Source: Blasia pusilla (taxonomy: Eukaryota). From it: 64,000 nt of DNA. Shown piece after piece: positions 1 to 64,000 of the stretch. The stretch is from contig CM114271.1 of the NCBI GenBank assembly GCA_050084515.1, forward strand, positions 27,714,001-27,778,000. The letters run 5' to 3'. The notes under the pieces were generated by a model. It did not search any database. It worked only from the letters and a program-made list of their open reading frames with translations, and was not told the origin of the DNA. The first letter of the stretch is position 1. Each line of letters starts with the position of its first letter. The position numbers and the translations under genes were made by a program.

Positions 1-74
1 TGATTAGTGAGGAGATACGCCTAGTCGGAAATAATAGCTCGCATAGTATGCAAGAGAATGCACTATTTGCAAGT

Positions 75-446
75 TGTCATGACCATACGGATTATGTCGT
101 AGAGTATAGTGTGCTAGTAGAGGCCATACCTTTTGTAGGGCCGTAGTGTCTAGGTAGAGATGCGGTTTCATACATAGGGTTGGGGGTTACTTAGTTGAGG
201 ATGACTTTTCCAATAGGGCCTACTCTTAGGTTGGAGGATATAGTGTGGAGTGCATTCAAAGAACAGTTAGTTCTTTGAGTTGAGCTTGTTGCGTTGGGAG
301 TTAGCCTTGGTAGTGAATAGAGCTCTTGGCTATGGTGGTTCCCGCAAGCTTCAACTTGGATTCTTCCATCATGGAGTGGGTTTGGATCGATTGTATGTGA
401 TTCTATACGTGTTTTATGACAGTAGGTCTTTCACGGATTTCACTCA
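75..446 (+). repeat. Element 1 repeat A1 (372 bp)
   Basis: Aligns without gaps to 7942-8313, about 20 mismatches by hand count. Confidence 0.95.
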
Positions 447-1705
447 AAGAAGTGGAGTAGATCGATGGTAGCTTCGATCGTGGATCAGTAGGATCTGGTT
501 AGGGCTGATTGTGTACTCAGCCGTGGATGTTTGTGGCTTGTGGCATATGTTGGAGGTGGGAATCTGGTGCGTGGTTGGCTTGGAAAGAAGCACCTTGCTG
601 AGAGTTTTCCAACGCGCTTTAGATCGCCGGATTTCGTCAAGGGAGTTGGAAGTTATCAAGGATTGAAGATTCTGGTTCGTGTTTGACGGTTTTTTGATGT
701 GGAGAGCTTGGAATGCGGAAGCTCTGTTAAAGTTCATCGAGATCGGGTGAGAGGTTCCTGTTGCTACGTGTGTTGTGATCTCATATGAAGCTATCTGCTT
801 GAGTGTGTGGAGCGTTGCGGATTTGTGTGTGCATGAATCTGGGCGGAAGCGCTGTCGGATTTGCGATTTTGGAGGTGTATGGACAACAAGTTTGTCTGAT
901 TTTTAGCTCGGAGTACAGGGCTCGGTTGTAGCTGATTTTTTGTGGAGAGATAGCTATGGTGGCCAATTGAATTAAATTTTGGTTGAGGATTTTTGGAGTA
1001 ATTGCTGATCGAAATTTCGTGGACTAGCTCAAGGTCTAGCTATGGTGGACAACACATTGGAGGGGCTGGTTGGTTGGTGATTCGTCCGTTGTTGGAGATG
1101 CCTATCTCGTTAGGGGCGCCCTGGTTGGGCCTCTCTCCATAGCAAAGCGTGGCATGTCTCGAGCATTTCTTGGCGTTTTGAGGCTTTGAGGCAACTCGAG
1201 GCAACTCATGGTAGCTCGGGGCGAGTGGGCGTGGGAGGTGGAGTAAGGAGCAAGGAGCAAGGAGCAAGCAAGCAAGCTTGCTGCTTGCTCCTTGCTTGGG
1301 TGCGAGTGCGACTAGCACGTCATCGACCAGCGGCGGAGTAGCTATTGCGTTAGAATTGTGTGGTGGGTTCTATGGATTCAGGGGGCGCCACGTTTGGTGG
1401 ATTGTGTTACCTTGATTTCCATTTGTGATTGGAGGGTTGTCGTTGGACTTCTTGTGTTTGGATCCCCTCCATCGTTGTTTCTTGCTTGCGCGCCCATTGT
1501 TAGAGTTGACGCTGATTTCCAGAGTAGTGTTACTCTTGTGTGCTACTGGTAGTGAGGTTGGAGTGATGACCAGTAGACCGTGGGAGGCTTCTTGTGGTGA
1601 TGACATGTTAGGTTACCTACACCCATAGCTAGTAGAGCTAGAATAGTACAGCGACATCGACGTCACTTGGTTACTTAGTGGTGGTGATTTGGTGGTGGTG
1701 CGGCA

Positions 1706-3290
1706 TTGGCGTTGGTCATCACGGAGCTGTCTGGTGGTCTGGTTGGGGACCGTGGTGCGGACAGTGGTGGTTTTACACAGAATGGATTGAGGTATCGGCT
1801 ACCTTTTCCACTTCCGACGGTTGATGAAGAGGAGGACGAGGGTATTTCAAACACCGAGTCTTCTACGTTTTTATCGAGTGTTACAGCTCCATTGATTTGG
1901 GACATGGATGGGATATATGGGGCCATGAAGGGCCCACGACGATACTCGGGTGCAGTGAGCACCATTGGGTCAGAGGACTTCATTCATGAGTTTGATACGT
2001 GGTGTGATATGCAAATGTTGCGGAACGCCACGTTGTTTACACCCTTCTTGGCTTGGAAGGGGTTATTTTAGCACTTGGAGGGACCACCCATGGATGATTA
2101 CCATGAGTTTAGGAAGGACCATGTTGCTGAGATTGAGGCGTGGAGACAATATTGGTCTCCAGGCTATGTGTCTATCACCCATGGTGGTATTGGTAGTAGT
2201 GCTCCTACTATGCCAGCCAGCCCGACGTTGAGTGGTACGAGTACAAGCCGGAGTGGGGGTACCAATGGAGGTACCCATGGAGGTACCAGTGAGGATACTA
2301 GTGGAGGTACTAGTGCCCCACCATCGTTCAGCCCGGTTGCAGAGTTCTTCAAGAGGTTGAAGAAGAACTATCAAGGAGTGAAGACAGAGAAGTTGAGGAG
2401 TTTCAGGAATTTGAGCGAAAGACTGGTGAGAGTCTTCGTGAGGCATACACTCGTATGCGACGCTTGATTTCAGTTACCCAAGGTGTGACTGAGGCTCAAG
2501 CAGTCTAGTTTTGGTATGGGATCTTGGACAGAGAGTTGCGCCGCAGGGTACGTAATGCTACTCTTATGAGTGATGATTCACCCACATTGACCCACGTGTT
2601 TGCTCTATCTGAGAAGAATGAGCTTAACATGGTGGAGGAGAGAGTGGTGACATCCGCATTCAATAAGGATACAACAACAACTTCTCGTGTTCAGTCAGTC
2701 CACCTCACAGTCTCGTAGTAATGGTGGTGGTAGTAGTAGTGGGAGTCGTGGGGGATACACACAACCTGAGTCAAGTCCTAGAGGGACACTTGCGCAGAGA
2801 CCATTGCCTTCATTTGCTGCCGCACAGCAAGGACAGTTAGGTTGGACATGTGGAGGTGATCATGTTAGGAGGTTTTGTCCCCAAGAGGATGGGAGACGGA
2901 CTTTGGAGGATGGGCCTCAGTCAGCCCCTACTCAGTATGATTATTGCGGGAGACCAGGTCATCCTCGAGAGCGTTGCTTTGATCTTCATCCAGAGTTGAG
3001 ATTAGGCCGCGGCCGTGGTGGAGTAGCTCCGAGAGGCCGAGGTGGTAGAGGTGGTAGAGGTGGACCAGTGGTTGGAGAGCCTATGGTGGCTACCCCTACC
3101 ACTACGAGAGAGTCAGCTATGGTTGCCAGGATTGAGCAGTTGGAGCAGAAGTTGCCTACTATGGCTGATATCCAACATAGAGCAGGTTTGGGAGTAGGGG
3201 TTTCCACCTCTTATGGAGGGGATGATCTCTCTTATATGGCAAGTGCAGCATACTTTGAGGCATCAGTTGCAGTTACGAGAGGAGCCACTC
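1706..3290 (+). pseudogene. gag: Element 1 gag (stops and frameshifts)
   Basis: RRYSGAVSTIGSEDFIHEFDTWCD block is shared with elements 2 and 3. Two zinc-knuckle remnants (TCGGDHVRRFC, YCGRPGHPRERC) and an RGG-rich tract follow. Confidence 0.85.
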
Positions 3291-3339
3291 GAGCGTCCAG
3301 TTGGGTTATCCCCTTTGGATACTACACCCATTGTATGGC

Positions 3340-4300
3340 AGTATCCGCCGGAGGGCATTTGTGTGTTTGATCTCTTTGGTGGGATTAGCATTGGTTTGGC
3401 TGCAGTGTTGCAGGCCGGTCTTCTTGTGCGGAGATATGTGTATGTGGAGCGAGATGAGACGGCCTAGAGAGTCTCATCTCGACATATCGGTCAGTTGATG
3501 CGGAGATATCCTGAGTTGTGGCCGCCATCAGCTATTCGTGGGTACCAACGTGCTTTGCCGTCACACATTGCATTGTTGGGGACGTAGGAACTTGAGAGGG
3601 TTGGTCTTGTGGATTTGGTGATTGCTGGATGGCTATGTCAGGGTCATATACGTGCTAGTCGTGGTGAGGGATTACACGACCCTAGGTCTCGATTGTTTTG
3701 GGATATGTTACAGGTGTTACGACATCTTCAAGTTCATCAGACACGTGCTCCAGCTTATATTCTGGAGAATGTTCCATTGTTGGGTGACACTCGGGCCCGG
3801 ATGATGGCGAGTGTTCATGAGGTGAGGTCTTGGATTGGACCATCGGTGTTGTTGGATGCAGCGCGAGTTGGCTCACGTGCACATCGTCCACGCTTGTGGT
3901 GGACAAACTTGTTGCCTAGGGAGGTTCTACGTCGAGCATATGATGCAGTGCAGCGGGATCCTTGCCTTATAGTGGATAGTATCTTGGATACTGGGCGACT
4001 TTCTCAAATGGCGAGGGTTATTGATTGGTCACCCATGGCAGTGGTGAACCGTGTGGGCCAGCCTAGGATGGCACTACCCACATTTGTGAGTTTTCCCTTG
4101 TCACATGCCTACAGGGAAGGTGGTTCCGGGCTTATATGGGATTCTCATGTGTGATAGTTGGTGGAGCCTTATGCTGATGAGAGAGAGCGTGCGATGGGAT
4201 TTGCTACTAGTGTGACAGCGGTTGCTTCCATTTCTGAGGCTTCACGATGTCATGTGTTGGGTCAGGCCATAGACCTGAATTGTTTGACATGGATTTTGTC
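3340..4300 (+). pseudogene. C5 cytosine DNA methyltransferase domain (DNMT3-like) inside pol of element 1
   Basis: One reading frame, interrupted only by stops. Motif I DLFGGISIG, II VERDE, IV DLVIAGWLCQG (PC mutated to LC), VI YILENV, VIII AHRPRLWWTNL, IX ERERAMGF, X VLGQAID. Confidence 0.92.
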
Positions 4301-4693
4301 TCGGATTTTGAGTCTTGGGATGGCCGAGCAATGTCAACTTTGGACTATGTCTATGGGTCTTCTACCCCTTGTGATGAGCTTGATGGCTACCGGGACGATA
4401 GAGACATCGGCTGGGGGCGAGGAGAGTAGTATTTTGCATCCTTGGAGTAAATGGGATGTAATGGCTGGGCATGTGGAGTTGGTTGCTCATGCTGGTGGAG
4501 GAGTTATTTGCTCACATGATGGTGTAGCTGAGGGTGTACCATCTTGTGAGGGGGTTGCCTAGCAGCCAATGGTGTTGTCCTCCCCCTCTAGTGTGCCAGT
4601 GGAGGAGACTTGGGATCCATTACTTGGGCCCAAGCTTAGGGGAGGTGAGAAACGACGTTTGACACAATTCCTACGTGCTTATAGGAGTTTAGC

Positions 4694-6030
4694 ATGAAGG
4701 AGTTGGGTGGTTTGGTTGGACCCGGTATACGGATTGGTTTGGCTAGTGATTCGCCAATCTTCCGTCTTCCCTACCGATATAGTGATATGGAGAGGGACTT
4801 GATTCAGAGTAGGACGTTGGACCTTTTGGAGGCTGGATTACTGGAGTTGTCGCATGGAGAGTATGCATCAGCCAATGTATTGCGTGCTAAAAAAGATGTG
4901 CATGGCAACTACACGGATAGGCGGATGTGTGGAGATTATCGTCATATCAATCGGCAGACCAAGGCTGATAGGTATGCCATGCCTACACTTGAGGAGATCT
5001 TTGATGTGATGGGACACGCAAAGATTTTCAGTACTTTAGATCTTCGGGCAAGATACCATCAGTTGCCAATTCGAGAGAGTGAAAAGGCCAAGACAACATT
5101 TTGGGGTGTCAACTCTCATGGCAAGGATTGTTTGTACCAGTGGAAATTCTTACCCTTTGGGTTGAAGAATGCACCTGCCGAGTTTCAGAGAGTGATGGGA
5201 CGGGATCCTAGGGGTTGGATTTTGTTCGGTGTTACATTGATGATATCTTGGTGTTCAGTAACACGGTGGAGGAGCATCAGATACATTTGCAGATTGTGTT
5301 TAAGCGGTTGAAAGCTCATGGTCTACGTTTGCATCCAGGAAAGTGTAAGTTCTTCCATGAGGATGTTGAGTACTTGGGTCATGTGATCTATCTAGGTGGT
5401 TTGGGAGTTCAACAAGCAAAGGTGGAGGCTATTACACTTATTCCTTGTCCGATAGATGTGAGTAGAGTTCTGGCATTCATGGGATTGGCGAACTACTATC
5501 GGAGGTATGTGAAGGAATTTAGTGCTATGGCAAAGCCTTTGAACCAATTGCTGAAATCATATCAGGAGTGGCACTGCGGAGATGATCAGGAGAGAGCTTT
5601 TATAGAGCTCAAGGCCCAGTTGGTGACGGCGCCTATCTTGAGGAGACCTATCTGAGGGCGCCCGTTTCAGTTACACACTAATTGGAGTAGGTTGGGACTT
5701 AGAGCGGTGTTGACACAACATGATGATGAGCATATGGAGTTTGTGGTGGCGTATGCAAGTCGTTCGAATAATGCAGCGGAGTCGCACTATAGTTCATATG
5801 AGGGAGAGTACTTGGTAGTAGTGTTGGCTGTGGCACACTTTAGGTGTTACTTGCTTGGCACACAATTTACCCTTGTTACTGATCACCAGCCGCTCAAGTG
5901 GTTGATGGAGTCTGACAAGCTTACAGGGAAGCTTGCACGGTGGGCTCTTATCTTATAGGAGTATGACTTCCAGATGGTACATAGACCTGGAGTTGCCAAC
6001 CTTGATGCTGATGGGTTGAGTAGGAACCCA
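4694..6030 (+). pseudogene. pol: Element 1 reverse transcriptase and RNase H
   Basis: RRMCGDYRHIN, FSTLDL, LPFGLKNAPAEFQR, CYIDDILVFS, KCKF, YASRS, TDHQPLKWL, KLARWAL. Gypsy-type order RT-RH-IN. Confidence 0.97.
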
Positions 6031-6345
6031 TGTACTAGCCAAGAGGATGCAACTAGGGCTAGATGGCATGACGAGGTTGATGAGGAGATGATGCCAGGTT
6101 AGCATGCATCCGCCTTTTTATGTTGGTTAGGGGTGGACTCTAGTATGGAGGACCACATGACATCTTACTCTACTTAGAGGGTAGATGGCTAGCCTTTAGA
6201 TCTTAAGGTTGGAGATGGTGGTACGGATCAGCGTGATATTCATGATGATGCGTTGGTGTTGGAGTTCCTACGGACCAGTAGGGTGCTAGACATAGTGAGT
6301 GCCAAGGAGCGAGACCGTGTTCTTCTACGTGCTAAGAGGTATTGA

Positions 6346-7667
6346 TTGGAGGGAACACATATTCTCCGTGTGTGGGAGGATGGTAGAGTACGAGTAGTGC
6401 CGCATTTGGCTCAGAGAGAGCGCATTGTGCGACATGCCCATGAGGAGTTGGGACATTTTGGGGTAAAGCGTACGTATAGCCTACTCCTTGGTCAGTATTG
6501 GTGGCGTGGCATGCATACTCAAGTGCAACAGTTGGTGTCACGTTGTATGGTTTGTGACTAGGTGAGGGCATCATTCAATGCCCCTACACCACAGTTACAC
6601 CCCTTGCCTATTATGGGGTTGGGTTACCGTTGGAGTGTGGACTTTGCGGGAGCGTTACCATTGACTGTACGACATCATCGATACGTCTTGATGATGGTGG
6701 AGCACTTCTCCAAGTGGATTGAGTTGGTGGCATTACCTGACAAGGCAAGTATGGGAACGGGGGATGCGTTTCTTGATAGAGTGCTTAGTCATTTTGGTGC
6801 ACCAGCTGAAGTGCTGACCGACTAGGGTACAGAGTTTCAGGGTGAGTTTCAGGTCTTGTGTGACAAGGCGTTGATTGATCATCAGACTACGTCTCGAGAT
6901 CATCCAAAGGCGGATGGTTTGGCTGAGCATGTGGTTCAGACGGTGAAGAGGGCATTGCGCAAGTATGGCCTACAGAAGGGGCATCTTGGAGACTGGGATA
7001 TTCAGTTGCCATGGGGTATAGATTCAGTCGCCAAGCGTCCTTGGCTTCCTTCTCACCTTATTTTTTGTTATACGGCCGAGATCCAGACTTGCCAGCAACA
7101 ATTCTTCGGGAGTCTAGTGAGGTGGTGAACCTTGATGACCTAGAGATGTGGATGAGAGTGTGTTCTCAACGGGTAGAGCTCTTTCGGAGAGTTATGCCAA
7201 CAGCCTTTGAGAATCTTGCCATTGCTCAACACAGGGATACGTTGCGGTATGCAACCATTTGGGGTGGAGGTTATGGACCATCAATTTGTAGGTTCCATGT
7301 GGGGGACTATGTCTATTTGCAGCAGATTGCACCGACAACGTTGGATGTGACGGGAGGCCGCACTATTTTACGAGTACGCGAGGTGTTAGCTTCTGGAGCT
7401 CTAATGTTGGAGGGTCGTGATGGAGTTGTTTGGAAGGACCATGTGCGTAATTGTGCGCCATGTCATCTTCCAAATGTGGATGGAATTGTTGACCCAAGCT
7501 TAGCCATGATACGTGCTAGCTTGAGGTGCATGTTGTGTGGGTCAACTGGTAACGCAGCCCGTATGTTGGTGTGTGATCGGTGTTCTAGGGGTTGGCACAT
7601 GATGTGTTTGACTCCACGTATGGATGTTGTTCCTACTGGAAGGTGGTTTTGTCCTCGATGTACTTAG
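6346..7667 (+). pseudogene. Element 1 DDE integrase with C-terminal PHD finger
   Basis: HEELGH...CMVCD zinc finger; SVDFAG, TD*G and GLAE catalytic core; SPYFLLYG; terminal C4HC3 motif CMLC...CDRC...WHMMC...WFCPRC then stop. Confidence 0.95.
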
Positions 7668-7820
7668 TAGATGCTTGATCTTTGCATGATATGGATTACA
7701 AATGTGCGACTAACGATGGGGCAACCTAGCACTCGGCCTTCTGATTCGTGCACCCACAAATGTGTATAGCATGTAGTAGATGTATAGGGCTACCTGGGAG
7801 TTAGAGGGACCTAAGCGCCA

Positions 7821-7832
7821 CTTAGGGGAGCG
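7821..7832 (+). promoter_or_regulatory. Putative polypurine tract directly before repeat B1
   Basis: CTTAGGGGAGCG abuts B1. Element 3 has CTAGGGGGGCG at the equivalent position. Confidence 0.7.
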
Positions 7833-8419
7833 AGTTGTGGTACACTTGTGTTTGTGGATACTCTCGTGTATGTTATGTATGTATGTGAGTATGGTATGTC
7901 AGCGATGTATGTTGTATGACGATGTGGATTCGCACGACAGTTGTCATGACCATACGGATTATGTGGTAGAGTATAGTGTGCTAGTAGAGGCCATACCTTA
8001 TGTAGGCCCGTAGTGTCTAGGTAGAGATGCACTTTCATACATAGGGTTGGGGGTTACTCAGTTGAGGGTGACTTTTCCAGTAGGGCTCGCTCTTAGGTTG
8101 GAGGATATAATGTGGAGTGCACTCAAAGAACAGTTAGTTCTTTGAGTTGAGCCTGTTGCGTTGGGAGTTAGCCTTGGTAGTGAGTAGAGCTCTTGGCTAT
8201 GGTGGTTCCCGCAAGCTTCAACCTGGATTCTCCCATCGTGGAGTGGGTTTGGCTCGATTGTATGTGATTCTATACGTGTTTTATGATAGTAGGTCTTTCA
8301 CGGATTTCACTCAGTTGTGGTACACTTGTGTTTGTGGATGCTCTCGTCTATGTTATTTATGTATGTGAGTATGATATGTCAGCGATGTATGTTGTATGAC
8401 GATGTGGATTCGCACGACA
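7833..8419 (+). repeat. Element 1 3' repeat block: B1 (7833-7939), gt, A2 (7942-8313), B2 (8313-8419)
   Basis: B1 and B2 are both 107 bp and nearly identical. A2 matches A1. Junction reads CACGACA-GT-TGTCATG. Confidence 0.95.
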
Positions 8420-8423
8420 AAGT

Positions 8424-9400
8424 AATGGATCAAATAGAGGCAGAGGTCGTGGTAGAAGTTTCCGTGGTCATGATGGATATCAAGCACATGGAGGGAGAGA
8501 CACTCAACGTAACTTTACTCAATCAACTACGAACTAGTATTAGACACATTCAGAAGGTAGTGATAGTGGAAACCATTGGGATCGAGGTCAATAGCACAGG
8601 ATCCTTAGATCTTGTAATTAGTGTGGGATAAAGATTAGTATGCAAAGTTTAGTTTCAAGAAGATGGCATGTATGAGAATGAGAGCCTTACAACGACAAAA
8701 ATATATGGTGAAACAAAACCAAGTATAGTATCAAGAACAACAACATTCACAATCTAAACACCTCTTGATCATGACTCATCATATAGAAACAACGGTCAAG
8801 AAAGACTTGACAACAAATTGATACGTCGACTTTGGTGGATCAAATCGCATCACCTTACAAGCTAAATGATTCAATAGTAGGAGCCTATGAAAGATTGTGC
8901 AATAGTTATGAGAGGAGATGAGAGAAGATGCTACTCAATATCATATCATGTATATCGGTAAAGTTCTAATAACATCAAATGGTCTTTGTGCTATTTAAAA
9001 TATTCTCTATGTTCCTACCATTACAAGAATTTTTTTTTGTAAGACAAATAATAAACAAGACTATTAGGAGAAATTTAACATAGATGGTTGTTTCATTGAA
9101 ATAATGGATGACCAAATTATGATAGCCAAAGGAATACGATCTGACAGAATGTTTAAATTAGATGTTTATATGCTAGAGATTCAAACACCAATGTATGGTT
9201 AAAGTGGCCAACAAGGAACATATCTTAATATGTGGTATAAGAAAATCAGAGATACAAATCTTCAAAGATTAGACAGTCTTTCATCATCTAATCTAGTAAT
9301 AAGACTTCCTAAATTATCGAGTCCTACTATTTTAGAGATCTGCCCCACTTGCCTATTTGGAAAACAAGCAAGATTTCCATTTCCAAAGCAAGATAGAAGA
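8424..9400 (+). mobile_element. Old Ty1/Copia remnant into which element 1 probably inserted
   Basis: Degenerate protease *YVDFGGSN (about 8820), ILYVP (about 9000) and GAG-pre-integrase-like WYKKI...CPTCLFGKQARFPFPK (9230-9390). Confidence 0.75.
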
Positions 9401-9829
9401 GTATCCAACATGGTTTCTACCTCTATTTCTAGATTTCTCTATCCACGTGTCCATTTGATAATTATTTTGTCCTCCCACCCCCCTCTCAAAGGGCCGCATA
9501 GTTCCACTATAATTAGAGGAAGCATCCGTATGCATATAGCATTTGAAATATTTTCTTGCTGCCCAATGACCACGTGTCCAAAATATAGGTGTTTGCAAAT
9601 CAAGAACGCACTCTCTAGTAATCGTTCAAGAAAAATCTGGCTTCCTATGATCGTAGTGGAAATGTATTCTATTATCCTTGAATTCTTAAACTACTCTTTT
9701 CATTGAAGCCCATGCGAATCTTCCATGGTTTTGATTGGGTTTATCATCTAGTGTATCCATGTGTCCATTTGATAATTCTAAAATTATTATGTGATATTTT
9801 AAATCAATGGTCTTATTGAGCTATCAATC

Positions 9830-10880
9830 TTACTAGTAAGTTTTTGCCCATGGAATGCATTCAACCGGATCCATGGAAATGAAAATATTTCACAAATGGA
9901 GCATCTAATGAAATCATTACATTAGACACATGTTCAAATTTTAGATTTGAAAAATAAATAATAAAGAGAAGTTTTCGTTTAAATATATGAATAATCATAA
10001 GATTATAATTTTCATTAAAACAATGCTTATTTCCCCTTATTAGTTTAGAGAGAAATCAATTAGCTTATTTTTCCAGCCCCCATCTCTCAATAAAAAAAAA
10101 AGAATCACTTAGTTTGATCCAAAGTTTGTCTCAAAAATTTCTTTAAAAATCCCTCATAAGTAGAGCTTGAAAATTAAATTAAATTATATATTTATGAAAT
10201 AATATGTTTTTTCCTTCCAAAATCAGTTTGAAATTAAAAGTTTTAGTTTTTTTTTTTAATGTTAAAGTAATAATTTTGATTTTAAAATTGAAAAAGAAAT
10301 TTATTATGAAAAGAATCACAATTTTTTCACGAAGATTCAATTTAAAAAAATAAAATTTTAAACAAAAATTAAGATAATTATTAAAACCTCTTTCCTATTC
10401 AAATTTTAGCTCAGTATAAACAAAATCTAAAAACATTGAAAAGCTTAAGGGCGTTAGTCGAGGCTAACAACCTTAATAATGTGATGACTAATAAGATGCT
10501 GATGCGCTGCATGGGAAATAAAAAGATGTTTGAAGAACTCTAGCCAGAGTGAAGGGATTAATGATGTTGAAAACAAATTCAAATATTTTTCTTGTTACAT
10601 GAGGTGTAATAAGAAGGTACTCTCCAATAGTAATGTACTAATAAGATGCGCATGGGATGCACGTAAATAAAAAAATGTTTGAAGAGCTTTTGTAAGTGTT
10701 TAGCCCATGGGAAGGGATCCATGATGCTCACACAAATTCAATTTTTTTTCTTGTTACTCGTAAGATGTGAAACATTTTCTTGCTGCCTAGTTATCACATG
10801 TCAAATGGAGACGTATTTACAAAAAGAAAGCACACTCCCATCATTCACAATATACTAGCGGGCAGCCCATGCCCACTAGT
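9830..10880. repeat. AT-rich Helitron-like repeat
   Basis: Minus-strand hairpin plus CTAGT end at about 9832-9877. Shares blocks with 38610-40200 (ATGGAAATGAAAATATTTCACAAATG; GATCCAAAGTTTGTCTCAAAA). Hairpin with CTAGT at about 10855-10880. Confidence 0.55.
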
Positions 10881-12647
10881 ATATTATGAATCGTTTTCTT
10901 ACTGTCCATGAAAGGGAAAACATCTTCTTGTGAATCAAAGAGGTGTCTCCAAATAAAAAAAAGGCTTTCTATAAGAATATATTATTTGAGAAAGCCGGAT
11001 GAGATAAAAAATAGTGCACATTTTTAATAATAAAATATGAAATTCTTGAAAATCCTCAGCCCACGTAAGAAGCCGTGGACGCAGGTACGAGCGACACATA
11101 AAAAGCAGGTGGCACGCTCCGCGGAGCACACCTGGCAAACACTGAAGCGTAACATGCAAAAGCTCCTCCTCTGAACTCTGCGGGTTTCAAAACACGATTT
11201 GTGAACGCTCGAAAAACGATCAATTTTGCGCAGCGGGTCGGGGAAAAAATTGAGCTCGAGCGACCAAAGGTTAGCAATTCTCTTGAGGAGAAGACGCTAC
11301 GTGCGCAGTTGTGTTCAGATCGTGTGTTCAGAGTCTTCAGACGGTGGAGCATTGGTTGGAGCCCGTACGCAATGTCGCGAATTCGAAGGTTGTAGACTAA
11401 GGCGGGGGATTGTCCACTTTGAAGTGCCACCGCTTCACAGAGTACGTCCGTCCTGATGACTGAATGCTCATGGACCTGAATGATTCGTGGTTATGATCAA
11501 ATTGGGAGAACTTGTGAATATTTTGACCTCTTCCTGAGATACAGAATTATTGTAGTTCAAACGCTGAAGTGCTTCCTGACGATTTGTATGTATCATAATT
11601 GAATGCTCGTTGATCTTGCTAAGTATTGTGATCGAGAATCTCAAGACTTGCGTGTTGTTTCTTGCCTCTTTACGAGTGTAGAGAGTAAACTCTTAACAAC
11701 TTACGACCTTCCGATTATTGAGTCTCAATGCTGCTGCAAAAGAGAAGCAGTCGTGCAGCGCGTTGATCTCGCTCACTGCTGACATATTTCCTGATGATTT
11801 TTAGAACGAAATTCTCGTCGATCTGAATGATAACGTGATTCTGAGCATATTGAGAAAACTGGTCTTCTTCTTAAGGTAGAGAGTACCAAGTGCTTGGAGC
11901 GCTGAGATTAAAGGAGCACAGATTTAACTTCAAATTCAAATATTAGCTCTTACATCCTCGCGCAGGTACCACGAACTCACAGCTTCTTCAACTCCTTCCA
12001 AATGATTTCCAAAGGACACTGCAAATTAGAACTTGTGTTGAAATTCTCCTGCTAATCAGAACCAAGTGTGGTACTAACGTGCTTGTAAATTAAGGTCCCA
12101 ACTTAGGTTGAATACCAAAGTGTATACGGGGAGAATAAGCCGATGAGAATTGTAGGATGTTGTCAAGTCAAGTATACTATTAAGACCCTAAGGCTCTTCA
12201 CACTTAGAAAAGCCTACGCATTGGGGTTTTCTGCAGATCCAGCACACGGGTGGAATTATACATGATCCAATAAACATGTCTATTTTGTCTGATCTAACTC
12301 CCGGTCCTTAGCCTAGCGTAGGGAGAATACTTGCGCATCTTGGCTTTTACCGGTCTCTTGAAGGTACGTAAAGAAGAGTTTCTCGGGGCACTTGATGTTA
12401 GCATGAGGCTCCCTCTGAAGGTCGTAAAGTAGATGTAACAATCCAATTCTGAAATGGTTTCATCGGCGTGTGCGCGGTTACGTAGGAATGACATAGGTAG
12501 CATCTGTGTATATTTCTATTAAGCGGAGTTGTTAATTCTAGGAGAGCCTGATTGTTCACTTGAACGTCAGTGATTCTTGCATATATATATATATATATCC
12601 GAATCTCGATCGTCGCTGGAATTGCGCGAGCAAGAGTCTGAGGAGTG

Positions 12648-15600
12648 ATGGCTATATTGCGAAATCTTGCGAGTAGGGATTGGTGCGCGGTACGAGGCCC
12701 CCGACTGGCGCACGAGGGATCTGTTGCTCATCACCATCCTCTTATTTCTAATATCTGTCGCTGTACCGTTCCTCGGAGGCCCAGTGCTAATTTGAGCTTC
12801 AACATCTCTCAAGAGCTGACAGGAATAGCGCTTGTAATTGGGTCTCGGAGAAGTCGGAAGCTCCAAAGCTGCCGCTTCAAAAGCGGACTTATGGTGCGAG
12901 GAGATTTCAGAGACGCGGATCAGCCTAGAGCTGATGGAGACGTTACAGTAGAGAAGAATGATGATCGTGGTGGAGAAGTCAGACGAAGTGGAAGAATGAA
13001 CGGGAAAGTAACACATCCACCAGAAATGAAGTCTGAGTATATAGACGCATGGAAGGAGGAGTTGGCTGCAAATTCAGATCTTACGACAGAGTTGGGGGAT
13101 ACGAAGCAATCGTGGAATGATACTCTGCATGTGCAAGCACAAATTGACCGAAGATGTGTGGACAACATGAGAATGTTAGCGGTGGATTCTGTCAACACGG
13201 CGAAGGCCGGCCATCCTGGACTACCACTAGGAATAACCGAAGTGGGGTTTGTATTGTACAAATACGCCATGAAGTATAATCCTAGGAATCCAAACTGGTT
13301 CAATCGGGACCGATTTGTCCTCAGCGCAGGGCATGGATGCCTTCTTCAATACATCTGCTTACATTTAGCAGGATTTGAAGTCCAGGTCTCCCCTCCCTCA
13401 ATCTGTTCCTATCTATGGAATCACAACTCTAATGTGTTTTCCATGTGAAATTAGCTATTTGCATTTATAGAGATTCTGCATGATTCTGTTGCTAAAAGCA
13501 AACTGCATGCGGTTTGTATGTAAGCGTTGTATGTCAGCGAATGTGTGTGGGCGGATCTACCGAGCACTGTATGACAGCATGACTAACTGCATTGTGTTGA
13601 TTGTGCAGTTGGAAGATCTGAAAAGATTATGCCAGCTAGGGAGTCGGACACCCGGTCATCCAGAGAACACCACCACACCTGGGGTTGAGGTCACTACTGG
13701 TGAGAACCCTTATACGTTCGTCGAAGATTGGCTATTGCCCAACTCGACCATTGTGGACCCGAGAGATTGATTATAACCAACGACCCTAAGTACGTTGCTC
13801 TTTGCTTATTTGCACTTTGTACGTTTCTCATATTACGAGGACGTGGCAGATCGACGAAAGAGGAGAGAAGGGAGTTCCACTAACCAATGATCAATACGTT
13901 ATTCCATCAGGTCCACTGGGACAAGGAGTAGCAAATGCAGTGGGTCTTGCGTTAGCTGAAAAGCATCTAGCAGCAAGATTCAACAAGCCCGATTTCAACA
14001 TAGTGGATCATCGGACGTAAGTCCTTACATTCCACTCCTCTCAACTCCAACTCCACTCTTGTCTCGTAGTCCAACTATTGAGCACTTGAGAAGAAATACT
14101 ACAAAACCAACGGATTCGATCCGAACATTCTGAAAAAATCACGTATGCATGAGCCTTCTCTATTATGCTTCAGATAACGTCCAGTTCCGGTCTTATCTAT
14201 TGTGAAGATCCAAAATTGCAGAACTAAGGTGGTCACAAACAAAAGTGAGCGAAGGATGGTATGTAGAGCGAAGTCCACTGAAGCTGAAATGGTCGATATT
14301 GACATGGAACTCTTACTTTACAATGACTTATCTCCGCAGATTTTGTATTATGGGTGATGGATGTGCCATGGAGGGTATTTCGAACGAGGCAGCTTCGTTG
14401 GCGGGCCACTGGAAGTTGAACAAACTGACCGTCATTTATGATGACAACAAGAACACAATTGATGGATCTACGTCAATGGTTTTTAGTGAGGATGTGGGAG
14501 CTCGGTTCAGAGCTCTCGGATGGCAAGTCATCCTCGTCGATGACATTTACGAAGACCTAGAAACGCTGAAGACTATTCTCATGGTCGATGCCAACAAGAG
14601 TGAAAAGCCTACGTTCATTCAGGTCAGCTGAAATCAGATTCCATTCCTTCCCTCCATGCCGAACGTAAACACTTCAAATTACGTTTTCCTGCAGCACTGC
14701 CATCGTCTGCAGGATGACTGAAAGATGAGAAAAGCCCAGCAATTAAGAAACGAGGGCCGAAAAGGGTGAAGAGTTAACCCCTTCAAGGACTCGTGCAAGG
14801 TGGACCATAATGACCCTATGCAGGCACAAGTTGCTCCACCTAAGCAATCCGCCACAACCTCTGATGTTCAAAGTTTCTTATGGACGTTTGTACGCTTTCG
14901 TTCAACAGGTCAAGACGAGGATCGGGCGTCCATCGGTGAAAGAAGGAACTTCTAAGGCTCACCATGGAACATTTGACGACGAAGATGTTAAGCAGATGAA
15001 GGAGAAACTGAAGTGGACCGGACGAGAACCATTTCACATCATTCCAATGGTGTATGAGTAAGTTCTCGAACTGCGCACCACCACCACCATTCCAATCCGC
15101 CAGTTGATTGTGGAAAGATAATGGTGGACTCTGAGTATTCTTCCTTATCATTACTTGTATCTCCAACTTCCATGATGGTGGACAGAACACTCACTTACAG
15201 ATGTTCCATGCGGAATTCAACTTGATCTAAATTCTCCATAGAACTTGATCTAAGTGATGTTCGAGTTCCAACTCGTATTTGTCTAGAATTACTGGACTAT
15301 GAAGCATGTGCCAACCTGCCGCTACATTTCATATCTAAGTAGAAGTACGTGAAGCAGTATGAAGTATGTTCCAACACTTCGAAGATGTCCTGCTGTCGTA
15401 CAGAGAATTCAGAAAGACTGCTAAGAACGCTGCTCTGTTGGAGGAATCATGGAACTCGTTGGTCAAAGACTACGAGAAGAAGTATCCAAACGAAGGTCGG
15501 GAATTTCGACAACTCTTGAGTGGAAACCTCACCGATGATTGGCAAAAGGTCCTACCGGTAAGAGGACTTTTTATACTGAACTTTTACAGTCAAACTTCGA

Positions 15601-16780
15601 GAGTTAACTTTCATAACCCTTAAACAAGGGGTTCCGACGGGTCCTGAAGCGGGGGTTGTATCTGGTCCCGTTGATCATGTCGACTCAGCTGACGGAATTA
15701 ACTCTGACCGTCTTCATTCAGCAGATACACAGTTGTTGAGAACATTAGGATCCCTTCTTCATATCTTAAAATTTCACTTGTGCATTTTGTTGAATCCTCT
15801 TCTTGCAGAGATGGAAGGAATCTGACAAGGTGGATGCAACGCGAGGATATTCAGAGAAGTGTCTGAATGCTTTGGCTGGAGTGTTACCAGGGATGTTAGG
15901 AGGAAGTGCAGATCTAGCAAGCTCCAACAAAGTGTACTTAAAAGATATGGAGGATTTCTCATCGGAAGTTCCCTGGGGGAGAAATATTCGATATGGTATT
16001 CGTGAACATGCGATGGCAGGTATTTCGAATGGGTTGGCCTTGCATGGAAGTGGGCTTATACCATTTGCAGCAACTTTTCTAATTTTCAGTGATTACATGA
16101 AAAACTCGATGCGTCTCGCTGCTTTGAGTCAGGCTGGAGTGATCTACATTCTTACACATGACTCAATCGGTCTCGGAGAGGATGGGCCAACCCATCAGCC
16201 AGTCGAGCAGCTTGTGGGACTGAGGGCTATTCCCCGAATGGTGGTCCTGAGACCAGCTGATGGAAACGAGGTCGCTGGCGCCTACGAGGTCGCAATCAAT
16301 CGTAGGAATGCGCCCACTGTGATCTCCCTGTCACGCCAGAAAGTGGAGTCCAATCTGGCAGGGACAATGGCAGAAGGTGTTGCCAAAGGTGCGTATACAA
16401 TCAGTGACAACTCCAGCGAAGGGGAACTCCCCGAGATTATTCTCATGGGCACTGGAACGGAGCTTTGCCTTTGTGAAAAAGCTGCACAGACTCTTCGAGA
16501 GGAGGGCAAGAGTGCGAGAGTTGTTTCTCTGGTGAGCTGGGAGCTGTTTGATGAGCAGCCGCAAGCCTACCGAGACCAAATCCTCCCTCCTCTTGTAACC
16601 AAGCGTGTGAGTGTAGAAGCCGGATCTCCTCTCGGATGGAGACAGTATGTAGGACCTACAGGCCTAATTCTTGCTGTGGAGTCCTTCGGTGCCAGCGGGG
16701 CCTATCTGGATGTGTTCCAAGACTTTGGCTTTACACATCATAGAGTCATAAATGAAGCTCGCTCGTTGCTCCAGAATTGA
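12648..16780 (+). CDS. TKL: Transketolase, 7 exons, with a long N-terminal extension (possible plastid transit peptide)
   Basis: Exons 12648-13385, 13609-13699, 13911-14016, 14340-14622, 14909-15057, 15404-15557, 15809-16780, GT-AG introns in consistent phase. Motifs [32 protein letters not shown] (ThDP binding), [22 protein letters not shown]. Confidence 0.96.
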
Positions 16781-17389
16781 ACTTGTGCCCACCTCCAAGG
16801 CAAGCCACTCCGAATGGATGTCTAAAATACTTCCAGCAAAGTGCTGACGGACCCACCCTACCTCCGTGGCGACTGCCTTTCAGAATTTTGTGGAAGCTTG
16901 GCAGACGTCTGCTAAACTCCCGCAAATTGGCACATTGAAATCTACCGATCGGACTCAAACTTCCAATTCTGTGAAAAATATCTAGGGTGGAAAATATCTA
17001 GGTTAAGGAAAGAACCAAAATTCTCTTTCTTTCCATTGTTCCTGCCGGCAATGATCCATAATCAAACGCCATGCTTCTTGGCTTAACATCTACATGGAAC
17101 ATCAGTTCGTAGAGAAGTATTGCAAATCTCTTTTTCATTGTAAGATTCTGTCGTGTAAATCAAATAGTTGTGGCTGTCTAATTGCCCTCCACACGTCGCT
17201 ACATATCTGGGTTTTCTCCACTCGTTTGGTCGATATGGAACGTGGAAACTAGCATGACATGTGTGGTAAGCTCGTTGGATTGGTAAATTCAGGTGGACGG
17301 AACAAGAATCACATAAGTAAATGATTTCGTATCACTAACATAGTATAATTATCCGTCACACGAGTTCATGTGCTAAAATCACGTGTACA

Positions 17390-20300
17390 ATATAACACTG
17401 TACTCCCCACAAACATATTGTACGACTCAACTGGTGTCGTAATCGCACGTGTGCGCATCATAGCACTATCCGTCGCATGCTCTGGCTGGACTTTGCGACT
17501 ATCTCTTGTCGAGTCATATACTGCGTGGGTGACATGCCCCCAATCGAGGTCTGTATCTAGAAGGGGCAAGACTCAATGTCGGCTTTCCGTAAGCCCAACG
17601 CTAAACACACCGCCTTCCCTAACATCAAGGGTTGCGCTCCCGAATCAAGTAGGACGCGCTGCGGGTGGTATACTGTCTTTGTCAAACTAACCAAGCGAAA
17701 TACTCCAGCTTGGTTATCCAGTAACACTACTCCAGGTGTCACCACTGCTCACTCGATGGTCGGTTAAGTTGGCATATCTACCAACTTCACCGCCGTTGCA
17801 TGCCATGACTTTGTGGGGGACGTTCCGAGCACTGGCTCTGAGGGCAAGTCCACCACCTCCTCAACTACCTCTGAACAAGAAGTAGTCACCTCTCCACGCT
17901 CACACAACGTGGCGGCCAGCCGGAACACCTCAACTGGTCCAACTCACAACGTCGCCAACTCTATGGTGGAAAATAACAGAGTCTAGCTCACTCTAGTGGC
18001 CACCCCAACACTATGGTCGACATTGACTCCACTAGAGCCGACATAGGAGTTATCACTCCAACTCCTATGACGTGACGTCGACGTACCTACCTGACTTGTA
18101 GGCACCGCTGGTCGTCGAGGCACCATCGATGGTGTGTGTAGTGCCTCCGACAATGTGAATGATTGTGGAACCCTGGCCTACGGCCCATCGATCCCCTCCG
18201 GTGGGTCAATCTCAACTCCACCTCTTGGATGGCTCATTGCCTCTCGCATCACCCCGAGTCACCACTGTAGCAGCCTCAACCTGAGTTGCACTACACACAA
18301 ACCCCATACTAGCGAGATCCTCACCAGGGTTAGGGTAAGAGGTAGAAGCTAGAGCTACACTAGCAGCTCGTGGCTCCGTGCCTTCCTTGAGCTGCATCAT
18401 CGTCATGGTAGCAATCCTCTGCTCCAACTGATCGGTGCGTGAGAGAAGTGTCGGCTCTGGTGCTCCTGCTCCATCTCCTCTAGCTAGTGGTGGTCCTCTA
18501 CCACCACGTCCACGAAGAACTCCCTGACCTCCTCCAAGACGACCGTCCCCAGGCCCTTGGCCTACCTCTAGACGTGCCTCTTGACGAAGGTCAAAACATC
18601 TATCCCTAGTATGACCATATCTATGGCAATAGACACAGTGGTAATGTGGTGGGGCCAGCCTATATGGCTCCTAAGCAATCGGAGGCGCTCGTGGTCCTCT
18701 CCCATGCTGTGTGCACTCTCTCTGCCTATGGGCCCCTCCACACGTCCAACAAGACAACATCGGTCTCTGTTGGGCAACATATGTAGGTACGGGTCGTTGC
18801 CTCATAGGCTCACGGTACCCGGCCTGCTCTCTAGGCACACAGGCATGCTCCCGTGGTACTGATGCTCGCTATGGCACCTGTGGGATCATCGTCGCTCGTG
18901 GACCCGTCAACTCTTGAGAAAATCCAGAGGTCACTACTTGCTCCTCACTCATGCTGAGCTTAATACGCTCAGACAACTCAAAGACCACCTTCAATGTGGG
19001 CTTCGCTGTGTGAATCAGCACCGCATCTCGGACTCTCCTGCGTAGTTCTCGGTCCAGAACCCCGTACTAATACAGGACTGACTACGCCTAAGTCATTCCA
19101 TACGTAGCAATGATCAACCTCCTCATGCGCGTGAATGCCTCTCTCAAACTCTCACCCGATCGTCGCTGAAAATCATGTAGACTCTTCTGCTTGTCGATGC
19201 GTACGCCCTGGTAGCTCTTCCCCAAGTGTCGGAAGAACTCCAATGTGGGACTGAAGCTGGGTGGCCCTCTACCAATAGAGGTCTCTGCCACATCGCTAGT
19301 CTCACTGCCCTCCTCTCCATCTAGTCTCCGGGATGATGGTCTGGGTCTCTCTCCTCTCACGATCCCATCATATGCCTTGCGACCACTAGTGGACACATAT
19401 CGTGGAGCCCAATACATCCTCCATGCATGGATCTCCACTAAATATAGTGATCAAAACTCCATGAAGTCATCCATCGGAGGATCCTCCAAGTGCTGGAACA
19501 ACCCCTTCCATGCCATGAAAGGGTTGAATCGTATCGGGGTCCGTATCTCTTGGAAGTCACACCACGTGTCGAACTCCTGGATAAAATCATCTAAGTTCAT
19601 GGTGCCCACTGCACCCAAGAAACGATGCATGCCCTGATGGCCCATGTCGTCCATCTCTTGCCAAGTGACATTGCATCCGTCTGTGATCTCGTCACCAGAC
19701 CCAGTGTCTACTGATGAGGATCCAGCCACGGATAGATGTTGAGGTAGGTCCTCACTCGTAACCCCTTGGTATCTCACTCCACTCCGTGTCACACCACTAC
19801 TACTGCTCGCACTACCCCGTTCTTCCGAACCCTGGAAGAACGCTGTGATGACAACCCTGTCTCACCCGCTCAAGCACTCAGACTCACCGAGAGTCTCCCA
19901 CACTCCTCACTAGCTTACCTATGCTAACATCAATCCCGTGATGACACACCCAACCTCACACACACTCAACACTCAGGCTCACCATGCGCCTCCCACTAAC
20001 TCACCTAATCTACCGACACGCTCGGGTCATACATACGACCCCTACTCGAAAACCGCCGTTTATCCACCAACATGCTACACATGATAAGAGTCTACACTCA
20101 TCACCATCACTGCACCCACCTAGCACCAACTACTACTCGATATCCAGCACTCTCAATCACAAAAGAGTGCGAGAAAAGGGACTCGAATGGGTAACCTGAT
20201 CACGCCTACCAACCTACCGCACAGTCAGCATCCACTTCTCCATGTGATATGACAACCTCCGCAACACGACACTCTCCTCGACCAACACGTCGAACCTCTC

Positions 20301-22351
20301 GTCAACATCGACGTGTATGTCTCCATCAGAATCCTTGCAAATCCTAGCCACGCTCGAAAAATATTACGTCTTGAAAAAATCTCTCCGCCCATCCCCAGAC
20401 GTGCCTCGCAATCTCAACTCAACCATGTCCAAACTCAACCATGCCCGTCTATCACATCACTCGCGTTGCTACCACGTTGCCCTACTACGTCCGCCCTGGC
20501 CCCTACTACACCTACCGCTCTGCCCCTATCCAATATGATCCAACCACGTACATGATTACTACGTCCCTACCACATCCGCTCCTCCATGTCGCAACTATGT
20601 AAGGGAAAAAAAAGGGCCAAGGGCTTGGCCCGCGTCCCTATGGACCATAATGGCCCTAGAGCCCTAAATGCGCGTGGGGGGGAGGGGGGGGGAAGGGAAG
20701 GTAAACGCCTCCGCGCCTTGGCTTCATCCGAGTTGCTCCGTCCTACTCTAGTGACCTATGACCTAACCCTAGTCTCTAGCTGCCTTTACTTGACAACCCC
20801 CCCGGATGGCTGCAAGGCTAAGCTCTCCTTTCCCTCTTCTTCCCGACATCCCGCCATTCTCCCGTCAACACTACACTCTGTGCTACACTCCAGCACCCTG
20901 TCTGCCACTCTGTTGCTGCTCTACTCTACAATCTGCACCTGCAAAATCTACGAAAAAATGGACAGCGCTTCCGCCCACAGTCTTTCGAAGAGAAATATGA
21001 CCAAAAAAATGCCAACAAGCGTCTCCAGGGGCTCCCCACCGAGGCAACTCGCTTGCCTACCTACAAAAAACCAATTCCCACCAGCCCCCCTGACATCTTT
21101 CTCATGTAAAAGTAAAGAGTAGTGAAAGACCTCAATAAGAAAATTTTCAGAAACGACATTCCTGACACAATGGACCTATCCTCAACCTCATCCGACATCG
21201 TGGGACAAAGTTACACTCAAGATAGTCCGTTGGCTCCTACGCCCTATCTACGATAGATCTCGGCCTATCGGCTACTAAGATGTGAAAACATATTCATAAA
21301 CGTTTGAATTCCCCACAGCCATTCATTATGTGACCAAGAGTCTCCTCATCCATTTGAGCTTTTCCGCAACTCTCCATACCAATGTCGGCTGAGAGAGCGC
21401 TTTTGCCGCACATAACTCCTTTAGGGATGCTAGATGCTCTTGAATTACCTCCCGCTGAATGCAAGAATGCTTTAGGAAAAGGCTAAAAGGTTGTACGCAA
21501 AGGCTAAAAGGTAAGGCAATAGATGTGGAAGGCTAAAAGGGTACGCACTATACCAGGAGGCATAAGCTGTGCTTGTGCTTGGTATTGACAATCTGAGATT
21601 GAATACAAATAGAGAAGGATTAATTACATCCTCAAATGCGCGGATTGTCCCGCGTCCGACCCTCACCAAGAAAGAAATTTCCGAGATGTCCGTGTCATCA
21701 GATGATATGCACGCTGTCAAATCAAACTTCCATCCGAAAACAACAATCCAAACAAGAAGTAGCCTCAGTCGGACAAGCTTCTAAAACAAGCACCCGATGA
21801 AGAGATTCTGAAGCATCCAACAAAACGAAGTAGAATAACCATGATGCAAATCATAACCATAAACGTTCCAACTGATTTTCCCCGTAAGCAACCATGACTA
21901 TCCGCGCCGCATTTGGGCCACAAAGCATCCACAAATACCACTCAGCCAGATTTTTTCCACGCTAGAATCTAGATTCCAACGAAACTATTGTTGAGCATAC
22001 AAAATTAATTGCAGTAGTTTGCATGTTTGCAATCCTTAGGTTGCTCCGCCATAGCCCCCCTCCCCCCCTCTCGAATGAAATGTAGAATCCCCCGCCACTC
22101 ACGGAGAGGCGGGGGAAATGACCTAAAATGCCATGTCACTCCTTCCGCTCACCACAGCGGTCATTTGAAAAATGCCCCATATCCTTCAAAGGCACCACCA
22201 AATCTTGAAGCACTTCTAGCTCCACAAACGCCATCCTTCTCATTCAACCGGTTTTGTCTATATTACATACTCCCGCAAGTAAAACTAATCCGATGAAACC
22301 CTCACCTCCAAGCCACGAGAAACTGCACAACTCAGAATTCTGGCAGTGACA
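17390..22351 (-). mobile_element. Element 2: 3'-truncated member of the same lineage (leader, gag, protease only)
   Basis: gag HRFLGAVGTMNLDDFIQEFDTWCD (19451-19792) and protease VLLDSGAQPLMLG (17557-17745). Homology stops after GSTVLY at about 17390. The 5' end TGTCAC at 22351 is only a candidate. Confidence 0.8.
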
Positions 22352-22369
22352 CAAACGCACTCCGCACTA

Positions 22370-22533
22370 TCTAAACCTTATCGAGATCTCAATCAAGGAT
22401 AGTTTTATCATGGTTAAATTTGATGCTTGTAAAATTTAACCATGATAAAGGCCCCGTGCGATCATGGTAAATGGTACATAGATCAAGCCCCGTGCGATCA
22501 TGATAACCATGATCGCACGAACTTTCTTACTAG
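22370..22533 (+). mobile_element. Miniature non-autonomous Helitron-like element (about 164 bp)
   Basis: A|TC...CTAG|T boundaries. 12-bp-stem hairpin CGTGCGATCATG-ataac-CATGATCGCACG ends 10 nt before CTAG. Internal 18-bp perfect inverted repeat at about 22405-22449. Confidence 0.65.
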
Positions 22534-22599
22534 TTCCTTTAAGGATTAGAGATTAGACCAAAGAATTAAAGTGGGTCCCTTCCCTTTGTATAACTCTTA

Positions 22600-23122
22600 G
22601 GACTCCGTTTTGTTCTTCGATCCAATTAATCGGGTTCCCTAGCTTTGTTTTGATCTTTGGTTCAATCCGCCTCTTCCCTTTGATCTTTCTTTTATTCTTT
22701 GGTTCAATGGAACCCATCCCTTAGGACTTTGTTAATTCTTGTGTCAAATCGACCCCTTCCCTTGGGACTCCGCTTAATTCTTTGGTCTAATCGGACTCTT
22801 CCCTATGGCCTCGTCACAATTATAAGGTCTAGTTATTCGGCCCCTTCCCTTCTGTCTCTCTTCAATGCTTCGGTTCAAGGGCCCCCTTCTCTTCGGACTC
22901 GACTTTCTTCTTTTAACCCCTTCACTTTAAAGTCTCCTTAATTCTTCAATCCAATTGAACCCTTCTAGTTGGACTCTTCTTTGTTCTTTGGTCCAATTGG
23001 CCCTTGCCTTAAAACTCTACCTAATTCTTTGGTCTAGTCAGTCATCCCCGTTGGACCGTGCTTAAATCTTCGTTCCAATCGATTGGCTTTGACTGCGCTT
23101 AATTATTCAGTCGAATCGGCCC
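22600..23122. repeat. Degenerate pyrimidine-rich tandem repeat (about 40-43 bp unit)
   Basis: Recurring GGACTC...TTAATTCTTTGGTC(C/T)AATCGG-like units. Confidence 0.6.
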
Positions 23123-23817
23123 ATCTATATTATTATGGGAGAGTGTCTTTTGATTTGCAAACACATCTACCCTTAACATGTGGCAAGTGGACAGCAAAAA
23201 AATTTTCATATGCATAATTTAAAATTTTTTTTTATGCGCAATATCATTAATATCTTCCGTACGCCAGCTTTTGAATTTTTTAAAAAAATTCCCGATTCAT
23301 CTTGCTAGTTTTAATGGGAAGCCGTGGATTACAAACCAAACTAACTCCCGTTTCATTTTAAAATTGCATGGGAAAGACTTCCCGGGAACTAAGTACTGGT
23401 AAACCCTTTCGCAGAGTTACCGTTCCCGGCTGTAAAGACCCGGTAACGTACCGGGTGCCCGTAGCAGCGAACGTCTCAATCGAGAGAGACTAGCATGCTG
23501 CGCCCATCTCCATCGGAGGTGAGAGGAGAGGGTACCGAAATAACAGTCAATCCTAAGGACCGTTGAGAATTTAAACTTGTATTTCCCGCGCTTGGCTCCA
23601 CATCGACTATGATTACTGCTTGCAACAGTCCAGAAGTGACCATCGTGATATTACGTTGCCGATGGGTGCTTCGTTCAAACTGATCCTGTCTCCGCCGCCT
23701 TTGTCTTTAGAGCTATTAGACATCGAGTGAAATCTCCCAGCAAAAGATTGCTGCGCGAATTGTTACAAGGACTTTTATCCTCTGGCTCGATTCGGTACCA
23801 ATCGCTCATCGTTTATC

Positions 23818-24665
23818 ATGGATTACAGCAGTCTCAGTCGCGCGGAGCTGCAGCAGCTGTGCAAGAAGGAAGGCCTCCCTGCGACTAAAAGCAAGCAGGA
23901 GTTAATCACCGCCCTCACGAAAGCGGCGACTTTGAGCGCTCCTGCTCCACCACAAATTGTTGCGGTCGCACCAGTTGCTCCCAGTTTAGAGCAGACAAAG
24001 GAGACTGCGATGACTGTGCCCAAGGTTGTCTCCCCGCCAGTTCCCACGGAAGACTGTACAGGAGCTTCGCTTCGGACTTCCTCAAGATCGGGGAGGGTCA
24101 TCCAGGCGCGCGCTTGCACCATGTGCGATTGTCACACCGGAAAATTGAACATGGGTAAACCGAGCGTGGATGCGAGCGTCTTAGATCTTGCGGACAAGCT
24201 GGCGACAGTGAATCTTGTGCCCGAGATCACGAGTTCCGAGCCAATCGAGGTCGATAGACCTCACGAGCCTGCAGCGAAGCCCGCAAAGAGTACCAAAGTG
24301 CGTTCGGCGACCGCCCGAGGACCATTGAAATCGAAAGACAATCAGAGCAACGTAGTTGCAGCGGACGTTCCAACTGTTGCCGCTTCACCGAAAGCGAAGC
24401 AATCTAAAGCAAAGACTACAATCAAGGAGCTCGCTTCTCCCAACGACGCGACTGTAACCGGCAAAGAGAACGCCATTACACACGTTCAGGCAGCTGCTCG
24501 GCCCTCAAGGAAATCCCGTTCTCTGAAGGTAAGTCTCTCGCGCGCATCCTTTTCTTATCCCTCGGGTATGCATAGCATTTGATATCAGAGCGTCTGACAC
24601 TTCCTATCCTAATGCTTCCATTCTGACCGCACTGGACCAATTCATTCCTGCAGGAAATTGCTTGA
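23818..24665 (+). CDS. SAP/HeH-like domain protein with a low-complexity Ala/Lys/Pro-rich tail
   Basis: N-terminus YSSLSRAELQQLCKKEGLPATKSKQELITAL fits a SAP-type helix-extended-helix. Donor AAG|GTAAG after 24528. Tentative exon 2 from 24654 gives EIA*. The 3' structure is uncertain. Confidence 0.65.
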
Positions 24666-27484
24666 GGATGGACGTTTCGCGAAGGTATGAGGGATCGAAT
24701 CCAAATAGTCTAGTTTCTTGTAGGAAATCAATTGTGTATTGGTCAGTAGTTCTGACCCCGACACATAGTAGGCTCTCCTATCAGGTTTTACCTTGTTGCC
24801 TCGACAAGGCATCATGCGAGTAGATGCGTTCCCTTGAGCAACGCTTGCCTGCTCTGCCGGAGGCCGCTCTAGTGGTGATACATGAGGATCATCTGGAGCT
24901 TCCGAACTATAAAATCACCTTGACTCCATTTCAATGACTCTTCAAGGCCCTTCCGAGTTCATTGTGTTTGTCTTGCAGTATTCTTCACCCATTGTCACAA
25001 CTGTTCCGAAGATGACCAAGAATAGTTTGTCCCGATTGAATTGTTTCGGCAACCGTGCAGTGGGTCTAAGACCTTCATAGTTTGTCAGCTTACGTCCTTC
25101 GTTGAGATTAATGCATGTTCAGAAGCTGTTCTGTGCTGCGTATGGTGTCGTTTAGGGTCCCATTGGCCGCCGTAGAGGTCGCGGCGACCTCATTTCCGCG
25201 ACCAATTTCCGTAGGACAAGCCAAGAAAGTACACAGGTTTTCAAACGGTCAGATATGAGTGAAAAGCGTCGCGCCCAAAAAAATTGTGCGCAGAAAAAGT
25301 GGCGAGCCCGAAGGTCGCCGCGATGCACCGCCCATGTGGCCTCGTATGAGCCCTTGGGAGTAGGTCCATGGGTCGGCATTTAGGGTCGGCATTTTTGTGC
25401 GCGCAAAACTTCTGGGCGTGTAAACTGTCTTCCAGCGTCCTCGCGACCTTTGGAAATACATGCTAATGGTTACTACAACTTACCGATGTGTTTTCTTGGA
25501 TTGTCCGTCTGAAGTGAGGTCCATGGGACCTGGCCCAAAGTATTAGGATGCGCAAACTCTACTCTCATACGTTCTTGCGGAGAGTCGAGATAACTTCAGG
25601 AAACAGATCCTGTCCTCCATTGTTTTTCCAAGTCGCTGAGCTTCCTTGCGAACCATTACCTGTACTCTATTTAAAATAGACGATTTAAGGCGGCCACAGA
25701 GTGCAGGTCACCACTCAGCCGACCTAGGAAGAGAGGGAATTTAAGCCCTTGTGAGGATGAATTTTCAGTTTGATGGCGATGACTCGCAAACTATACTTTT
25801 CATGTCTACTATCTCGCGTAATATCCCAGAATCTAGGCCAATCAGCATCCTTTCAACTTCCAGTGAACCTTATTCACATTCACCTGCACAAAGGACTCGA
25901 GCTACGCTGTGCGGTCTGGCAGTCACCCCAAATGCTCTTCCGCCATGTGTACCAAAACCTTTAGTATCTTCAAGAGAAGATTGCTATCAGGACAAAGCGA
26001 CGTAAATACGTCGGCTAAAGCGTAGAAAATCGCTGTTACTATAAACGGATCCAAACACGTTCGCTCATGAGGAATATCGGGCTGAGCAGATTCACAACCT
26101 AAATCCGCTGCTAACCAAGTCACCAGCAGCGTCCCCCTAAAAGTTATCCATTCTTCTTATGGTGGGTTCTTCAATGTCATTTCCGGAATGTATTCCAATT
26201 GGATAATATTGCATGGGAGTTTGTTCCTCATTCCGTTTTTCCTTGGAAAAAATGATAATTTTGTCGGTGAAAACATTAATTGGATAAGTCAATTAAATAT
26301 CAAGGCTGAACATGTTTGTTATAACCATGTCTAACTTACAAAACCCAAAACACAGGTAAAAATACTCCCTAAGATAAATGAGTTAAAAAAATGTTTGAAA
26401 TTTTTTGTTGGTGTATTATTTGTGAAGGAAGAGATTAATGATATAATACGTAAATTCAAACTTTGTTTATTGTAGCTTCCATAAATAGACACATTTTTGT
26501 TTATTTGCCACATCTGAAAGAGAGGGGCGAGATGTTTGAAAAAAAGACACCCTCTCAAGACATTGGAGACGTTATTTGTGTCATGAGCGCCAAGCATAAT
26601 TACCTTAACAGAACGGCTTATAAACAAATGTGGATGATATTTGAAAAGAAACATATTTAAAATTTTAGGTGTAATGTTTTCCACTCTTCAAAATCTTAAA
26701 AGAGCAAAAAAATCACCTTAGATACTATTTATCTCCCCTAAATAATTACATTCTTCTTTAAACATTCCTACAAAAATTATTCTTCCTCTTCTACTCTTCC
26801 TACCAAAATCACCTTCACTAAAAAATTTTCTAATTAATTTTATTTAATTAAATGATTTTCCTTTTCCATTAAAATTTACTTCCTTTCCCAAAATATCACA
26901 CGTGAAATAATAATAATAATAGTAAAATATTCACATCATTAATTAAAAATTTTAAATATAATTATTATTTTCTAAAATCTTAGAAGAATAAGAAAATTTC
27001 ACTGTTTTAAGTCATTACAATACTCCATTCAAATTTAAATGACATCCCAATCCTCTAAATTTTTTTAACCTTCCATAAAATTTGATCTACTCCTTATCCA
27101 TTAAAATTTGTATGAATTAAGACATAAATTCTAAATTTTTTTATTCCAAATTATTCCAAATTATTAATACTTATAATCCCCCCATTATAATATTAAATAA
27201 TTATTAATAATTAATAAACTACCTTTCTATTTTACTCAAATCCTTATGATTTTTTTACTTGGAGTATTTCTACCCATCTAGTGTGGTTTAAATAATAAAA
27301 TTCAAACAGGTTCATTACTTGAATACCCCCTCCCTACTCCTAAAGCCTCACTACTTGAATACCCCTCCCCCCTCATGTGTCGGCCCTCCACGTGTCGCAA
27401 GGCTAAGACCTCAAAACGCCTACGTGTCATTACCTGAGGACGGGTTCTCAAACCACGTCCTCTTTTAATATTATAGATATTGTT

Positions 27485-27864
27485 ACTAGTCTAATTAGTG
27501 CCCGCGTGATGGAACGTGTCACGCGTGTATTTAAACGCTTAGGAACACGTGTCGTCTCCCGCAGGAGTCGCCATATAGAGTCATAGATGGAACCCTCCGC
27601 AAATTATAGTATAGATAAACCTACAAGTTAGATAGATAGAAATGAAAATATTTCACATCTATCTAGCTTACCAAACACATAACATAATAATACATACAAT
27701 GTTAGTAGTTTAATTAGTGCCCGCGTGATAGAACGTATCATAGATGTGCACTCCTTGTGTGCGTATACTCCTCTTATGAATACACCTTATGAATGTGCGT
27801 ACACACCTCTCTTGAGCCCTGCCCCGTATTTAAACGCTTAGGAACACGTGTCGTGTTCCGGAGG
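27485..27864 (-). repeat. Tandem Helitron-like 3' termini; target site of element 3
   Basis: Minus strand reads CGCGTGA...TCACGCG hairpin then GGCACTAATTAGA-CTAGT at about 27485-27527, with a second copy at about 27703. 27525-27657 duplicates the joined flanks of element 3. Confidence 0.65.
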
Positions 27865-28772
27865 AGTCGTGCGGATACACATCGTTACACAACATACATC
27901 GCTGTCATCGAACACATGCTCACTCATGGCATCCAAACAACGAGACAAGAAGTACCAAAATATCTCCAATAAATCAAGATCCAATCTCTCTCAACACTAT
28001 AGCTCTCAAATGTATGCACTCTCACATAATCCTCTGTATGTCAAACCAAACCCACTCTCCTAATGAGAGGCTTGGATTACACACACAAGGCAAACAAGAC
28101 CATAGCTCCGTCGCCTCATGCCAAGAGGTTCAACAAAGAGAGAATGACCTCTCAAGCTCTCTCTCCTTGAGGTATACCCCTCCCTTCTCCCAAGCTCCCT
28201 CCATGATAACCTATGCTCCCAAGTCACCTCCTTGGCTCTTGACCTGATGTAGAAGGTCAAGGGACTCTTACCAAAAATATAGAGTTAGCCATATACTCAA
28301 AATGGTACTTACCTAAAATAGTAAGTTTCTCAATATGGCTCCAAATGAGCCGAAACGAACGGAAACCTGCTCTCTCAGGTTTCCCAGGGCCTCTACAGGT
28401 CATTCTCAACCTCATAAGGCTATCCTCCACTACTCGCAAAGGCGCTCTACTAGATCTCACCGATCTATCCTAAAAGATGTGACAACTGTCGTGCACATAC
28501 ACATCGCTGTCACGGAATACACACACAAACACGCACGATCACATGCTCACTCATGGCATCCAAAAAATGAGATAAGAAGTACCAAAATATCTCCAATCGC
28601 CCCCCTAGTTGGTGGTTAGGTCCCTCTAACTCCAGATAGCCATCCATACCTACCATGACATACATCTCTCGGACGCTAAGAGCAAGAAGGCCGGGTGCTC
28701 ATGTGGCCCCATCATTAGTCGCCTTCTTGTCATTCTTGTCATAAACACAAGTCGGAATGTAGAAGTACCTAC

Positions 28773-30780
28773 TTTATGTACATCTGGGACACATCCATCA
28801 TCCCTGAGGAACCCTAGTAAGAGGTGGCGTCAAACATGCCACATGCCATCCTCTCGAACATGCATCATAGACTAGCATATTGGCTGCACCACGAGCAAAA
28901 CCACACAACATACATCGCAAGCGTGCACGAACCATTGCTAAGCTCGGATCAACTGTACCATCAATGTTCGAAAGATGACACGGCGCACAGTTATGCACAT
29001 GGTCCTTCCAAACCACACTATCATGTCCCTCCAATAAGAGAACACCAGATGGCAAAACCTCACGCACTCTCAAGATGGTGCGCCCTGTAGTCACATCCAA
29101 CGTTGTGAGTGGGGTTTGCTGCAAGTAGACATAGTCTCTTTGATGAAACCTCCGGGTAGTGGGTTGATAACCAGCCCCGAATAGTCGCATACCTCAATGT
29201 ATCCCGATGCTGCGCAATCGCGCCAAGTTCTCAAACGCCATGGGCATCACTCTCCAAAACAACTCAACCCTCTCTGAACATGCTCTCATCCATACATCAG
29301 GGTCATCAAGGTTCAACACCTCACCAAAATCTCAATGAACGGCCACACGTAAATCTGGCTCACGGCCATAAAGCAGCACGTACGGTGAGAAAGACGCTAA
29401 GAATGTCTACCTGCTGAATCTGTATCCCATCGCCAACCACGACAAATGAAGGTCCCAATAAATGCAAGAACATACCATTCCATGCTGTAAATGGGTTGAG
29501 CTCTCTAGAGTTCCTGACCCGCGGGGAGTCGCACCAACTCCTGAACTCTGATATGAAATCGTGCAACTCAATCGTGCTTACTGCACCTGAAAACCTACGC
29601 GGTCCTCTATCCCGGTCGTCCATCTCGTATGCCCAACTGGTAGGACCACTCACAATGTGTGGCGATGTCACACAAGGAGGTCGAGGTGGTCCCTCATATG
29701 GAGATCCTCGGAACCTCGCACCATTCCGCGTAAAACCTCTAGAGCTACTCTCGGGTTCACCACCTCGCCTCTCAAAGTCCCGAACGGATGCGGTGATGAC
29801 CCTCGTGCCCCTCTCACCCAATCACTCTCAACCTCACGAGTAATCCCTCAATCACTCATCCCAAACACGCGGCACTCGATCTACACTCTCCCTCCCCGAG
29901 ACGTGTAACGTGCGGCAACACGCGGCGTCGGGCAAATCGACCAAACTATCATCTCATCGACAACTTACCCTTATCTCCGAACATCCCACACAGGTCTATG
30001 TCCCCTAAACCCACACATCATCGATGCTCCTAGCATCAATAGAAAACCCAATATCCCAAATAACTACCCAATATTTAGGTTACCTCTTTGCAAGCCATAC
30101 TTGTGTAATCCTCTATTCACCGTCTGCACAACCCTCTCTGCTAGTCCATCCGCCTCAGGATGATCTCACGAAGTGATGCGGTTGACAATCAGTGCTTGAT
30201 CATACAAGGCCTGAAACTCCCCGCAAACTCTGTACCCTGGTCTGTCAACACCTCAGTTGGTGCCCCGTAATGACTCAACACTCGATCTAGGAAGGCATAC
30301 GCTACTCCCTCACTCGCTGTGTCAGGTAATGCAACCAACTCTATCCACTTCGAGAAGTGCTCGACCATCACCAACACATAACGACTATGGCGCTCTGTCA
30401 AAAGCAAAGGTCTTGCAAAATCCAAACTCCATCTATAACCTTAACCCATGATCGAAAGTGGATGCAACTGTGGAGTCGGAGCATTGAACGATGCTTGGAC
30501 TCGATCACACGACATGCATGTGGGAACAAAGTGCTGAATGTTAGTCTGCATACCTCGCCACCAATATTGAATCTGGAGCAAGGTGTAAGTCCGCTTCACT
30601 CCAAAATGACCCAACTCCTCATGAGCATGACGCACCAAACGTGCTCTTTGCGAAGGATGAGGCACTACACGCACTCTACCATCCTCCCACACTAGCAACA
30701 CATGTGTCCTCTCCCATTGAAACCATCTGGCTCGTTGTAGGATCCGATCCTGCTCTCTAGCACCCATTGTGCTCACGACG
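28773..30780 (-). pseudogene. Element 3 integrase with PHD finger, interrupted by an insertion
   Basis: HAHEELGHFGVKRTY, DFARPL, TDQGTEF, and LRCMLCG...DACSRGWHVACLTPPL...*WMCPRC. Confidence 0.92.
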
Positions 30781-30989
30781 CTGCCTGTACGCAGTTACTC
30801 CAAGACCACTCCATCGACGTGAATGTCTTGATCATGTGTCATCTCCTCACCGGCTTCTGGATCTAAGGACTCTCCATCACACCTCGCCATTAAAGTCTCA
30901 GCAATTTGGCTCTCCATAGCCAACAATCCAAATAGGCTGACGCATGCCATCCTGGCATCAACTCCTCATCACTCTTACCATGCCAACGA

Positions 30990-32340
30990 GCTCTAGTCGC
31001 ATCTCGTTGACTCGGGCATGGATTACGGCTCAAACCATCTGCATCCTGGTTGAGCATCCCATGTCTATGCACCACCTAGAAGTCATACACCTGCAACAAA
31101 AGAGCCTACCTCGCAAGCTTCCTTATAAGCTTGTCGGACTCCATCAACCACTTAAGTGGCTGATGATCAGTAATGATGGTAAAGGGATTTCCGAATAGAT
31201 AACATCTGAAATGTGCGACAACCCACACTGTAGCCAAGCACTCACCCTCATACGAGCTATACTTTGCCTTTGTAGGGTTGTTGGGTTGTAAGCCACCACA
31301 AACTCTCTACCATCATCGTCATGCTAGGTGAGCACGGCTCCAAGCCCCAACATGCTCTAATCGGTATGCAAATGGAAAGGACGCCCCCTGATTGATCTCC
31401 TCAATATGGGCATGGACGTCAATCTTTCCTTGAGCATCTAAAATGCTCTCTCCTGCTCATCCCGCCAATGCCACTCCTGATCCACCTTGGTTAGCAAGGT
31501 CATCGGCTTCGCAATTGAGCTGAAACTCTTGACGTACCGTCGATAGAAGTTCGCCAATCCTATGAATGCACAAACTCGACTCACATCTGTAGGGCATGAA
31601 ATCTTGAAATAGCCTCTACCTTTGTCTGCTGCACACCAAGGCCCCCGGGTATATTGTATGACCCAAGTACTCAATCTTGTTGTAAAAGAACTTGCATTTG
31701 CCTGGATGTTGCTTCAACCCATGTAACTGCAATCATCGAAACACCTCCTCGAGATGTCGCCCATGCTCCTCAACCGTGGCGCTAAAGACTACGATGTCAT
31801 CAATATAACATCTAGCAAAATCCAGACGTGCCAAGATCCTATCGGCGACCCTCTCAAACTCAGCCAAAGCGTTCTTTAACCCGACTGGAAAGAAACGCCA
31901 CTGGTACAAACAATCCTTCCCGTGAGGATCGATGTCCCAAAATACTGTCTTCTGCCTGTCCTCCAATCAAATAGGGAGCTGATGTTATTTGGCTCACAAA
32001 TCCAATGAACTGAAGACCTTTGCATGCCCAATTGCATCAAAGATCTCCTCAGGGATAGGCATGGCATATCAGACTTCGTCGATCGATTGATAGGTCGGTA
32101 ATCTCCATACATCCGCCTATCCGTCCAGTTGCCATGCACATCCTTCTTGGCAGGCATGACAGTGGCATATGCATACTCCCCATGCGTCATCTCCACTAGT
32201 CCTGCTCTGACCAAGTCTTGGCTCCTACTCTCAATCTGAGCCCTCTCCAAGTCAGTGTACCTATAGGGTCATGAGAAGATTGGCGTGTCGCTCGACAACT
32301 GAATGTGGATTCCTAGACCCTTCAACATACCCAAATCATG
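30990..32340 (-). pseudogene. pol: Element 3 reverse transcriptase and RNase H
   Basis: DRRMYGDYRPIN, PVGLKNALAEF, CYIDDIVVFS, FIGLANFYRRYV, ADGLSR. Confidence 0.95.
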
Positions 32341-32799
32341 CATGCTAAATGCAAAACAGTTCCTATAAGTCCTAAGGAATTGGTGTATTTGATGCTGCTC
32401 TCCTCCTGTCAACTTAGGGCCCATATCTGGCTCCCAAGTCTCCATCGTGACTATAGTAGGACTCTCCGACGCGGGTGTTGGTGGTTGCTATGGTGCAACC
32501 CCGTCTCGGACAACAAAACTCGACTACTCCCCTACAGCCAGCTTTAAAATCGGATCTCCATTTGTAGTACCCGCAACCACGCTCGATGCTGTGGCTACTA
32601 TCTCCTGGCGTACCTACAAAACATGCCAAGAAGTCCAAGGTTGTCTCTCCCAATCACCCTTGGTGTGTCGATCTCCTCCGGTCTCGCCCCCAGCCACTGC
32701 CTCAACCGTCTCGGTAGGCATGGGGCTCACCAACGCAACTATTGTGATCTGTCGCATCCTCAAACGATACTGCTCAGCTAGTCCTAAGATGAAAATCCT

Positions 32800-33540
32800 T
32801 GTCAAGTAGTTGAGGTCCATCGCCTTACCCAAGACATGACGTTGTGATGCCTCTGATAGTGACGGTGCTATCGTCACTCCTGTGGGGAATCCCATCGCTC
32901 GCTCTCGCTCATCGGCGTTGGGCTCCACCAACCTCTATACCTTGTCATCCCAAACCAAGCCACGTCCGGCCTCCTTGAATACATAGGAAGCGGGAAAACT
33001 CACCAATGTGGAAAAGGTTGCCCGTGGCATGCCAATCTTTTTTACCACAGTCAACTACGGTCGATCATCGTGCCTCATTGCCTGTAATCGACGACCCAAA
33101 TCCAATATAGAATCCACCAACAAATTGGAGGGGCGCTCCACTCTCGCATATGCCCTCCGCATCACCTCATGTGGTACCAAGTTGGTCCACCAAAGACGTA
33201 GGCAATGTGCTTGCCAATCCACACTCGCCGCATCCAACAAAACTGTCGGGCCGATCCATGCGCACACCTGATGTGCACTCGTTACCACACGAGACCTCGA
33301 GAAATACAAGATCGTTACATTCTCCATAATGTATGCTGGAGGACGAGACTGATGCTCCTGCAAGTGTCGTAAGATCCGCATAATCTCCCAAAAAACCTCG
33401 ACCAAGAGTCAGCTAATCCGCTATCTCGTCTAGCACTCGACTCACCCTCAATGGCCAACCTGCAATGACCAAGTCTATGGTCCCTACCCGCTCCAAGTCT
33501 TGCGCCCCCAACAATAAAATGTCCCTCGGTAGGGAACTCT
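32800..33540 (-). pseudogene. Element 3 DNMT domain (motifs I-II deleted)
   Basis: DLVIAGWP, YIMENV, AHCLRLWWTNL, EPNADERERAMGFP, VLGKAMD. Collinear with the element 1 domain. Confidence 0.9.
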
Positions 33541-33949
33541 AGTGATGTCCAAAGGGGTCATAGCAGCACTCCTGCCTACCTGGGGTTCCTCCGATCCGTC
33601 ACACTCTGGTGCAAACGTCTCGCTCCACGCGGTCTGCACATGCTCAATGGCTCAACGTCGAAGCTCCTCAGTCGAGCCCCAAAGAAGCACCTCTCCTCTA
33701 TAGATTGATATGGCTACCATGACACTCCTCTCCATAGAAATTCCAAGAACTGGAGTACCCTCTGCATGGACATGTTCCTCAATAAAATCATGAGGCCACG
33801 TGATGACACTACTAAATGCTGCTAAGGTCGCCATCTCTCCTGGCCGTCGCTCGATCACTGCACATGTGAATCGAACGGGTAATGAGCTAAGGCGCCCATC
33901 ACTTGAGTGGCATCATGGTCTGTAGGACACTGACTCCTCCCCCACTAAT

Positions 33950-36330
33950 CCAGGGAAAACCCATTCGGGTATAACACTGCTCCACCAACCAAGACGTCGT
34001 AGGACTCTGCATCAGTCACTATCGCCTTGGCTCGCACCACGGACTCATCTGTAAGATGTCCCGAGAGAATCCTCACCATGACCTCATGTCGGGTGATATA
34101 CTTGTGTAGTACTCGCTCCACCTAAGGATGTTTGTATCCGGAATGCACAACGCTCCACATCGGCTCACGTCAAGCCCAATCATCTGAAAGATGCTTTCCC
34201 CAACATCAGGGGTTGCACTCCTTAATCCAACAAGACGCGATGTGGACTAAAAGCTCTACCTCCGGGACCCACCAACTAGAAGACCTCTCCCTGATTATCT
34301 AGCAATACAACACAAGGAGAAGCCATGGCACACTCTATCGCGGGTCTAGCAGGCATCTCCGTTATCCTAGAAGCCACAGCCTGCCATGAATCTTCCGTGG
34401 ATGGCCCGAGCTTCTGCTCCAAGGGCAGATCCATCACCTCCTCTACGATCACCTCTGAACCTGATGGAGGGACTCCAACTCCATGCTCACATAGCGTAGT
34501 GGCCAGCCGGAACATCTCGGCGGGCGTACCTCCCAATGTCATAACATTGGAAGCAAAAAATAGCGGAGCACAAAACACCATTGTGGCCACCCCCAACATC
34601 GTACTCGACACATGCTCCTCTTGAGCATCAGCAATAGGAGTCATCGCACTTGTTTCTCCCATTTTCCTCCGTACCTGCACACCAATAACATCACCAACTC
34701 TCCGAGAACTCTGATCAGGACCCAGACAATGTGTAAGACTCAAGAAGCCTGGTCTCTTTCTTGGCTTCCCCTCGCTGTGGATCCAACTCTGCGGCTCCTC
34801 CATCTGGGCAACCCCGCACATCCAACCAGGATCCTCCATATCTGTGGCTGCTCCATATGATGTTGATGCCACAAATCTGGCCTTGGGTAACCTCAATACC
34901 ATAGCGGCAATCTGCTCATGTAGTTGTTGTATGTGAGCAGCCATCCCAGCCTCACACCTGACGTCTCCCTCAACGCATCTAGGTGGTGGGACTCTATCTC
35001 CTCCACGAGTAGCTCCACCACCCTGTCAGGCAACTCCAGCTCCTCGTCCCCCAACGGAACCAGTTGGTGCAAGATCTCTAGCCGACCCGGACCGGCTACT
35101 CGCCCTGGTGTCCTCTCTGGCCCTCAGTCCGGACGTAACTCAACATGTAAACTGAAACACCTGGCATGTCTGTGACCATACCTCTAACAATAGTCACACT
35201 AATAACCTCCTCGTGCAACACCATCTTCTCCTCCATGTTGAGGAACACGTCCATCACCTTGACGAGTGCAATCACGTTGGTGATGGGCTCCACCACATGA
35301 CCAACAAGTAATCGTAGGTGGCTGCTGCTGAGCGGCATATGAAGGCGTAGGTCTTTGCGTCCGGTATCCTCCCTGAGATTGTTGTGCCACAGTCGACCTA
35401 TCTTGGAGTCCACGTTGGTGGCTCAATGTTCTTGGCAGTCCTAAAAACATCTCTCAACGTAGGGGAGGTGTTCATAAGAAACATCCCCTCCCGTACCCGT
35501 GTCCACACATCTTCTACTATGACTGGATAGCCTGAGCCTCTGTCATCCCCTGAGTGACGTTGATCAACCGGCGCAAGCGAGTGTAAGCCTCATGAAAACT
35601 CTCACCCGAGCGCCTCTAGAAGTCGTGGATGCTCCGTAACTTCTTTGTCTGTACCCCCTGATAGCTCACCCTCAACTCAGCGAAGAACTCAACCATGGGG
35701 TTGAACTTGGAACAAACTCGACTAGATGGTGCAACTGCTCTAGTGCAAGTGACCCCTCCTAAAACACCACTAGTGGAAGAGGAAGTAGCTCTCTTGACTC
35801 CTCTTCCTCATCTGGGAATGGCTTCGTCCACGACACATAGTGTGGGTTATAGTAGAGTCGCCATGCCTCAATCTCTTGGGCATATCTGTGGGAGAACTCG
35901 TGGTAATTGTCCATGGGCGTTCCCTAATGATGGAATATACCGTTCCATGGTGTAAACGGGTTGAACTCTTTAGAGTTCCTAGCCCGCTGTGAGTCACACC
36001 AACTCCTGAACTCCGCAATGAAGTCGTGTAGCTCTATAGTGCCTATAGCACCTGAAAACCTATGCCGTCCTCTACCCTTGTCGTTCATCTCATACGCCCA
36101 ACTGGTAGAACCACTCGATGTGTACGGTGGATCACTAACACACTCCTCTACTTGCTCCCCCTCGTCTGAAGACGACACAGAAGGAGATCAAGGTGGTCTC
36201 TCACGTGGAGACCCTTGAAACCTTGCACCTCTCCGGGTAAACCCTCCAAAGCTACTCTCAGGTCCACTACCTCGCCTCTCAAAATCCCGAAAGGATGCCG
36301 TGATGGCCCTTGTGCCCCTCTCACACAATC
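33950..36330 (-). pseudogene. gag: Element 3 gag and aspartic protease
   Basis: RFSGAIGTIELHDFIAEFRSWCD, knuckle CWSCGGAHHQRDC, and protease VLLD*GVQPLMLGK at about 34200-34240. Confidence 0.85.
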
Positions 36331-38541
36331 CCTTTCAATCTCGCGAGTAATCCCTCAATCACTCAAACTTAACATGCGGCACTCAATCTACACTCTCTCA
36401 CTGAGACGTGTGCTGTGCAGCAACAAGCAGTGTGGTGTGGAAAATCACTAATCTATCGTCTCATCGATAAACCATCTCAACTCTGGACATCCCACACAGG
36501 TCTATGTCCCCTAAACCCATACTTCACCGATGCTCTCAACATCAGCACAAAACCCAATATCCCAAATAACTTCCCAATACTTGGAAATCCCTCACACGTG
36601 CAGGGTAAGAGATCAGAATGGGTAACCTGACAATAATATCGATGTCGCTCCTTGACAACTATAAATCTCGACCCCAACTCGGTCGTGAAGACAACTCCTC
36701 CAATAAGCAAGTCGTACTCCTCTCGTACCAACGCTGCTCAAACCTCCTCGATGTGCGGTGCAGGTCTAGCGGTCTAGTGCAACACTGGCAGCACGGAACG
36801 GCTACAAACGGCATGGCACTTGGGAATGGGGTGCGGCACTCGGCGCCATACCCTCCTTAATCACCAATTCACACTCTCAACTCCTTAATGAAGGAGCGGC
36901 TTTGCAAGATGTTGCGGTGCGGCCACGAGCGGCACGGCGAGGCAATCGGCGGCGCGTTGCAGCTACGGGCGTCACGACACGCTACTCGATCATCGTCGAG
37001 CGGCTACCAATCACAGCATAGCAGCATGAAATGAAAACTCAAACACCATAACCCGAGGTCACCTACCATCACTAGTTGATGACGAAATTGCAATGACAGT
37101 GGCGGCCTAAACAAAGTATGTGATGGCAACCCAAGTCAGAGAATCAACGGTCATTGTGGAAGACCCTCCACTCCGTAATGGCGGTAATGGCAACCAAGGG
37201 TCAATGGTGGAACGCGGATCTGAGCAGCGCTAGGCGGCCGCGGCGGCCGACGATGGACCGCTGATGGTGACGGTGGACCGTTAATAGTGACGGTTGACCA
37301 TGGATGGTGACAGTTGACCGCCGACAGCGGACCGTTGATAGGGACTCTGACGGGGACAGCCGCCGTCGGCGCGGCGGGTGGCTTAGGGTTTGAACAATTT
37401 AACCCTAAAAATCACCTAGCAATGGCAACTTTGCAAGATTGATCATAACTTTTTGATCACAACTCCAAATTGTGCACCGTCTATTGCCCAGCGTGCATAA
37501 CTTCACGATATACGACGGTGTCTAAAAATATTTTGAATCGGACATTACAGTAAAAACTGAAAGGGACTATCGTAAAGCCCAACGTCTCTTGCTCTTGCAA
37601 AAATTTTGGCAGCGCTTCCGCGCTGATTTCTCTCAACTAAAATGTAAAACTTGTGAAAATAAAAATCAACAAGCTACATGGTGCTCCCAAGAGCACTAGC
37701 ATGGGGAAATTCGCCCCAACACTCAATACCTATCAAAAATTGGGGAGCGCTTCCGTCCGCCCAAGAGCGCAACACCTGATGTAGGGGAAAGCTTCATTCA
37801 GAGGATTGGGTTTGACGAGAGCCGATGTGGAGCCTTGTCCATTCCGGATACAAACATCCTTGGGTGGAACGAGTACCACACAATGTATCAAGGAAATATT
37901 AAAAATGAGCAGCTCCGACTCCGATGAGCACTCCCATGATCCACTCAACAGGGAATACGATCCCCAACCTGCAAAACCAGCGAGCTCCCCCATGAAGCTC
38001 TCTCACTCATCTCATCCTCTCTTTGTAAATCAAGAGCCAATCTCTCTCAACACCATAGCTCTCAAATGTGTGGACTCTCACATGTCTCTGTCAATGTCAA
38101 ACCCACTCTCCTAATGAGAGGCTTGGGTTACACACACAAGACAAGCAAGACCATAGCTCCGCCTGTCTCATACCAAGAGGTTCAACAAAGGGAGAATGAG
38201 CTCTCAAGTTCTCTCTTCTTAAGGTATACCCCTCCCCTCTCCCAAGCTCTCTCCATGCTTACTTATGCTCCCAAGTCACCTCCTTCGCTCTTGACCTGAT
38301 GTAGGAGGTCAATGGATACTTATCAAAAATAGAAAGTTGACCATATACTCAAAATGGTGCTTACCTAAAATAGTAAGCTTTTCAATATGGCTCCAAATGA
38401 GCTGAAACGAAGGGGAAATCTGCTCTCTCTAGTTTCCCGGAGCCTCAGCACGTCATTCTTGACCTCCTAAGGCTATCCTCCACTACTCGCGAAGACGCTC
38501 TATTAGATCTCACCGATCTATCATAAAAGACGTGACAGAGG

Positions 38542-40200
38542 TGTCGCCCTATAGAGTCATAGGGTGGACCCCTCCGCAAATTATAGTATAGATAAACCTA
38601 CAAGTTAGATCGATGGAAATGAAAATATTTCACAAATGAAGAATATAATGAAACCGTTACATACTAGTAATTTTTTGCCCAGGTAACTCGAGGTGAGATG
38701 ATTGGGAATGAAAAAACTCACGTTATGGAAGATGATAATGTGAAATTAGAGAATACAATATATAAAGTTTAATTTTGAAAAAGATAATAAAAAATAAGAA
38801 AGATCAATTTTTTTAAATACATCTAATTCCGCTGAAAAATAGTTTTCATAGATTTTCCCTTATGAATTTTGAAAAAAATAATTTATCCCTTTTCCAGTCC
38901 CGTCTTTCAATAAATAAAAGGAAATCACCTACTTTGATGATTTTTTTTCCCAAAAGAGGGATTACATTTTCCCCCAATCTAACTAGAAAGTTAGAAATAA
39001 ACTAGAAACAATATTTCTTCCCTAGAATAATTCTTGTCCCATTAGTGTCATATTATCCTTTTCTTTTTTCCCCAAAAGAAAAATTAATTTCCCCTCAAAA
39101 CTAATCTTTTAATTTTGTTTACATGAACCTTGAAAAAATAATTTGAAATTTTCAAATGAGGAAAGACTAAAAAATTTGAAAAAGACTCTAAAGATTTCAT
39201 CAGGGAAGGTATTTGAATTTGAGTTAATTATAAATAAATAATTATTATGAAAACCTTACCGTTCTTGTTTTCTGCTCAGTATAGGGTAAAATTAAAACAA
39301 TTCATCGACAAATTTGATAGGGGATCTCAATTAGTAAAAAAATTCACTCATTTTGATCCAAAGTTTGTCTCAAAATATGCTATGACTTCTAAAGTACTAT
39401 GTAATTTTTCTTTTTAAGTTTTTTCCCTTAATGTTTAAATAATAATTTTAATTTCTAAAATGAAAAAATAAAATGTCAATGAAAAAGAGATAAATTTTTT
39501 TTGGATTTAAATGTATCTTAAAACAAAAAAAACTAATTATTATTTAAAAAATTTCTTTTCTATTCAAATCATAGCTTAGTATAGGGAAAATTAAACAATA
39601 ATTGGATATCTTACGAGCTTCACACATGGCGTTTCCTTGGAGCTTCTTAGCAAAGGGCTAACGCCCTTAATAGTATGATGACACATGTTGAAATAATAAA
39701 GATAAGTTTTCCTTAAAGATCTCTACTTTTCCACCCCCATCTCTCAATTAGTAAAAAGAAATCACTCATTTTTTAACCAAAATTGTCTCAAAATAGTACT
39801 TACAAATCCCTCACAATTAAAGCTTAAAAGAAAGAAATTAAAATCATATTCACATTTTTGAAAAAAAAAATTTAAACTATTTTATTGTTAAAATTTTTAT
39901 AAAGCAATATATTTCCCTTCCAAAATTAACTCAAAATTAAAATTTTATGTTTTTTCCTAAATATTTATAGAAGTAATTTAGTTTTTAAAATGAAAAAATT
40001 TATCATGAGAAAGGCTCACAATATTTTTTTGTTTTTAAAATAGAAATAAATTTTATTTTAAAATTAAATCATATTAATTATTAAAATGTCTTTTCTATTC
40101 ATGTTTTGGCTTAGCATAAGCAAAATTAAACAAAAATTGAAAGGCTTCACAAGTGCCCTTCATTGGGAGCATTGCTAACGCCCTTAATAGTATGATTATA
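38542..40200. repeat. AT-rich Helitron-like repeat region with internal duplications
   Basis: Continues the 27485-27864 repeat. Homologous to 9830-10500. CTAACGCCCTTAATAGTATGAT occurs at about 39658 and 40174. Confidence 0.55.
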
Positions 40201-41590
40201 CTCATTGCCTATAATGGAAAAGAGATAAGATAATTTGTAAATTACACATGAATATGACACAAGTGTGAAAATTGTAAGATGATACTATTCAATAAGAATG
40301 AAATTAATTTATTTCATGCATAAAATATACATAGCCTAAAAATGTGAAGTTGCATATCAAAATGAAATGATATCGACACCTTTTACATTTTTGGATTGAA
40401 ATACTTTGAGAATAAATTTTTAAAATATTTGTGATCTAACCGAAGATCTGATCTATATTGAAATCAACTCGTACATCTCTTGTTTGAACATGCGTATGGA
40501 GAGTCCCAACGGGTCTTTCGCTCGGGTGTTTTGGTACCTCGGTCGTTCACGTAGACTCAATATATAGCAACAAATAAAGGCAGGGAATGAACGGGTGTAC
40601 GGGCTATAAGCTTTAGGTGGGCCCGCACCAAGCCCACATTGGCATGTAGCCCTACGTAGGCCATGGGCCGCTGCGAGTGAGGTGGGCTTGATGCAAGGCA
40701 GTGTAGGCTTTAGAATGGGCGTCGAGTCGTTCGATTTAATGCGGACTAGCCAACCTTGGATCTACGTTGCGGGTTGTGCGAATCAAGGCCCACGTGGATA
40801 TATCCGTCCTTCAGATGGACATAAATCCGCGGACACAATTTTTTTCCGTGTGCAACCTTGATATATCCCTATTGGTTTACAAGCTTAAGGACTCCGATTG
40901 TAAAATGCTCCCCCTCTCATTGAGACTTAAGTTCCTCTCCTTCCATACCTTCCCCAAACATAGTGCACTTGCATTACCAACCAATGGTTACCAAAGATAG
41001 CATTAAAGAAATCCATTTTCCTAAAAGTGAAGAGATATGTATTATGCATCAAACCATGCATAGTAGAAAGAAAATGGGAAAATTTTCACCAAGGGATTGC
41101 TTCATAAAGTTTGTCTTCTAAAAAGAGAACCTTCCTTTAAAGCAAGGGAGATGCAAAATCCAATAGGGGAAGAATGAATAAGAGTCTATAGATGCTATCC
41201 ATTCCTAAGGAGGAAGCAAAATAGTCATCCATCTCCATCTTCTTGGCTTCGATCGTACCTAGCTTCTTATGAGGAAATGCAATAGACCATATGAGAGGGG
41301 AGGAAGGGATAGATGTACAAAGCAAAGGTAAGGACATCCCCTCTATATTCCAAGGTGGTGGAGGGGCCAAATGATACATGAAAATTTTCCACATGCACAT
41401 ATATGGGACAAAAATGTTGTTCCCGTGCAAATTTGGTGGGATTCCATGTGTACAGAGAGCAACACTAATCCATGGAGGATTCCCTTACTCATACAGATCT
41501 ATATGTGAGGTGGGAGGTTGACATGGTGATGGTTGATATTGAAGTTTTGGATCCTATGTGAAAGTCAATCCAGACACCAATGGTAGACCG

Positions 41591-42615
41591 TGTCGTGTGC
41601 CTACTCCCCTCGAACGTCAATCTCTAGTGTTGCGAAAGCGTACGTTCAGTAGGACACGCTCTCATCGTGGATCTGTACCCAAACACACTTACATTAGTCT
41701 GGTTTGGGTCAACTGGCCATCCAACCCACCAAGTCCTCAACTCGGCTTCTCGTCAAGCTCAACCTTCCCTCATTCTTAGCTTTCCAACCCATGCAAGTCT
41801 TTCGAGACTTGGGACAAACTTTTTGGTTAGTCAAGGCACCTAAAAACAACCTTTGCACTCCTAGCGGTCCCAATTGTCCAATGGACCTTGAATGAGCTCC
41901 CAAACCAAGACCCAAAAATATGAGTTGCGGGTTGGAATCCAATAGGGACCTCCGAAATCCACTCTATTGCACTTGGTTCGGGTTTTGAATCCCAAAGCTA
42001 AAACTCTCGACCATTCCGTGCCCTCGAGTCGTCCTGCGGCGCCCAAAGTGGGGTTCGAGTCCCAAGCACGTTTGGAGACCTTCCCCTTACTAGCACTTCA
42101 GGGGATCTCTACCCTCCCCCTACCTTTGGGGAAGAGGCATCCAAGGCCCTCTCTTTGGCCCTCAACCCAACTCCCCATATAGTCCTTTTTGGCAAATATC
42201 TCACCCTTTGCTTGAGCGTTTGCCACGATCTTTGATGCGTTGGAACCGGCTTTGCATAACCTTTCAAATGCCTCCTTTTTTGTCCCAAATGTATCTCAAG
42301 ATTAAAATTAATGGTCGAAAATAGAGTAAAAAATCCCAAACACTAGCCACGTCCCAATTCTGGTTCTCACCCCTTGGCCACGTCTCATCATAGACTTGAG
42401 TCCTCTCAAGTCTCAGTTCGCGTTTGGTTCCGGTTTCCTATTTGAGACCATAAACGTATCAAACACTCGGAATGCTAGGCTCGCTGACATCTCACACTTA
42501 TGTTTCCTAACTTGTCTCCTCTTGAGACTTCTCCAAAGCACAAACCATCCTAGCGTTAGCCCGCTATAGTCCAAATGTTCCGCTTGGCACTCGTTTGGTA
42601 ATAAGGGTGGCGACA
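41591..42615. mobile_element. Candidate solo LTR (about 1025 bp) with TGTCG...CGACA ends
   Basis: Inverted termini resemble those of elements 1 and 3; non-coding. No clear TSD (ACCG versus TCTG). Confidence 0.4.
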
Positions 42616-43675
42616 TCTGTGGTAGCAGAATGGAGTTTGCTACAAAAAGTAGCAAACTCCATTCTGTTACCACAGATGTCAAGAATGACAAGAAAAAAGA
42701 CTAAGCTTTATGGGACATAAAGCTTATCTTACCTCACCAAGAACATAAGTAAGATCAGCCAAAACTAAAGAAAATTAACTGCCAGGAAGAGGGACTCTAA
42801 CAACGACATTTCCCACAACTTTGGCCCATTGTAGAACCCAATTGACTTGATCATGCTCCAAAGCAATGGAGATTCATTATCTACAATTTAAGAACATTGT
42901 ACCTAAAAAAAACCTATTTCTTGAGTGAAGCAGATGGGCACACTTGGCAAGAAAACAACTAATGGGAAGGTGTCCTTTGTGAAGTGAGGTAAGATTTTTG
43001 AGAGCTCCTCTTTTTTTCTTTAGTTTTTACTGAGTGTGGCGTTAGTGTTCCATAACTCTCCAATTCTCCCCTTCTTGTACTACCACAAGGTTCCCCCATC
43101 TTCTTTTTTTCTTAATATAATGTGTTCCTTTTTTTAGGTAGGTAGGCGAGATTACAATTGTGACATTGAAGCCTAGAGGGCTCCTTTGTGATTCCTATTT
43201 TAGGAGGTCATGATGACCTATTATTTGATGGCTTGTTTATCAATAGCACCTTTTGCCACAAGAGGGAGAAACCTTGTGTGTTTGATAAAAAAAACAAATT
43301 GTGGGTATGTGTTGGTAATACCACTTGGGCTTAAGGGTATGTGTCAAAAGGAGCTTAATATTATAGTTCTCAAATTTTGGTTGCTATGAAGAGGACCATG
43401 GATAGTGTTGTGATGAGATAGAGCAACAAACTGTACTCTATATCCTTTGTGACGTATTGTTGGTGGGTTATGTGGATAACGTTATAGAAAAAGTGCTAAA
43501 GAAGCAAACTGGATGGAATACGGCTTACATGTACACACTATCATTGAGAACCAAATTTTGCAATGAATGAGGACTATTGAAGACTGAGTTATAATCAAGC
43601 TTATCAAACATACAAACTGCTACATTGATACTCATACAAAGCAGGAAAGCTTAATCTTGGTTAGTTAGTTAGGCA

Positions 43676-46245
43676 CAAGGTTGCACACAGAAAAAGTTCG
43701 TGTCCGTGGACATGTCCATGTCTGCAGGTTTATGTCCGTCCTATGGACGGACATGTTTGTGCAAGCCCAAGTATCCGTGGGATGCACCCTAGCCCGCACC
43801 TGTTGTGTGGCCCGCAGCCCTGCGTGGGGTGGGCTCGGTGTGGGCCTCGAGCTCGCCTTGCGGGCCCTGGGTGTTGCCTTTCTTTATATACTTAGAGATA
43901 GATATAATGAAGATAAATTAGTTCTACCAATCTTGAAACCATCTGTCCTATTCTCATAGCATGAGAGGATCTTCTTTGGGCTCTAATGTTCTTATCTCAT
44001 CTATCACATCTATCCCCAATCTCATCGTTATCCTACTTTTCACCAACCTATGGCCCCACTCTCATCTTTATCTCATGTAGTTTTTCTTTTCTATTTTTTC
44101 CTCTCTTCGAACCATTTACCTCCACATGTTTGTGTCGACCCTCGCCTTTTCTTTTTTTTGTAGAACTAGTAAATCCGCGACTTGAGATTACTAATGGTTG
44201 GCGTTTCCCTAAGGTCCCCCTTCTTCGTCATCTTCATGCATGTGTCCTCCTTCAAGATGATTTAGAGGGTGACGATATGGCCTATTTTTTGAGCCTACGA
44301 AAGCAAAAATTCATGGCTATATGACCATATCTATCACACTCAAAATATTGTCGTGTATCTCTTCGGAATTCAAGTTCTCTCCCTTCTCTAGGAACCCTAG
44401 GCTTGTTGTTTGGAAGAGCGATCCCTTGTATATTAGGGTTCCGATCTCTCTCTATAGGCACCCTTCCATTAAACCTTCGTGGTGCATAACCATCTCATGC
44501 TTGAATGTTACTCAACTCCATGGGTGTGGGTCTATATATAGTGGTTATTCATGGAAGAAACCACCTCTCCTCCTCCTTCATACACATTTGCCATAGGTTG
44601 GGCATATTGGATTGCTTCATTGATATCCTTCAAGTTATCATGAATTACTTCTTGACGCACCTTCCTCTTCAAACGTCTTTTAAACAGATCGAGGGCTTCT
44701 CCCCCACTCATGTCGTGGATTTCTATCCATAAGTCACAAAACTCGTTGATGTAGTCCTCCATACTACCTTTCTGCTCCAATCACCATACTCATTCTAGCA
44801 CTGAGAATAGGATCCATAGCTTGGAATTTTTGCGATGACCCTTGTTTCATTTGGCTCCATGTGATTTTTTGACTTATTTTAATCAAGGATCTCTCCCATC
44901 CTTGAAACCATGTCAATGTTTGATATGTTAACTAAGATCTTACAAACATCCTTGCAATATAATCATTGATGCTGAAAAGGTAAAAATGGATTTCCATACT
45001 AGTGATCCAACCCTCTAATATTCCCATGATTCGACTTCCTTTGTACAGTTCTACCTTGCATGCCTTCGTTATTTTCAATATCAATGATGCTTGGGCATTT
45101 ATCTCCATCACTCTTTGTGCCACATGGGCCTCCAATGCTCGTGCCTGTACGAACATTTCCTCACTCTCTTCAAAAGTCAAGGCACTCGTGGTTTCCATCT
45201 CTATCCCATTCCGTAAGAAGAACTCTTTCTCTCTCTACTCTCATATTTCTGGTTGAAGCAACTTCTTGGGCTAATTCTTGGACTTGGTTCTCACTTTGAT
45301 CATATGAAACTCTCAACTCTCTCAATTCACGAATCGTATCTCTCAAAGTTTCTTCCATCGTCACTCCGACTAGTTGATGTTAGAAAGCATGATTGACTCC
45401 TATAGTAAACCAATAGGTTTAGATGAAATGGGACACAATTGCTTCAGGTTTCGTAATATGGTTGAATGAGGATGGCATCTCATCCTTTGCACCAAGCACA
45501 AGTCGTTAGACAAGATTAGGAGGACTTAAGTCATTTTGGAGTCAAGGGTACTTATAACTTTATTCAAATTCTGAATTCTTGTTGTGGTATTCATATTAAC
45601 GTTAAGTAATTTGTAACCGCATGCATAGTTCGTGAAAGGATATGAGCATCCTCCAATACTTTGACACCACACTTGCATCCTTTATTGATCATGAGATTAA
45701 GATATTTCTCCAATTTAGACTTTGTAGGGCCTTTATCATTCACAAGACGCCATAGTTGATTCATGTTGGTCATGGTAGAACAATTCTCCAAGTATAGTGA
45801 GTTGACGGTGTTGTGCAATAGATGGAGCAAGGAAGCGGCTTATACATGACTAAGTTTTGAGTCAAGTTGACGCAATAAAAGAGGTTTTGACTAACAAAGG
45901 TATTGATTTCAGCAATCACTTGCGAACATTAAGTGATGAGCAAGGTTGCACGGAAACGGACAAGTCCATCCATGAGACGAAGAGGACAGGGTCTGCCTGC
46001 AACCCGCCATCCGAGGTGCAAGCGGGCCTTGCGCGTGCCGTGAGCCCGCCCCTAGCCCACTATATGGGCTCCATGCAGGCCTGCCGCGAGTCGCGTAACG
46101 GGTGCGGGCTCCGTCAGCCCAGGTCTCGGTGGCAGGCTGTGGGGTGGGCTCGGGTGCCGGCCGCAGCTACCCGGGCTTGCACGGACATGTCCGTCCATAG
46201 GACAGACATATCCGCGGACGCGGACTTTGTTTGTGTGCTACCCTG
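43676..46245. mobile_element. TIR DNA-transposon remnant(s) with hAT-like CA(A/G)GG ends
   Basis: CAAGGTTGCACACAG...GTCCTATGGACGGACATG (43676-43780) is an imperfect inverted match to 46168-46245. Related ends lie at 40860 and 45941. No TSD found. Confidence 0.55.
44280..45364 (-). pseudogene. gag: Degenerate gag of an unrelated Gypsy element
   Basis: Coiled-coil N-terminus, LEGWITSMEIHF, LEQKGSMEDYINEF...ALDLFKRRLK, degenerate knuckle FECDRYGHIA. Confidence 0.7.
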
Positions 46246-46339
46246 CTAACAAGGCATGTATAGATCATTGTACAACTTCTTGAAATTATCCAAAGGTTTG
46301 GTTGAGATAGTGACATCTCCAAAATGTCCTCTCTACAAT

Positions 46340-46925
46340 GCATTTCCTCGACATCAATTTTCACCATATTCTTTGCTCTATGGGAGAGAACCACATCTAC
46401 CATCAACTACTTATCTTGATATATTTGAGATACTTAACCTTGATGACTTGGAGATATGTACAAGAGCTTGCTTTCAATGAACAAAGCTATTTTGGAGAGT
46501 TATGCCAATGATGTTTAAGAACTTGTCTATTGCTTACCATTGCAATATATTGAGGTATGCAAACATTTGGTGAAATGGTTATCAACAAGACATTAGGAGG
46601 TTTCATTGGACATGGCAATTACATGCATCATTATTCGTGTGTAAGAGATGATGCCTTCATAGGTCCTCATTTTGGAGGGTTGTTATATTACTGGTTGTAA
46701 AGGCCGTTTGCATAAAGGTGTATGATGTCATGATTCAATCATTGATGGGAATGTTTACCCAAGCTTGGCAATGCTTCCTATAGGTGTACCATGCATACTG
46801 AGTGGGTCTATTAGGGAAGTAACTAGTATATGATTGATATTCAAGAAGATAACATATTTTGTGTTCGGAATGATATTTTGAGTGCATTTCTTTAGAACAT
46901 TAGTTTTGTTTCCTATGTACATAGG
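46340..46925 (+). pseudogene. Ancient relic of the same integrase-PHD C-terminus
   Basis: FSPYSLLYGREPHLP...LNLDDLE...RVMP aligns with element 1 7050-7667 and ends in CCTATGTACATAG (compare CPRCT*). Confidence 0.75.
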
Positions 46926-47611
46926 TTTGATGGATAGGTTATAAGATGACTTTTGTTGTAATGGATTGTAAGAAAGATGCTAACGATAAGGTTACACACA
47001 ACCTTAGCTCCCTATCCCCACACCAAAAAGATACATACCATTTATTTTTTGGGTAGTTTTTTTAAATCAAGAATATAAAGGGAAATTAGGCATGTCGAGC
47101 TGCTTATGTAACGAAGTATACCCGGGCCTTAGACATGTGTGATGACAACTATGTGATCTACATTTGCACAACACTCTAGCATTGCCCAACCAAGGCACCA
47201 CAAGGTTGGTGTTTAGTCTATGATTTTAAGGCGATGACAAATGCTACTTTATAAATACTATATCTTTCTCTAGAAAAATTCATTGAACATTGTGCCACAT
47301 ATTGCAAAATGGAGCAGTTTTCTCCCCCACATTCAAAGTGATTGACTTCTAGAAGGATGCTCCAAGGAGATGGGAAAATTCGAGCTTTGGGATCATATCT
47401 AAAATATGAGAAGTAAATGGCTCACCTTCAACATAGACCATTCATCCACCCACAAAGAATACTAGATATTTCATAGTTTTTCTCATAGGTTAGATGGGTT
47501 AAAAGAGTCCAAACTTTTCATAGATATAAGGAAATTCTTGCAGAAATACTTGAAACCCGGCACTTTTTTTATACATAGTGCCATCAATCTCCACTTTTCC
47601 TAAATGCAAGG

Positions 47612-47769
47612 CAAATCATGTCTAACAGAGGATGATGGTCCACTTAACTCAAGATATGTGCTTTTACTTTTGAAAGACCTAGTCCCTCCACAAATCATGT
47701 CTAATAGGGGATGATGGTCCACTTAACTCAAGATATGTGCTTTTACTTTTGAAAGACCTAGTCCCTCCA
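47612..47769. repeat. 79-bp tandem duplication
   Basis: CAAATCATGTCTAA...AGTCCCTCCA occurs twice, with 2 mismatches. Confidence 0.9.
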
Positions 47770-48629
47770 CGAGAGGGACAACTAGAAATTGTAGGTTGGA
47801 TAGGAACATGTGGACTTGGGCATGCAGGATGGTCTTCAGGGCATCCAAGCCATACAGGTGCTAGCGGTTGGTATCTTGAAGGTGCTTGCACAAGCGCAGA
47901 AAATCACACATCAGGCTTACCCAATGGGCATATGAAAGGCTTGCATTCTATACAAGGTTATGGCTATCTATAGGTTACCAGAGACTAATGAATATGTATG
48001 TGACATGCAGTTTGTTGTATAGTTCTTAGCACCCAGCTAGGAGTATACACAATTTCTCCCCATACATTTCACCCCAATCATGTTGCCATCCTAAAAGTAA
48101 TGGATAGATCAAGTTAAATATGAAGTACATGTTACCTGAAGATAGGCTTTCATTCATATTGATAGCTAAAACCGTGGCGGAATTAGTACCACCTGAAAGT
48201 AGAAAGAAAATTTCATTCTCCCTACTTGGAAGGACATAATTTTCTGGACAATCCCCTACTTAAAACTAAATTCTGATCTCTCCCATAAACAATCACCCAG
48301 ACAAAGAGCGTTTTGAGGTGATTCCAGTGGTGCACCTCTGACAAGAATCTTTGAGAAATGTCGTCGTCAGAATTTTGGCACCATGGTAAGTACACATACT
48401 TTAAGGAATACTGCCCTTAACAGCTCACCAACAATCCCAGAGAATCAAGGACAGATCTCGAATGACTCAGGACTCGGCCAGTGAGCAGACCAGATTTGTC
48501 TTTAGGCATCTAAATTATCCACAATTTCAGAGTTCACCAGTACACTCAATCAGCAATCCTATATATTCACCGTGCAATGCATGCAACCATAGAGACTCAG
48601 AACTCTTTGTAACCCATATTTGCAAATTC

Positions 48630-51600
48630 TCACCAATGCTTCCATTGTTGAGCATCAGCTCCTTCATCAAACCCACCAGACGACCCAATCACATTAAAAT
48701 CTAGTTGCTTGCTGTACTTGGACCTTCTCCGTTTGTCAAATTCTGGCCAACCTTCCGTCTGAAAAGAGAAATTTCAACAGGAGGGATTAGGCCTTTCTAG
48801 GGATCAGTGATAATTCCTGTCTGCATTTAATTTAAGAATTTCTTCTTTCTCCTGCAAGTTTTCAACTCATCAACTAGCACTCCCCCTGATTCTATTCTTT
48901 GTAAGATAAATCAGATTTGGCTCACTTACCCTCTATCCCTGAGAATCTACTCACCTCTGCTTCAATGTAATGGCTACAACAACAGTCATCTCCCTTTCTA
49001 GGGCTTAAATATGATTACTAGACTACCTTACCCAATCTCAAGTACCTTTCTGCACAGGGATTTAGGATTTAGTCACAAAACCAGAACTGAGGTTGATGGT
49101 GAGAAAATGTACCGTTCGGAGCCTGTCAACTGTAATTTCATTTCCATGTAAGGAGAGAGTTATCAACTCAGGGCACCCAGTAAGAATCTCTCCTGGAAAG
49201 CTGGTCAATGAGTTGTTATTCAGGAGCATAACCTGCGAAATTAAGGAAATGATCCCACATAGTAGTATGTTTAGGTGCATGTCTCAGTCTTGAGGATGTA
49301 AATCTCGACACTAATACAGGCAAGAGAGCCTAAGAATCTGAATTGGGGGGAATGAAAGATACTCATTGCATGACAGCATTCAAAAACATTTTAACCCACC
49401 ACCTACCTTAAGGGACTGCAACTTGCTCAGTGAAGATGGAATGGATGTCAAATGATTTGCAGAGAAGTCAACCTGCGAACAGAGAATCCAAGATGATCAG
49501 CAAAACAGATATCTGAAGTTTACTGACGGGGCAATCAGTCACAACGCCACTCTCTGAGAGACTGCCATATGATTCTTTAATTTCCCCTAACTGCACCACA
49601 TGCCTGAACTCAAGAACCATGAGGACAACTCCAGCGTTGCAAGAATCATAACTGACCCCAGAAAGCTGTGCACACTGTCCTAAACTGGGAGGTATAGCTG
49701 TTAACCTGCAACATGACAACAGTAATTTAAGCCCTCACGACAAAATCTTGGCATAGTTGATAGACACCCCAACAATACTCCATGTATTCTTCATCTCCAT
49801 TCCATCTCCACTTAGAACACATTGACACGTTCTGTTGCTTAACCAGAGTACAAGCACAACCAAAAAGCTAGAGACTTCCTACAAGTCTAGTCACATTCGA
49901 AAATCAGAGTCTACCTACTAAATTTGTAGCTTGTCCCTTGTCAGTCTCAAATCGCATTTCAGGTCATCTGGCCTGTCACTTGACCTTCCCACACTCAAAT
50001 CTAGTTCTATTTGAAAACAGAGTCTACCTACTAAATTTGTAACTTTTCCCTTGTCAGTCTCAAATGGCATTTTAGGTCACCTGGCCTGTCCATTGGCCTT
50101 TCCACACATTCACAGAAAAGTCAGGACCACGTTCATCTAGTTAAATCTTCTCACTAACAAATGCGGCAAGCATGTTGAATCCTTGTTAAATCTCGAAGAT
50201 GAACTTCATGAGAAGCACACTTACTTGTTGTGACTGACATCGAGCTCTTCAAGCTGTGCTAGGTCACCGATTTCATCAGGCAAAGACTGTACTTGGTTAT
50301 GTGACAGGCTTAGATGCTTTAGTGAGCTCAGTTTACCAATTTCAGCTGGCAACGAAGTTAGGCTGCAGTTCAAAAAAAGGAACGTGTAAGGACTTATAAG
50401 TATTAAACCCGTTCCTGGGCATAATAACTAAAGAAGCAGGGGACAAAGTTAGGCTTTAAGAATTCATCCTAACACTAGTACTTTCTTTCTTTGACGGGTG
50501 AAATGAGTAGAACATACCGATTATGGTCAAAGGCCAGATGACTGAGACTCTTCAAAGAGCCAAGACTTTGCCACTGAATATTCGTATCTGTAAGCCCATT
50601 GCTTGTAAGACGTAACCTCTGCAACATCATTTGATCACTTCATTACGTCTTTGAGGGACAAAGTGGAAAGAGTAATAAAGAAACTTATGAACTACTTTCT
50701 AACTCAGCTTTCTGACCTAACTAGACATCTCCTTTGGCCTAGAAGTTTTGCCATTCTACAATCAATAAAGACTGGCAGAAAATCAAAAGCTCACTTATGA
50801 CAAACCTGCAAGTTTATAAGAGCAGATATTTCGGCTGGTATTGCCCGTATGCTGTTTCCACTAAGATCTAGGATTCGCACAGCTGATCCCAGAGCCCACA
50901 CATCTTTAGGAACTGTCTACCCTTCAATACAGACAGACCACCATCAGCATAAACTTCAGCAACTAGATGTCATAAACTCAGCGGCTGGAAATCATAAAGT
51001 GTAGCCTTGCTGAGAGCCAGAAGTCTCCAGCATGCATCCAGAGGTATCACAACTGAAAGTGGCACATCTTCCATGGCCTCAGGGTTCTAAGACAGAAGAA
51101 AGAAGTCGAGACCAATGCCAAGGGGGAAAATGTTTAAACACTCCAGCCCTGTACAAAGTGTCCAATAGATTGAACACTAAACAGCCAGCATAGAAATAAC
51201 CTTAAAGATAAAGACTCAGAATTTGAAGGCAATCCCAAGGACTGCGACTGACCTAAAATTAAAGCATCAAATTGGAAGTGACGGACTTGAAACAATTGTT
51301 ATTAAAAATATAGTCTAACGTGAATTTACTTCAATCGTATGAGGCATTGATCAGTACTTGCAAAACGTTCCCAAAACTCAACTTAAATAAACCAAACAAG
51401 CCCTTGATGGGAAATAGCTCAGCAAACTATGTGCTAATTAGAAAAACCTAACCTGAAGGTAGGAAATTAAGCAGGACCATAGAGATCTACGTCAACCTCT
51501 GAGACACTGATGCACATTTGAACTGTGCAAATTTTCCATCCAGCCAGCCGGTTTCTCACAGATCAAAGCAAATTTTCACAATTAAGACCCTGACAATGCT

Positions 51601-52764
51601 CATAAAGTTGCAACGAAAAGGGATCATGTGAGAAAGGGGAGTACCTGCACATGACTTTCACGCAGGGACACAATCCCTGTCGCTTGCCAGGCTCCCACAC
51701 GAGTTTTCTCAATAGTCTTGCCCATCTTTGGCATATGGAGAGCTTCCAGGACATTCTTGAGTTTCCCCTGCAGCACAGATTTTGCGGATTTGGTCGAAGA
51801 AGGTGAACCCTGTGGCAGATTGAGCTCTTAGTGCACCCCCCACAAAAGGCCCCTTCTATTTACCTCTCCATTAACCAGAGAATTCATTGCAGTGTGCACC
51901 TCCAAGTTACCTAACAACGCTCAAAGAATGCAGAGACGTCGAAGACGTAAGGGCTTTTTTTCCTCGACCTTCCTTGAGATCAGAAGAGTCTAAGATGGCA
52001 GAGAGCACTTACCCCTTTGTGAACTCCTTCCGAAGCCATAAGCATGATCTTCGAGCCATTGGTTAATTTAGCACCCACCATAGTCAGCTCTGTATCCAGA
52101 ACCTTACCTGTCGGACAAAACGACACACAGTCCTTACTGCTTGAATAACACGAGATTCACGAATCATAATCAGCCGTAAGAAATTCCGTACTTTCATGGA
52201 AAATGCCCCTCTCGCCAGCCTATGCGTTAGTCACCTAGGAAATTATTCTGCTCGATATGAACTGAACATAGAGACTTCTGGTTGCTAGTCTGTGTGGAGA
52301 GAAATAAACGATGGCTGCGGCACTTCGATTGTCACTGCGACAAAATCAAAGGCACTACAATTATTCATCCTTTCAACCCAAATCCTAAAGGAACGATGAA
52401 AGTCTAAAGTTCAACAAAATTCCAGTTGTGAGCACGGGGCACTTCCAAATATCATGTAGTACTTCCGAAAGGAAATGAAGCATTCTTCTCTGGCGCCCAG
52501 TCACCAGGTGGGACCACGCAGTGCATTTCATGAAGCGACTCGCTCGTTTCCGAGCCCGACTCAAAACACAGCGTATGACTGTCAGTGAAACACACCTTTG
52601 AAAATGAGTTTCTGCCCCCGGGGCAAGACATTGGTCAGTTCTTGCAACCTCGCCATCAAGTCCTTCACAGTGGACATGCTGGGCATCGTAATTGACAGGG
52701 TTTGCGCGCCACATTTAACAGATACGGTGATGTCATCCGCATCCTTCGACGCTCCATCTGCCAT
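48630..52764 (-). CDS. Ubiquitin-like domain plus LRR protein (At2g30105-like), multi-exon
   Basis: Exon 1 UBL ITVSVKCG...VKDLMARLQELTNVLPRGQKLIFKG. LRR exons (LDLSGNSI, LSLSHNQV, LSLHGNEI). Last exon EGWPEFDKRRRSKYSKQLDF...FDEGAD...W*. GT-AG introns. Confidence 0.88.
49900..50110. repeat. About 113-bp intronic tandem duplication
   Basis: CAGAGTCTACCTACTAAATTTGTA...TGGCCTGTC occurs at about 49905 and 50018. Confidence 0.8.
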
Positions 52765-55444
52765 ACTTTTGAAGCAATCAAAGTATTTATGTAACCTCAA
52801 AACGACTTAAACTTTCTCCTGGAATCAAACCAATCAGCCCAGTTTTCCCAGAACGAATTTCTCACAAATCGTCCGCCCGGATCATTCCAAAAAGTCCGCT
52901 CGAGAGAACACGCAACCACACACTATCTGTTGCCGCTCCACGCAACTACTGACTGGGAAACGAAATCATGCGATCCACAAAGAAGGGCACGCTGCCGCCG
53001 TGCAAATTTAAAGTTGCTCCGGAAGATTCCAAATCACTAAATCCAATTTCAGCGTCGTCCAAATTTTCCTCAGAACTTTAAAACTCTTGAATTTAAAGCC
53101 CTCTCCCTCCTCTCCTGTGCCTTTCTCTCCGCTGTTGGAACGCGACGAATAACCTACGCAAGTTTCTCAACTCATCACCACAAAGGTTCCAGACGTAGTC
53201 AGTCTATTATTCAAACCCAATGCCCTCTACCAAAGACGGCAGTGACTTCACATCCGCCTTGACTTCCAGACACTCCACACCCGAAGGAGTGCCAATGCGT
53301 CTAGAAGTAATATGGAAAATATCCGTCGGTTACTACTTTTTGTCGCAAGAACTATGTCAGGGTACAAGTTACAAGTCGCTGTAAGCTCCGTACCCGGGGC
53401 CACGGCCACCGCCTACATTAGCACATCAGCGCAGAGACTCCTCACGTGGGTCCCCAGAAAATGATGGAATAGTAGTCTGGCCTCTCCACGCTGGGTGTCG
53501 ACTATCTTCGTGACTTGGAGCACCGAAGCTATTTCTAGGAGGGAAGACGATCAGAGGTGATCGACTTGTTCAGACCGGTGTGATCCCTTGACGTTGAAGT
53601 CTTTCCTCATGATCCCAGTCCGATGAATGGGAGTTGCGTTTAGTTCCTGGTTGTAGGGTTCTGATCAGTGGAAACAAGTTTGGTGTCCTAACTGTAGGGA
53701 ACTAACCAGGGGAAACAACTTTAGTGTTACCTTACTTCGCAGACCAGAAGTGCTTGTTATGTGCCTCGCCAAGACTACGAACCATTGGTATGCAGAGGCA
53801 TGGCCTAAATGACTACGTTACATCAAAGATATTCATTTTCAAAACGGGGCTGAATTAATAGGAGACGTTTCTTTCCTATTCCCTCACCACGCGTGAATCA
53901 AGACTATCCAGACTGTCAAGTACTTCGCCCAGAATAAATTATATAACTGACTTTCTTTACGGGTTGGGCGGAGGTCGTGTGAAGAATTGCCAAACTCAAA
54001 AGAGCACACTCCCTGCGTGTGTAAATGTAGAAGTCATTTCCGATATCAAAATGAGTTTGACCAGGTAAGCTTACAGACCTTGGTCCTGGAAACTTTTTAT
54101 TATCAAAGTATACACGTGCTCACCAACTGACTGCGAAATATTTGCTTTACCAAGTCGACATTTCCATAGCTGAAATACCACTGCAGCGTTTGCTGGGGCT
54201 GTGATCTAACTCGCTGTTGACAAGCATGAAGTACCACAAGTTCTGGTGGATTCTGCCTTTTGATGCAGCGAGGTACCTGGGCATTTCTACAGGGCTGTAA
54301 TGCAGCACACTAGGTTCATGCTTGTTATGCCTAAATCTCATTTTACATCAACAATAGGCAAGCCACTACCCTCCACTCTCCAAAATATCACAGGTTGGAT
54401 CGAGCGTTTCCTCATCCTTTTCCAAACTGAGGGGAGCGACAGGGGTGGGGAGAGGCAATCTGCACATCAGACAAGAACGTCTTTCAGTCTCGTACTTTAA
54501 TAAAAAGTCAAAGAACATTTTGCCCCAGCAACCAGGAATATTCATGCATTCTCCAATTGTATGCATGTAGTTCTGCTCTCGTGTCTATCTGAACATATCA
54601 CCAGAAACTCCCCACTATTAGTTTTAAAACCATAGCACTCACAGGGGAACCATATGAGACCCAGGCATCTGACATGAAATTAGACCACAGTATTAATGCA
54701 ACAAAATTAAGAATCCTCCTTTTGCCACTTGTACAGAACACATCTCTTCAGGAGTTATCTCTGAGTGAAATGTGACACTATCCGACTCCTAATGATGATG
54801 GATCCTTCCAATCATGTATATTCAAACACTACTCTAGGCCCCCAGAAAAGAGAGACCAGAGACCAACTAAGAAAATGATCTCTCTTTTGAACAGTCATCT
54901 AATCCAGGAATTAACAATCTACTACAGTCCTGATGAAGATCATGAACTCCACAATTACAAGGTCTGTAAAAAAATGAGGATGAAAGCATCCCCAAAGTAT
55001 TGCACAATACAGAACATTGAGCATCCAAACACGAAACTCTAATCGAGCACGACACTCAAAGTTGATTGCATACAAACCTTTTTTGCACCCATCTGACCTC
55101 TTGTAACTTGTTCCACGGTGGCTCCTCCAGAGCCATGTTCATTAAGAAACTCAGCAACGATCACTAACCACCACCTCTAAGAAGGATGATACCCAGAGAA
55201 TTTCCAAATTGCACAGTAACTGGACAGGCAGCTCTTCCAAGCACACCTCGAGTACAGCTCCATCCACCACCATCAATTTTGAATCCATGACATGATAATT
55301 TCAAATCGATAAGGACTTCATAAGCCATAAACTGTGAAGTCACCCAGGTGAAGTATCCACTTGCATCTTCCAATTGAGCTGCAGGCCCGAGATGAACTCC
55401 AATGCATTCAGTTCCACTGAGCCAAATCAAGGGGCCAATCTATC

Positions 55445-58400
55445 TCAGCATACACTGGTATCTGTGGCCCCACTCCCATTTTGCTCAGGTCTGAGTTTCT
55501 CTATAAATGGCTTGTAGAACGCTTTTAAATCCTTCACCTCAGACCTCTGGAAAGATCGCCAAAAGTTAGTTTGTGTAAAACGAAATCCTTGCTAACCTCA
55601 ACTACATCAAACAAATCAATACCAACGAAAATTGGCTACATTTTTAAATCACCCAGACATGTGAATCCAAATCACTAGAAAGAAACAGGTGGAGCATCAT
55701 TTCATGGGAGTCAAGACCACTATTTTGAACTACCCCTACTTCAAACCTGAATGTGAAGGCAGTACTGCTCTGCCAGGTTAGGAGGGCAGTGTACTGCTGG
55801 CAGCAGCTTAGTGGCCAGGTGCATTAAAAATTCATCTCCACACTTTTCATATAAGATCTTCTGTGAAGCAACGATTTCACCAAAAAGAGAGAACTGCAAC
55901 AATAGCAAAGGCAGTCAGCTTAAATTGAACTTTGACGAGCTCAAAATTAGAAATGAAAAGTCATGAGCCAACATCTGCAAAAGAAATTCATAAATAAAGA
56001 AAAGGTTTCACAAGTTGGTGGGCCCTCTACAAAGAAAATCCTAAGTGAAACCTGACTTTACAAAGCAAGCAATGCGAAACTTTGACAATAGCTTACAGTG
56101 TTGGCATCACGAAGATTGAAAGACATCTGGAGAACACTGTAAATACAGCATTCGGATGCAAACCTTTCCACAACAAATCGACGAAACCCTGGAACCTGCA
56201 TTTTGCAAAACTTGCATCCAGGTTAGAAAATAAACACTTTACAATGCTGTTACTCAGAAAACCTCAGGCTCCATTCCCATTCTATTCCAAAATTCTAGGT
56301 TCTTGAATAAGCGCAAATAATGATACCAAATTCCTCATATCTAGGTGCATGATGAATGCATGACAAACTGACCTTCTCATCTTCAACACTGCCACCACAC
56401 CAATCTGAGATTAACTTTGTGAATACCTGAACACAAATCTGACAAAAGAGGACAGCTGTGAGCAGAATAAGTGGACCACCAAATTAACTCCTTGGACATC
56501 ATTTAAGTGAGCAGATTGTTATTCTGTCAATAAATTTGATGTCCTCGGTTGTGCCTACCTAGTCCACCTGTAAGTCATTGGATGAAGGATAACTAAAGGG
56601 CAACTAGAAGATATGAACAAAAGTTGGTAGTGTAAAGGGCATACCTTTCTAACAAGGACGTCTCTGTGATTACAAGCAGACTTTAAGACAAATTGGCTGA
56701 TGTTTTCCAACCAGGGACTGCTTTGAGGTGTAATTAGAACCAACGACAAGTCATTTGATGTCACAACGTGCAAAAATGTGAAGAAACATCCCTGAAGCTC
56801 TTGTAGCTCTCGAACTTCCTGACATAGCAATTGATTGGAAGAAACTTCAGTGCCATGACAGTTAATCTATGTGAGACTCCAAATGGTGTTGTATAGACGT
56901 TCGACCTGCTTTTTGTAATAATAATTGATATTATGTATCAGGATTTCCAGAAGTTGCTAAAAATTACTCATTCCTCATGCTATGGTGTTTATGATAATAT
57001 ATTCTTTAAAATTAATTCAACTAGATATTTTTGTAATTTTATTCATAAATTATCCATATTTCTTTTAATGATTAAATTCATCACATTTAATTCAATATAG
57101 CAAATCATGTTTAGTTTTAGTCATAATTTCCACATTAAAGTGCTATTTTTGAAAAGTGATAAAATATCCCTACTATACATGTAAGGGAAAAGTAAGATTC
57201 AGTGAGGTCACTATTACAATGTCTAACAATCGTTACAAACTAAAGCTCGAAGAGGAGGATGACTGAATTGATTTATTGTCCACAGGGCACACAGAGAGAA
57301 CTCATGAGCAGTGCAAAACAACAGACCCCATATCTCACCTCTGTATTTGTGCCAGGGCCTTCCGGAAACCCCTCTTTTGGCAGAAGGGTGAAAACACGGC
57401 CCACCACAGCAGGAAATACTTCCTGAAGAATGCTCTTCATTCCTAATTTGAATTTATTCACCAGTTGATTGATTAATAGGATAAACTCCACCAGATCTTT
57501 GGGCTGTACAAAAGCAAGAACAGAGTGATTACTCAGAATCAAAAGGCAGGAAACAATTTACTGAGCAAAATGAACTAGGCTCTGACTTTCCCAAAGTAGA
57601 GTGAAGAGAGTGTAGTACACACACATTCATTATACACTACTCATCTTCACACCCAGCGCTAAAGTTCAGACCCCAGATAGATCTAGGTCATAATAATCCA
57701 GAAGCCAAAGCCCTCTGATATTATCAATGTGTACTCAACCAACCCCTACAAGGCCGACAGTACATTTTAATGTCTTAATCACAATTAGCATTTTATATCC
57801 AAGAAACATCTCCCCATTTCACTGAAAATAACACCTCTACCCACCACAGGGTGGTATATGCTGTACTTGACATTCTTTCAACATGTTCACTCCTTCCTGG
57901 TAAAAGACAGAGACAGGGCAGAGAGGAAAAATCTAGAAACATACCTCACTCTCAGTGAGGAGCTGCTGGATCGCTGCTGGAAGAACTGGAAATACCGAAC
58001 TTCCGAGCACATCAACCATTCGATGTAGGAAAGAGACGATCTACAGTTGTACAAGGTACGGTAGATCAGAGGATCCGAATCCGGATTCGACCATGTCTCT
58101 GAACAAACAAAATGGAATGGAATAATCAAAATCAAAAATCAAGCTGCATAGGGATCATTTCTTCAAATTCACTTACCCTACTTCGAAGAACTTTGTTCTT
58201 TGGGAAGGTTATCAGAATCCTAAGAATCACATTCAGCGTCTGCAAAAACCAAAATAGTTTAGTTAAAGTCTGATCATCTTATGACCTTGCTATATCCCAA
58301 ATCGTGGGGTACTGATTCATTAAGGCAGCACAAGCTGAGGTCGGCTGATATAAAACTTCCAAAGTTCCACCTTCATGACAAGCTCCAACAAGCCCCACCT

Positions 58401-61400
58401 GCTTGAACATGTTGCCGATTAATGGACGACTATTGGTAATGAGTTGTTCGCCAAAGCCCTGGGCAACACAGCACAACAATGGCATGAGATATGGGTGTCA
58501 GATTTGACAGTTGAATGGGTCATCCTCATCTTCATGGTATTAAAACTATTTTCCAAGATAAAAGATGCTTACTTTGCTCAGATGACTGATTGCCAGGATC
58601 ACTTGTTGCAGATTTAAGGCTGTTGCAGCTGATCCAATTGGGTCTCCTGTAAGACCTTCAGCAGATAAAAGTGCATCTACCTGCAGCCCATCAACTCAAT
58701 CATCTGACCTGGCACAGAATACACGACCTAGGGACTACATTTTTACAGAAGGGTACAAAATTGTTCACACGTCATAAAATCCTAGACAACAGTGATACGA
58801 CGTTCCAGAATAATACATTTGAGAGCTCAGGTATTGTACATTTTTCCTTTAATGTAGACCTCTGTAAAGCTACACATTACTCGGACTAAATCTAAAATCC
58901 ATAGGAGGAGCCAATAAGCATCCAAAATTGTAAGCAACATGTTCAACTCAAAATTCAGCACACAATATCTACGATTGAGAGTACTGACTCTGTTTTCTCA
59001 GTTTTACTATGTTTTTCTTGAGAGTTTCAAATGGTGTAAAAACCTTCGTTTGTTTTTTAATAAAAGGGATGCCCTACATCACTTCGACTTTGTTTACAAT
59101 CAACACCTGAAGAAGATAATGGATGTAAAACTCCTACTCTTACAAATTTTCATCATCCACCCTTGGGTACCTCCCCTGATACAGAAAGAATTAAAATGAT
59201 TGTCGACTAATACTAGCGACTGACTCAGGTGAGACGATATGAGTACAAAACCTGGGCACAGAGGGGAACCAGAAGGGCAGATACAAACTTCAGCTGTTTC
59301 TCTTCAGGAATGTCCTCCATTCCAATTAATAATCCAGCCGCCTGAGATCAGTTTCAACATACAAATCAGGATCAAATACAAGAAGCTTAGAATTTTGAAC
59401 ATCAGACATTAGCTTTATGTTGCACATTCATCGCTAAGAATATCAACACTCTTCATCACAGTTCTGATCCGAATCGAAGAATGATCTCAAAAGGACTTCC
59501 ATGGATGCTCAAAGTGCCCATGTGGATCACAAGTACCACCGGTGAAGGTATCCACAGCCACTGTTTCCTCTTATACTTTCACCTTGTGCGAACTAATGTA
59601 AACCAGAAGAAACTGCAGCACTAGCTGGCAAGAGTGGATGACGATTTGGTCTACGAATATGCTATGTCCCTCTTACCTCAAATGCATAACACCGATCATC
59701 AGCATCTCCCTTCGCATGAATTCCCTTGGACCTCACCACTGAGAGTGTGTCTTGAAGACTCTGACCAGGTAGCAACATCAACCCCAATAACTCAGTCTTG
59801 AGAGATTAAACTGTGCATGACCCCATAAACAGTGATGGAACACAAAGTGGGAATTTATAGATGAGGGCTACAGTAAACTACAAACGGAGTCACCGGAAGA
59901 GAACCACAACACACCTGAAGGATGTCTTCAATAAATGGACATAACTGAGCCCGCAACACCTTCACCAGTCGCATAAAGAGGTAACTGGCTCGAGAACTAA
60001 CTGCAGGATTTGGATGATGGAGACCTCTTAAATCTAAAAAAGCTCTGAGGACAGAAGGAATGTACTCAGGATGGAGTTGAACATATCGCACGAATCTGGT
60101 AATCGTCTCCAGATATGTCAGTGCAACTACACGATGAGAGTGGCATGGGACAATTGCAGACAACAAAGCTCTAACCATTTCCCCAAGAATCCCATTTCCT
60201 GTCTTAAGCGCATCCTCCGTCACACCTTCTCCTAACAGATACAGCAGTGAGATAGCCGCCTCCACATTTTCGAAGGAAGTGTCACGGTTTGTCAGAGCCG
60301 TGAGGAGAGTAGACTGAACAAATGTTTTTGTTACATCTGGAGCCACTCGATTGATGCTTCTGAAGAGTCCAAACAAATCCTTGCGAAAATCCATCAACCT
60401 TTCTTCTTCCTCTAGCCCATCTTTGTCAGGTCCATCCAGTGAGTCTTTACTTGAAGGTTCATAGAGCATTCTATTCCGGATAACCTCCAGGATTTGCACA
60501 ACATGAGCAGCTTGCTTCCCATTGAAGTCCATGCCACTCTTCATTCTACCCACGTAATTAGACAAAAATTGGAAAGTTGTAGAAGACATATCCTCGTCAC
60601 CATGCTGCATAAAGTAGAATACAGACGGGAGGACCTCATCTAGCATCATTGAGACGGCTTCTGTTGCTGCGAACGCTTGACTAGAAACCACATTAATGTC
60701 AATCTTTTTACTACACTCTAGAATCTCGGTGGCTAATCCAGTTAAAAGCCCGGTCAACTTAAGAGCGAATTCAGGCTCCTGTGTCTCAGTTATGCGACTG
60801 CAGGCTTGCCCGATGTGCAACTTCTGCAGAAGTGCAAGCTTAGACGTAGCCTCCATTCGCTTGGATACGATAGCCAACAGGCAATCTGCAGCTGCTCCTC
60901 TAAGTTGGGGAATTTCCGAAGGAGACACGAGAACTTCAAAGAGTAGCGGAACAATACTGTCATTTGCAACCAGACCGATATCGATCCATGCCACGTATCT
61001 ATGCATGGTCTCTAAAATTGTAGCTGCCAGGTAAGGTCGTTGGACTCTGTACATGACTGTCAAACTGTACCATGCCCCCACGATTTGAGAAATGCATTGC
61101 TGTCTCATTGCATCCTTGATCCGGGTTGCAGCCACTGTATCCTCGGCAGTCCTCGGAAAGTCTAAACTAATGACTTCTTCGTCTAAAGTAATCAAAATTC
61201 GACAAAACATGTCGACCACTACCGGACCCTTACTCAGATAGTTGAGCATGTCCAGAAAAACTGACGGCCATTCTGAAGGATATTCGACGAAAATAAGAAT
61301 GACAATTATCTGAGCAAGCTTATTCTTGACAAAAATGGGCCTCGATTCCAATGAACCTGGAGAACCAGGGCTCTGTTCGTCCACATCGTAGTCGCACACT

Positions 61401-61666
61401 GCTGCCAATAAGGAAGACCGGATAAACAGGCGTTCTTGAGGATCCAAAGCCACATAACGCTGTCTAGTCACCTCTTCCAAAGCCTGGAGGCACCAGAACT
61501 GAACTTCGGCAAACCGAGAGACGCGAAATTTTTCCAGGCATGCTTGCCAAATTGTAGGAGATTGCTTTGCTTGCTCACAGTATGCCCTCGCTTGGGCTTT
61601 TAATTGGGCATCAACCGCCCCACTTTGATCAAAAGTGAAAAAGATCGCTTTCTCAAAGTCATCCAT
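55445..61666 (-). CDS. PSD: Exportin-T (tRNA exportin, PAUSED/Los1 homolog), multi-exon
   Basis: MDDFEKAIF...VQFWCLQAL...FVKNKLAQ...YPSEWPSVF...RIKDAMR...YVAWIDIGL. Large first exon 61666-59915. Last exon ...FYKPFIEKLRPEQNGS...VC*. Confidence 0.93.
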
Positions 61667-64000
61667 GCCCACTCACAGACTCACTAGAGTAACAAGAAAG
61701 GATGGGAATGAGCTATCTCGCGCGACACTTAAGACTCATACACTTCGAAGAAACAATCCAAACTCCCTCTTCGAGCTGCGGATCTCTGGAGACTCAAACG
61801 ACTCCAGTATAAGTGTAGTAACCTTCTTGGTGAAAACAGTCGCATCCATTCAAGGCACTCCGAACATGTCTTCCCGGATAGAATTGTACTGCTTAGATGT
61901 TTTCCTATCGACCAATATCGAGGAAAGCGAATCGATCTTAGACACCTTCCGTGCTCAACCACCACATCAGGCTGTCTTCTTGAACTGCATCCAAACAGGA
62001 ATGGATCTGGAGGATTGGAATGGAATTGGAGATCACAAGAGCCGTAATGAGATTCTTGAGAGTCGGTCGCTGCCTTGGAGGATCAATGATGATGTTCCGC
62101 GCGCCCAGACCACCTTCGCACGAGAAAACCGGCAATCCGCACCGGAATCTGGTGGCTGACAAAACCCGAAACCCTCACCGTCCGCCCCGTTCACTTGGAG
62201 GACCTTTGAAAGACAACAGCCAGTGAAAACACGTATACGCGGATGACGAAGTCGGCCGAACGGATATCGGTTCAAGGAGGTTTCAGTAAGATTGAGACTG
62301 ACATAATCTGGGAGCCGATGTCAGCTGGTCCACTGTGCTCTAATCTCCAACATAACTCTTGTAGGACTTCAGCACATCGCCATGGAGCCACATCTCAAGA
62401 TTAAGGACATTGTCTCAGCTTTTCAAGCTAGTACCTCCAGCTGCATCCATAATCGCCACCGCTGGAGATTGAGCAGGTGACCTAGAGTTCAAATCGTCCA
62501 GCCCCAAATTCGCATTAGGTACACGACGGCAGTTAGGAAAGCGTTCCAGAAAATTCTCACTCAATTGCGTAAATCTCAAAAAGGACTTCGAGCATTGCTC
62601 CAAAAAACGAAAGATAAATTCGCTCCAGATTGTTTGTATCCCTTCCACGGCAGCTTGTCGGTTACATTCTGAATCCAGACATCCGAGATCGAAGCCACAA
62701 ACGATGCAAGGGATTCATGTGACTCTAGTAAAGTCTGAGACGAAGGCTCGATTAAACCACATGCAACAAGGAGTACTAATTGCTACTGGATGGACATACG
62801 ATGAGGAAGAGGACGCGATGCTCTGAGCTCTGTTTCCGGACTAGTAAATGCACCACAAAGCTGTTCAGTGCACAAATCCACGAGGAATCTGAAGCCCCGA
62901 ACGAACTTTATGTCGACCCCACAACCAGTCATACCAGAGGAAGAAGGTAGAAGAATACGGAAACACCGCTACATATCTAGCGGCACTAGGGTTTAACGCC
63001 GGTAGGCCCCGACGTTATTATTACATGAACCTACCATTCACTATAAAACCTGAATACACCCTTGATCCCGGTACCGAAAGTTCCGAAACTACTTGCCTGG
63101 ACCCTTGCTCATGACACAACTAATCCCAGGCTCCCAGCCACCCCCTGCTGGGCCTGCCTGCTTCCATTCTTTTCCCTCCCGACAAATTGTGTCACCGATC
63201 CATATATACTGTAGATGCAGCCTCCTATCTCATCCACCCGACCCGAAAAAGAAGAACAATAAAATACAAAAGAGTATGCACACCCGCATCTGAATCCGGA
63301 GCTGGGCCACGATGGCGTGGCCCCATTCCTCATCGGTATCCAATTTGTCTGTCCCGCCCGTGGCGTTGAGTTGTCAAAGGCTTGTTTCGTCAGATGAATT
63401 TCCAACACCGTCGGCACGCATTGCCAGCCAACCAGAGTCGACAGAGAGCGAACCTGGCTGGCCCTAATTTATCAGCTGCCTTGCCTACCCCAACCGATAT
63501 ATCTCGTATGCTAATCTGGAGTGGTACGTACCGAAACTGCTTTCTACTTACTACCGACTCCAGTAGTAGAGTACGGATTGGGCCCCACATCTTCCTGGAT
63601 TCGCGCCGTCGACGGTGTCATCGGACGGCCAGTACCGTAACCTCACCGGGAATGCTTCCCTAGGGAGCATGGCTCGATTTCTGAATTAATTAAAACGTAT
63701 GCGCTAACTCTAGAGTTGCTGGATAAGGATAGCGAATCGTGAAATTGCCCGCGCGTGAGGAGAAAGAAAGCATGTGCACAGTTGGGGGCGCCTAGTTTTT
63801 CGCAAGCAATGACTCATTCTCACACAAATAAATGGTTTATATTTTTGGAATTATATTTTTAATACTTATTTACAAAGGCACAACTATTTCTTGTCCATGT
63901 TCTTTTTAGATTTTCATATTCTTGTGAAAAATATCTATGTAGATTCTCGTAACGATTCGGACATTATTCTCATTATAGTAAGGATGCACGCAAAATAAAA

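Follow-up and report, generated by a model that had tools for sequence, protein, structure and literature searches.

The element at positions 75 to 8419 (+ strand) of the analyzed window, a 64-kb stretch of Blasia pusilla DNA, is a dead member of a bryophyte Ty3/Gypsy lineage that encodes gag, protease, a DNMT3-like methylase, reverse transcriptase (RT), RNase H, a DDE integrase, and a PHD finger. Its repeats are split, in the order A1, internal region, purine tract, B1, GT, A2, B2, and this combination of a DDE integrase with split repeats is widespread in liverworts and mosses. As judged from sequence comparisons, the provirus is probably a circularly permuted form of an ordinary LTR cDNA.

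The layout A...B-GT-A-B, the TGTC/GACA termini, and the 4-bp duplication AAGT (71-74 and 8420-8423), all proposed in the original prediction for this element (element 1), were borne out when the sequence was reread and the repeats were aligned. A1 (72/75-446) and A2 (7939/7942-8313) are 94.7% identical over 375 nt, and B1 (7833-7939) and B2 (8313-8419) are 96.3% identical over 107 nt. The A repeats open with TGTCATG (at 75 and 7942) and the B repeats close with CACGACA (at 7939 and 8419), as read directly, with a single base A (7833/8314) assignable to either A or B. The repeats and signals of element 1 are as follows:

71..74, +, left target-site duplication AAGT, matching 8420-8423 (direct reading)
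75..446, +, A1, 372 bp, with the integrase end TGTCATG at its start and a U5-like end (repeat alignment, direct reading)
~237, +, TATA-like GATATAG in A1 (sequence reading)
269-280, +, predicted transcript start and self-primer AGTTCTTTGAGT in A1 (complementarity to the priming site)
442..451, +, predicted self-priming primer-binding site ACTCAAAGAA, across the A1 end (12-nt complementarity to A positions 195-206)
7824..7832, +, purine tract AGGGGAG(CG), directly 5' of B1 (direct reading)
7833..7939, +, B1, 107 bp, with the integrase end CACGACA at its 3' end (repeat alignment, direct reading)
7940..7941, +, 2-nt spacer GT separating the abutted integrase ends (direct reading)
7942..8314, +, A2; B1, spacer, and A2 form the sole complete B-NN-A repeat of element 1 (repeat alignment)
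8315..8419, +, B2; the A2/B2 junction retains CTC(A), the first primer-binding-site bases (direct reading)
8420..8423, +, right target-site duplication AAGT (direct reading)

The abutted-end pattern CRACANNTGTCA has three matches in the window, a number reached by 0 of 100 shuffles; two of these are the junctions of element 1 and of a diverged copy, element 3, and the third, at 39679, is chance-like. The flanks of element 3 are a host repeat, an uninterrupted paralogue of which (at ~27657-27530) reads across the insertion point. The features of this copy are the following:

27865..38537, -, element 3, same layout as element 1 (repeat alignment, direct reading)
38541-38538 and 27864-27861, -, duplication CCTC (direct reading)
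38537 to 38026, -, A1 (repeat alignment)
from 38025 downward, -, predicted self-priming site (complementarity)
28597 to 28487, -, B1 (repeat alignment)
28486-28485, -, spacer GT (direct reading)
28484 to 27970, -, A2, 87.7% identical to its A1 (repeat alignment)
27970 to 27865, -, B2, with final base T in place of A (repeat alignment)

That the split layout is not a one-off, as had been argued from element 3, was confirmed by tabulating repeat order, spacer, and duplication in related copies: B-NN-A(-B) is present in 36 of 80 related metagenome loci (31 distinct once 5 duplicate pairs were merged) and recurs in at least three subfamilies. Given that these loci are independent, the layout is not an assembly error. 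Another 30 of the 80 loci (27 distinct) carry a repeat-less form, A-int-B, and perfect 4-bp duplications surround three such copies. The predicted 4-bp duplications are real: among the 12 copies with both ends readable, they match at 4/4 positions in 8 and at 3/4 in 2, and there is no match in 2. A check for two complete AB LTRs found A+B or a full repeat at 0 of 14 visible 5' ends. Across copies, identity is 84-95% for A1/A2 and 88-96% for B1/B2, and this about equal divergence argues that both pairs are remade in every cycle. DNA-run contigs from B. pusilla contain A-to-B joints, with at least 5 variants among those listed. Raw RNA reads reveal that the family is transcribed in this liverwort, sense reads crossing the purine tract, B1, and the spacer and entering A2. 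Apparent RNA starts at 8103 and 8295 precede the predicted start or do not coincide with it, and they may represent clipped diverged reads. Named relatives occur in Marchantia, Calypogeia, and Sphagnum.

The coding regions of element 1 were recovered in pieces:

1688..3367, +, gag-like region with stops and frameshifts (reading frames; resembles the element 3 gag)
3198..4559, +, DNMT3-like C5 cytosine methyltransferase region, decayed (PF00145, E 1.2e-4; 46% to the L016 methylase)
4685..6099, +, RT and RNase H, interrupted by a frameshift and in-frame stops (RVT_1, RT_RNaseH, RT_RNaseH_2)
6193..7664, +, integrase, with the H2C2 zinc domain at 6346-6558 and the rve core at 6562-6822 (Pfam profile matches)
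~7527-7661, +, PHD finger, C-terminal in the integrase (profile match)

The gag-like region of this decayed copy has no Pfam match, and the integrase region is 84-85% identical to Marchantia polymorpha proteins. The near-intact relative L016, the most intact copy, has the complete Gypsy domain set and the junction B-GT-A. Its Pol runs Asp protease (a weak match, E 2e-4, under the cut-off), RVT_1, RT_RNaseH, Integrase_H2C2, and rve, the same order as the pieces of element 1, and its best solved-structure match is Ty3 Gag-Pol (7q5b, E 4e-98). In L016, PF00145 lies at residues 940-1086, upstream of the RT; the best solved matches of this methylase are DNMT3A/3B/3C (E ~2e-7), with the FxGxG, PCQ, and ENV motifs aligned, and the catalytic PCQ motif reads LCQ in element 1. 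The methylase was found in 11 of 11 near-full-length copies checked (two subfamilies, element 1 included), and element 3 has it as well. Tyrosine recombinase (PF00589) was not found at E≤0.01 in either of the two long frames of L016 (976-8226) or, for element 1, in 20 reading-frame pieces from both strands. The original assignment as a Gypsy element with a DDE integrase (H2C2 and rve) and no recombinase thus held at the Pfam level; that description had the Gypsy enzymes right but missed the methylase and PHD domains as well as the repeat-less A-int-B copies.

Several Ty3/Gypsy hallmarks are present, namely, the Pol order with an RT nearest to Ty3, the DDE integrase with a short duplication, and a primer-binding site and polypurine tract, but two complete LTRs at the provirus ends are not, the provirus being either A...B-NN-A-B or A...B. 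The DIRS order is matched in its split repeats but not in its tyrosine recombinase or its duplication-free insertion. Both marks of the KnitGypsy-Dnmt3 type, a Dnmt3-related methylase in a Gypsy polyprotein and the A-coding-B-A-B layout with Gypsy domains, are present.

Where copy boundaries were read, G-runs abut B1; in the relatives scanned, they occur just 5' of it. The site after A1 is predicted from its complementarity to serve for Tf1-type self-priming. In element 1, its match to A positions 195-206 was reached by 0 of 500 control 24-mers, and in 9 of 14 copies the observed complementarity was likewise reached by 0/500; the signal is weak in 2 of the 14, element 3 (57/500 controls, ungapped measure) and L055 (332/500). 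The site reads CACTCAAAGAAC in the relatives; priming-site sequences differ among three subfamilies with the pairing preserved, and the pairing partner in A lies ~23-35 nt downstream of the TATA-like box. A tRNA-type primer-binding site (TGG...) was not seen after A1 in the sequences read. A purine tract before B1 and a self-priming site after A1 imply that the cDNA-stage LTR is B-NN-A, which is therefore whole only once in the provirus. The earlier wording, split repeats “instead of paired LTRs,” was misleading, as these signals imply an ordinary LTR in the cDNA. The integrase-type ends, TGTCATG... and ...CACGACA, sit abutted inside the B-NN-A unit.

The position of these ends suggests that the split layout arises through integrase cutting inside the repeat and not at the repeat ends. 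Under the permutation model, whose steps past reverse transcription are all reconstructed from provirus sequences, the RNA would span A1 to A2, and self-primed, two-jump reverse transcription would yield [B-NN-A]-PBS-internal-PPT-[B-NN-A]. Rather than the cDNA tips, integrase would then use the abutted-end site, cutting each strand after CA. Use of the sites in the left and right LTRs would give an A-internal-B insert, repeat-less and incapable of further replication. Were the U5 end and the U3 start, the tips of the cDNA, joined first and only the site in the 5' LTR then opened, the product would be A-internal-B-NN-A|B, presumably the sole form able to be copied again. The tips could be joined by host end joining or by the plus strand that finishes last, jumping templates end to end. 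If a simple 2-LTR circle were opened at one or the other of its two sites, A-internal-B-NN-A|B and its mirror form, A|B-NN-A-internal-B, should be equally frequent, but the 13 copies classifiable at both ends comprise 8 of the former, 5 repeat-less copies, and none of the mirror form. Hypothetically, a plus-strand jump would account for this asymmetry. The repeat-less copies could instead stem from later B1xB2 deletion or, in part, from short-read assembly. Retroviral integrases normally require CA close to the DNA end, which counts against the permutation model. A precedent for internal cutting is the prototype foamy virus (PFV) integrase, which cuts 2-LTR circles at their palindromic LTR-LTR junction (PMC1180852). 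A more specific version, offered tentatively and with less confidence than the permutation itself, is that in a whole streptophyte lineage of DDE-integrase LTR elements the recognition ends may have come to lie within the LTR, where they abut across a 2-bp spacer as a near-palindrome. A replicable copy would then need joined cDNA tips (circle-like or end-jumped) before opening by integrase, and plain linear cDNA would give dead repeat-less insertions, approximately half of the copies.

The GT spacer reported earlier as common is indeed shared by elements 1 and 3, but across the lineage its sequence varies (GC, AC, AT, GT, or AA) and only its length is constant: each of the 37 readable junctions (32 distinct) has a spacer of exactly 2 nt. 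The notion of a variable spacer remade in each cycle was dropped because one or two transitions from GC, in the palindrome CAGCTG, account for every variant but AA (the intact L016 has GT); the variation would fit later C-to-T decay at CHG sites. The A2/B2 junctions of independent copies are blunt, minus 2 with AT microhomology, +1 or +3, or deleted; that of element 1 carries 3-4 primer-binding-site bases, and that of L005 carries a 19-nt filler. Such variability looks like that of joined cDNA ends; the minus-2 type could represent later slippage in ATAT. A tree of 20 B1-NN-A2 sequences is too star-like (10 of 17 inner branches open) to reveal inheritance of spacer or junction type; on it, the spacer requires 10 changes (8.95 when shuffled) and the junction 9 (9.65), and neither label clusters. 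Splicing as the origin of the A/B junction was rejected, as the boundaries, inspected by eye, lack GT..AG.

Replication of the DIRS/PAT/Ngaro kind with the enzyme swapped is an unlikely alternative source of this layout. RNA would run from inside A1 to inside B2, B1-NN-A2 would restore the missing ends, acting as template or splint, and the DDE integrase would insert the full-length DNA. The layout is identical to the A-coding-B-A-B of PAT, Ngaro, and SymbioDIRS as described in PMC5890265, and the constant B-NN-A spacing speaks for it too. However, the purine tract at B1 and the self-priming site at A1 are canonical LTR-type signals that a splint does not need, and a transcribed A2/B2 junction should be inherited, yet it varies and includes primer-binding-site bases or filler; nor was a recombinase found in L016 or element 1 at the Pfam level. 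Less probable still is that A-int-B is the basic element and A...B-NN-A-B a composite, in which an A|B unit with an internal deletion joined a full unit by insertion or recombination. Although A-int-B is as common as the split form (27 versus 31 distinct loci) and has its own 4-bp duplications, in the split copies the duplication encloses the whole A1...B2 and the gap between B1 and A2 is 2 nt, not 4. Furthermore, A-int-B has no 3' R copy or poly(A) region, which would leave the first strand transfer unsupported, and it is B-GT-A that is found in L016, the most intact copy. The least credible origin is an ordinary A+B LTR, with B lost at the 5' LTR and a second B gained by duplication in front of the 3' LTR, or else an artifact of assembly or rearrangement: A+B does begin with TG and end with CA like a normal LTR, but the layout is present in two diverged window copies and the 36 metagenome loci, in at least three subfamilies, and A+B is absent from all 14 visible 5' ends.

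The permutation model provides a concrete, testable account of integrase-made split repeats and bears on the origin of DIRS-type layouts and on joined-end cDNA as a productive integration intermediate. If the integrase site has indeed moved into the LTR, this would be a eukaryotic retroelement that uses the circle junction as its att site, a route discarded long ago, and a mechanistic bridge to the split repeats of DIRS, PAT, and Ngaro. For annotation, standard LTR finders will mis-delimit the split-repeat copies and fail to detect the repeat-less ones at all. With a DNMT3-like methylase and a PHD finger of its own, the lineage is relevant to the interplay of transposons with host chromatin.

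The original prediction knew of no Gypsy lineage with this structure, but the layout is not new: it is already known from the charophyte alga Klebsormidium nitens. KnitGypsy-Dnmt3 of that alga, which combines DIRS-like repeats with Gypsy domains, was reported in 2018 by de Mendoza et al. (PMC5890265, section 9 and Fig. 4c legend) and is the only prior description of the layout with a Gypsy integrase found in the literature; until now, this combination had been a remark in one figure legend on one alga. Like the lineage described here, KnitGypsy-Dnmt3 is described in that paper as having a Dnmt3-related methylase inside a Gypsy polyprotein and A-coding-B-A-B repeats; the likeness is drawn from the published description, and the hosts here are liverworts and mosses. 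No Klebsormidium-named proteins are among the 45 methylase-region matches or the best 120 of 342 integrase matches. The main text of PMC5890265 makes no mention of a PHD finger (“PHD” has 0 occurrences), duplications, spacer, priming sites, or repeat-less copies. New here are the G-rich tract at B1, the self-priming site at A1, the abutted integrase ends in the LTR, the variable A2/B2 junction, and the repeat-less copies.

Split-repeat elements of the DIRS order (PAT, Ngaro, TOC1, and SymbioDIRS-Dnmt3) share the arrangement A1-internal-B1-A2-B2, and some carry a methyltransferase, but they have a tyrosine recombinase and no DDE integrase, and duplications are not expected; the lineage described here has an rve integrase, 4-bp duplications, and no Phage_integrase match. 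In the Tcn1 clade, which occurs in mosses, self-priming has been predicted in plants (PMC6317226). Tf1/Sushi and Tcn1 elements similarly have a primer-binding site that can pair with the 5' end of their own RNA but, unlike this lineage, possess normal paired LTRs and a chromodomain. Circle junctions of the bacterial IS3/IS30 type, abutted inverted ends 2-3 bp apart, are substrates of a DDE enzyme; as these elements are DNA transposons without reverse transcription, the likeness is one of analogy only. HIV-1 integrase reportedly cleaves the palindromic LTR-LTR junction of 2-LTR circles. In PFV, internal cutting of such an abutted CA...TG near-palindrome produces processed ends (PMC1180852). The retroviral junction forms only after circularization and is a side route, whereas here the abutted site is built into each LTR, with a 2-nt spacer, and its use is seemingly obligatory.

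Direct-repeat search, self-BLAST of the window, and base-by-base reading bore out the anatomy originally predicted for element 1, a decayed Ty3/Gypsy-type copy (window positions 75-8419, plus strand) in which repeat A1 and the internal region (int) are followed by B1, a GT spacer, A2, and B2, with TGTCATG opening A and CACGACA closing B. Element 3, a second copy (27865-38537, minus strand), has the same order and is flanked on either side by CCTC; the sequence of its A repeat shows no relationship to the A of element 1.

75-446, plus strand: A1 of element 1, matching A2 (7942-8313/8314) at 94.7% over 375 nt
7833-7939, plus strand: B1 of element 1, matching B2 (8313/8315-8419) at 96.3% over 107 nt
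71-74 and 8420-8423, plus strand: AAGT duplication bounding the whole element 1 unit
38537-38026, minus strand: A1 of element 3, with an A length of 512-515 bp
28597-28487, GT, 28484-27970, and 27970-27865, minus strand: B1, spacer, A2, and B2 of element 3, in the order of element 1

The flanks of element 3 are a host repeat, a second, uninterrupted copy of which (∼27657-27530) runs across the insertion point and is the nearest thing to an empty site available within one window. Both elements lie in or beside copies of one host repeat family (27563-27657, 38539-38634, and 9868-9922; also 10066-10446 versus 39724-40147). Element 3 (minus strand) carries twice, in direct orientation, a segment of ∼610-650 bp (29468-30076 and 35933-36582, 76% alike), one copy being its own gag N-terminal region and the other interrupting the integrase; element 1 has no counterpart of the interrupting segment (position 6969-7008). 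Other remnants of the same lineage in the window are a gag-like piece at 18233-19807 (minus strand; 34-40% to the element 1 gag) and an integrase remnant at 45378-46809 (plus strand; 36-56%), with no recognizable A or B repeats near either. The window also contains tandem arrays at 22577-23117 (∼12 units of roughly 41 bp), 47612-47770 (two 79-bp units, 97%), and 49882-50107 (two ∼113-bp units, 87%).

The split-repeat layout is more than a one-off, as had been predicted. An integrase-PHD alignment was used to scan metagenome contigs; 481 of the 600 matched stretches encoded relatives, and the 80 loci obtained were mapped with the A and B repeats of element 1, element 3, and locus L034, the remainder being covered by a motif scan. 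B1 and A2 separated by a 2-nt spacer (NN) were found in 36 of the 80 loci (31 distinct after merging of five flank-sharing pairs), with B2 next wherever the contig continues; 30 loci (27 distinct) have only one B, beyond which the flank is unrelated, and 14 were uninformative or unclassified. The tabulation of repeat order, spacer, and duplications revealed no copy with two full A+B LTRs among those with a visible 5′ end, the left terminus being A1 in all 14 copies whose 5′ end lies inside the contig. Where both ends could be classified, eight copies (elements 1 and 3, L007, L033, L034, L036, L074, and L077) had the form A-int-B-NN-A-B and five (L001, L003, L049, L055, and L070) the form A-int-B, while the mirror form, A-B-NN-A-int-B, was seen in 0 of 13. 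The predicted 4-bp target-site duplications were likewise confirmed: among 12 copies with both ends readable, 8 have a perfect duplication (AAGT, CCTC, ATGT, CCTT, AATG, ACTA, CCAA, and GTAT), 2 match at three of four positions (L036 and L003), and in 2 (L033 and L070) it is missing.

The gap between the ...CGACA end of B1 and the TGTCA... start of A2 is exactly 2 nt in all 37 readable cases (32 distinct). The GT spacer initially regarded as shared is not fixed, since GC (13 cases), AC (8), GT (6), AT (4), and AA (1) all occur; the near-intact relative L016 has GT, so the sequence of the spacer is free and only its length is constrained. A GC spacer makes the core GACAGCTGTC a perfect 10-bp palindrome, centered on CAGCTG with CHG sites on both strands. 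Except for AA, the other spacers and the flank variants GATA and TATC are transitions from the GC form at CHG cytosines, which suggests later C-to-T decay at these sites.

Unlike the B1-A2 junction, the A2|B2 joint differs among independent copies. In the L family, one of the three subfamilies compared, it may be blunt (CAAT|ATACATG, about nine rows), shortened by 2 nt with AT microhomology (CAAT|ACATG, five distinct loci), extended by 1 or 3 bases, affected by a small deletion (L035/L036), or formed by an A cut at position 76 (L052/L053). The element-1 family shows no extra base (L009 and L011), an added GA (L013), or a 19-nt filler (L005), and in element 1 itself the joint is CTC(A), the bases with which its primer-binding site begins. 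Five more A-to-B joint variants, one with an 8-nt filler, are listed among contigs from B. pusilla DNA runs.

In the relatives scanned, a G-rich run lies just upstream of B1, and in every copy with the boundary read this purine run stops exactly at the B1 start. The 10-20 nt after A1 are complementary to part of A in the L family (TCTAGAAAAACT versus AGTTTTTCTAGA), the element-1 family (ACTCAAAGAAC versus GTTCTTTGAGT), and element 3 (CAAAGAGAGGATGAG versus CTCATTCTCCCTTTG); the sequences of the three pairs are unlike and the pairing is kept. A TATA-like box precedes the partner within A by ∼23-35 nt, which should place the partner where transcription start is expected. When complementarity lengths were compared for each copy with 500 24-mers drawn from the same element, the observed length was reached by none of the controls in 9 of 14 copies and by 1, 3, and 16 of 500 in L003, L049, and L001, respectively. 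For element 3, 57 of 500 ungapped controls reached it, as against about 3% for the duplex energy (−18.5 kcal/mol); for the decayed L055, the figure was 332 of 500. The arrangement is that of Tf1-type self-priming, a mode predicted by Neumann et al. (PMC6317226) for the Tcn1 clade, which is found in mosses.

Given the purine tract and the self-priming site, the cDNA is expected to be ordinary, with a B-NN-A LTR at both ends. U3 would run from the start of B, the TATA box and R would lie inside A, and U5 would extend to the end of A, so that the inverted ends bearing the duplication would sit inside the LTR, abutted across the 2-bp spacer. Integrase would nick after CA on both strands, separating the DNA into recessed CA-3′OH ends with 2-nt 5′ overhangs; recessed ends of this kind are the normal substrate for strand transfer. 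Use of the left-LTR and right-LTR sites would give an A-int-B insert, which should be dead on arrival because it has no 3′ R, while joining of the cDNA tips and opening of the 5′ LTR site only would give A-int-B-NN-A|B. Such a model accounts for the constancy of the spacer, the variation of the A|B joint and the primer-binding-site bases and filler found there, the abundance of copies without repeats, and the similar divergence of A and B (similarity of 84-95% for A1/A2 and 88-96% for B1/B2), which implies that both pairs are remade every cycle. We consider this mechanism, which is new and testable, rather probable in outline.

One observation fits it poorly. A covalent 2-LTR circle could be opened at either site, so that the mirror form would be expected as often as the observed one, yet none of the 13 copies has it. 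The joint may arise if the plus strand, which is the last to finish, makes an end-to-end template jump, adding B at the right end only; integrase may be loaded on the 5′ LTR only; or mirror copies may be lost fast through recombination between two close A repeats, feeding the A-int-B class. That class could also derive wholly from deletion between B1 and B2, with which the decayed state of its members is compatible. The same decay speaks against collapsed short-read assembly, which could account for part of the class.

The family is transcribed in the form expected, as sense RNA reads of 90-99% identity cover the element, pass from the purine tract through B1 and the spacer to reach A2, and end at the element end. 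One joint in the RNA reads (16 and 29 reads) skips 997 nt (6197-7195) and inserts 8 letters; it most likely represents an expressed deletion derivative. Another skips 97 nt (7784-7882), spanning the purine tract and the beginning of B, and a few reads have a joint from 8259 to 104 (A position ∼318 back to ∼30). Among the differences between family reads and the window copy, transitions in both directions are the most frequent classes (by run, A>G at 115-145 places, G>A at 44-191, T>C at 95-131, and C>T at 32-145); these differences fit transition-dominated divergence within the family, and the direction of decay of the window copy is unreadable from such counts. The element bodies, including window positions 1-8000, have a strong coding-strand bias (GC skew of +0.23 to +0.33, T > A).

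Element 1 has many stops and several frame changes. Its Pfam matches run from DNA_methylase through RVT_1, RT_RNaseH, Integrase_H2C2, and rve to a PHD finger at the C terminus. Collinear with it at 65-70% DNA identity, element 3 carries the methylase, RT, RNase H, and an integrase-PHD region. In L016, a single stop divides two long frames, the first encoding gag, an Asp protease (weak match), and DNA_methylase, and the second RVT_1, RNase H, H2C2, rve, and PHD. A Pfam-level search of these two frames gave no Phage_integrase match, in agreement with the prediction of a DDE integrase and no recombinase. The nearest solved structure to the L016 pol is Ty3 (7q5b, E = 4e-98), and its methylase most resembles DNMT3A/3B/3C, the catalytic motifs being aligned. 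Of the near-full-length copies, 11 from two subfamilies were checked, and every one has the methylase, RT, RNase H, integrase, and PHD finger; the protease was detected in all but the decayed element 1. Overall, a methylase match was found in 27 of 81 sources, the remaining sources being cut upstream. Proteins named for Marchantia polymorpha match the integrase-PHD piece at 84-85% identity, and its further relatives in Calypogeia fissa and Sphagnum fallax extend the lineage to liverworts and mosses.

The elements have all the defining features of Gypsy elements except two complete terminal LTRs, and they fall outside the DIRS order, having duplications and, at the Pfam level, no recombinase. 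That integrase can cut an internal palindrome made of abutted ends has a precedent in PFV (PMC1180852) and, reportedly, in HIV-1 (PMC1905944). The observation behind the original prediction thus stands and its interpretation does so in part; the novelty suggested there for the layout is reduced by KnitGypsy-Dnmt3 of Klebsormidium nitens, reported by De Mendoza et al. in 2018 (PMC5890265), the one earlier description found in the literature searched. The three features stated for KnitGypsy-Dnmt3 in that report are all present in the bryophyte elements, which can be counted as further members of the same kind. If the two are related, the reading given by those authors, acquisition “in the K. nitens lineage,” is weakened.

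What the first reader, a model, noticed from the sequence alone, without database searches (positions are those of the whole stretch)
3340..4300. DNMT3-like cytosine methyltransferase embedded in pol between protease and RT
Seen: C5-MTase motifs I, II, IV, VI, VIII, IX and X in order, in both full elements. AHRPRLWWTNL and ERERAMGF resemble DNMT3 (AHRARYFWGNL, EMERVFGF). Restoring a 10-nt deletion at about 4688, read from element 3, puts the domain in frame with RT. Established, from memory: DNMT-carrying retrotransposons are reported in dinoflagellates and charophyte algae, so the capture itself has precedent; multiple families in a land plant would extend it. Inference: the enzyme may be packaged and pre-methylate the cDNA.
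Basis: partly seen in the sequence, partly recalled or inferred. Interest (0 to 1): 0.85.

Follow-up and report, generated by a model that had tools for sequence, protein, structure and literature searches.

The report
Dead DNMT3-carrying retrotransposon copies, bryophyte family
The stretch is a broken copy of a cytosine DNA methyltransferase gene carried inside a jumping gene of mosses and liverworts, a kind so far described only in a green alga, and in working relatives the enzyme sits in the coat-protein reading frame, cut off from the copying enzymes by a conserved stop codon.

Summary
Window 3333-4300 (+) encodes a non-permuted C5 cytosine methyltransferase domain. Its nearest solved relatives by profile and by fold are DNMT3A/B/C.

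It lies inside a Gypsy-type retrotransposon (72-8419). A second, about 50% identical family lies on the minus strand (27866-38537).

Both window copies are dead:
- Element 1 has four in-frame stops, GWLCQ in place of GWPCQ, a deleted protease and frame breaks in RT.
- Element 2 has a frameshift, stops and a lost catalytic Cys.

The family itself is real and was selected. All 17 hits that carry an organism name are from bryophytes. DNMT dN/dS is about 0.22, like RT, RNase H and integrase. Sense-strand RNA reads cover the element.

DNMT is not in the RT reading unit. A conserved in-frame TAG/TAA (49 of 57 junctions), followed by CAR-YYN, separates Gag-PR-DNMT from RT-RH-INT-PHD.

I read this as a leaky stop, which would make DNMT as abundant as Gag. 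That the enzyme methylates the cDNA is inferred, not shown.

This is a new member of the kind known from Klebsormidium (KnitGypsy-Dnmt3).

The parts
72..446 (+). Element 1, terminal direct repeat A1
   Evidence: 94.7% identical to 7939-8313; 15 transitions and 5 transversions, K2P 0.056
1904..3295 (+). Element 1, gag with CCHC knuckles; frame changes inside
   Evidence: tblastn to residues 1-450 of the Marchantia protein P0105, in three pieces and two frames
3295..3306 (+). Deletion junction; about 413 residues including the protease are missing
   Evidence: The P0105 match jumps from residue 450 to residue 864. RNA reads from other copies have loose ends at 3295
3333..4300 (+). DNMT3-like C5-MTase domain, a pseudogene: stops at 3465, 3585, 4152 and 4155; GWLCQ at 3621-3644
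4301..4559 (+). Poorly conserved tail of the upstream reading unit
   Evidence: Same frame as DNMT. The tail is present in relatives
4560..4568 (+). Conserved in-frame stop with its context, TAG CAG CCA, between DNMT and RT
   Evidence: 49 of 57 junctions carry TAG or TAA at this codon, and RT follows in the same frame
4569..5655 (+). Reverse transcriptase; frame breaks near 4688 and 5200
   Evidence: PF00078 E 6.7e-11 and 6.5e-15; tblastn
5656..5958 (+). RNase H
   Evidence: PF17917 E 2.1e-30
6181..7014 (+). Integrase (rve core 6562-6825)
   Evidence: PF00665 E 1.6e-6; tblastn to P0125
7527..7661 (+). PHD finger at the integrase C-terminus
   Evidence: PF00628 E 6.1e-11, residues 201-245 of ORF 6927-7667
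7833..7939 (+). Short repeat B1
   Evidence: 96.3% identical to 8313-8419
7939..8313 (+). Terminal direct repeat A2
8313..8419 (+). Short repeat B2, giving the layout A1...B1-A2-B2
27866..38537 (-). Element 2, a second family. A1 38537-38026; gag 36088-35136; PR 34956-33607; DNMT 33535-32620; RT 32442-31291; RH 31279-30962; INT 30830-30010; PHD region 29457-28780; B1 28597-28536; A2 28484-27970; B2 27970-27866
32620..33535 (-). Element 2 DNMT domain, a pseudogene: about 50% aa identity to element 1, GWPLR in place of GWPCQ, one frame change and in-frame stops
32482..32490 (-). Element 2: the same conserved stop and context, TAG CAA CCA
17390..19654 (-). Element 3: fragment with gag and part of the protease only; no DNMT
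   Evidence: tblastn to P0105 residues 1-687

Best explanation
Window 3333-4300 is the decayed DNMT3-type cytosine-5 methyltransferase domain of a dead copy of a Gypsy-type retrotransposon family of bryophytes. I take the family to be the land-plant branch of the lineage described in the alga Klebsormidium as KnitGypsy-Dnmt3.

Intact members show how it is built. One long reading frame runs Gag(CCHC)-protease-DNMT, then a single in-frame UAG or UAA followed by CAR-YYN, then RT-RNase H-integrase-PHD finger. The element is bounded by split direct repeats (A...B-A-B).

Proposed mechanism:
1. Most ribosomes stop at the UAG and make Gag-PR-DNMT, so the methyltransferase is made in Gag-like amounts.
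2. A minority read through and add RT-RH-INT-PHD.
3. The protease frees the parts inside the particle.
4. DNMT then methylates the newly made cDNA, or the DNA at the insertion site, de novo.
5. The PHD finger steers integration by reading histone tails.

The domain identities, the order of the parts, the conserved stop, the selection and the transcription are shown here. Read-through (my odds about 0.6), packaging of the enzyme, and cDNA as its substrate (about 0.3) are inferred. The two window copies themselves can make no enzyme.
For: Identity:
- The best relative is at E 6.6e-167. All 17 rows that carry an organism name are bryophytes (Marchantia 7, Calypogeia 5, Sphagnum 4, Riccia 1).
- A profile of 17 relatives hits 29 DNMT3A/B/C sequences in the PDB first (E 8e-26 to 9e-21). 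DRM, M.HhaI and DNMT2 come far behind, and no DNMT1 or CMT row reaches E<=0.01.
- The AF2 model of the intact relative P0002 has pLDDT 87.2. Every Foldseek row shown up to rank 50 is DNMT3A/B/C, with target-normalised TM 0.79-0.84 for catalytic-domain chains.

Architecture:
- Locus L049 has an open Gag-PR-DNMT frame of 1369 codons, then TAG, then an open RT-RH-INT-PHD frame of 1047 codons in the same frame.
- 49 of 57 junction-spanning copies have TAG (37) or TAA (12) at the same codon. The following codons are CAA CCC, CAG CCA, CAA CCA or CAG TTA. Both window elements have the stop.
- 21 type-A proteins end 64-483 residues after DNMT without any RT.
- Deeper-branching relatives have PR-DNMT-RT-RH-INT as one open protein (P0158, P0292, P0293). 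Co-translation is therefore likely the older state.
- The first Met of L049's downstream frame lies well inside the RT.
- UAG CAR YYA is the leaky-stop consensus of plant viruses (PMC3542737, passage read).

Selection:
- Window element 1 against its clade gives DNMT dN/dS 0.22 (50 pairs), RT 0.16, RH 0.19, INT 0.14 and the PHD end 0.25.
- The two intact sister copies L049 and L051 give 0.12.
- Near-identical pairs (dS<0.1) give a median of 0.76, as expected for decay after insertion.
- GWPCQ is kept in 36 of 52 copies of the clade and ENV in 44 of 52.

Transcription:
- In 3 of 3 RNA runs of the organism that best holds this DNA, reads at 90% likeness or more cover all 30 bins, almost all in the orientation expected for sense RNA. 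Depth is continuous across 4560, and no joint is listed there.

Repeats:
- A1...B1-A2-B2 is found in both window elements. The Fig. 4 legend of PMC5890265 says the algal element has DIRS-like repeats with Gypsy domains.
Against: - No enzymatic activity is shown for any Gypsy-borne DNMT3. The K. nitens domain gave no methylation in yeast; the authors call this inconclusive because human DNMT3B also failed (PMC5890265, section 10).
- Most copies are dead. Only 6 of 76 DNMT domains lack in-frame stops.
- Few RNA reads match this copy at 99% or more (9, 13 and 17 reads per run), so the transcripts come from relatives.
- The commonest context, CAA CCC, ends in C, not in the A of the CAR-YYA consensus.
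- No conserved RNA structure follows the stop: consensus -4.47 kcal/mol, with an unfavourable covariation term.
- 8 of the 57 junctions have no stop. Five of these are 28-31% identical distant copies that are probably not comparable at that site, two look misaligned, and one has TAC.
- The dN/dS pairs all share the window copy and are not independent.
- I had no K. nitens sequence and no named host DNMT3, DRM, CMT or MET1 sequences. Neither the link to KnitGypsy-Dnmt3 nor the placement inside the DNMT3 clade was tested by a tree.
Confidence: 0.8

Rival explanations
1. The stop is a true terminator. RT-RH-INT is made some other way: splicing that removes the stop (as recalled for Ogre elements of legumes), re-initiation, or supply in trans by fused-frame relatives.
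For: The commonest context, CAA CCC, departs from CAR-YYA at the last base. No downstream structure is conserved. The Marchantia gene models P0106 and P0107 join DNMT to RT, apparently by skipping the stop region, though these are automatic models.
Against: The downstream frame continues in phase directly after the stop, and conserved residues start within about 15 codons. Its first Met is deep inside the RT. RNA depth is continuous and no joint is listed near 4560, but 12 joints were not shown. Fused-frame relatives show that the two halves were once one protein.
Confidence: 0.25
2. The domain is kept for something other than DNA methylation, such as RNA m5C methylation of the genomic RNA, or a non-catalytic DNA-binding or scaffold role.
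For: No activity was seen for the algal domain in yeast (PMC5890265, section 10). A distant clade in the same loci has GWECQ (14 of 19) and ENT (14 of 19) in place of GWPCQ and ENV, so the canonical catalytic loop is not kept everywhere.
Against: In the window's own clade the motifs for SAM binding and catalysis are the best kept columns and are under purifying selection. The fold matches the DNA enzymes DNMT3A/B in every row shown, while the tRNA enzyme DNMT2 scores about 20 orders of magnitude worse by profile.
Confidence: 0.12
3. Bryophyte elements captured a DNMT3 on their own, separately from the charophyte and chlorophyte elements.
For: DNMT sits in two different places. It is PR-DNMT-RT in the window's group, and RT-RH-DNMT-INT in a larger group that includes a Scenedesmus pol. 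The published view is recurrent capture (PMC5890265).
Against: In a DNMT-domain tree of 134 rows the two layouts split at one branch (SH-aLRT 99). The window copy nests among layout-A rows together with a Closterium protein, a charophyte. Both layouts share the integrase PHD finger, and RT and INT are 42-47% identical where DNMT is 38-41%. That fits one old capture and one move. The tree is unrooted and has no host DNMT3.
Confidence: 0.1
4. A host DNMT gene lies next to, or was interrupted by, an unrelated retrotransposon, or the arrangement is a mis-assembly.
For: None beyond the fact that databases annotate the relatives as ordinary genes.
Against: The same order, in one frame with gag and protease, recurs in dozens of independent contigs and in several named species. 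The domain lies inside the terminal repeats in two diverged elements of this window.
Confidence: 0.01

Closest known systems
KnitGypsy-Dnmt3 of Klebsormidium nitens (de Mendoza et al. 2018, PMC5890265; abstract, sections 9-11 and passages read)
   Same: Both have a non-rearranged Dnmt3-type domain inside the polyprotein of a Gypsy-type element. Both have DIRS-like repeats with Gypsy domains. Both have intronless multi-copy genes and purifying selection (published Ka/Ks<0.2; 0.22 here).
   Different: The host here is a land plant; all 17 relatives with an organism name are liverworts or mosses. The paper's text mentions neither Marchantia, nor Physcomitrella, nor a stop codon between DNMT and RT. 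Its Fig. 4c and supplements, which I could not see, may show the ORF layout. I held no K. nitens sequence, so the kinship is inferred.
Animal DNMT3A/3B/3C catalytic domain
   Same: These are the best profile and fold matches. The motif order is not permuted. The shared motifs around the catalytic Cys, ENV and the HR-R-WxN stretch align.
   Different: Identity is only 20-23%. There is no PWWP or ADD domain. The catalytic loop reads GWPCQ, where the aligned DNMT3A stretch reads GSPCN. The stretch between motifs VIII and IX is longer. The domain is part of a retroelement polyprotein.
Plant DRM2 / NtDRM
   Same: Second-best solved relatives (E 1e-16 to 1e-13); plant de novo methyltransferases.
   Different: DRM has a circularly permuted motif order (stated in PMC5890265 section 9). 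Here the order is the standard one.
RT-RH-DNMT-INT-PHD elements of green algae (for example the 'pol' of Scenedesmus sp. PABB004, P0127)
   Same: Related DNMT (38-41% identity), related RT and INT (42-47%), and the same C-terminal PHD finger.
   Different: DNMT sits between RNase H and integrase, in one open frame. In the DNMT tree these elements fall on the other side of a single well-supported branch.
Type I leaky stop of tobamoviruses, UAG CAR YYA (Firth and Brierley 2012, PMC3542737, passage read), and gag-UAG-pol of gammaretroviruses (recalled)
   Same: An in-frame UAG followed by CAR-YYA (window elements 1 and 2, L028, L049, L051) splits an abundant upstream product from a rarer polymerase-bearing fusion.
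   Different: The largest clade has CAA CCC. The stop lies after PR-DNMT rather than after gag. Read-through has not been measured.
SymbioDIRS-Dnmt3 and SymbioLINE-Dnmt of dinoflagellates (PMC5890265)
   Same: Retrotransposons that carry a C5-MTase. SymbioDIRS domains methylate CG de novo in yeast.
   Different: A different retroelement class (tyrosine-recombinase DIRS, or LINE), a different host kingdom, and an independent capture according to the authors.

Membership tests
C5 cytosine methyltransferase (Pfam PF00145) | Score above Pfam's gathering cut-off (22 bits) | tested here: inconclusive
   Window copy: 22.1 bits on piece 3588-4154, 20.7 bits on the whole read-through. Intact relatives pass: 42.7 (P0002), 51.1 (L049 ORF1), 35.6 (P0105).
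C5 cytosine methyltransferase (Pfam PF00145) | Conserved motifs in the standard order (SAM-binding FxGxG, PC, ENV, R-R, C-terminal motifs) | tested here: met
   the motif numbering is recalled
C5 cytosine methyltransferase (Pfam PF00145) | Catalytic Pro-Cys intact and reading frame open | tested here: not met
   Window copies: element 1 has GWLCQ and 4 stops; element 2 has GWPLR, a frame change and stops. Met in relatives: GWPCQ in 36 of 52 copies of the clade.
DNMT3 family | Closest to DNMT3 among characterised methyltransferases, by sequence profile and by fold | tested here: met
   29 DNMT3 rows at E 8e-26 to 9e-21, ahead of DRM, bacterial enzymes and DNMT2. Every Foldseek row shown up to rank 50 is DNMT3.
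DNMT3 family | Placement inside the DNMT3 clade in a tree with named DNMT1/MET1, CMT, DRM, DNMT2/5/6 and bacterial references | not tested
   No named reference sequences could be obtained. The best 150 of 4268 hits were all element-type proteins.
DNMT3 family | Companion reader domains (PWWP/ADD in animals, a DUF in land plants, per PMC12344493) | tested here: not met
   Pfam finds only protease upstream and RT downstream. A PHD finger exists, but at the far end of the second reading unit.
DNMT3 family | De novo methylation of DNA | not testable with these tools
   Published test of the algal relative: no activity, called inconclusive (PMC5890265, section 10).
Gypsy-DNMT3 retrotransposons (KnitGypsy-Dnmt3) | Dnmt3-type domain inside the polyprotein of an element with PR, RT, RNase H and a DDE integrase | tested here: met
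Gypsy-DNMT3 retrotransposons (KnitGypsy-Dnmt3) | DIRS-like arrangement of terminal repeats | tested here: met
   A1...B1-A2-B2 in element 1 (72-446, 7833-7939, 7939-8313, 8313-8419) and in element 2. The name 'split direct repeats' is recalled.
Gypsy-DNMT3 retrotransposons (KnitGypsy-Dnmt3) | [quoted passage not shown] | tested here: met
   Median 0.22 over 50 pairs; 0.12 for L049 against L051.
Gypsy-DNMT3 retrotransposons (KnitGypsy-Dnmt3) | Sequence kinship with the K. nitens copies | not tested
   No K. nitens sequence was returned under a name. The nearest named charophyte is Closterium.
Type I leaky stop (UAG CAR YYA) | UAG followed by CAR YYA, with the downstream frame in phase and conserved | tested here: inconclusive
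   Exact match in window elements 1 and 2 and in L028, L049 and L051. The large clade has CAA CCC. Frame and conservation are met.
Type I leaky stop (UAG CAR YYA) | Measured read-through | not testable with these tools
   Needs a reporter assay or peptides that span the stop.

The most novel reading that the evidence does not exclude
Land plants (liverworts and mosses) carry transcribed Gypsy-type elements whose DNMT3-type enzyme lies on the Gag-PR side of a programmed leaky UAG. The methyltransferase would then be a major structural-stoichiometry component of the particle, and would methylate the element's own cDNA before or during PHD-guided integration. That amounts to a transposon-encoded de novo methylation system working inside a genetically tractable land plant. 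The stop would be a derived device of the bryophyte branch that tunes the DNMT:RT ratio.
Probability: 0.25. Interest if true: 0.8.

Novelty: new member of a known kind. Interest (0 to 1): 0.5.

Why it matters
Cytosine methylation is the host's main weapon against transposons, so a transposon that carries its own de novo methyltransferase is a paradox. It has been described only in a dinoflagellate genus and in one charophyte alga, and for the Gypsy type no activity has been shown.

This finding places the same kind of element, with selection on the enzyme and with sense transcripts, in bryophytes. Close relatives are annotated as genes in Marchantia polymorpha, a laboratory model. That makes the self-methylation idea testable in a land plant.

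The conserved stop gives a concrete and cheap prediction: the enzyme is made in Gag-like amounts and RT is made by read-through.

It also warns annotators. The 'DNA (cytosine-5)-methyltransferase' genes in bryophyte proteomes include transposon reading frames, which would inflate counts of host DNMT3 genes.

Tried and rejected
- **Whole-genome search of the window's assembly:** no genome is held.
- **Conserved RNA structure after the stop:** RNAalifold on 8 diverged junctions gave -4.47 kcal/mol, an unfavourable covariation term and 1 compensatory pair. I rejected it as a read-through stimulator.
- **Taxon names for distant relatives:** two cluster look-ups of 10 proteins each gave one name only, Closterium sp. 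NIES-53.
- **ESM Atlas:** it only confirmed PF00145 clusters. The first was streptophyte and the next two were labelled viral, which is no evidence of kinship.
- **Reaching host DNMT3 through the 1.84-billion-protein search:** the best 150 of 4268 hits were all element-type, so no rooted tree could be made.
- **RNA holders in the run index:** no RNA holder was listed. The raw-read RNA runs were laid instead.
- **Strand asymmetry (G>C, T>A on the sense strand) as a hypermutation mark of the dead copies:** rejected as the sole cause. Copies with intact DNMT show it too: L004 0.22, L006 0.24, L049 0.11.
- **Literature:** nine searches found no paper that names DNMT-carrying retrotransposons in bryophytes, or a stop between DNMT and RT. 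Two papers speak of 'streptophytes' in general (PMC12344493; bioRxiv 10.64898/2026.05.21.726589; passages read).
- **Supplements:** they were closed. The supplements of PMC5890265 and PMC12344493 may list land-plant copies or show the ORF layout.
- **Mutation spectrum:** I did not polarise it, because that would need a family consensus, which I did not build.
Full report
**What is at the coordinates.**

Frame 3 of the + strand from 3198 to 4562 reads as one continuous protein if the stops are written as X. It holds the hallmark motifs of a C5 cytosine methyltransferase in the standard, non-permuted order (coordinates; the motif numbers are recalled):

| Motif string | Coordinates |
|---|---|
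| DLFGGISIG | 3369-3395 |
| YVYVERDE | 3435-3458 |
| IAGWLCQG | 3621-3644 |
| ILENVP | 3759-3776 |
| AHRPRLWWTNL | 3879-3911 |
| ERERAMGF | 4179-4202 |
| LGQAIDLN | 4257-4280 |

PF00145 is borderline on this decayed copy. It scores 22.1 bits on the piece 3588-4154 against a cut-off of 22, and 20.7 bits on the whole read-through. Intact relatives score clearly: 42.7 bits for P0002 and 51.1 bits for the L049 reading frame.

The copy is a pseudogene. It has in-frame stops at 3465, 3585, 4152 and 4155, and Leu in place of the Pro of the catalytic Pro-Cys.

**Is it DNMT3-like?**

- A profile of 17 relatives (alignment A1) was searched against all PDB sequences. It hit 29 DNMT3A/3B/3C sequences first (E 8.4e-26 to 8.6e-21). 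Six DRM rows followed (6.6e-16 to 6.4e-13), then M.HhaI (about 1e-8) and DNMT2 (about 2e-6).
- No DNMT1 or chromomethylase row reached E<=0.01.
- An AlphaFold2 model of the intact relative P0002 (76% identical to the window copy) had mean pLDDT 87.2 and pTM 0.87.
- In the Foldseek search of the PDB, every row shown up to rank 50 was DNMT3A, 3B or 3C. E was about 1e-18, and target-normalised TM was 0.79-0.84 for chains that hold only the catalytic domain.
- A tree with named host DNMT3, DRM, CMT, MET1 and bacterial enzymes could not be built. No such named sequences could be obtained, and the best 150 of 4268 hits in the exhaustive search were all element-type proteins.

**The element around it.**

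Element 1 runs from 72 to 8419.

- Its ends are not plain LTRs. A 375-bp repeat A (72-446 and 7939-8313, 94.7% identical, K2P 0.056) is combined with a 107-bp repeat B (7833-7939 and 8313-8419, 96.3%). The layout is A...B-A-B.
- Inside lie gag with CCHC knuckles (1904-3295), the DNMT domain, RT (4569-5655), RNase H (5656-5958), integrase (6181-7014) and a PHD finger (7527-7661).
- tblastn with the Marchantia protein P0105 shows that residues 451-863, which include the protease, are missing. The junction is at 3295-3306. So in this copy the domain is not 'between protease and RT'.

Element 2 lies on the minus strand (27866-38537) and belongs to a second family.

- Its DNMT is about 50% identical in protein to that of element 1.
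- It has the full order gag, PR, DNMT, RT, RH, INT, PHD and the same A...B-A-B ends.
- Its DNMT has a frame change, stops and GWPLR in place of GWPCQ.
- Motif I is not found there by tblastn.

A third fragment (19654-17390, minus strand) has only gag and part of the protease.

**Relatives.**

- The window domain found 103 proteins at E<=1e-3. All 17 that carry an organism name are from bryophytes: Marchantia polymorpha 7, Calypogeia fissa 5, Sphagnum species 4 and Riccia sorocarpa 1. The window therefore most likely comes from a liverwort-like bryophyte. I did not try to name it.
- A search among longer proteins gave 43 polyproteins.
- The exhaustive search gave 4268 hits at E<=1e-3 and 269 at E<=1e-30, so this is a large superfamily.
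- Two layouts exist. Layout A is PR-DNMT-RT-RH-INT-PHD. It holds the window, the bryophytes and a Closterium protein. Layout B is RT-RH-DNMT-INT-PHD and includes a 'pol' of the chlorophyte Scenedesmus.
- In a maximum-likelihood tree of 134 DNMT domains (37 A, 95 B, 2 unlabelled), the two layouts separate at a single branch with SH-aLRT 99. The window copy sits with the Marchantia and Calypogeia rows. I left out domains shorter than 270 residues and rows whose layout could not be told. The tree is unrooted.

In the bryophyte clades DNMT and RT are not one open frame.

- In four copies with intact DNMT, from two clades about 50% apart, the Gag-PR-DNMT frame ends at TAG or TAA. RT continues directly in the same frame.
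- Locus L049 is fully open on both sides: 1369 codons, then TAG, then 1047 codons. Pfam finds protease and DNMT upstream, and RT, RNase H, integrase and PHD downstream.
- Of 57 copies with an alignment across the junction, 49 have a stop at the same codon (TAG 37, TAA 12). Five of the 8 exceptions are 28-31% identical distant copies, two look misaligned, and one has TAC.
- The two codons after the stop are CAA CCC in the large clade, CAG CCA in window element 1 (4560-4568), CAA CCA in window element 2 (32490-32482, minus strand) and in L028, and CAG TTA in L049 and L051. UAG CAR YYA is the consensus for context-driven leaky stops in plant viruses (PMC3542737, passage read).
- 21 layout-A proteins end 64-483 residues after DNMT without RT. 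The deeper-branching layout-A proteins P0158, P0292 and P0293 carry PR-DNMT-RT-RH-INT in one open frame.
- No conserved RNA structure follows the stop.
But it lies downstream of this stop.

**Selection and decay.**

- Most copies are dead. Only 6 of 76 DNMT domains with 280 or more aligned codons have no in-frame stop, and the median is 3 stops in the window's clade.
- Yet the domain was under constraint while the family spread. Window element 1 against 50 copies of its clade gives a median dN/dS of 0.22 at dS about 0.8. RT gives 0.16 (39 pairs), RNase H 0.19 (33), integrase 0.14 (25) and the PHD end 0.25 (22).
- The intact pair L049 and L051 gives 0.12. Pairs with dS<0.1 give a median of 0.76, as expected for neutral decay after insertion.
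- These pairs share one sequence and are not independent.
- GWPCQ is kept in 36 of 52 copies of the clade, ENV in 44 of 52 and HRPR in 26 of 52.

**Transcription.**

Three RNA-seq runs of the organism whose DNA run best holds this stretch were laid on 1-8500 at 90% likeness or more.

- 3832, 3823 and 4111 reads lay on it. All 30 bins were covered, and nearly all first mates were on the minus strand. In the usual stranded libraries that means sense RNA.
- Only 9, 13 and 17 reads were 99% alike or more. The RNA therefore comes from related copies, not demonstrably from this one.
- Depth runs on across the stop (34-66 before it, 48-59 after it), and no joint is listed there. 12 joints were not shown.

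**Mechanism.**

Shown here:
- The domain identities, their order and the conserved stop in phase.
- Purifying selection on DNMT equal to that on the essential enzymes.
- Sense transcripts of the family.

Inferred:
- The stop is leaky, so Gag-PR-DNMT is the main product and the RT-bearing fusion is the minor one.
- DNMT is therefore packaged in Gag-like amounts.
- It methylates the cDNA or the insertion site.
- The PHD finger guides integration, much as chromodomains do in chromoviruses (recalled).

The cDNA-methylation idea is the one offered for such elements by de Mendoza et al. (PMC5890265, discussion read). In their yeast assay the K. nitens Gypsy domain gave no methylation, which they call inconclusive.

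**Comparison and novelty.**

The kind is known: KnitGypsy-Dnmt3 of Klebsormidium nitens, with DIRS-like repeats, Gypsy domains and Ka/Ks<0.2 (PMC5890265). Later papers refer to 'streptophytes (Gypsy-DNMT3)' without naming land plants in the text I could read (PMC12344493; bioRxiv 10.64898/2026.05.21.726589).

Nine literature searches found no description of bryophyte copies, or of the stop between DNMT and RT. Supplements were closed and may hold such data.

I therefore rate the finding a new member of a known kind. It adds a testable detail, the conserved stop with DNMT on the Gag side. It also gives a wider picture: two layouts split by one change in the DNMT tree.

The window copies themselves are ordinary dead transposon remnants.

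Noticed in passing
window 72-446, 7833-8419; 27866-28597, 38026-38537: Both elements end in an A...B-A-B arrangement of direct repeats instead of two plain LTRs. A and B both begin with AGTTGT. A purine-rich run lies just before B1 (7790-7832). No target-site duplication was worked out.
   Followed up: partly
window 447-7938 and 28597-36100; loci L004, L006, L049: The sense strand is rich in G and T and poor in C and A. GC skew is 0.27 and 0.21 in the window copies, 0.22-0.24 in L004 and L006, and 0.11 in the intact L049, where third codon positions are 35% T and 16% C. CpG o/e is 0.55-0.69 throughout. The cause is unknown.
   Followed up: partly
loci L060-L080 (19 distant copies): A distant clade carries GWECQ (14 of 19) and ENT (14 of 19) in place of GWPCQ and ENV. 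The catalytic-loop Pro is replaced by Glu in many copies. Either the chemistry is altered or the function is not catalytic.
   Followed up: no
window 6197-7195: In all three RNA runs, reads skip 997 nt inside the integrase region, with the same 8 extra letters at the joint (16, 29 and 43 reads). This points to a transcribed deletion derivative of the family.
   Followed up: no
window 8259 joined back to 104: A few RNA reads (3, 6 and 4) join the end of repeat A to an earlier part of repeat A. This may reflect tandem or circular forms, or may be a mapping effect of the repeat.
   Followed up: no
window 29450-29608 (-): A 53-residue gag fragment of the same superfamily sits inside the integrase and PHD region of element 2. 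It is a nested or rearranged piece.
   Followed up: no
window 23731-24582 (+): An open frame of 283 codons with a SAP domain (PF02037, E 1.1e-6), in a stretch with CpG o/e 0.95. It is possibly a host gene exon between the transposons.
   Followed up: partly
window 38539-38634 and 27563-27657: Sequence just outside the 5' end of element 2 is 92.7% identical to a stretch about 210 bp beyond its 3' end. Element 2 may have landed in another repeat.
   Followed up: no
proteins P0105-P0107, P0010, P0017, P0059 (database names): Public bryophyte proteomes annotate these transposon reading frames as ordinary genes, some named 'DNA (cytosine-5-)-methyltransferase'. Two Marchantia models appear to splice around the conserved stop.
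   Followed up: partly

Follow-up and report, generated by a model that had tools for sequence, protein, structure and literature searches.

Two elements in the window analysed here, a 64-kb stretch of DNA from the liverwort Blasia pusilla, carry their repeats in the order A1-internal-B1-NN-A2-B2, with 4-bp target duplications and TG..CA ends (in element 3 if its terminal T is taken as a mutated A). The question raised by this locus is which of these repeats form the LTR, and how a copy in this order comes to be inserted. We compared the two (element 1 on the plus strand and element 3 on the minus strand; Table 1) with a set of 80 related loci from metagenome contigs; the spacer between B1 and A2 was tallied in 30 junction rows, and stranded reads from raw RNA runs bearing the same species label provided the RNA evidence. 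A search confined to open-access literature found no prior description of a circularly permuted LTR layout and turned up only tyrosine-recombinase elements or irrelevant matches.

The sequence-only reading had pointed to a junction, CACGACA-GT-TGTCATG, and to its minus-strand counterpart CACGACA-GT-TGTCACA; both were found (Table 1). The 14-mer CACGACAGTTGTCA occurs exactly twice in the window, at the two B1/A2 junctions. Shuffling gives an expectation of 0.43 for matches with up to two mismatches, and a chance origin of the junction match is rejected; the main point beyond the shuffle figure is that both junctions occupy the homologous position in two related elements, which are ~70% identical internally. 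In element 1, A1 and A2 are 94.6% identical and B1 and B2 96% identical. The target of element 3 has an uninterrupted paralogue, an empty site, at 27657-27520.

Table 1. Features of the two permuted elements in the window
Feature	Element	Position	Strand	Remark
Left target duplication AAGT	1	71..74	+	directly 5' of TGTCATG at 75
A1	1	about 75..442	+	starts TGTCATG; U5 end is ..GGATTTCA
TATA-like box in A1	1	about 236-245	+	
Self-primer sequence GTTCTTTGAG in A1	1	270-279	+	
PBS, self-priming, CTCAAAGAAG	1	443..452	+	complement of 270-279 within A
Coding region	1	1688..7667	+	degenerate
gag with CCHC	1	about 1688-3370	+	
C5-DNMT-like domain	1	3588-4154	+	
RT	1	4685-5655	+	
RNase H	1	5656-5958	+	
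Integrase HHCC	1	6346-6561	+	motif readable
Integrase DDE core	1	6562-7128	+	D..D..E readable
PHD finger	1	about 7527-7667	+	C-terminal to integrase
Polypurine tract AGGGGAGCGA	1	7824..7833	+	directly 5' of B1
B1	1	7833..7939	+	first part of U3; ends CACGACA
Junction CACGACA-GT-TGTCATG	1	7933..7948	+	spacer 7940-7941; putative integrase recognition site
A2	1	about 7942..8309	+	remaining U3, then R and U5
TATA-like box in A2	1	8106-8111	+	
Self-primer sequence in A2	1	8137-8146	+	
CTCA at the U5/U3 joint	1	8310..8313	+	first four PBS letters, kept
B2	1	about 8314..8419	+	joined to U5 end; ends CACGACA, the right insertion end
Right target duplication AAGT	1	8420..8423	+	directly 3' of CACGACA at 8419
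Left target duplication CCTC	3	38538..38541	-	
A1	3	38026..38537	-	starts TGTCACG at 38537
CAAAGAGAG after A1	3	about 38025-38016	-	complement of CTCTCTTTG within A
B1	3	28487..28597	-	polypurine tract ctaggggggcg 5' of B1; ends CACGACA at 28487
Junction CACGACA-GT-TGTCACA	3	28478..28493	-	spacer 28486-28485
A2	3	about 27971..28484	-	87.7% identity to A1
B2	3	27865..27970	-	ends CACGAC + T in place of the expected A
Right target duplication CCTC	3	27861..27864	-	

Both window elements are of the Ty3/gypsy type. Pfam RVT_1 and RT_RNaseH were matched in element 1, whose pol has the order RT, RNase H, integrase, and the domains of relatives comprise PF00665 (rve), PF17921 (Integrase_H2C2), PF00078, PF17917, PF00145 and PF00628. 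The DNA methyltransferase (DNMT) domain (PF00145) was confirmed solely via precomputed matches on homologues; the Pfam match of element 1 by itself was borderline (22.1 bits, with the cut-off at 22), and the four long ORFs of relatives scanned in this region gave none. The C terminus of the integrase is occupied by a PHD finger (PF00628) instead of a chromodomain. A tyrosine recombinase (PF00589) was found in none of 20 ORFs from the window and 10 from relatives. Among the loci, 18 internal regions were inspected, and pol is intact in none of them (longest ORF, 545 aa).

Which repeat is the replicative LTR can be read from its two priming sites. As the sequence-only reading had it, the polypurine tract (PPT) stands before B1 and not before A2, and in 25 of 25 related rows the similarity of B1 to B2 begins within ~10 nt of the G run. 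The sequence after A1 is complementary to a site in A itself: in element 1 the complement is perfect over 10 nt (ACTCAAAGAA / TTCTTTGAGT), and 15 of 20 rows have a perfect complement of 8 to 14 nt; in 13 of these rows the site falls at roughly 155-197 in A, and in the other 2 at a second position near 250. The complementarity of element 3 is matched via its A2 copy. Four PBS/self-primer pairs covary in four subfamilies, each ~30 nt below a TATA-like box. Because the PPT adjoins B and the PBS adjoins A1, B-NN-A is the replicative LTR, and at the A2/B2 joint the U5 end meets the U3 start. The earlier proposal of B-gt-A as the replicative LTR is thereby borne out, and the view of the genomic copy as a circular permutation, with the U5 end joined to the U3 start at A2/B2, is supported as well.

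The A2/B2 joint is precise in most families. The CTCA retained in element 1 is absent from other copies of the same organism (23 contigs of X1 and 5 of X3), and one locus (L046) has 1-2 additional PPT letters. In its precision and in these letters, the joint looks as if cDNA ends had been ligated; for Tf1 and HIV-1, letters left over from the PBS and PPT are reported both at the ends of cDNA and at circle junctions (PMC11042837). In family 1, the identity of A1 to A2 within elements (88 to 92%) is not clearly above that between copies (85 to 91%), a comparison that bears on whether LTRs are regenerated in every cycle.

Family members are transcribed. Sense depth is ~100 to 250 from 7300 into A2, with the PPT, B1 and the junction all covered, and drops between 8193 and 8333; over B2 (8334-8427) it is near nil (X22, 0; X23, about 3), and in the flank it is 0. 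In X22, 27 reads pass from A at 8313 into the leader 3' of A1, with 28 of 30 leader letters matching window positions 447-476 by eye. Transcription is predicted to begin in A, ~30 nt below the TATA box; the only pile of read starts, 28 molecules in one run, is at 8103 and thus 34 nt 5' of the predicted position. Since the RNA stops inside A2, without B2, the joint must be remade from cDNA ends in every cycle.

The arrangement is not confined to the window. The same A-internal-B-NN-A-B layout recurs in 25 locus rows (about 17 unique) besides the two window elements, the families bearing it have integrases only 45 to 85% identical, and contigs of two further DNA runs also carry the A/B joint. 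The gap between ..ACA and TGT.. is exactly 2 bp in all 30 junction rows and is filled by GC (11 rows), AC (7), GT (6), AT (5) or TC (1), so that the length of the spacer is conserved but its letters are not, which corrects the GT of the sequence-only reading. Perfect 4-bp duplications (CATA, AAGG, CATA, AATC) flank all four unique copies of this layout with both ends, and the outer ends of copies match the halves of the internal CA-NN-TG palindrome, which had been put forward as the source of the insertion ends.

Other forms of inserted copy accompany the permuted one. Plain A-internal-B makes up 29 rows among the 80 loci (L037 and L038 are deletion derivatives); with both ends in hand, five of eight such copies have perfect duplications, the exceptions being L057 and L058, without a matching duplication, and L009, which matches at 3 of 4 letters. 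These A-internal-B forms could alternatively stem from B1xB2 deletion or from repeat collapse in metagenome assembly. Six of the ten rows scored as having a truncated B likewise end in ..ACA directly followed by flank, and in three rows (two loci) the end is formed by the start of A in inverted orientation, a copied self-primer. Given the plain A-internal-B and inverted-A ends, distant half-sites appear to be usable, and an abutted junction is therefore not required. The mirror permutation, A/B-NN-A-internal-B, is absent from all 20 5' ends (about 16 unique), whereas 27 3' ends have B-NN-A-B (about 19 unique among some 42); the unique counts give a Fisher p of 0.0005, the two samples overlapping. 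No copy has a complete, identical LTR on each side, B preceding A1 at none of the 20 5' ends.

We propose that these elements form a bryophyte (liverwort and moss) lineage of self-priming Ty3/gypsy retrotransposons with a C5-DNMT domain and an integrase-PHD fusion, whose integrase ends are set within the LTR itself, back to back and separated by 2 bp; together with the cycle outlined below, this reading has in our estimate a probability of about 0.6. The RNA would begin in A ~30 nt below the TATA box and terminate farther along A. Its 5' end (GTTCTTTGAG in element 1) would pair with the PBS after A1 and prime the minus strand, as in Tf1, and the G-rich polypurine tract before B would prime the plus strand, so that the LTRs of the cDNA would read B-NN-A. 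The U5 end and the U3 start, the termini of the cDNA, would then be joined, by the simplest route in a 2-LTR circle, and integrase would nick 3' of CA on both strands at one CA-NN-TG palindrome. Once opened, the molecule would insert, duplicate 4 bp of the target and leave A-internal-B-NN-A/B, and the TG half-site of one LTR used with the CA half-site of the other would leave plain A-internal-B. The genomic copy would thus be a rotated cDNA because the integrase, as proposed, cuts the palindrome inside the LTR and not the repeat ends. The circle, the nicking geometry and the choice of the junction that is cut are what we infer from these forms.

A circular integration substrate is a model formerly proposed for retroviruses and later dropped. 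Here, an integration substrate of circular or circle-equivalent DNA, opened by a retroviral-type integrase at an internal palindromic att site, is a tentative reading to which we give somewhat less than even odds. Palindromic LTR-LTR junctions can be cleaved by integrases, according to PMC1180852 and PMC1905944. The sequence-only reading had a 2-LTR circle cut at CA-GT-TG: the layout fits this, but random cutting of either junction of a free circle would also predict the mirror form (0/20), and the plain A-internal-B and inverted-A copies speak against a need for an abutted junction. In its boldest form, the circle-substrate reading would have a caulimovirus-like open circle with one LTR as the primary product; cutting the one-LTR circle would give a dead-end A-internal-B, and only the two-LTR form would yield replication-competent copies.

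The forms seen can also be reached from a linear molecule. If the plus strand switched from the end of the minus strand to the U3 start and recopied B, or the unremoved self-primer, the linear cDNA would be extended on one side only, and integrase could use the outermost TG and CA half-sites with no closed circle. We regard this as unlikely, at perhaps one chance in several, although it predicts exactly A-internal-B, A-internal-B-NN-A/B and an inverted A start after the PBS, and predicts no mirror permutation, as observed. The inverted-A form shows that the right cDNA end can be extended by copying of primer RNA, and the copied PBS kept in about half of Tf1 cDNA (PMC11042837) counts for it too; such end-to-end template switching is, however, undocumented for these elements, and the composition of the joint is equally compatible with ligation. 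A circle would be equally unnecessary if integrase, acting on one junction of a linear cDNA, joined both half-sites to the target while host end joining sealed the cDNA termini. The same A/B joint with occasional primer-derived letters would result, but every productive insertion would need repair of a double-strand break, and the mirror form should be as frequent as under the circle model; we find this route quite doubtful.

Two further readings would change the class or the layout of the element. A split-direct-repeat element of the DIRS/PAT/Ngaro type would make RNA from A1 to B2, close a circle over a B1-A2 bridge and insert by tyrosine recombinase, and the A-internal-B-A-B order does match that described for such elements in PMC5890265. 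This is contradicted by the DDE integrase found where no tyrosine recombinase was detected in the 30 ORFs scanned, by the perfect 4-bp target duplications and by an RNA that does not reach B2, and we assign it a negligible probability. Tyrosine-recombinase split-direct-repeat elements are not known to make target duplications. An ordinary LTR element with A as its LTR, in which B2 arose by local rearrangement, by nested insertion or through faulty assembly, would agree with LTR finders, which would give A1 and A2 as the pair, and with the fact that every copy is old and mutated. It is highly improbable all the same: the layout recurs across window elements and locus rows, the A/B joint also appears in contigs of the further DNA runs, B2 is enclosed by the target duplications and the PPT precedes B1, not A2.

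The self-priming, permuted lineage that we favor shares its features with several known systems. As in the Tf1/Sushi group and the plant Tcn1 clade, the PBS finds its complement in the 5' RNA of the element itself (its start being predicted here) and not in a tRNA; the RT-RNase H-integrase order, 4-bp duplication and TG..CA ends are also held in common, a likeness by features. Self-priming in plants is reported for the Tcn1 and TAR lineages (PMC6317226). Primer letters are kept at the cDNA ends in Tf1 (PMC11042837) and at the joint here. Unlike Tf1, Sushi and Tcn1, which insert as LTR-internal-LTR, the present elements have their inserted ends inside the LTR, a PHD finger in place of the chromodomain and a DNMT domain in pol. 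The A1-internal-B1-A2-B2 repeat order is that of PAT-like elements, Ngaro, VIPER and SymbioDIRS-Dnmt3; these have a tyrosine recombinase, whereas the present elements have an integrase of the DDE type and 4-bp duplications, and their repeats are delimited by the PPT and PBS.

Circle junctions of IS3 and IS30 are abutted inverted ends with a gap of a few base pairs, formed in a circular intermediate and used by a DDE enzyme. The likeness to them is an analogy only, as these are DNA transposons without reverse transcription whose proteins are related only by the RNase H-like fold. In the LTR-LTR junction of retroviruses, CA and TG are 4 bp apart, as against 2 bp in the present elements. Prototype foamy virus and HIV-1 in vitro offer a closer parallel, a palindrome of att half-sites cut internally by integrase (PMC1180852 and PMC1905944), the cutting in the present elements being presumed. 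In retroviruses the LTR ends meet at the palindrome, so that cutting it restores the normal linear order; here it lies inside the LTR, and cutting would give a permuted copy. In domain content there is a likeness to KnitGypsy-Dnmt3 of the streptophyte Klebsormidium nitens, a Gypsy element whose pol likewise includes a C5-DNMT domain (PMC5890265), the same kind of domain as here (PF00145).

If the proposed cycle is true, these would be the first LTR retrotransposons with a DDE integrase to be inserted as a rotation of their cDNA, with an integrase able to draw both ends from within the LTR. Because family members are transcribed, the idea that LTR-LTR joints feed integration is testable in a tractable plant. 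Standard LTR finders would take A as the LTR and overlook B2; this may be one reason why many retrotransposons of Marchantia are reported as unclassified (bioRxiv 10.1101/363937). That pol is combined here with a DNA methyltransferase and with a PHD finger bears on how transposons handle host chromatin.

Repeat finding and self-BLAST resolve each internal palindrome of the form CA-NN-TG (NN, a 2-bp spacer) as the joint of a short repeat, B, with a longer repeat, A, in two retrotransposons laid out as A1-internal-B1-NN-A2-B2 (elements 1 and 3; Table). The junctions described in the sequence-only reading, CACGACA-GT-TGTCATG and CACGACA-GT-TGTCACA, are both present where it placed them, and the 14-mer common to them has two exact copies in the window, only at these two sites. 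The interiors of the elements are ∼70% identical, a divergence that makes them distinct, ancient members of related subfamilies. Element 1 begins with TGTCATG (at 75) and ends with CACGACA (at 8419), with AAGT on either side; element 3 begins with TGTCACG and ends with CACGAC+T, is flanked on both sides by CCTC, and has its empty site preserved in a nearby uninterrupted paralogue of the target. From these ends and target duplications, therefore, the half-sites that stand back to back at the internal junction are also the outer ends of inserted copies. A 4-bp target duplication marks a DDE integrase. The target of element 3 is itself repeated, the second copy lying ∼200 bp past the element with its empty site intact.

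Table. Positions of repeats, junctions, primer sites and neighboring features (window coordinates, or contig coordinates for loci labeled L).
Feature	Element or locus	Coordinates	Strand	Sequence
A1	Element 1	75-446	+	
B1	Element 1	7833-7939	+	
Spacer	Element 1		+	GT
A2	Element 1	7942-8313	+	
B2	Element 1	8313-8419	+	
Junction	Element 1	7933-7948	+	CACGACA-GT-TGTCATG
C5 cytosine DNA methyltransferase domain in pol	Element 1	3588-4154	+	
PHD finger at integrase end	Element 1	7527-7667	+	
A1	Element 3	38537-38026	-	
B1	Element 3	28597-28487	-	
Spacer	Element 3		-	GT
A2	Element 3	28484-27971	-	
B2	Element 3	27970-27865	-	
Junction	Element 3	28493-28478	-	CACGACA-GT-TGTCACA
C5 cytosine DNA methyltransferase domain in pol	Element 3	33522-32792	-	
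PHD finger at integrase end	Element 3	28798-29193	-	
Gag-like copies	Element 3	29433-30094, 35933-36582		
Repeated target	Element 3	27563-27657, 38539-38634		
Uninterrupted target paralogue	Element 3	27657-27520		
Gag-like fragment	Window	17800-19900	-	
Transketolase gene	Window	12642-16780	+	
Exportin-like open frame	Window	59855-61672	-	
After A1; complement within A	Element 1 and family 1			ACTCAAAGAAC(T); (A)GTTCTTTGAGT
After A1; complement within A	L057			AATCACCAAAAGT; ACTTTTGGTGATT
After A1; complement within A	L076			AAAATCCA; TGGATTTT
After A1; complement within A	Element 3			CAAAGAGAG; CTCTCTTTG
3′ end of third form	L001	1283-1798		
3′ end of third form	L011	3361-3877		
3′ end of third form	L013	1412-1928		
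Dispersed repeat in A2	L042	1590-2411		
Dispersed repeat in A2	L045	1736-2557		

Scanning metagenome contigs with the integrase-PHD protein gave 80 related loci with a protein identity of 45 to 85%, in all of which A and B were mapped; these are short-read contigs, and some rows represent one locus from several samples. Conservation of the spacer, on which the circle proposal of the sequence-only reading had been staked, holds for its length, exactly 2 bp between ..ACA and TGT../TAT.. in 30/30 junction rows (28 related loci and the two window elements), and not for its letters, which take five variants (GC, 11; GT, 6; AC, 7; AT, 5; TC, 1). These spacers are purine-pyrimidine in all but one row and interrelated by transitions; the core GACA-NN-TGTC is perfectly palindromic when NN is GC or AT. 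B-NN-A-B follows the PHD finger in 25 of the 80 rows (∼17 to 19 unique). Another 29 (∼21 unique) are of the form A-internal-B, with an unrelated flank directly next to ..ACA, and include two deletion derivatives (L037 and L038); 10 were flagged as having a truncated B, 6 of which likewise end in ..ACA and then flank; 3 (2 unique) have a third form with an inverted A start at the 3′ end; and in 13 the contig stops before B. Perfect 4-bp duplications flank all four unique A-internal-B-NN-A-B loci with both ends (CATA, AAGG, CATA, and AATC); for the A-internal-B rows with both ends (n = 8), the duplication is perfect in five, matches at three of four letters in one, and does not match in two. Assembly collapse or B1×B2 deletion could account for the plain A-internal-B copies. 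Among the 20 rows that include a 5′ end (two window elements plus 18 loci, ∼16 unique), A1 is never preceded by B or by an A/B joint. An unrelated dispersed repeat of ∼800 bp, found in both orientations at more than 20 loci, is inserted in A2 of two loci.

The similarity of B1 and B2 starts no more than ∼10 nt after a G run (e.g., ctaggggggyg) in 25/25 rows, a rule that holds across at least three subfamilies with unrelated B starts; the start of B would be the place where the plus-strand primer is cut. The short sequence after A1, the primer binding site (PBS), is a perfect complement of a site within A (Table). Perfect matches of 8 to 14 nt occur in 15 of 20 rows, those of 8 nt being weak on their own (estimated chance expectation, ∼0.17). 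The complementary site lies at position 155 to 197 of A, ∼30 nt below a TATA-like box, in 13 rows; in two, this canonical site carries mutations and the best match is to another site like it around position 250 of A. The distinct PBS/A pairs of the subfamilies constitute covariation, the hallmark of self-priming, a mechanism established for Tf1 and also predicted in plants for the Tcn1 clade (PMC6317226, excerpt). With a plus-strand primer before B and a minus-strand primer after A, the LTRs are therefore B-NN-A, bearing out the earlier proposal of B-gt-A, and the A2/B2 joint of an inserted copy is the U5 end fused to the U3 start. The cDNA termini (start of B and end of A) are not conserved between subfamilies and are mostly without TG..CA, unlike the internal half-sites, which are conserved throughout. 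We place the probability of the permuted-LTR anatomy, together with use of the internal half-sites, at roughly 0.9.

Two stranded RNA runs (X22 and X23) and two DNA contig sets (X1 and X3) with the same species label were mapped on window 7300 to 8700. Sense RNA depth is ∼100 to 250 from the integrase end through the polypurine tract (PPT), B1, the junction, and A2; it drops between 8193 and 8333, and is essentially nil over B2 (8334 to 8427; 0 in X22 and ∼3 in X23) and 0 in the flank. Because most reads are 90 to 99% alike, they derive from related copies. In X22, 27 reads exit A at 8313 into the leader after A1 (28 of 30 letters match window 447 to 476, read by eye) and represent the R-U5 portion at the 5′ end of the RNA. 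Another 16 reads, in X23, pass into A at 7942 out of a mix of upstream sequences and are read-through into A1 of various copies. The RNA is the ordinary R-U5..U3-R form, without B2 and without the A/B joint; the joint is therefore rebuilt at every insertion, not inherited through RNA. This extent of the RNA excludes a DIRS-type scheme, with RNA running from A1 into B2. The sole pile of read starts (8103, one run) is off the inferred transcription start. Some reads (4 in X22 and 10 in X23) link 8259 back to 7971, A position 318 to 30, over four shared letters, and could stem from genomic rearrangement of a copy, from template switching, or from circular RNA; others (10 and 7) skip 97 nt (window 7784 to 7882; the PPT and first half of B1), owing either to splicing or to a copy with that deletion.

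The joint is exactly the U5 end plus the U3 start in most families; element 1 retains CTCA, the first four PBS letters, and L046 keeps the last one or two PPT letters. In the DNA contigs, CTCA between U5 and B2 is lost through a 4-letter deletion at 8307 (23 contigs of X1, depth 2,589 of 26,584; 5 of X3, 1,961 of 6,515), so members of one subfamily are not uniform at the joint. Leftover PBS and PPT letters are likewise reported at the ends of Tf1 cDNA, about half of which carries a copied PBS, and where HIV-1 circles are ligated (PMC11042837, excerpt); by this analogy, the joint resembles a union of two completed cDNA ends.

In the third form (L001 and L011/L013), B1, NN, the entire A2, and the PBS are followed by a 3-nt loop and the inverted first ∼180 nt of A, terminating in GGTCATGACA against the flank. 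This form would arise if the RNA started upstream of A and a long self-primer, never removed, were copied by plus-strand synthesis; the X23 read-through reads are candidate templates. The integrase took the inverted A start as a CA end. This form and the A-internal-B copies jointly show that half-sites can function at a distance from each other and at positions hundreds of bases inward of the cDNA end.

Most likely, transcription, self-priming, and PPT priming yield a cDNA with B-NN-A LTRs, as supported by the primer positions, covariation, and RNA extent, and integrase uses the internal TGTCA and TGACA half-sites for a 4-bp staggered insertion, as supported by the inserted products. Further replication would require a second R downstream, supplied only by the form with A2, and that form would require the U5/U3 joint. 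The simplest source would be a 2-LTR circle cut open at a single CA-NN-TG; if both strands were nicked after CA, as first proposed, recessed CA-3′OH ends with 2-nt 5′ overhangs would result, and retroviral integrases are able to cut palindromic LTR-LTR junctions (PMC1180852 and PMC1905944, excerpts). Since a free circle would carry two identical junctions, however, the mirror form A/B-NN-A-internal-B would be expected as often as the observed one. It is absent from all 20 rows that include a 5′ end, which counts against the simplest version of the circle (mirror versus observed form, Fisher p = 0.0005 on unique counts from two samples that are not fully independent). One-sided extension of a linear cDNA, with integrase then acting on the half-sites farthest out, would account for each of the three observed forms and for the absence of the mirror form; in a third scenario, integration would proceed from one junction and host end joining would follow. 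A closed 2-LTR circle as the integration substrate is possible, at a little under even odds.

Element 1 encodes, in order, a gag-like region with a CCHC knuckle, a C5 cytosine methyltransferase (DNMT)-like stretch, reverse transcriptase, RNase H, integrase with legible HHCC finger and D, D, and E residues, and a PHD finger, all interrupted by stops. Liverwort (Marchantia, Calypogeia, and Riccia) and moss (Sphagnum) relatives carry rve, Integrase_H2C2, RVT_1, RT_RNaseH, DNA_methylase, and PHD; no tyrosine recombinase domain was found in the 20 window ORFs and 10 ORFs of relatives scanned. Pol is intact in 0 of 18 internal regions examined among related loci, although Marchantia has long annotated proteins homologous to it and transcripts come from members of the family. 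Between the integrase core and PHD part of element 3 is inserted a 0.6-kb duplicate of the element's gag-like stretch (76% identical), where element 1 has only ∼40 nt. A further gag-like fragment with a CCHC knuckle, related to both elements and ∼70% identical to window 1920 to 2172, is probably element 2 of the sequence-only reading; its surroundings yielded no A or B repeats. GC skew measures +0.23 to +0.33 along element 1's coding strand (region 1 to 8000) and −0.17 to −0.26 over the minus-strand elements (region 18000 to 38000), a strong strand asymmetry with coding strands rich in G and T. Host genes in the window include a transketolase with introns and an exportin-like open frame of 605 aa; these genes, together with the protein matches, indicate a liverwort genome.

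For split direct repeats, literature searches returned only tyrosine-recombinase retroelements, and for permuted or circle-junction LTR retrotransposons nothing relevant; by these searches of open-access papers, a DDE-integrase Ty3/gypsy lineage inserted as a cDNA rotation is not known to have been described, although Repbase entries or subscription journals may contain one. The integrase C terminus bears a PHD finger, in contrast to the chromodomain of chromoviruses, and the finger is kept in most homologues among the matches listed. A DNMT-bearing Gypsy element has been published for Klebsormidium (KnitGypsy-Dnmt3; PMC5890265, excerpt). The DNMT match in element 1 is borderline (22.1 bits; cut-off, 22). 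Most homologues have a precomputed PF00145 match, among them Marchantia, Calypogeia, and Sphagnum proteins of 900 to 2000 aa, and the bryophyte homologues of this length that bear it also have reverse transcriptase, RNase H, integrase, and PHD. Bryophytes harbour a DNMT-bearing Gypsy family.
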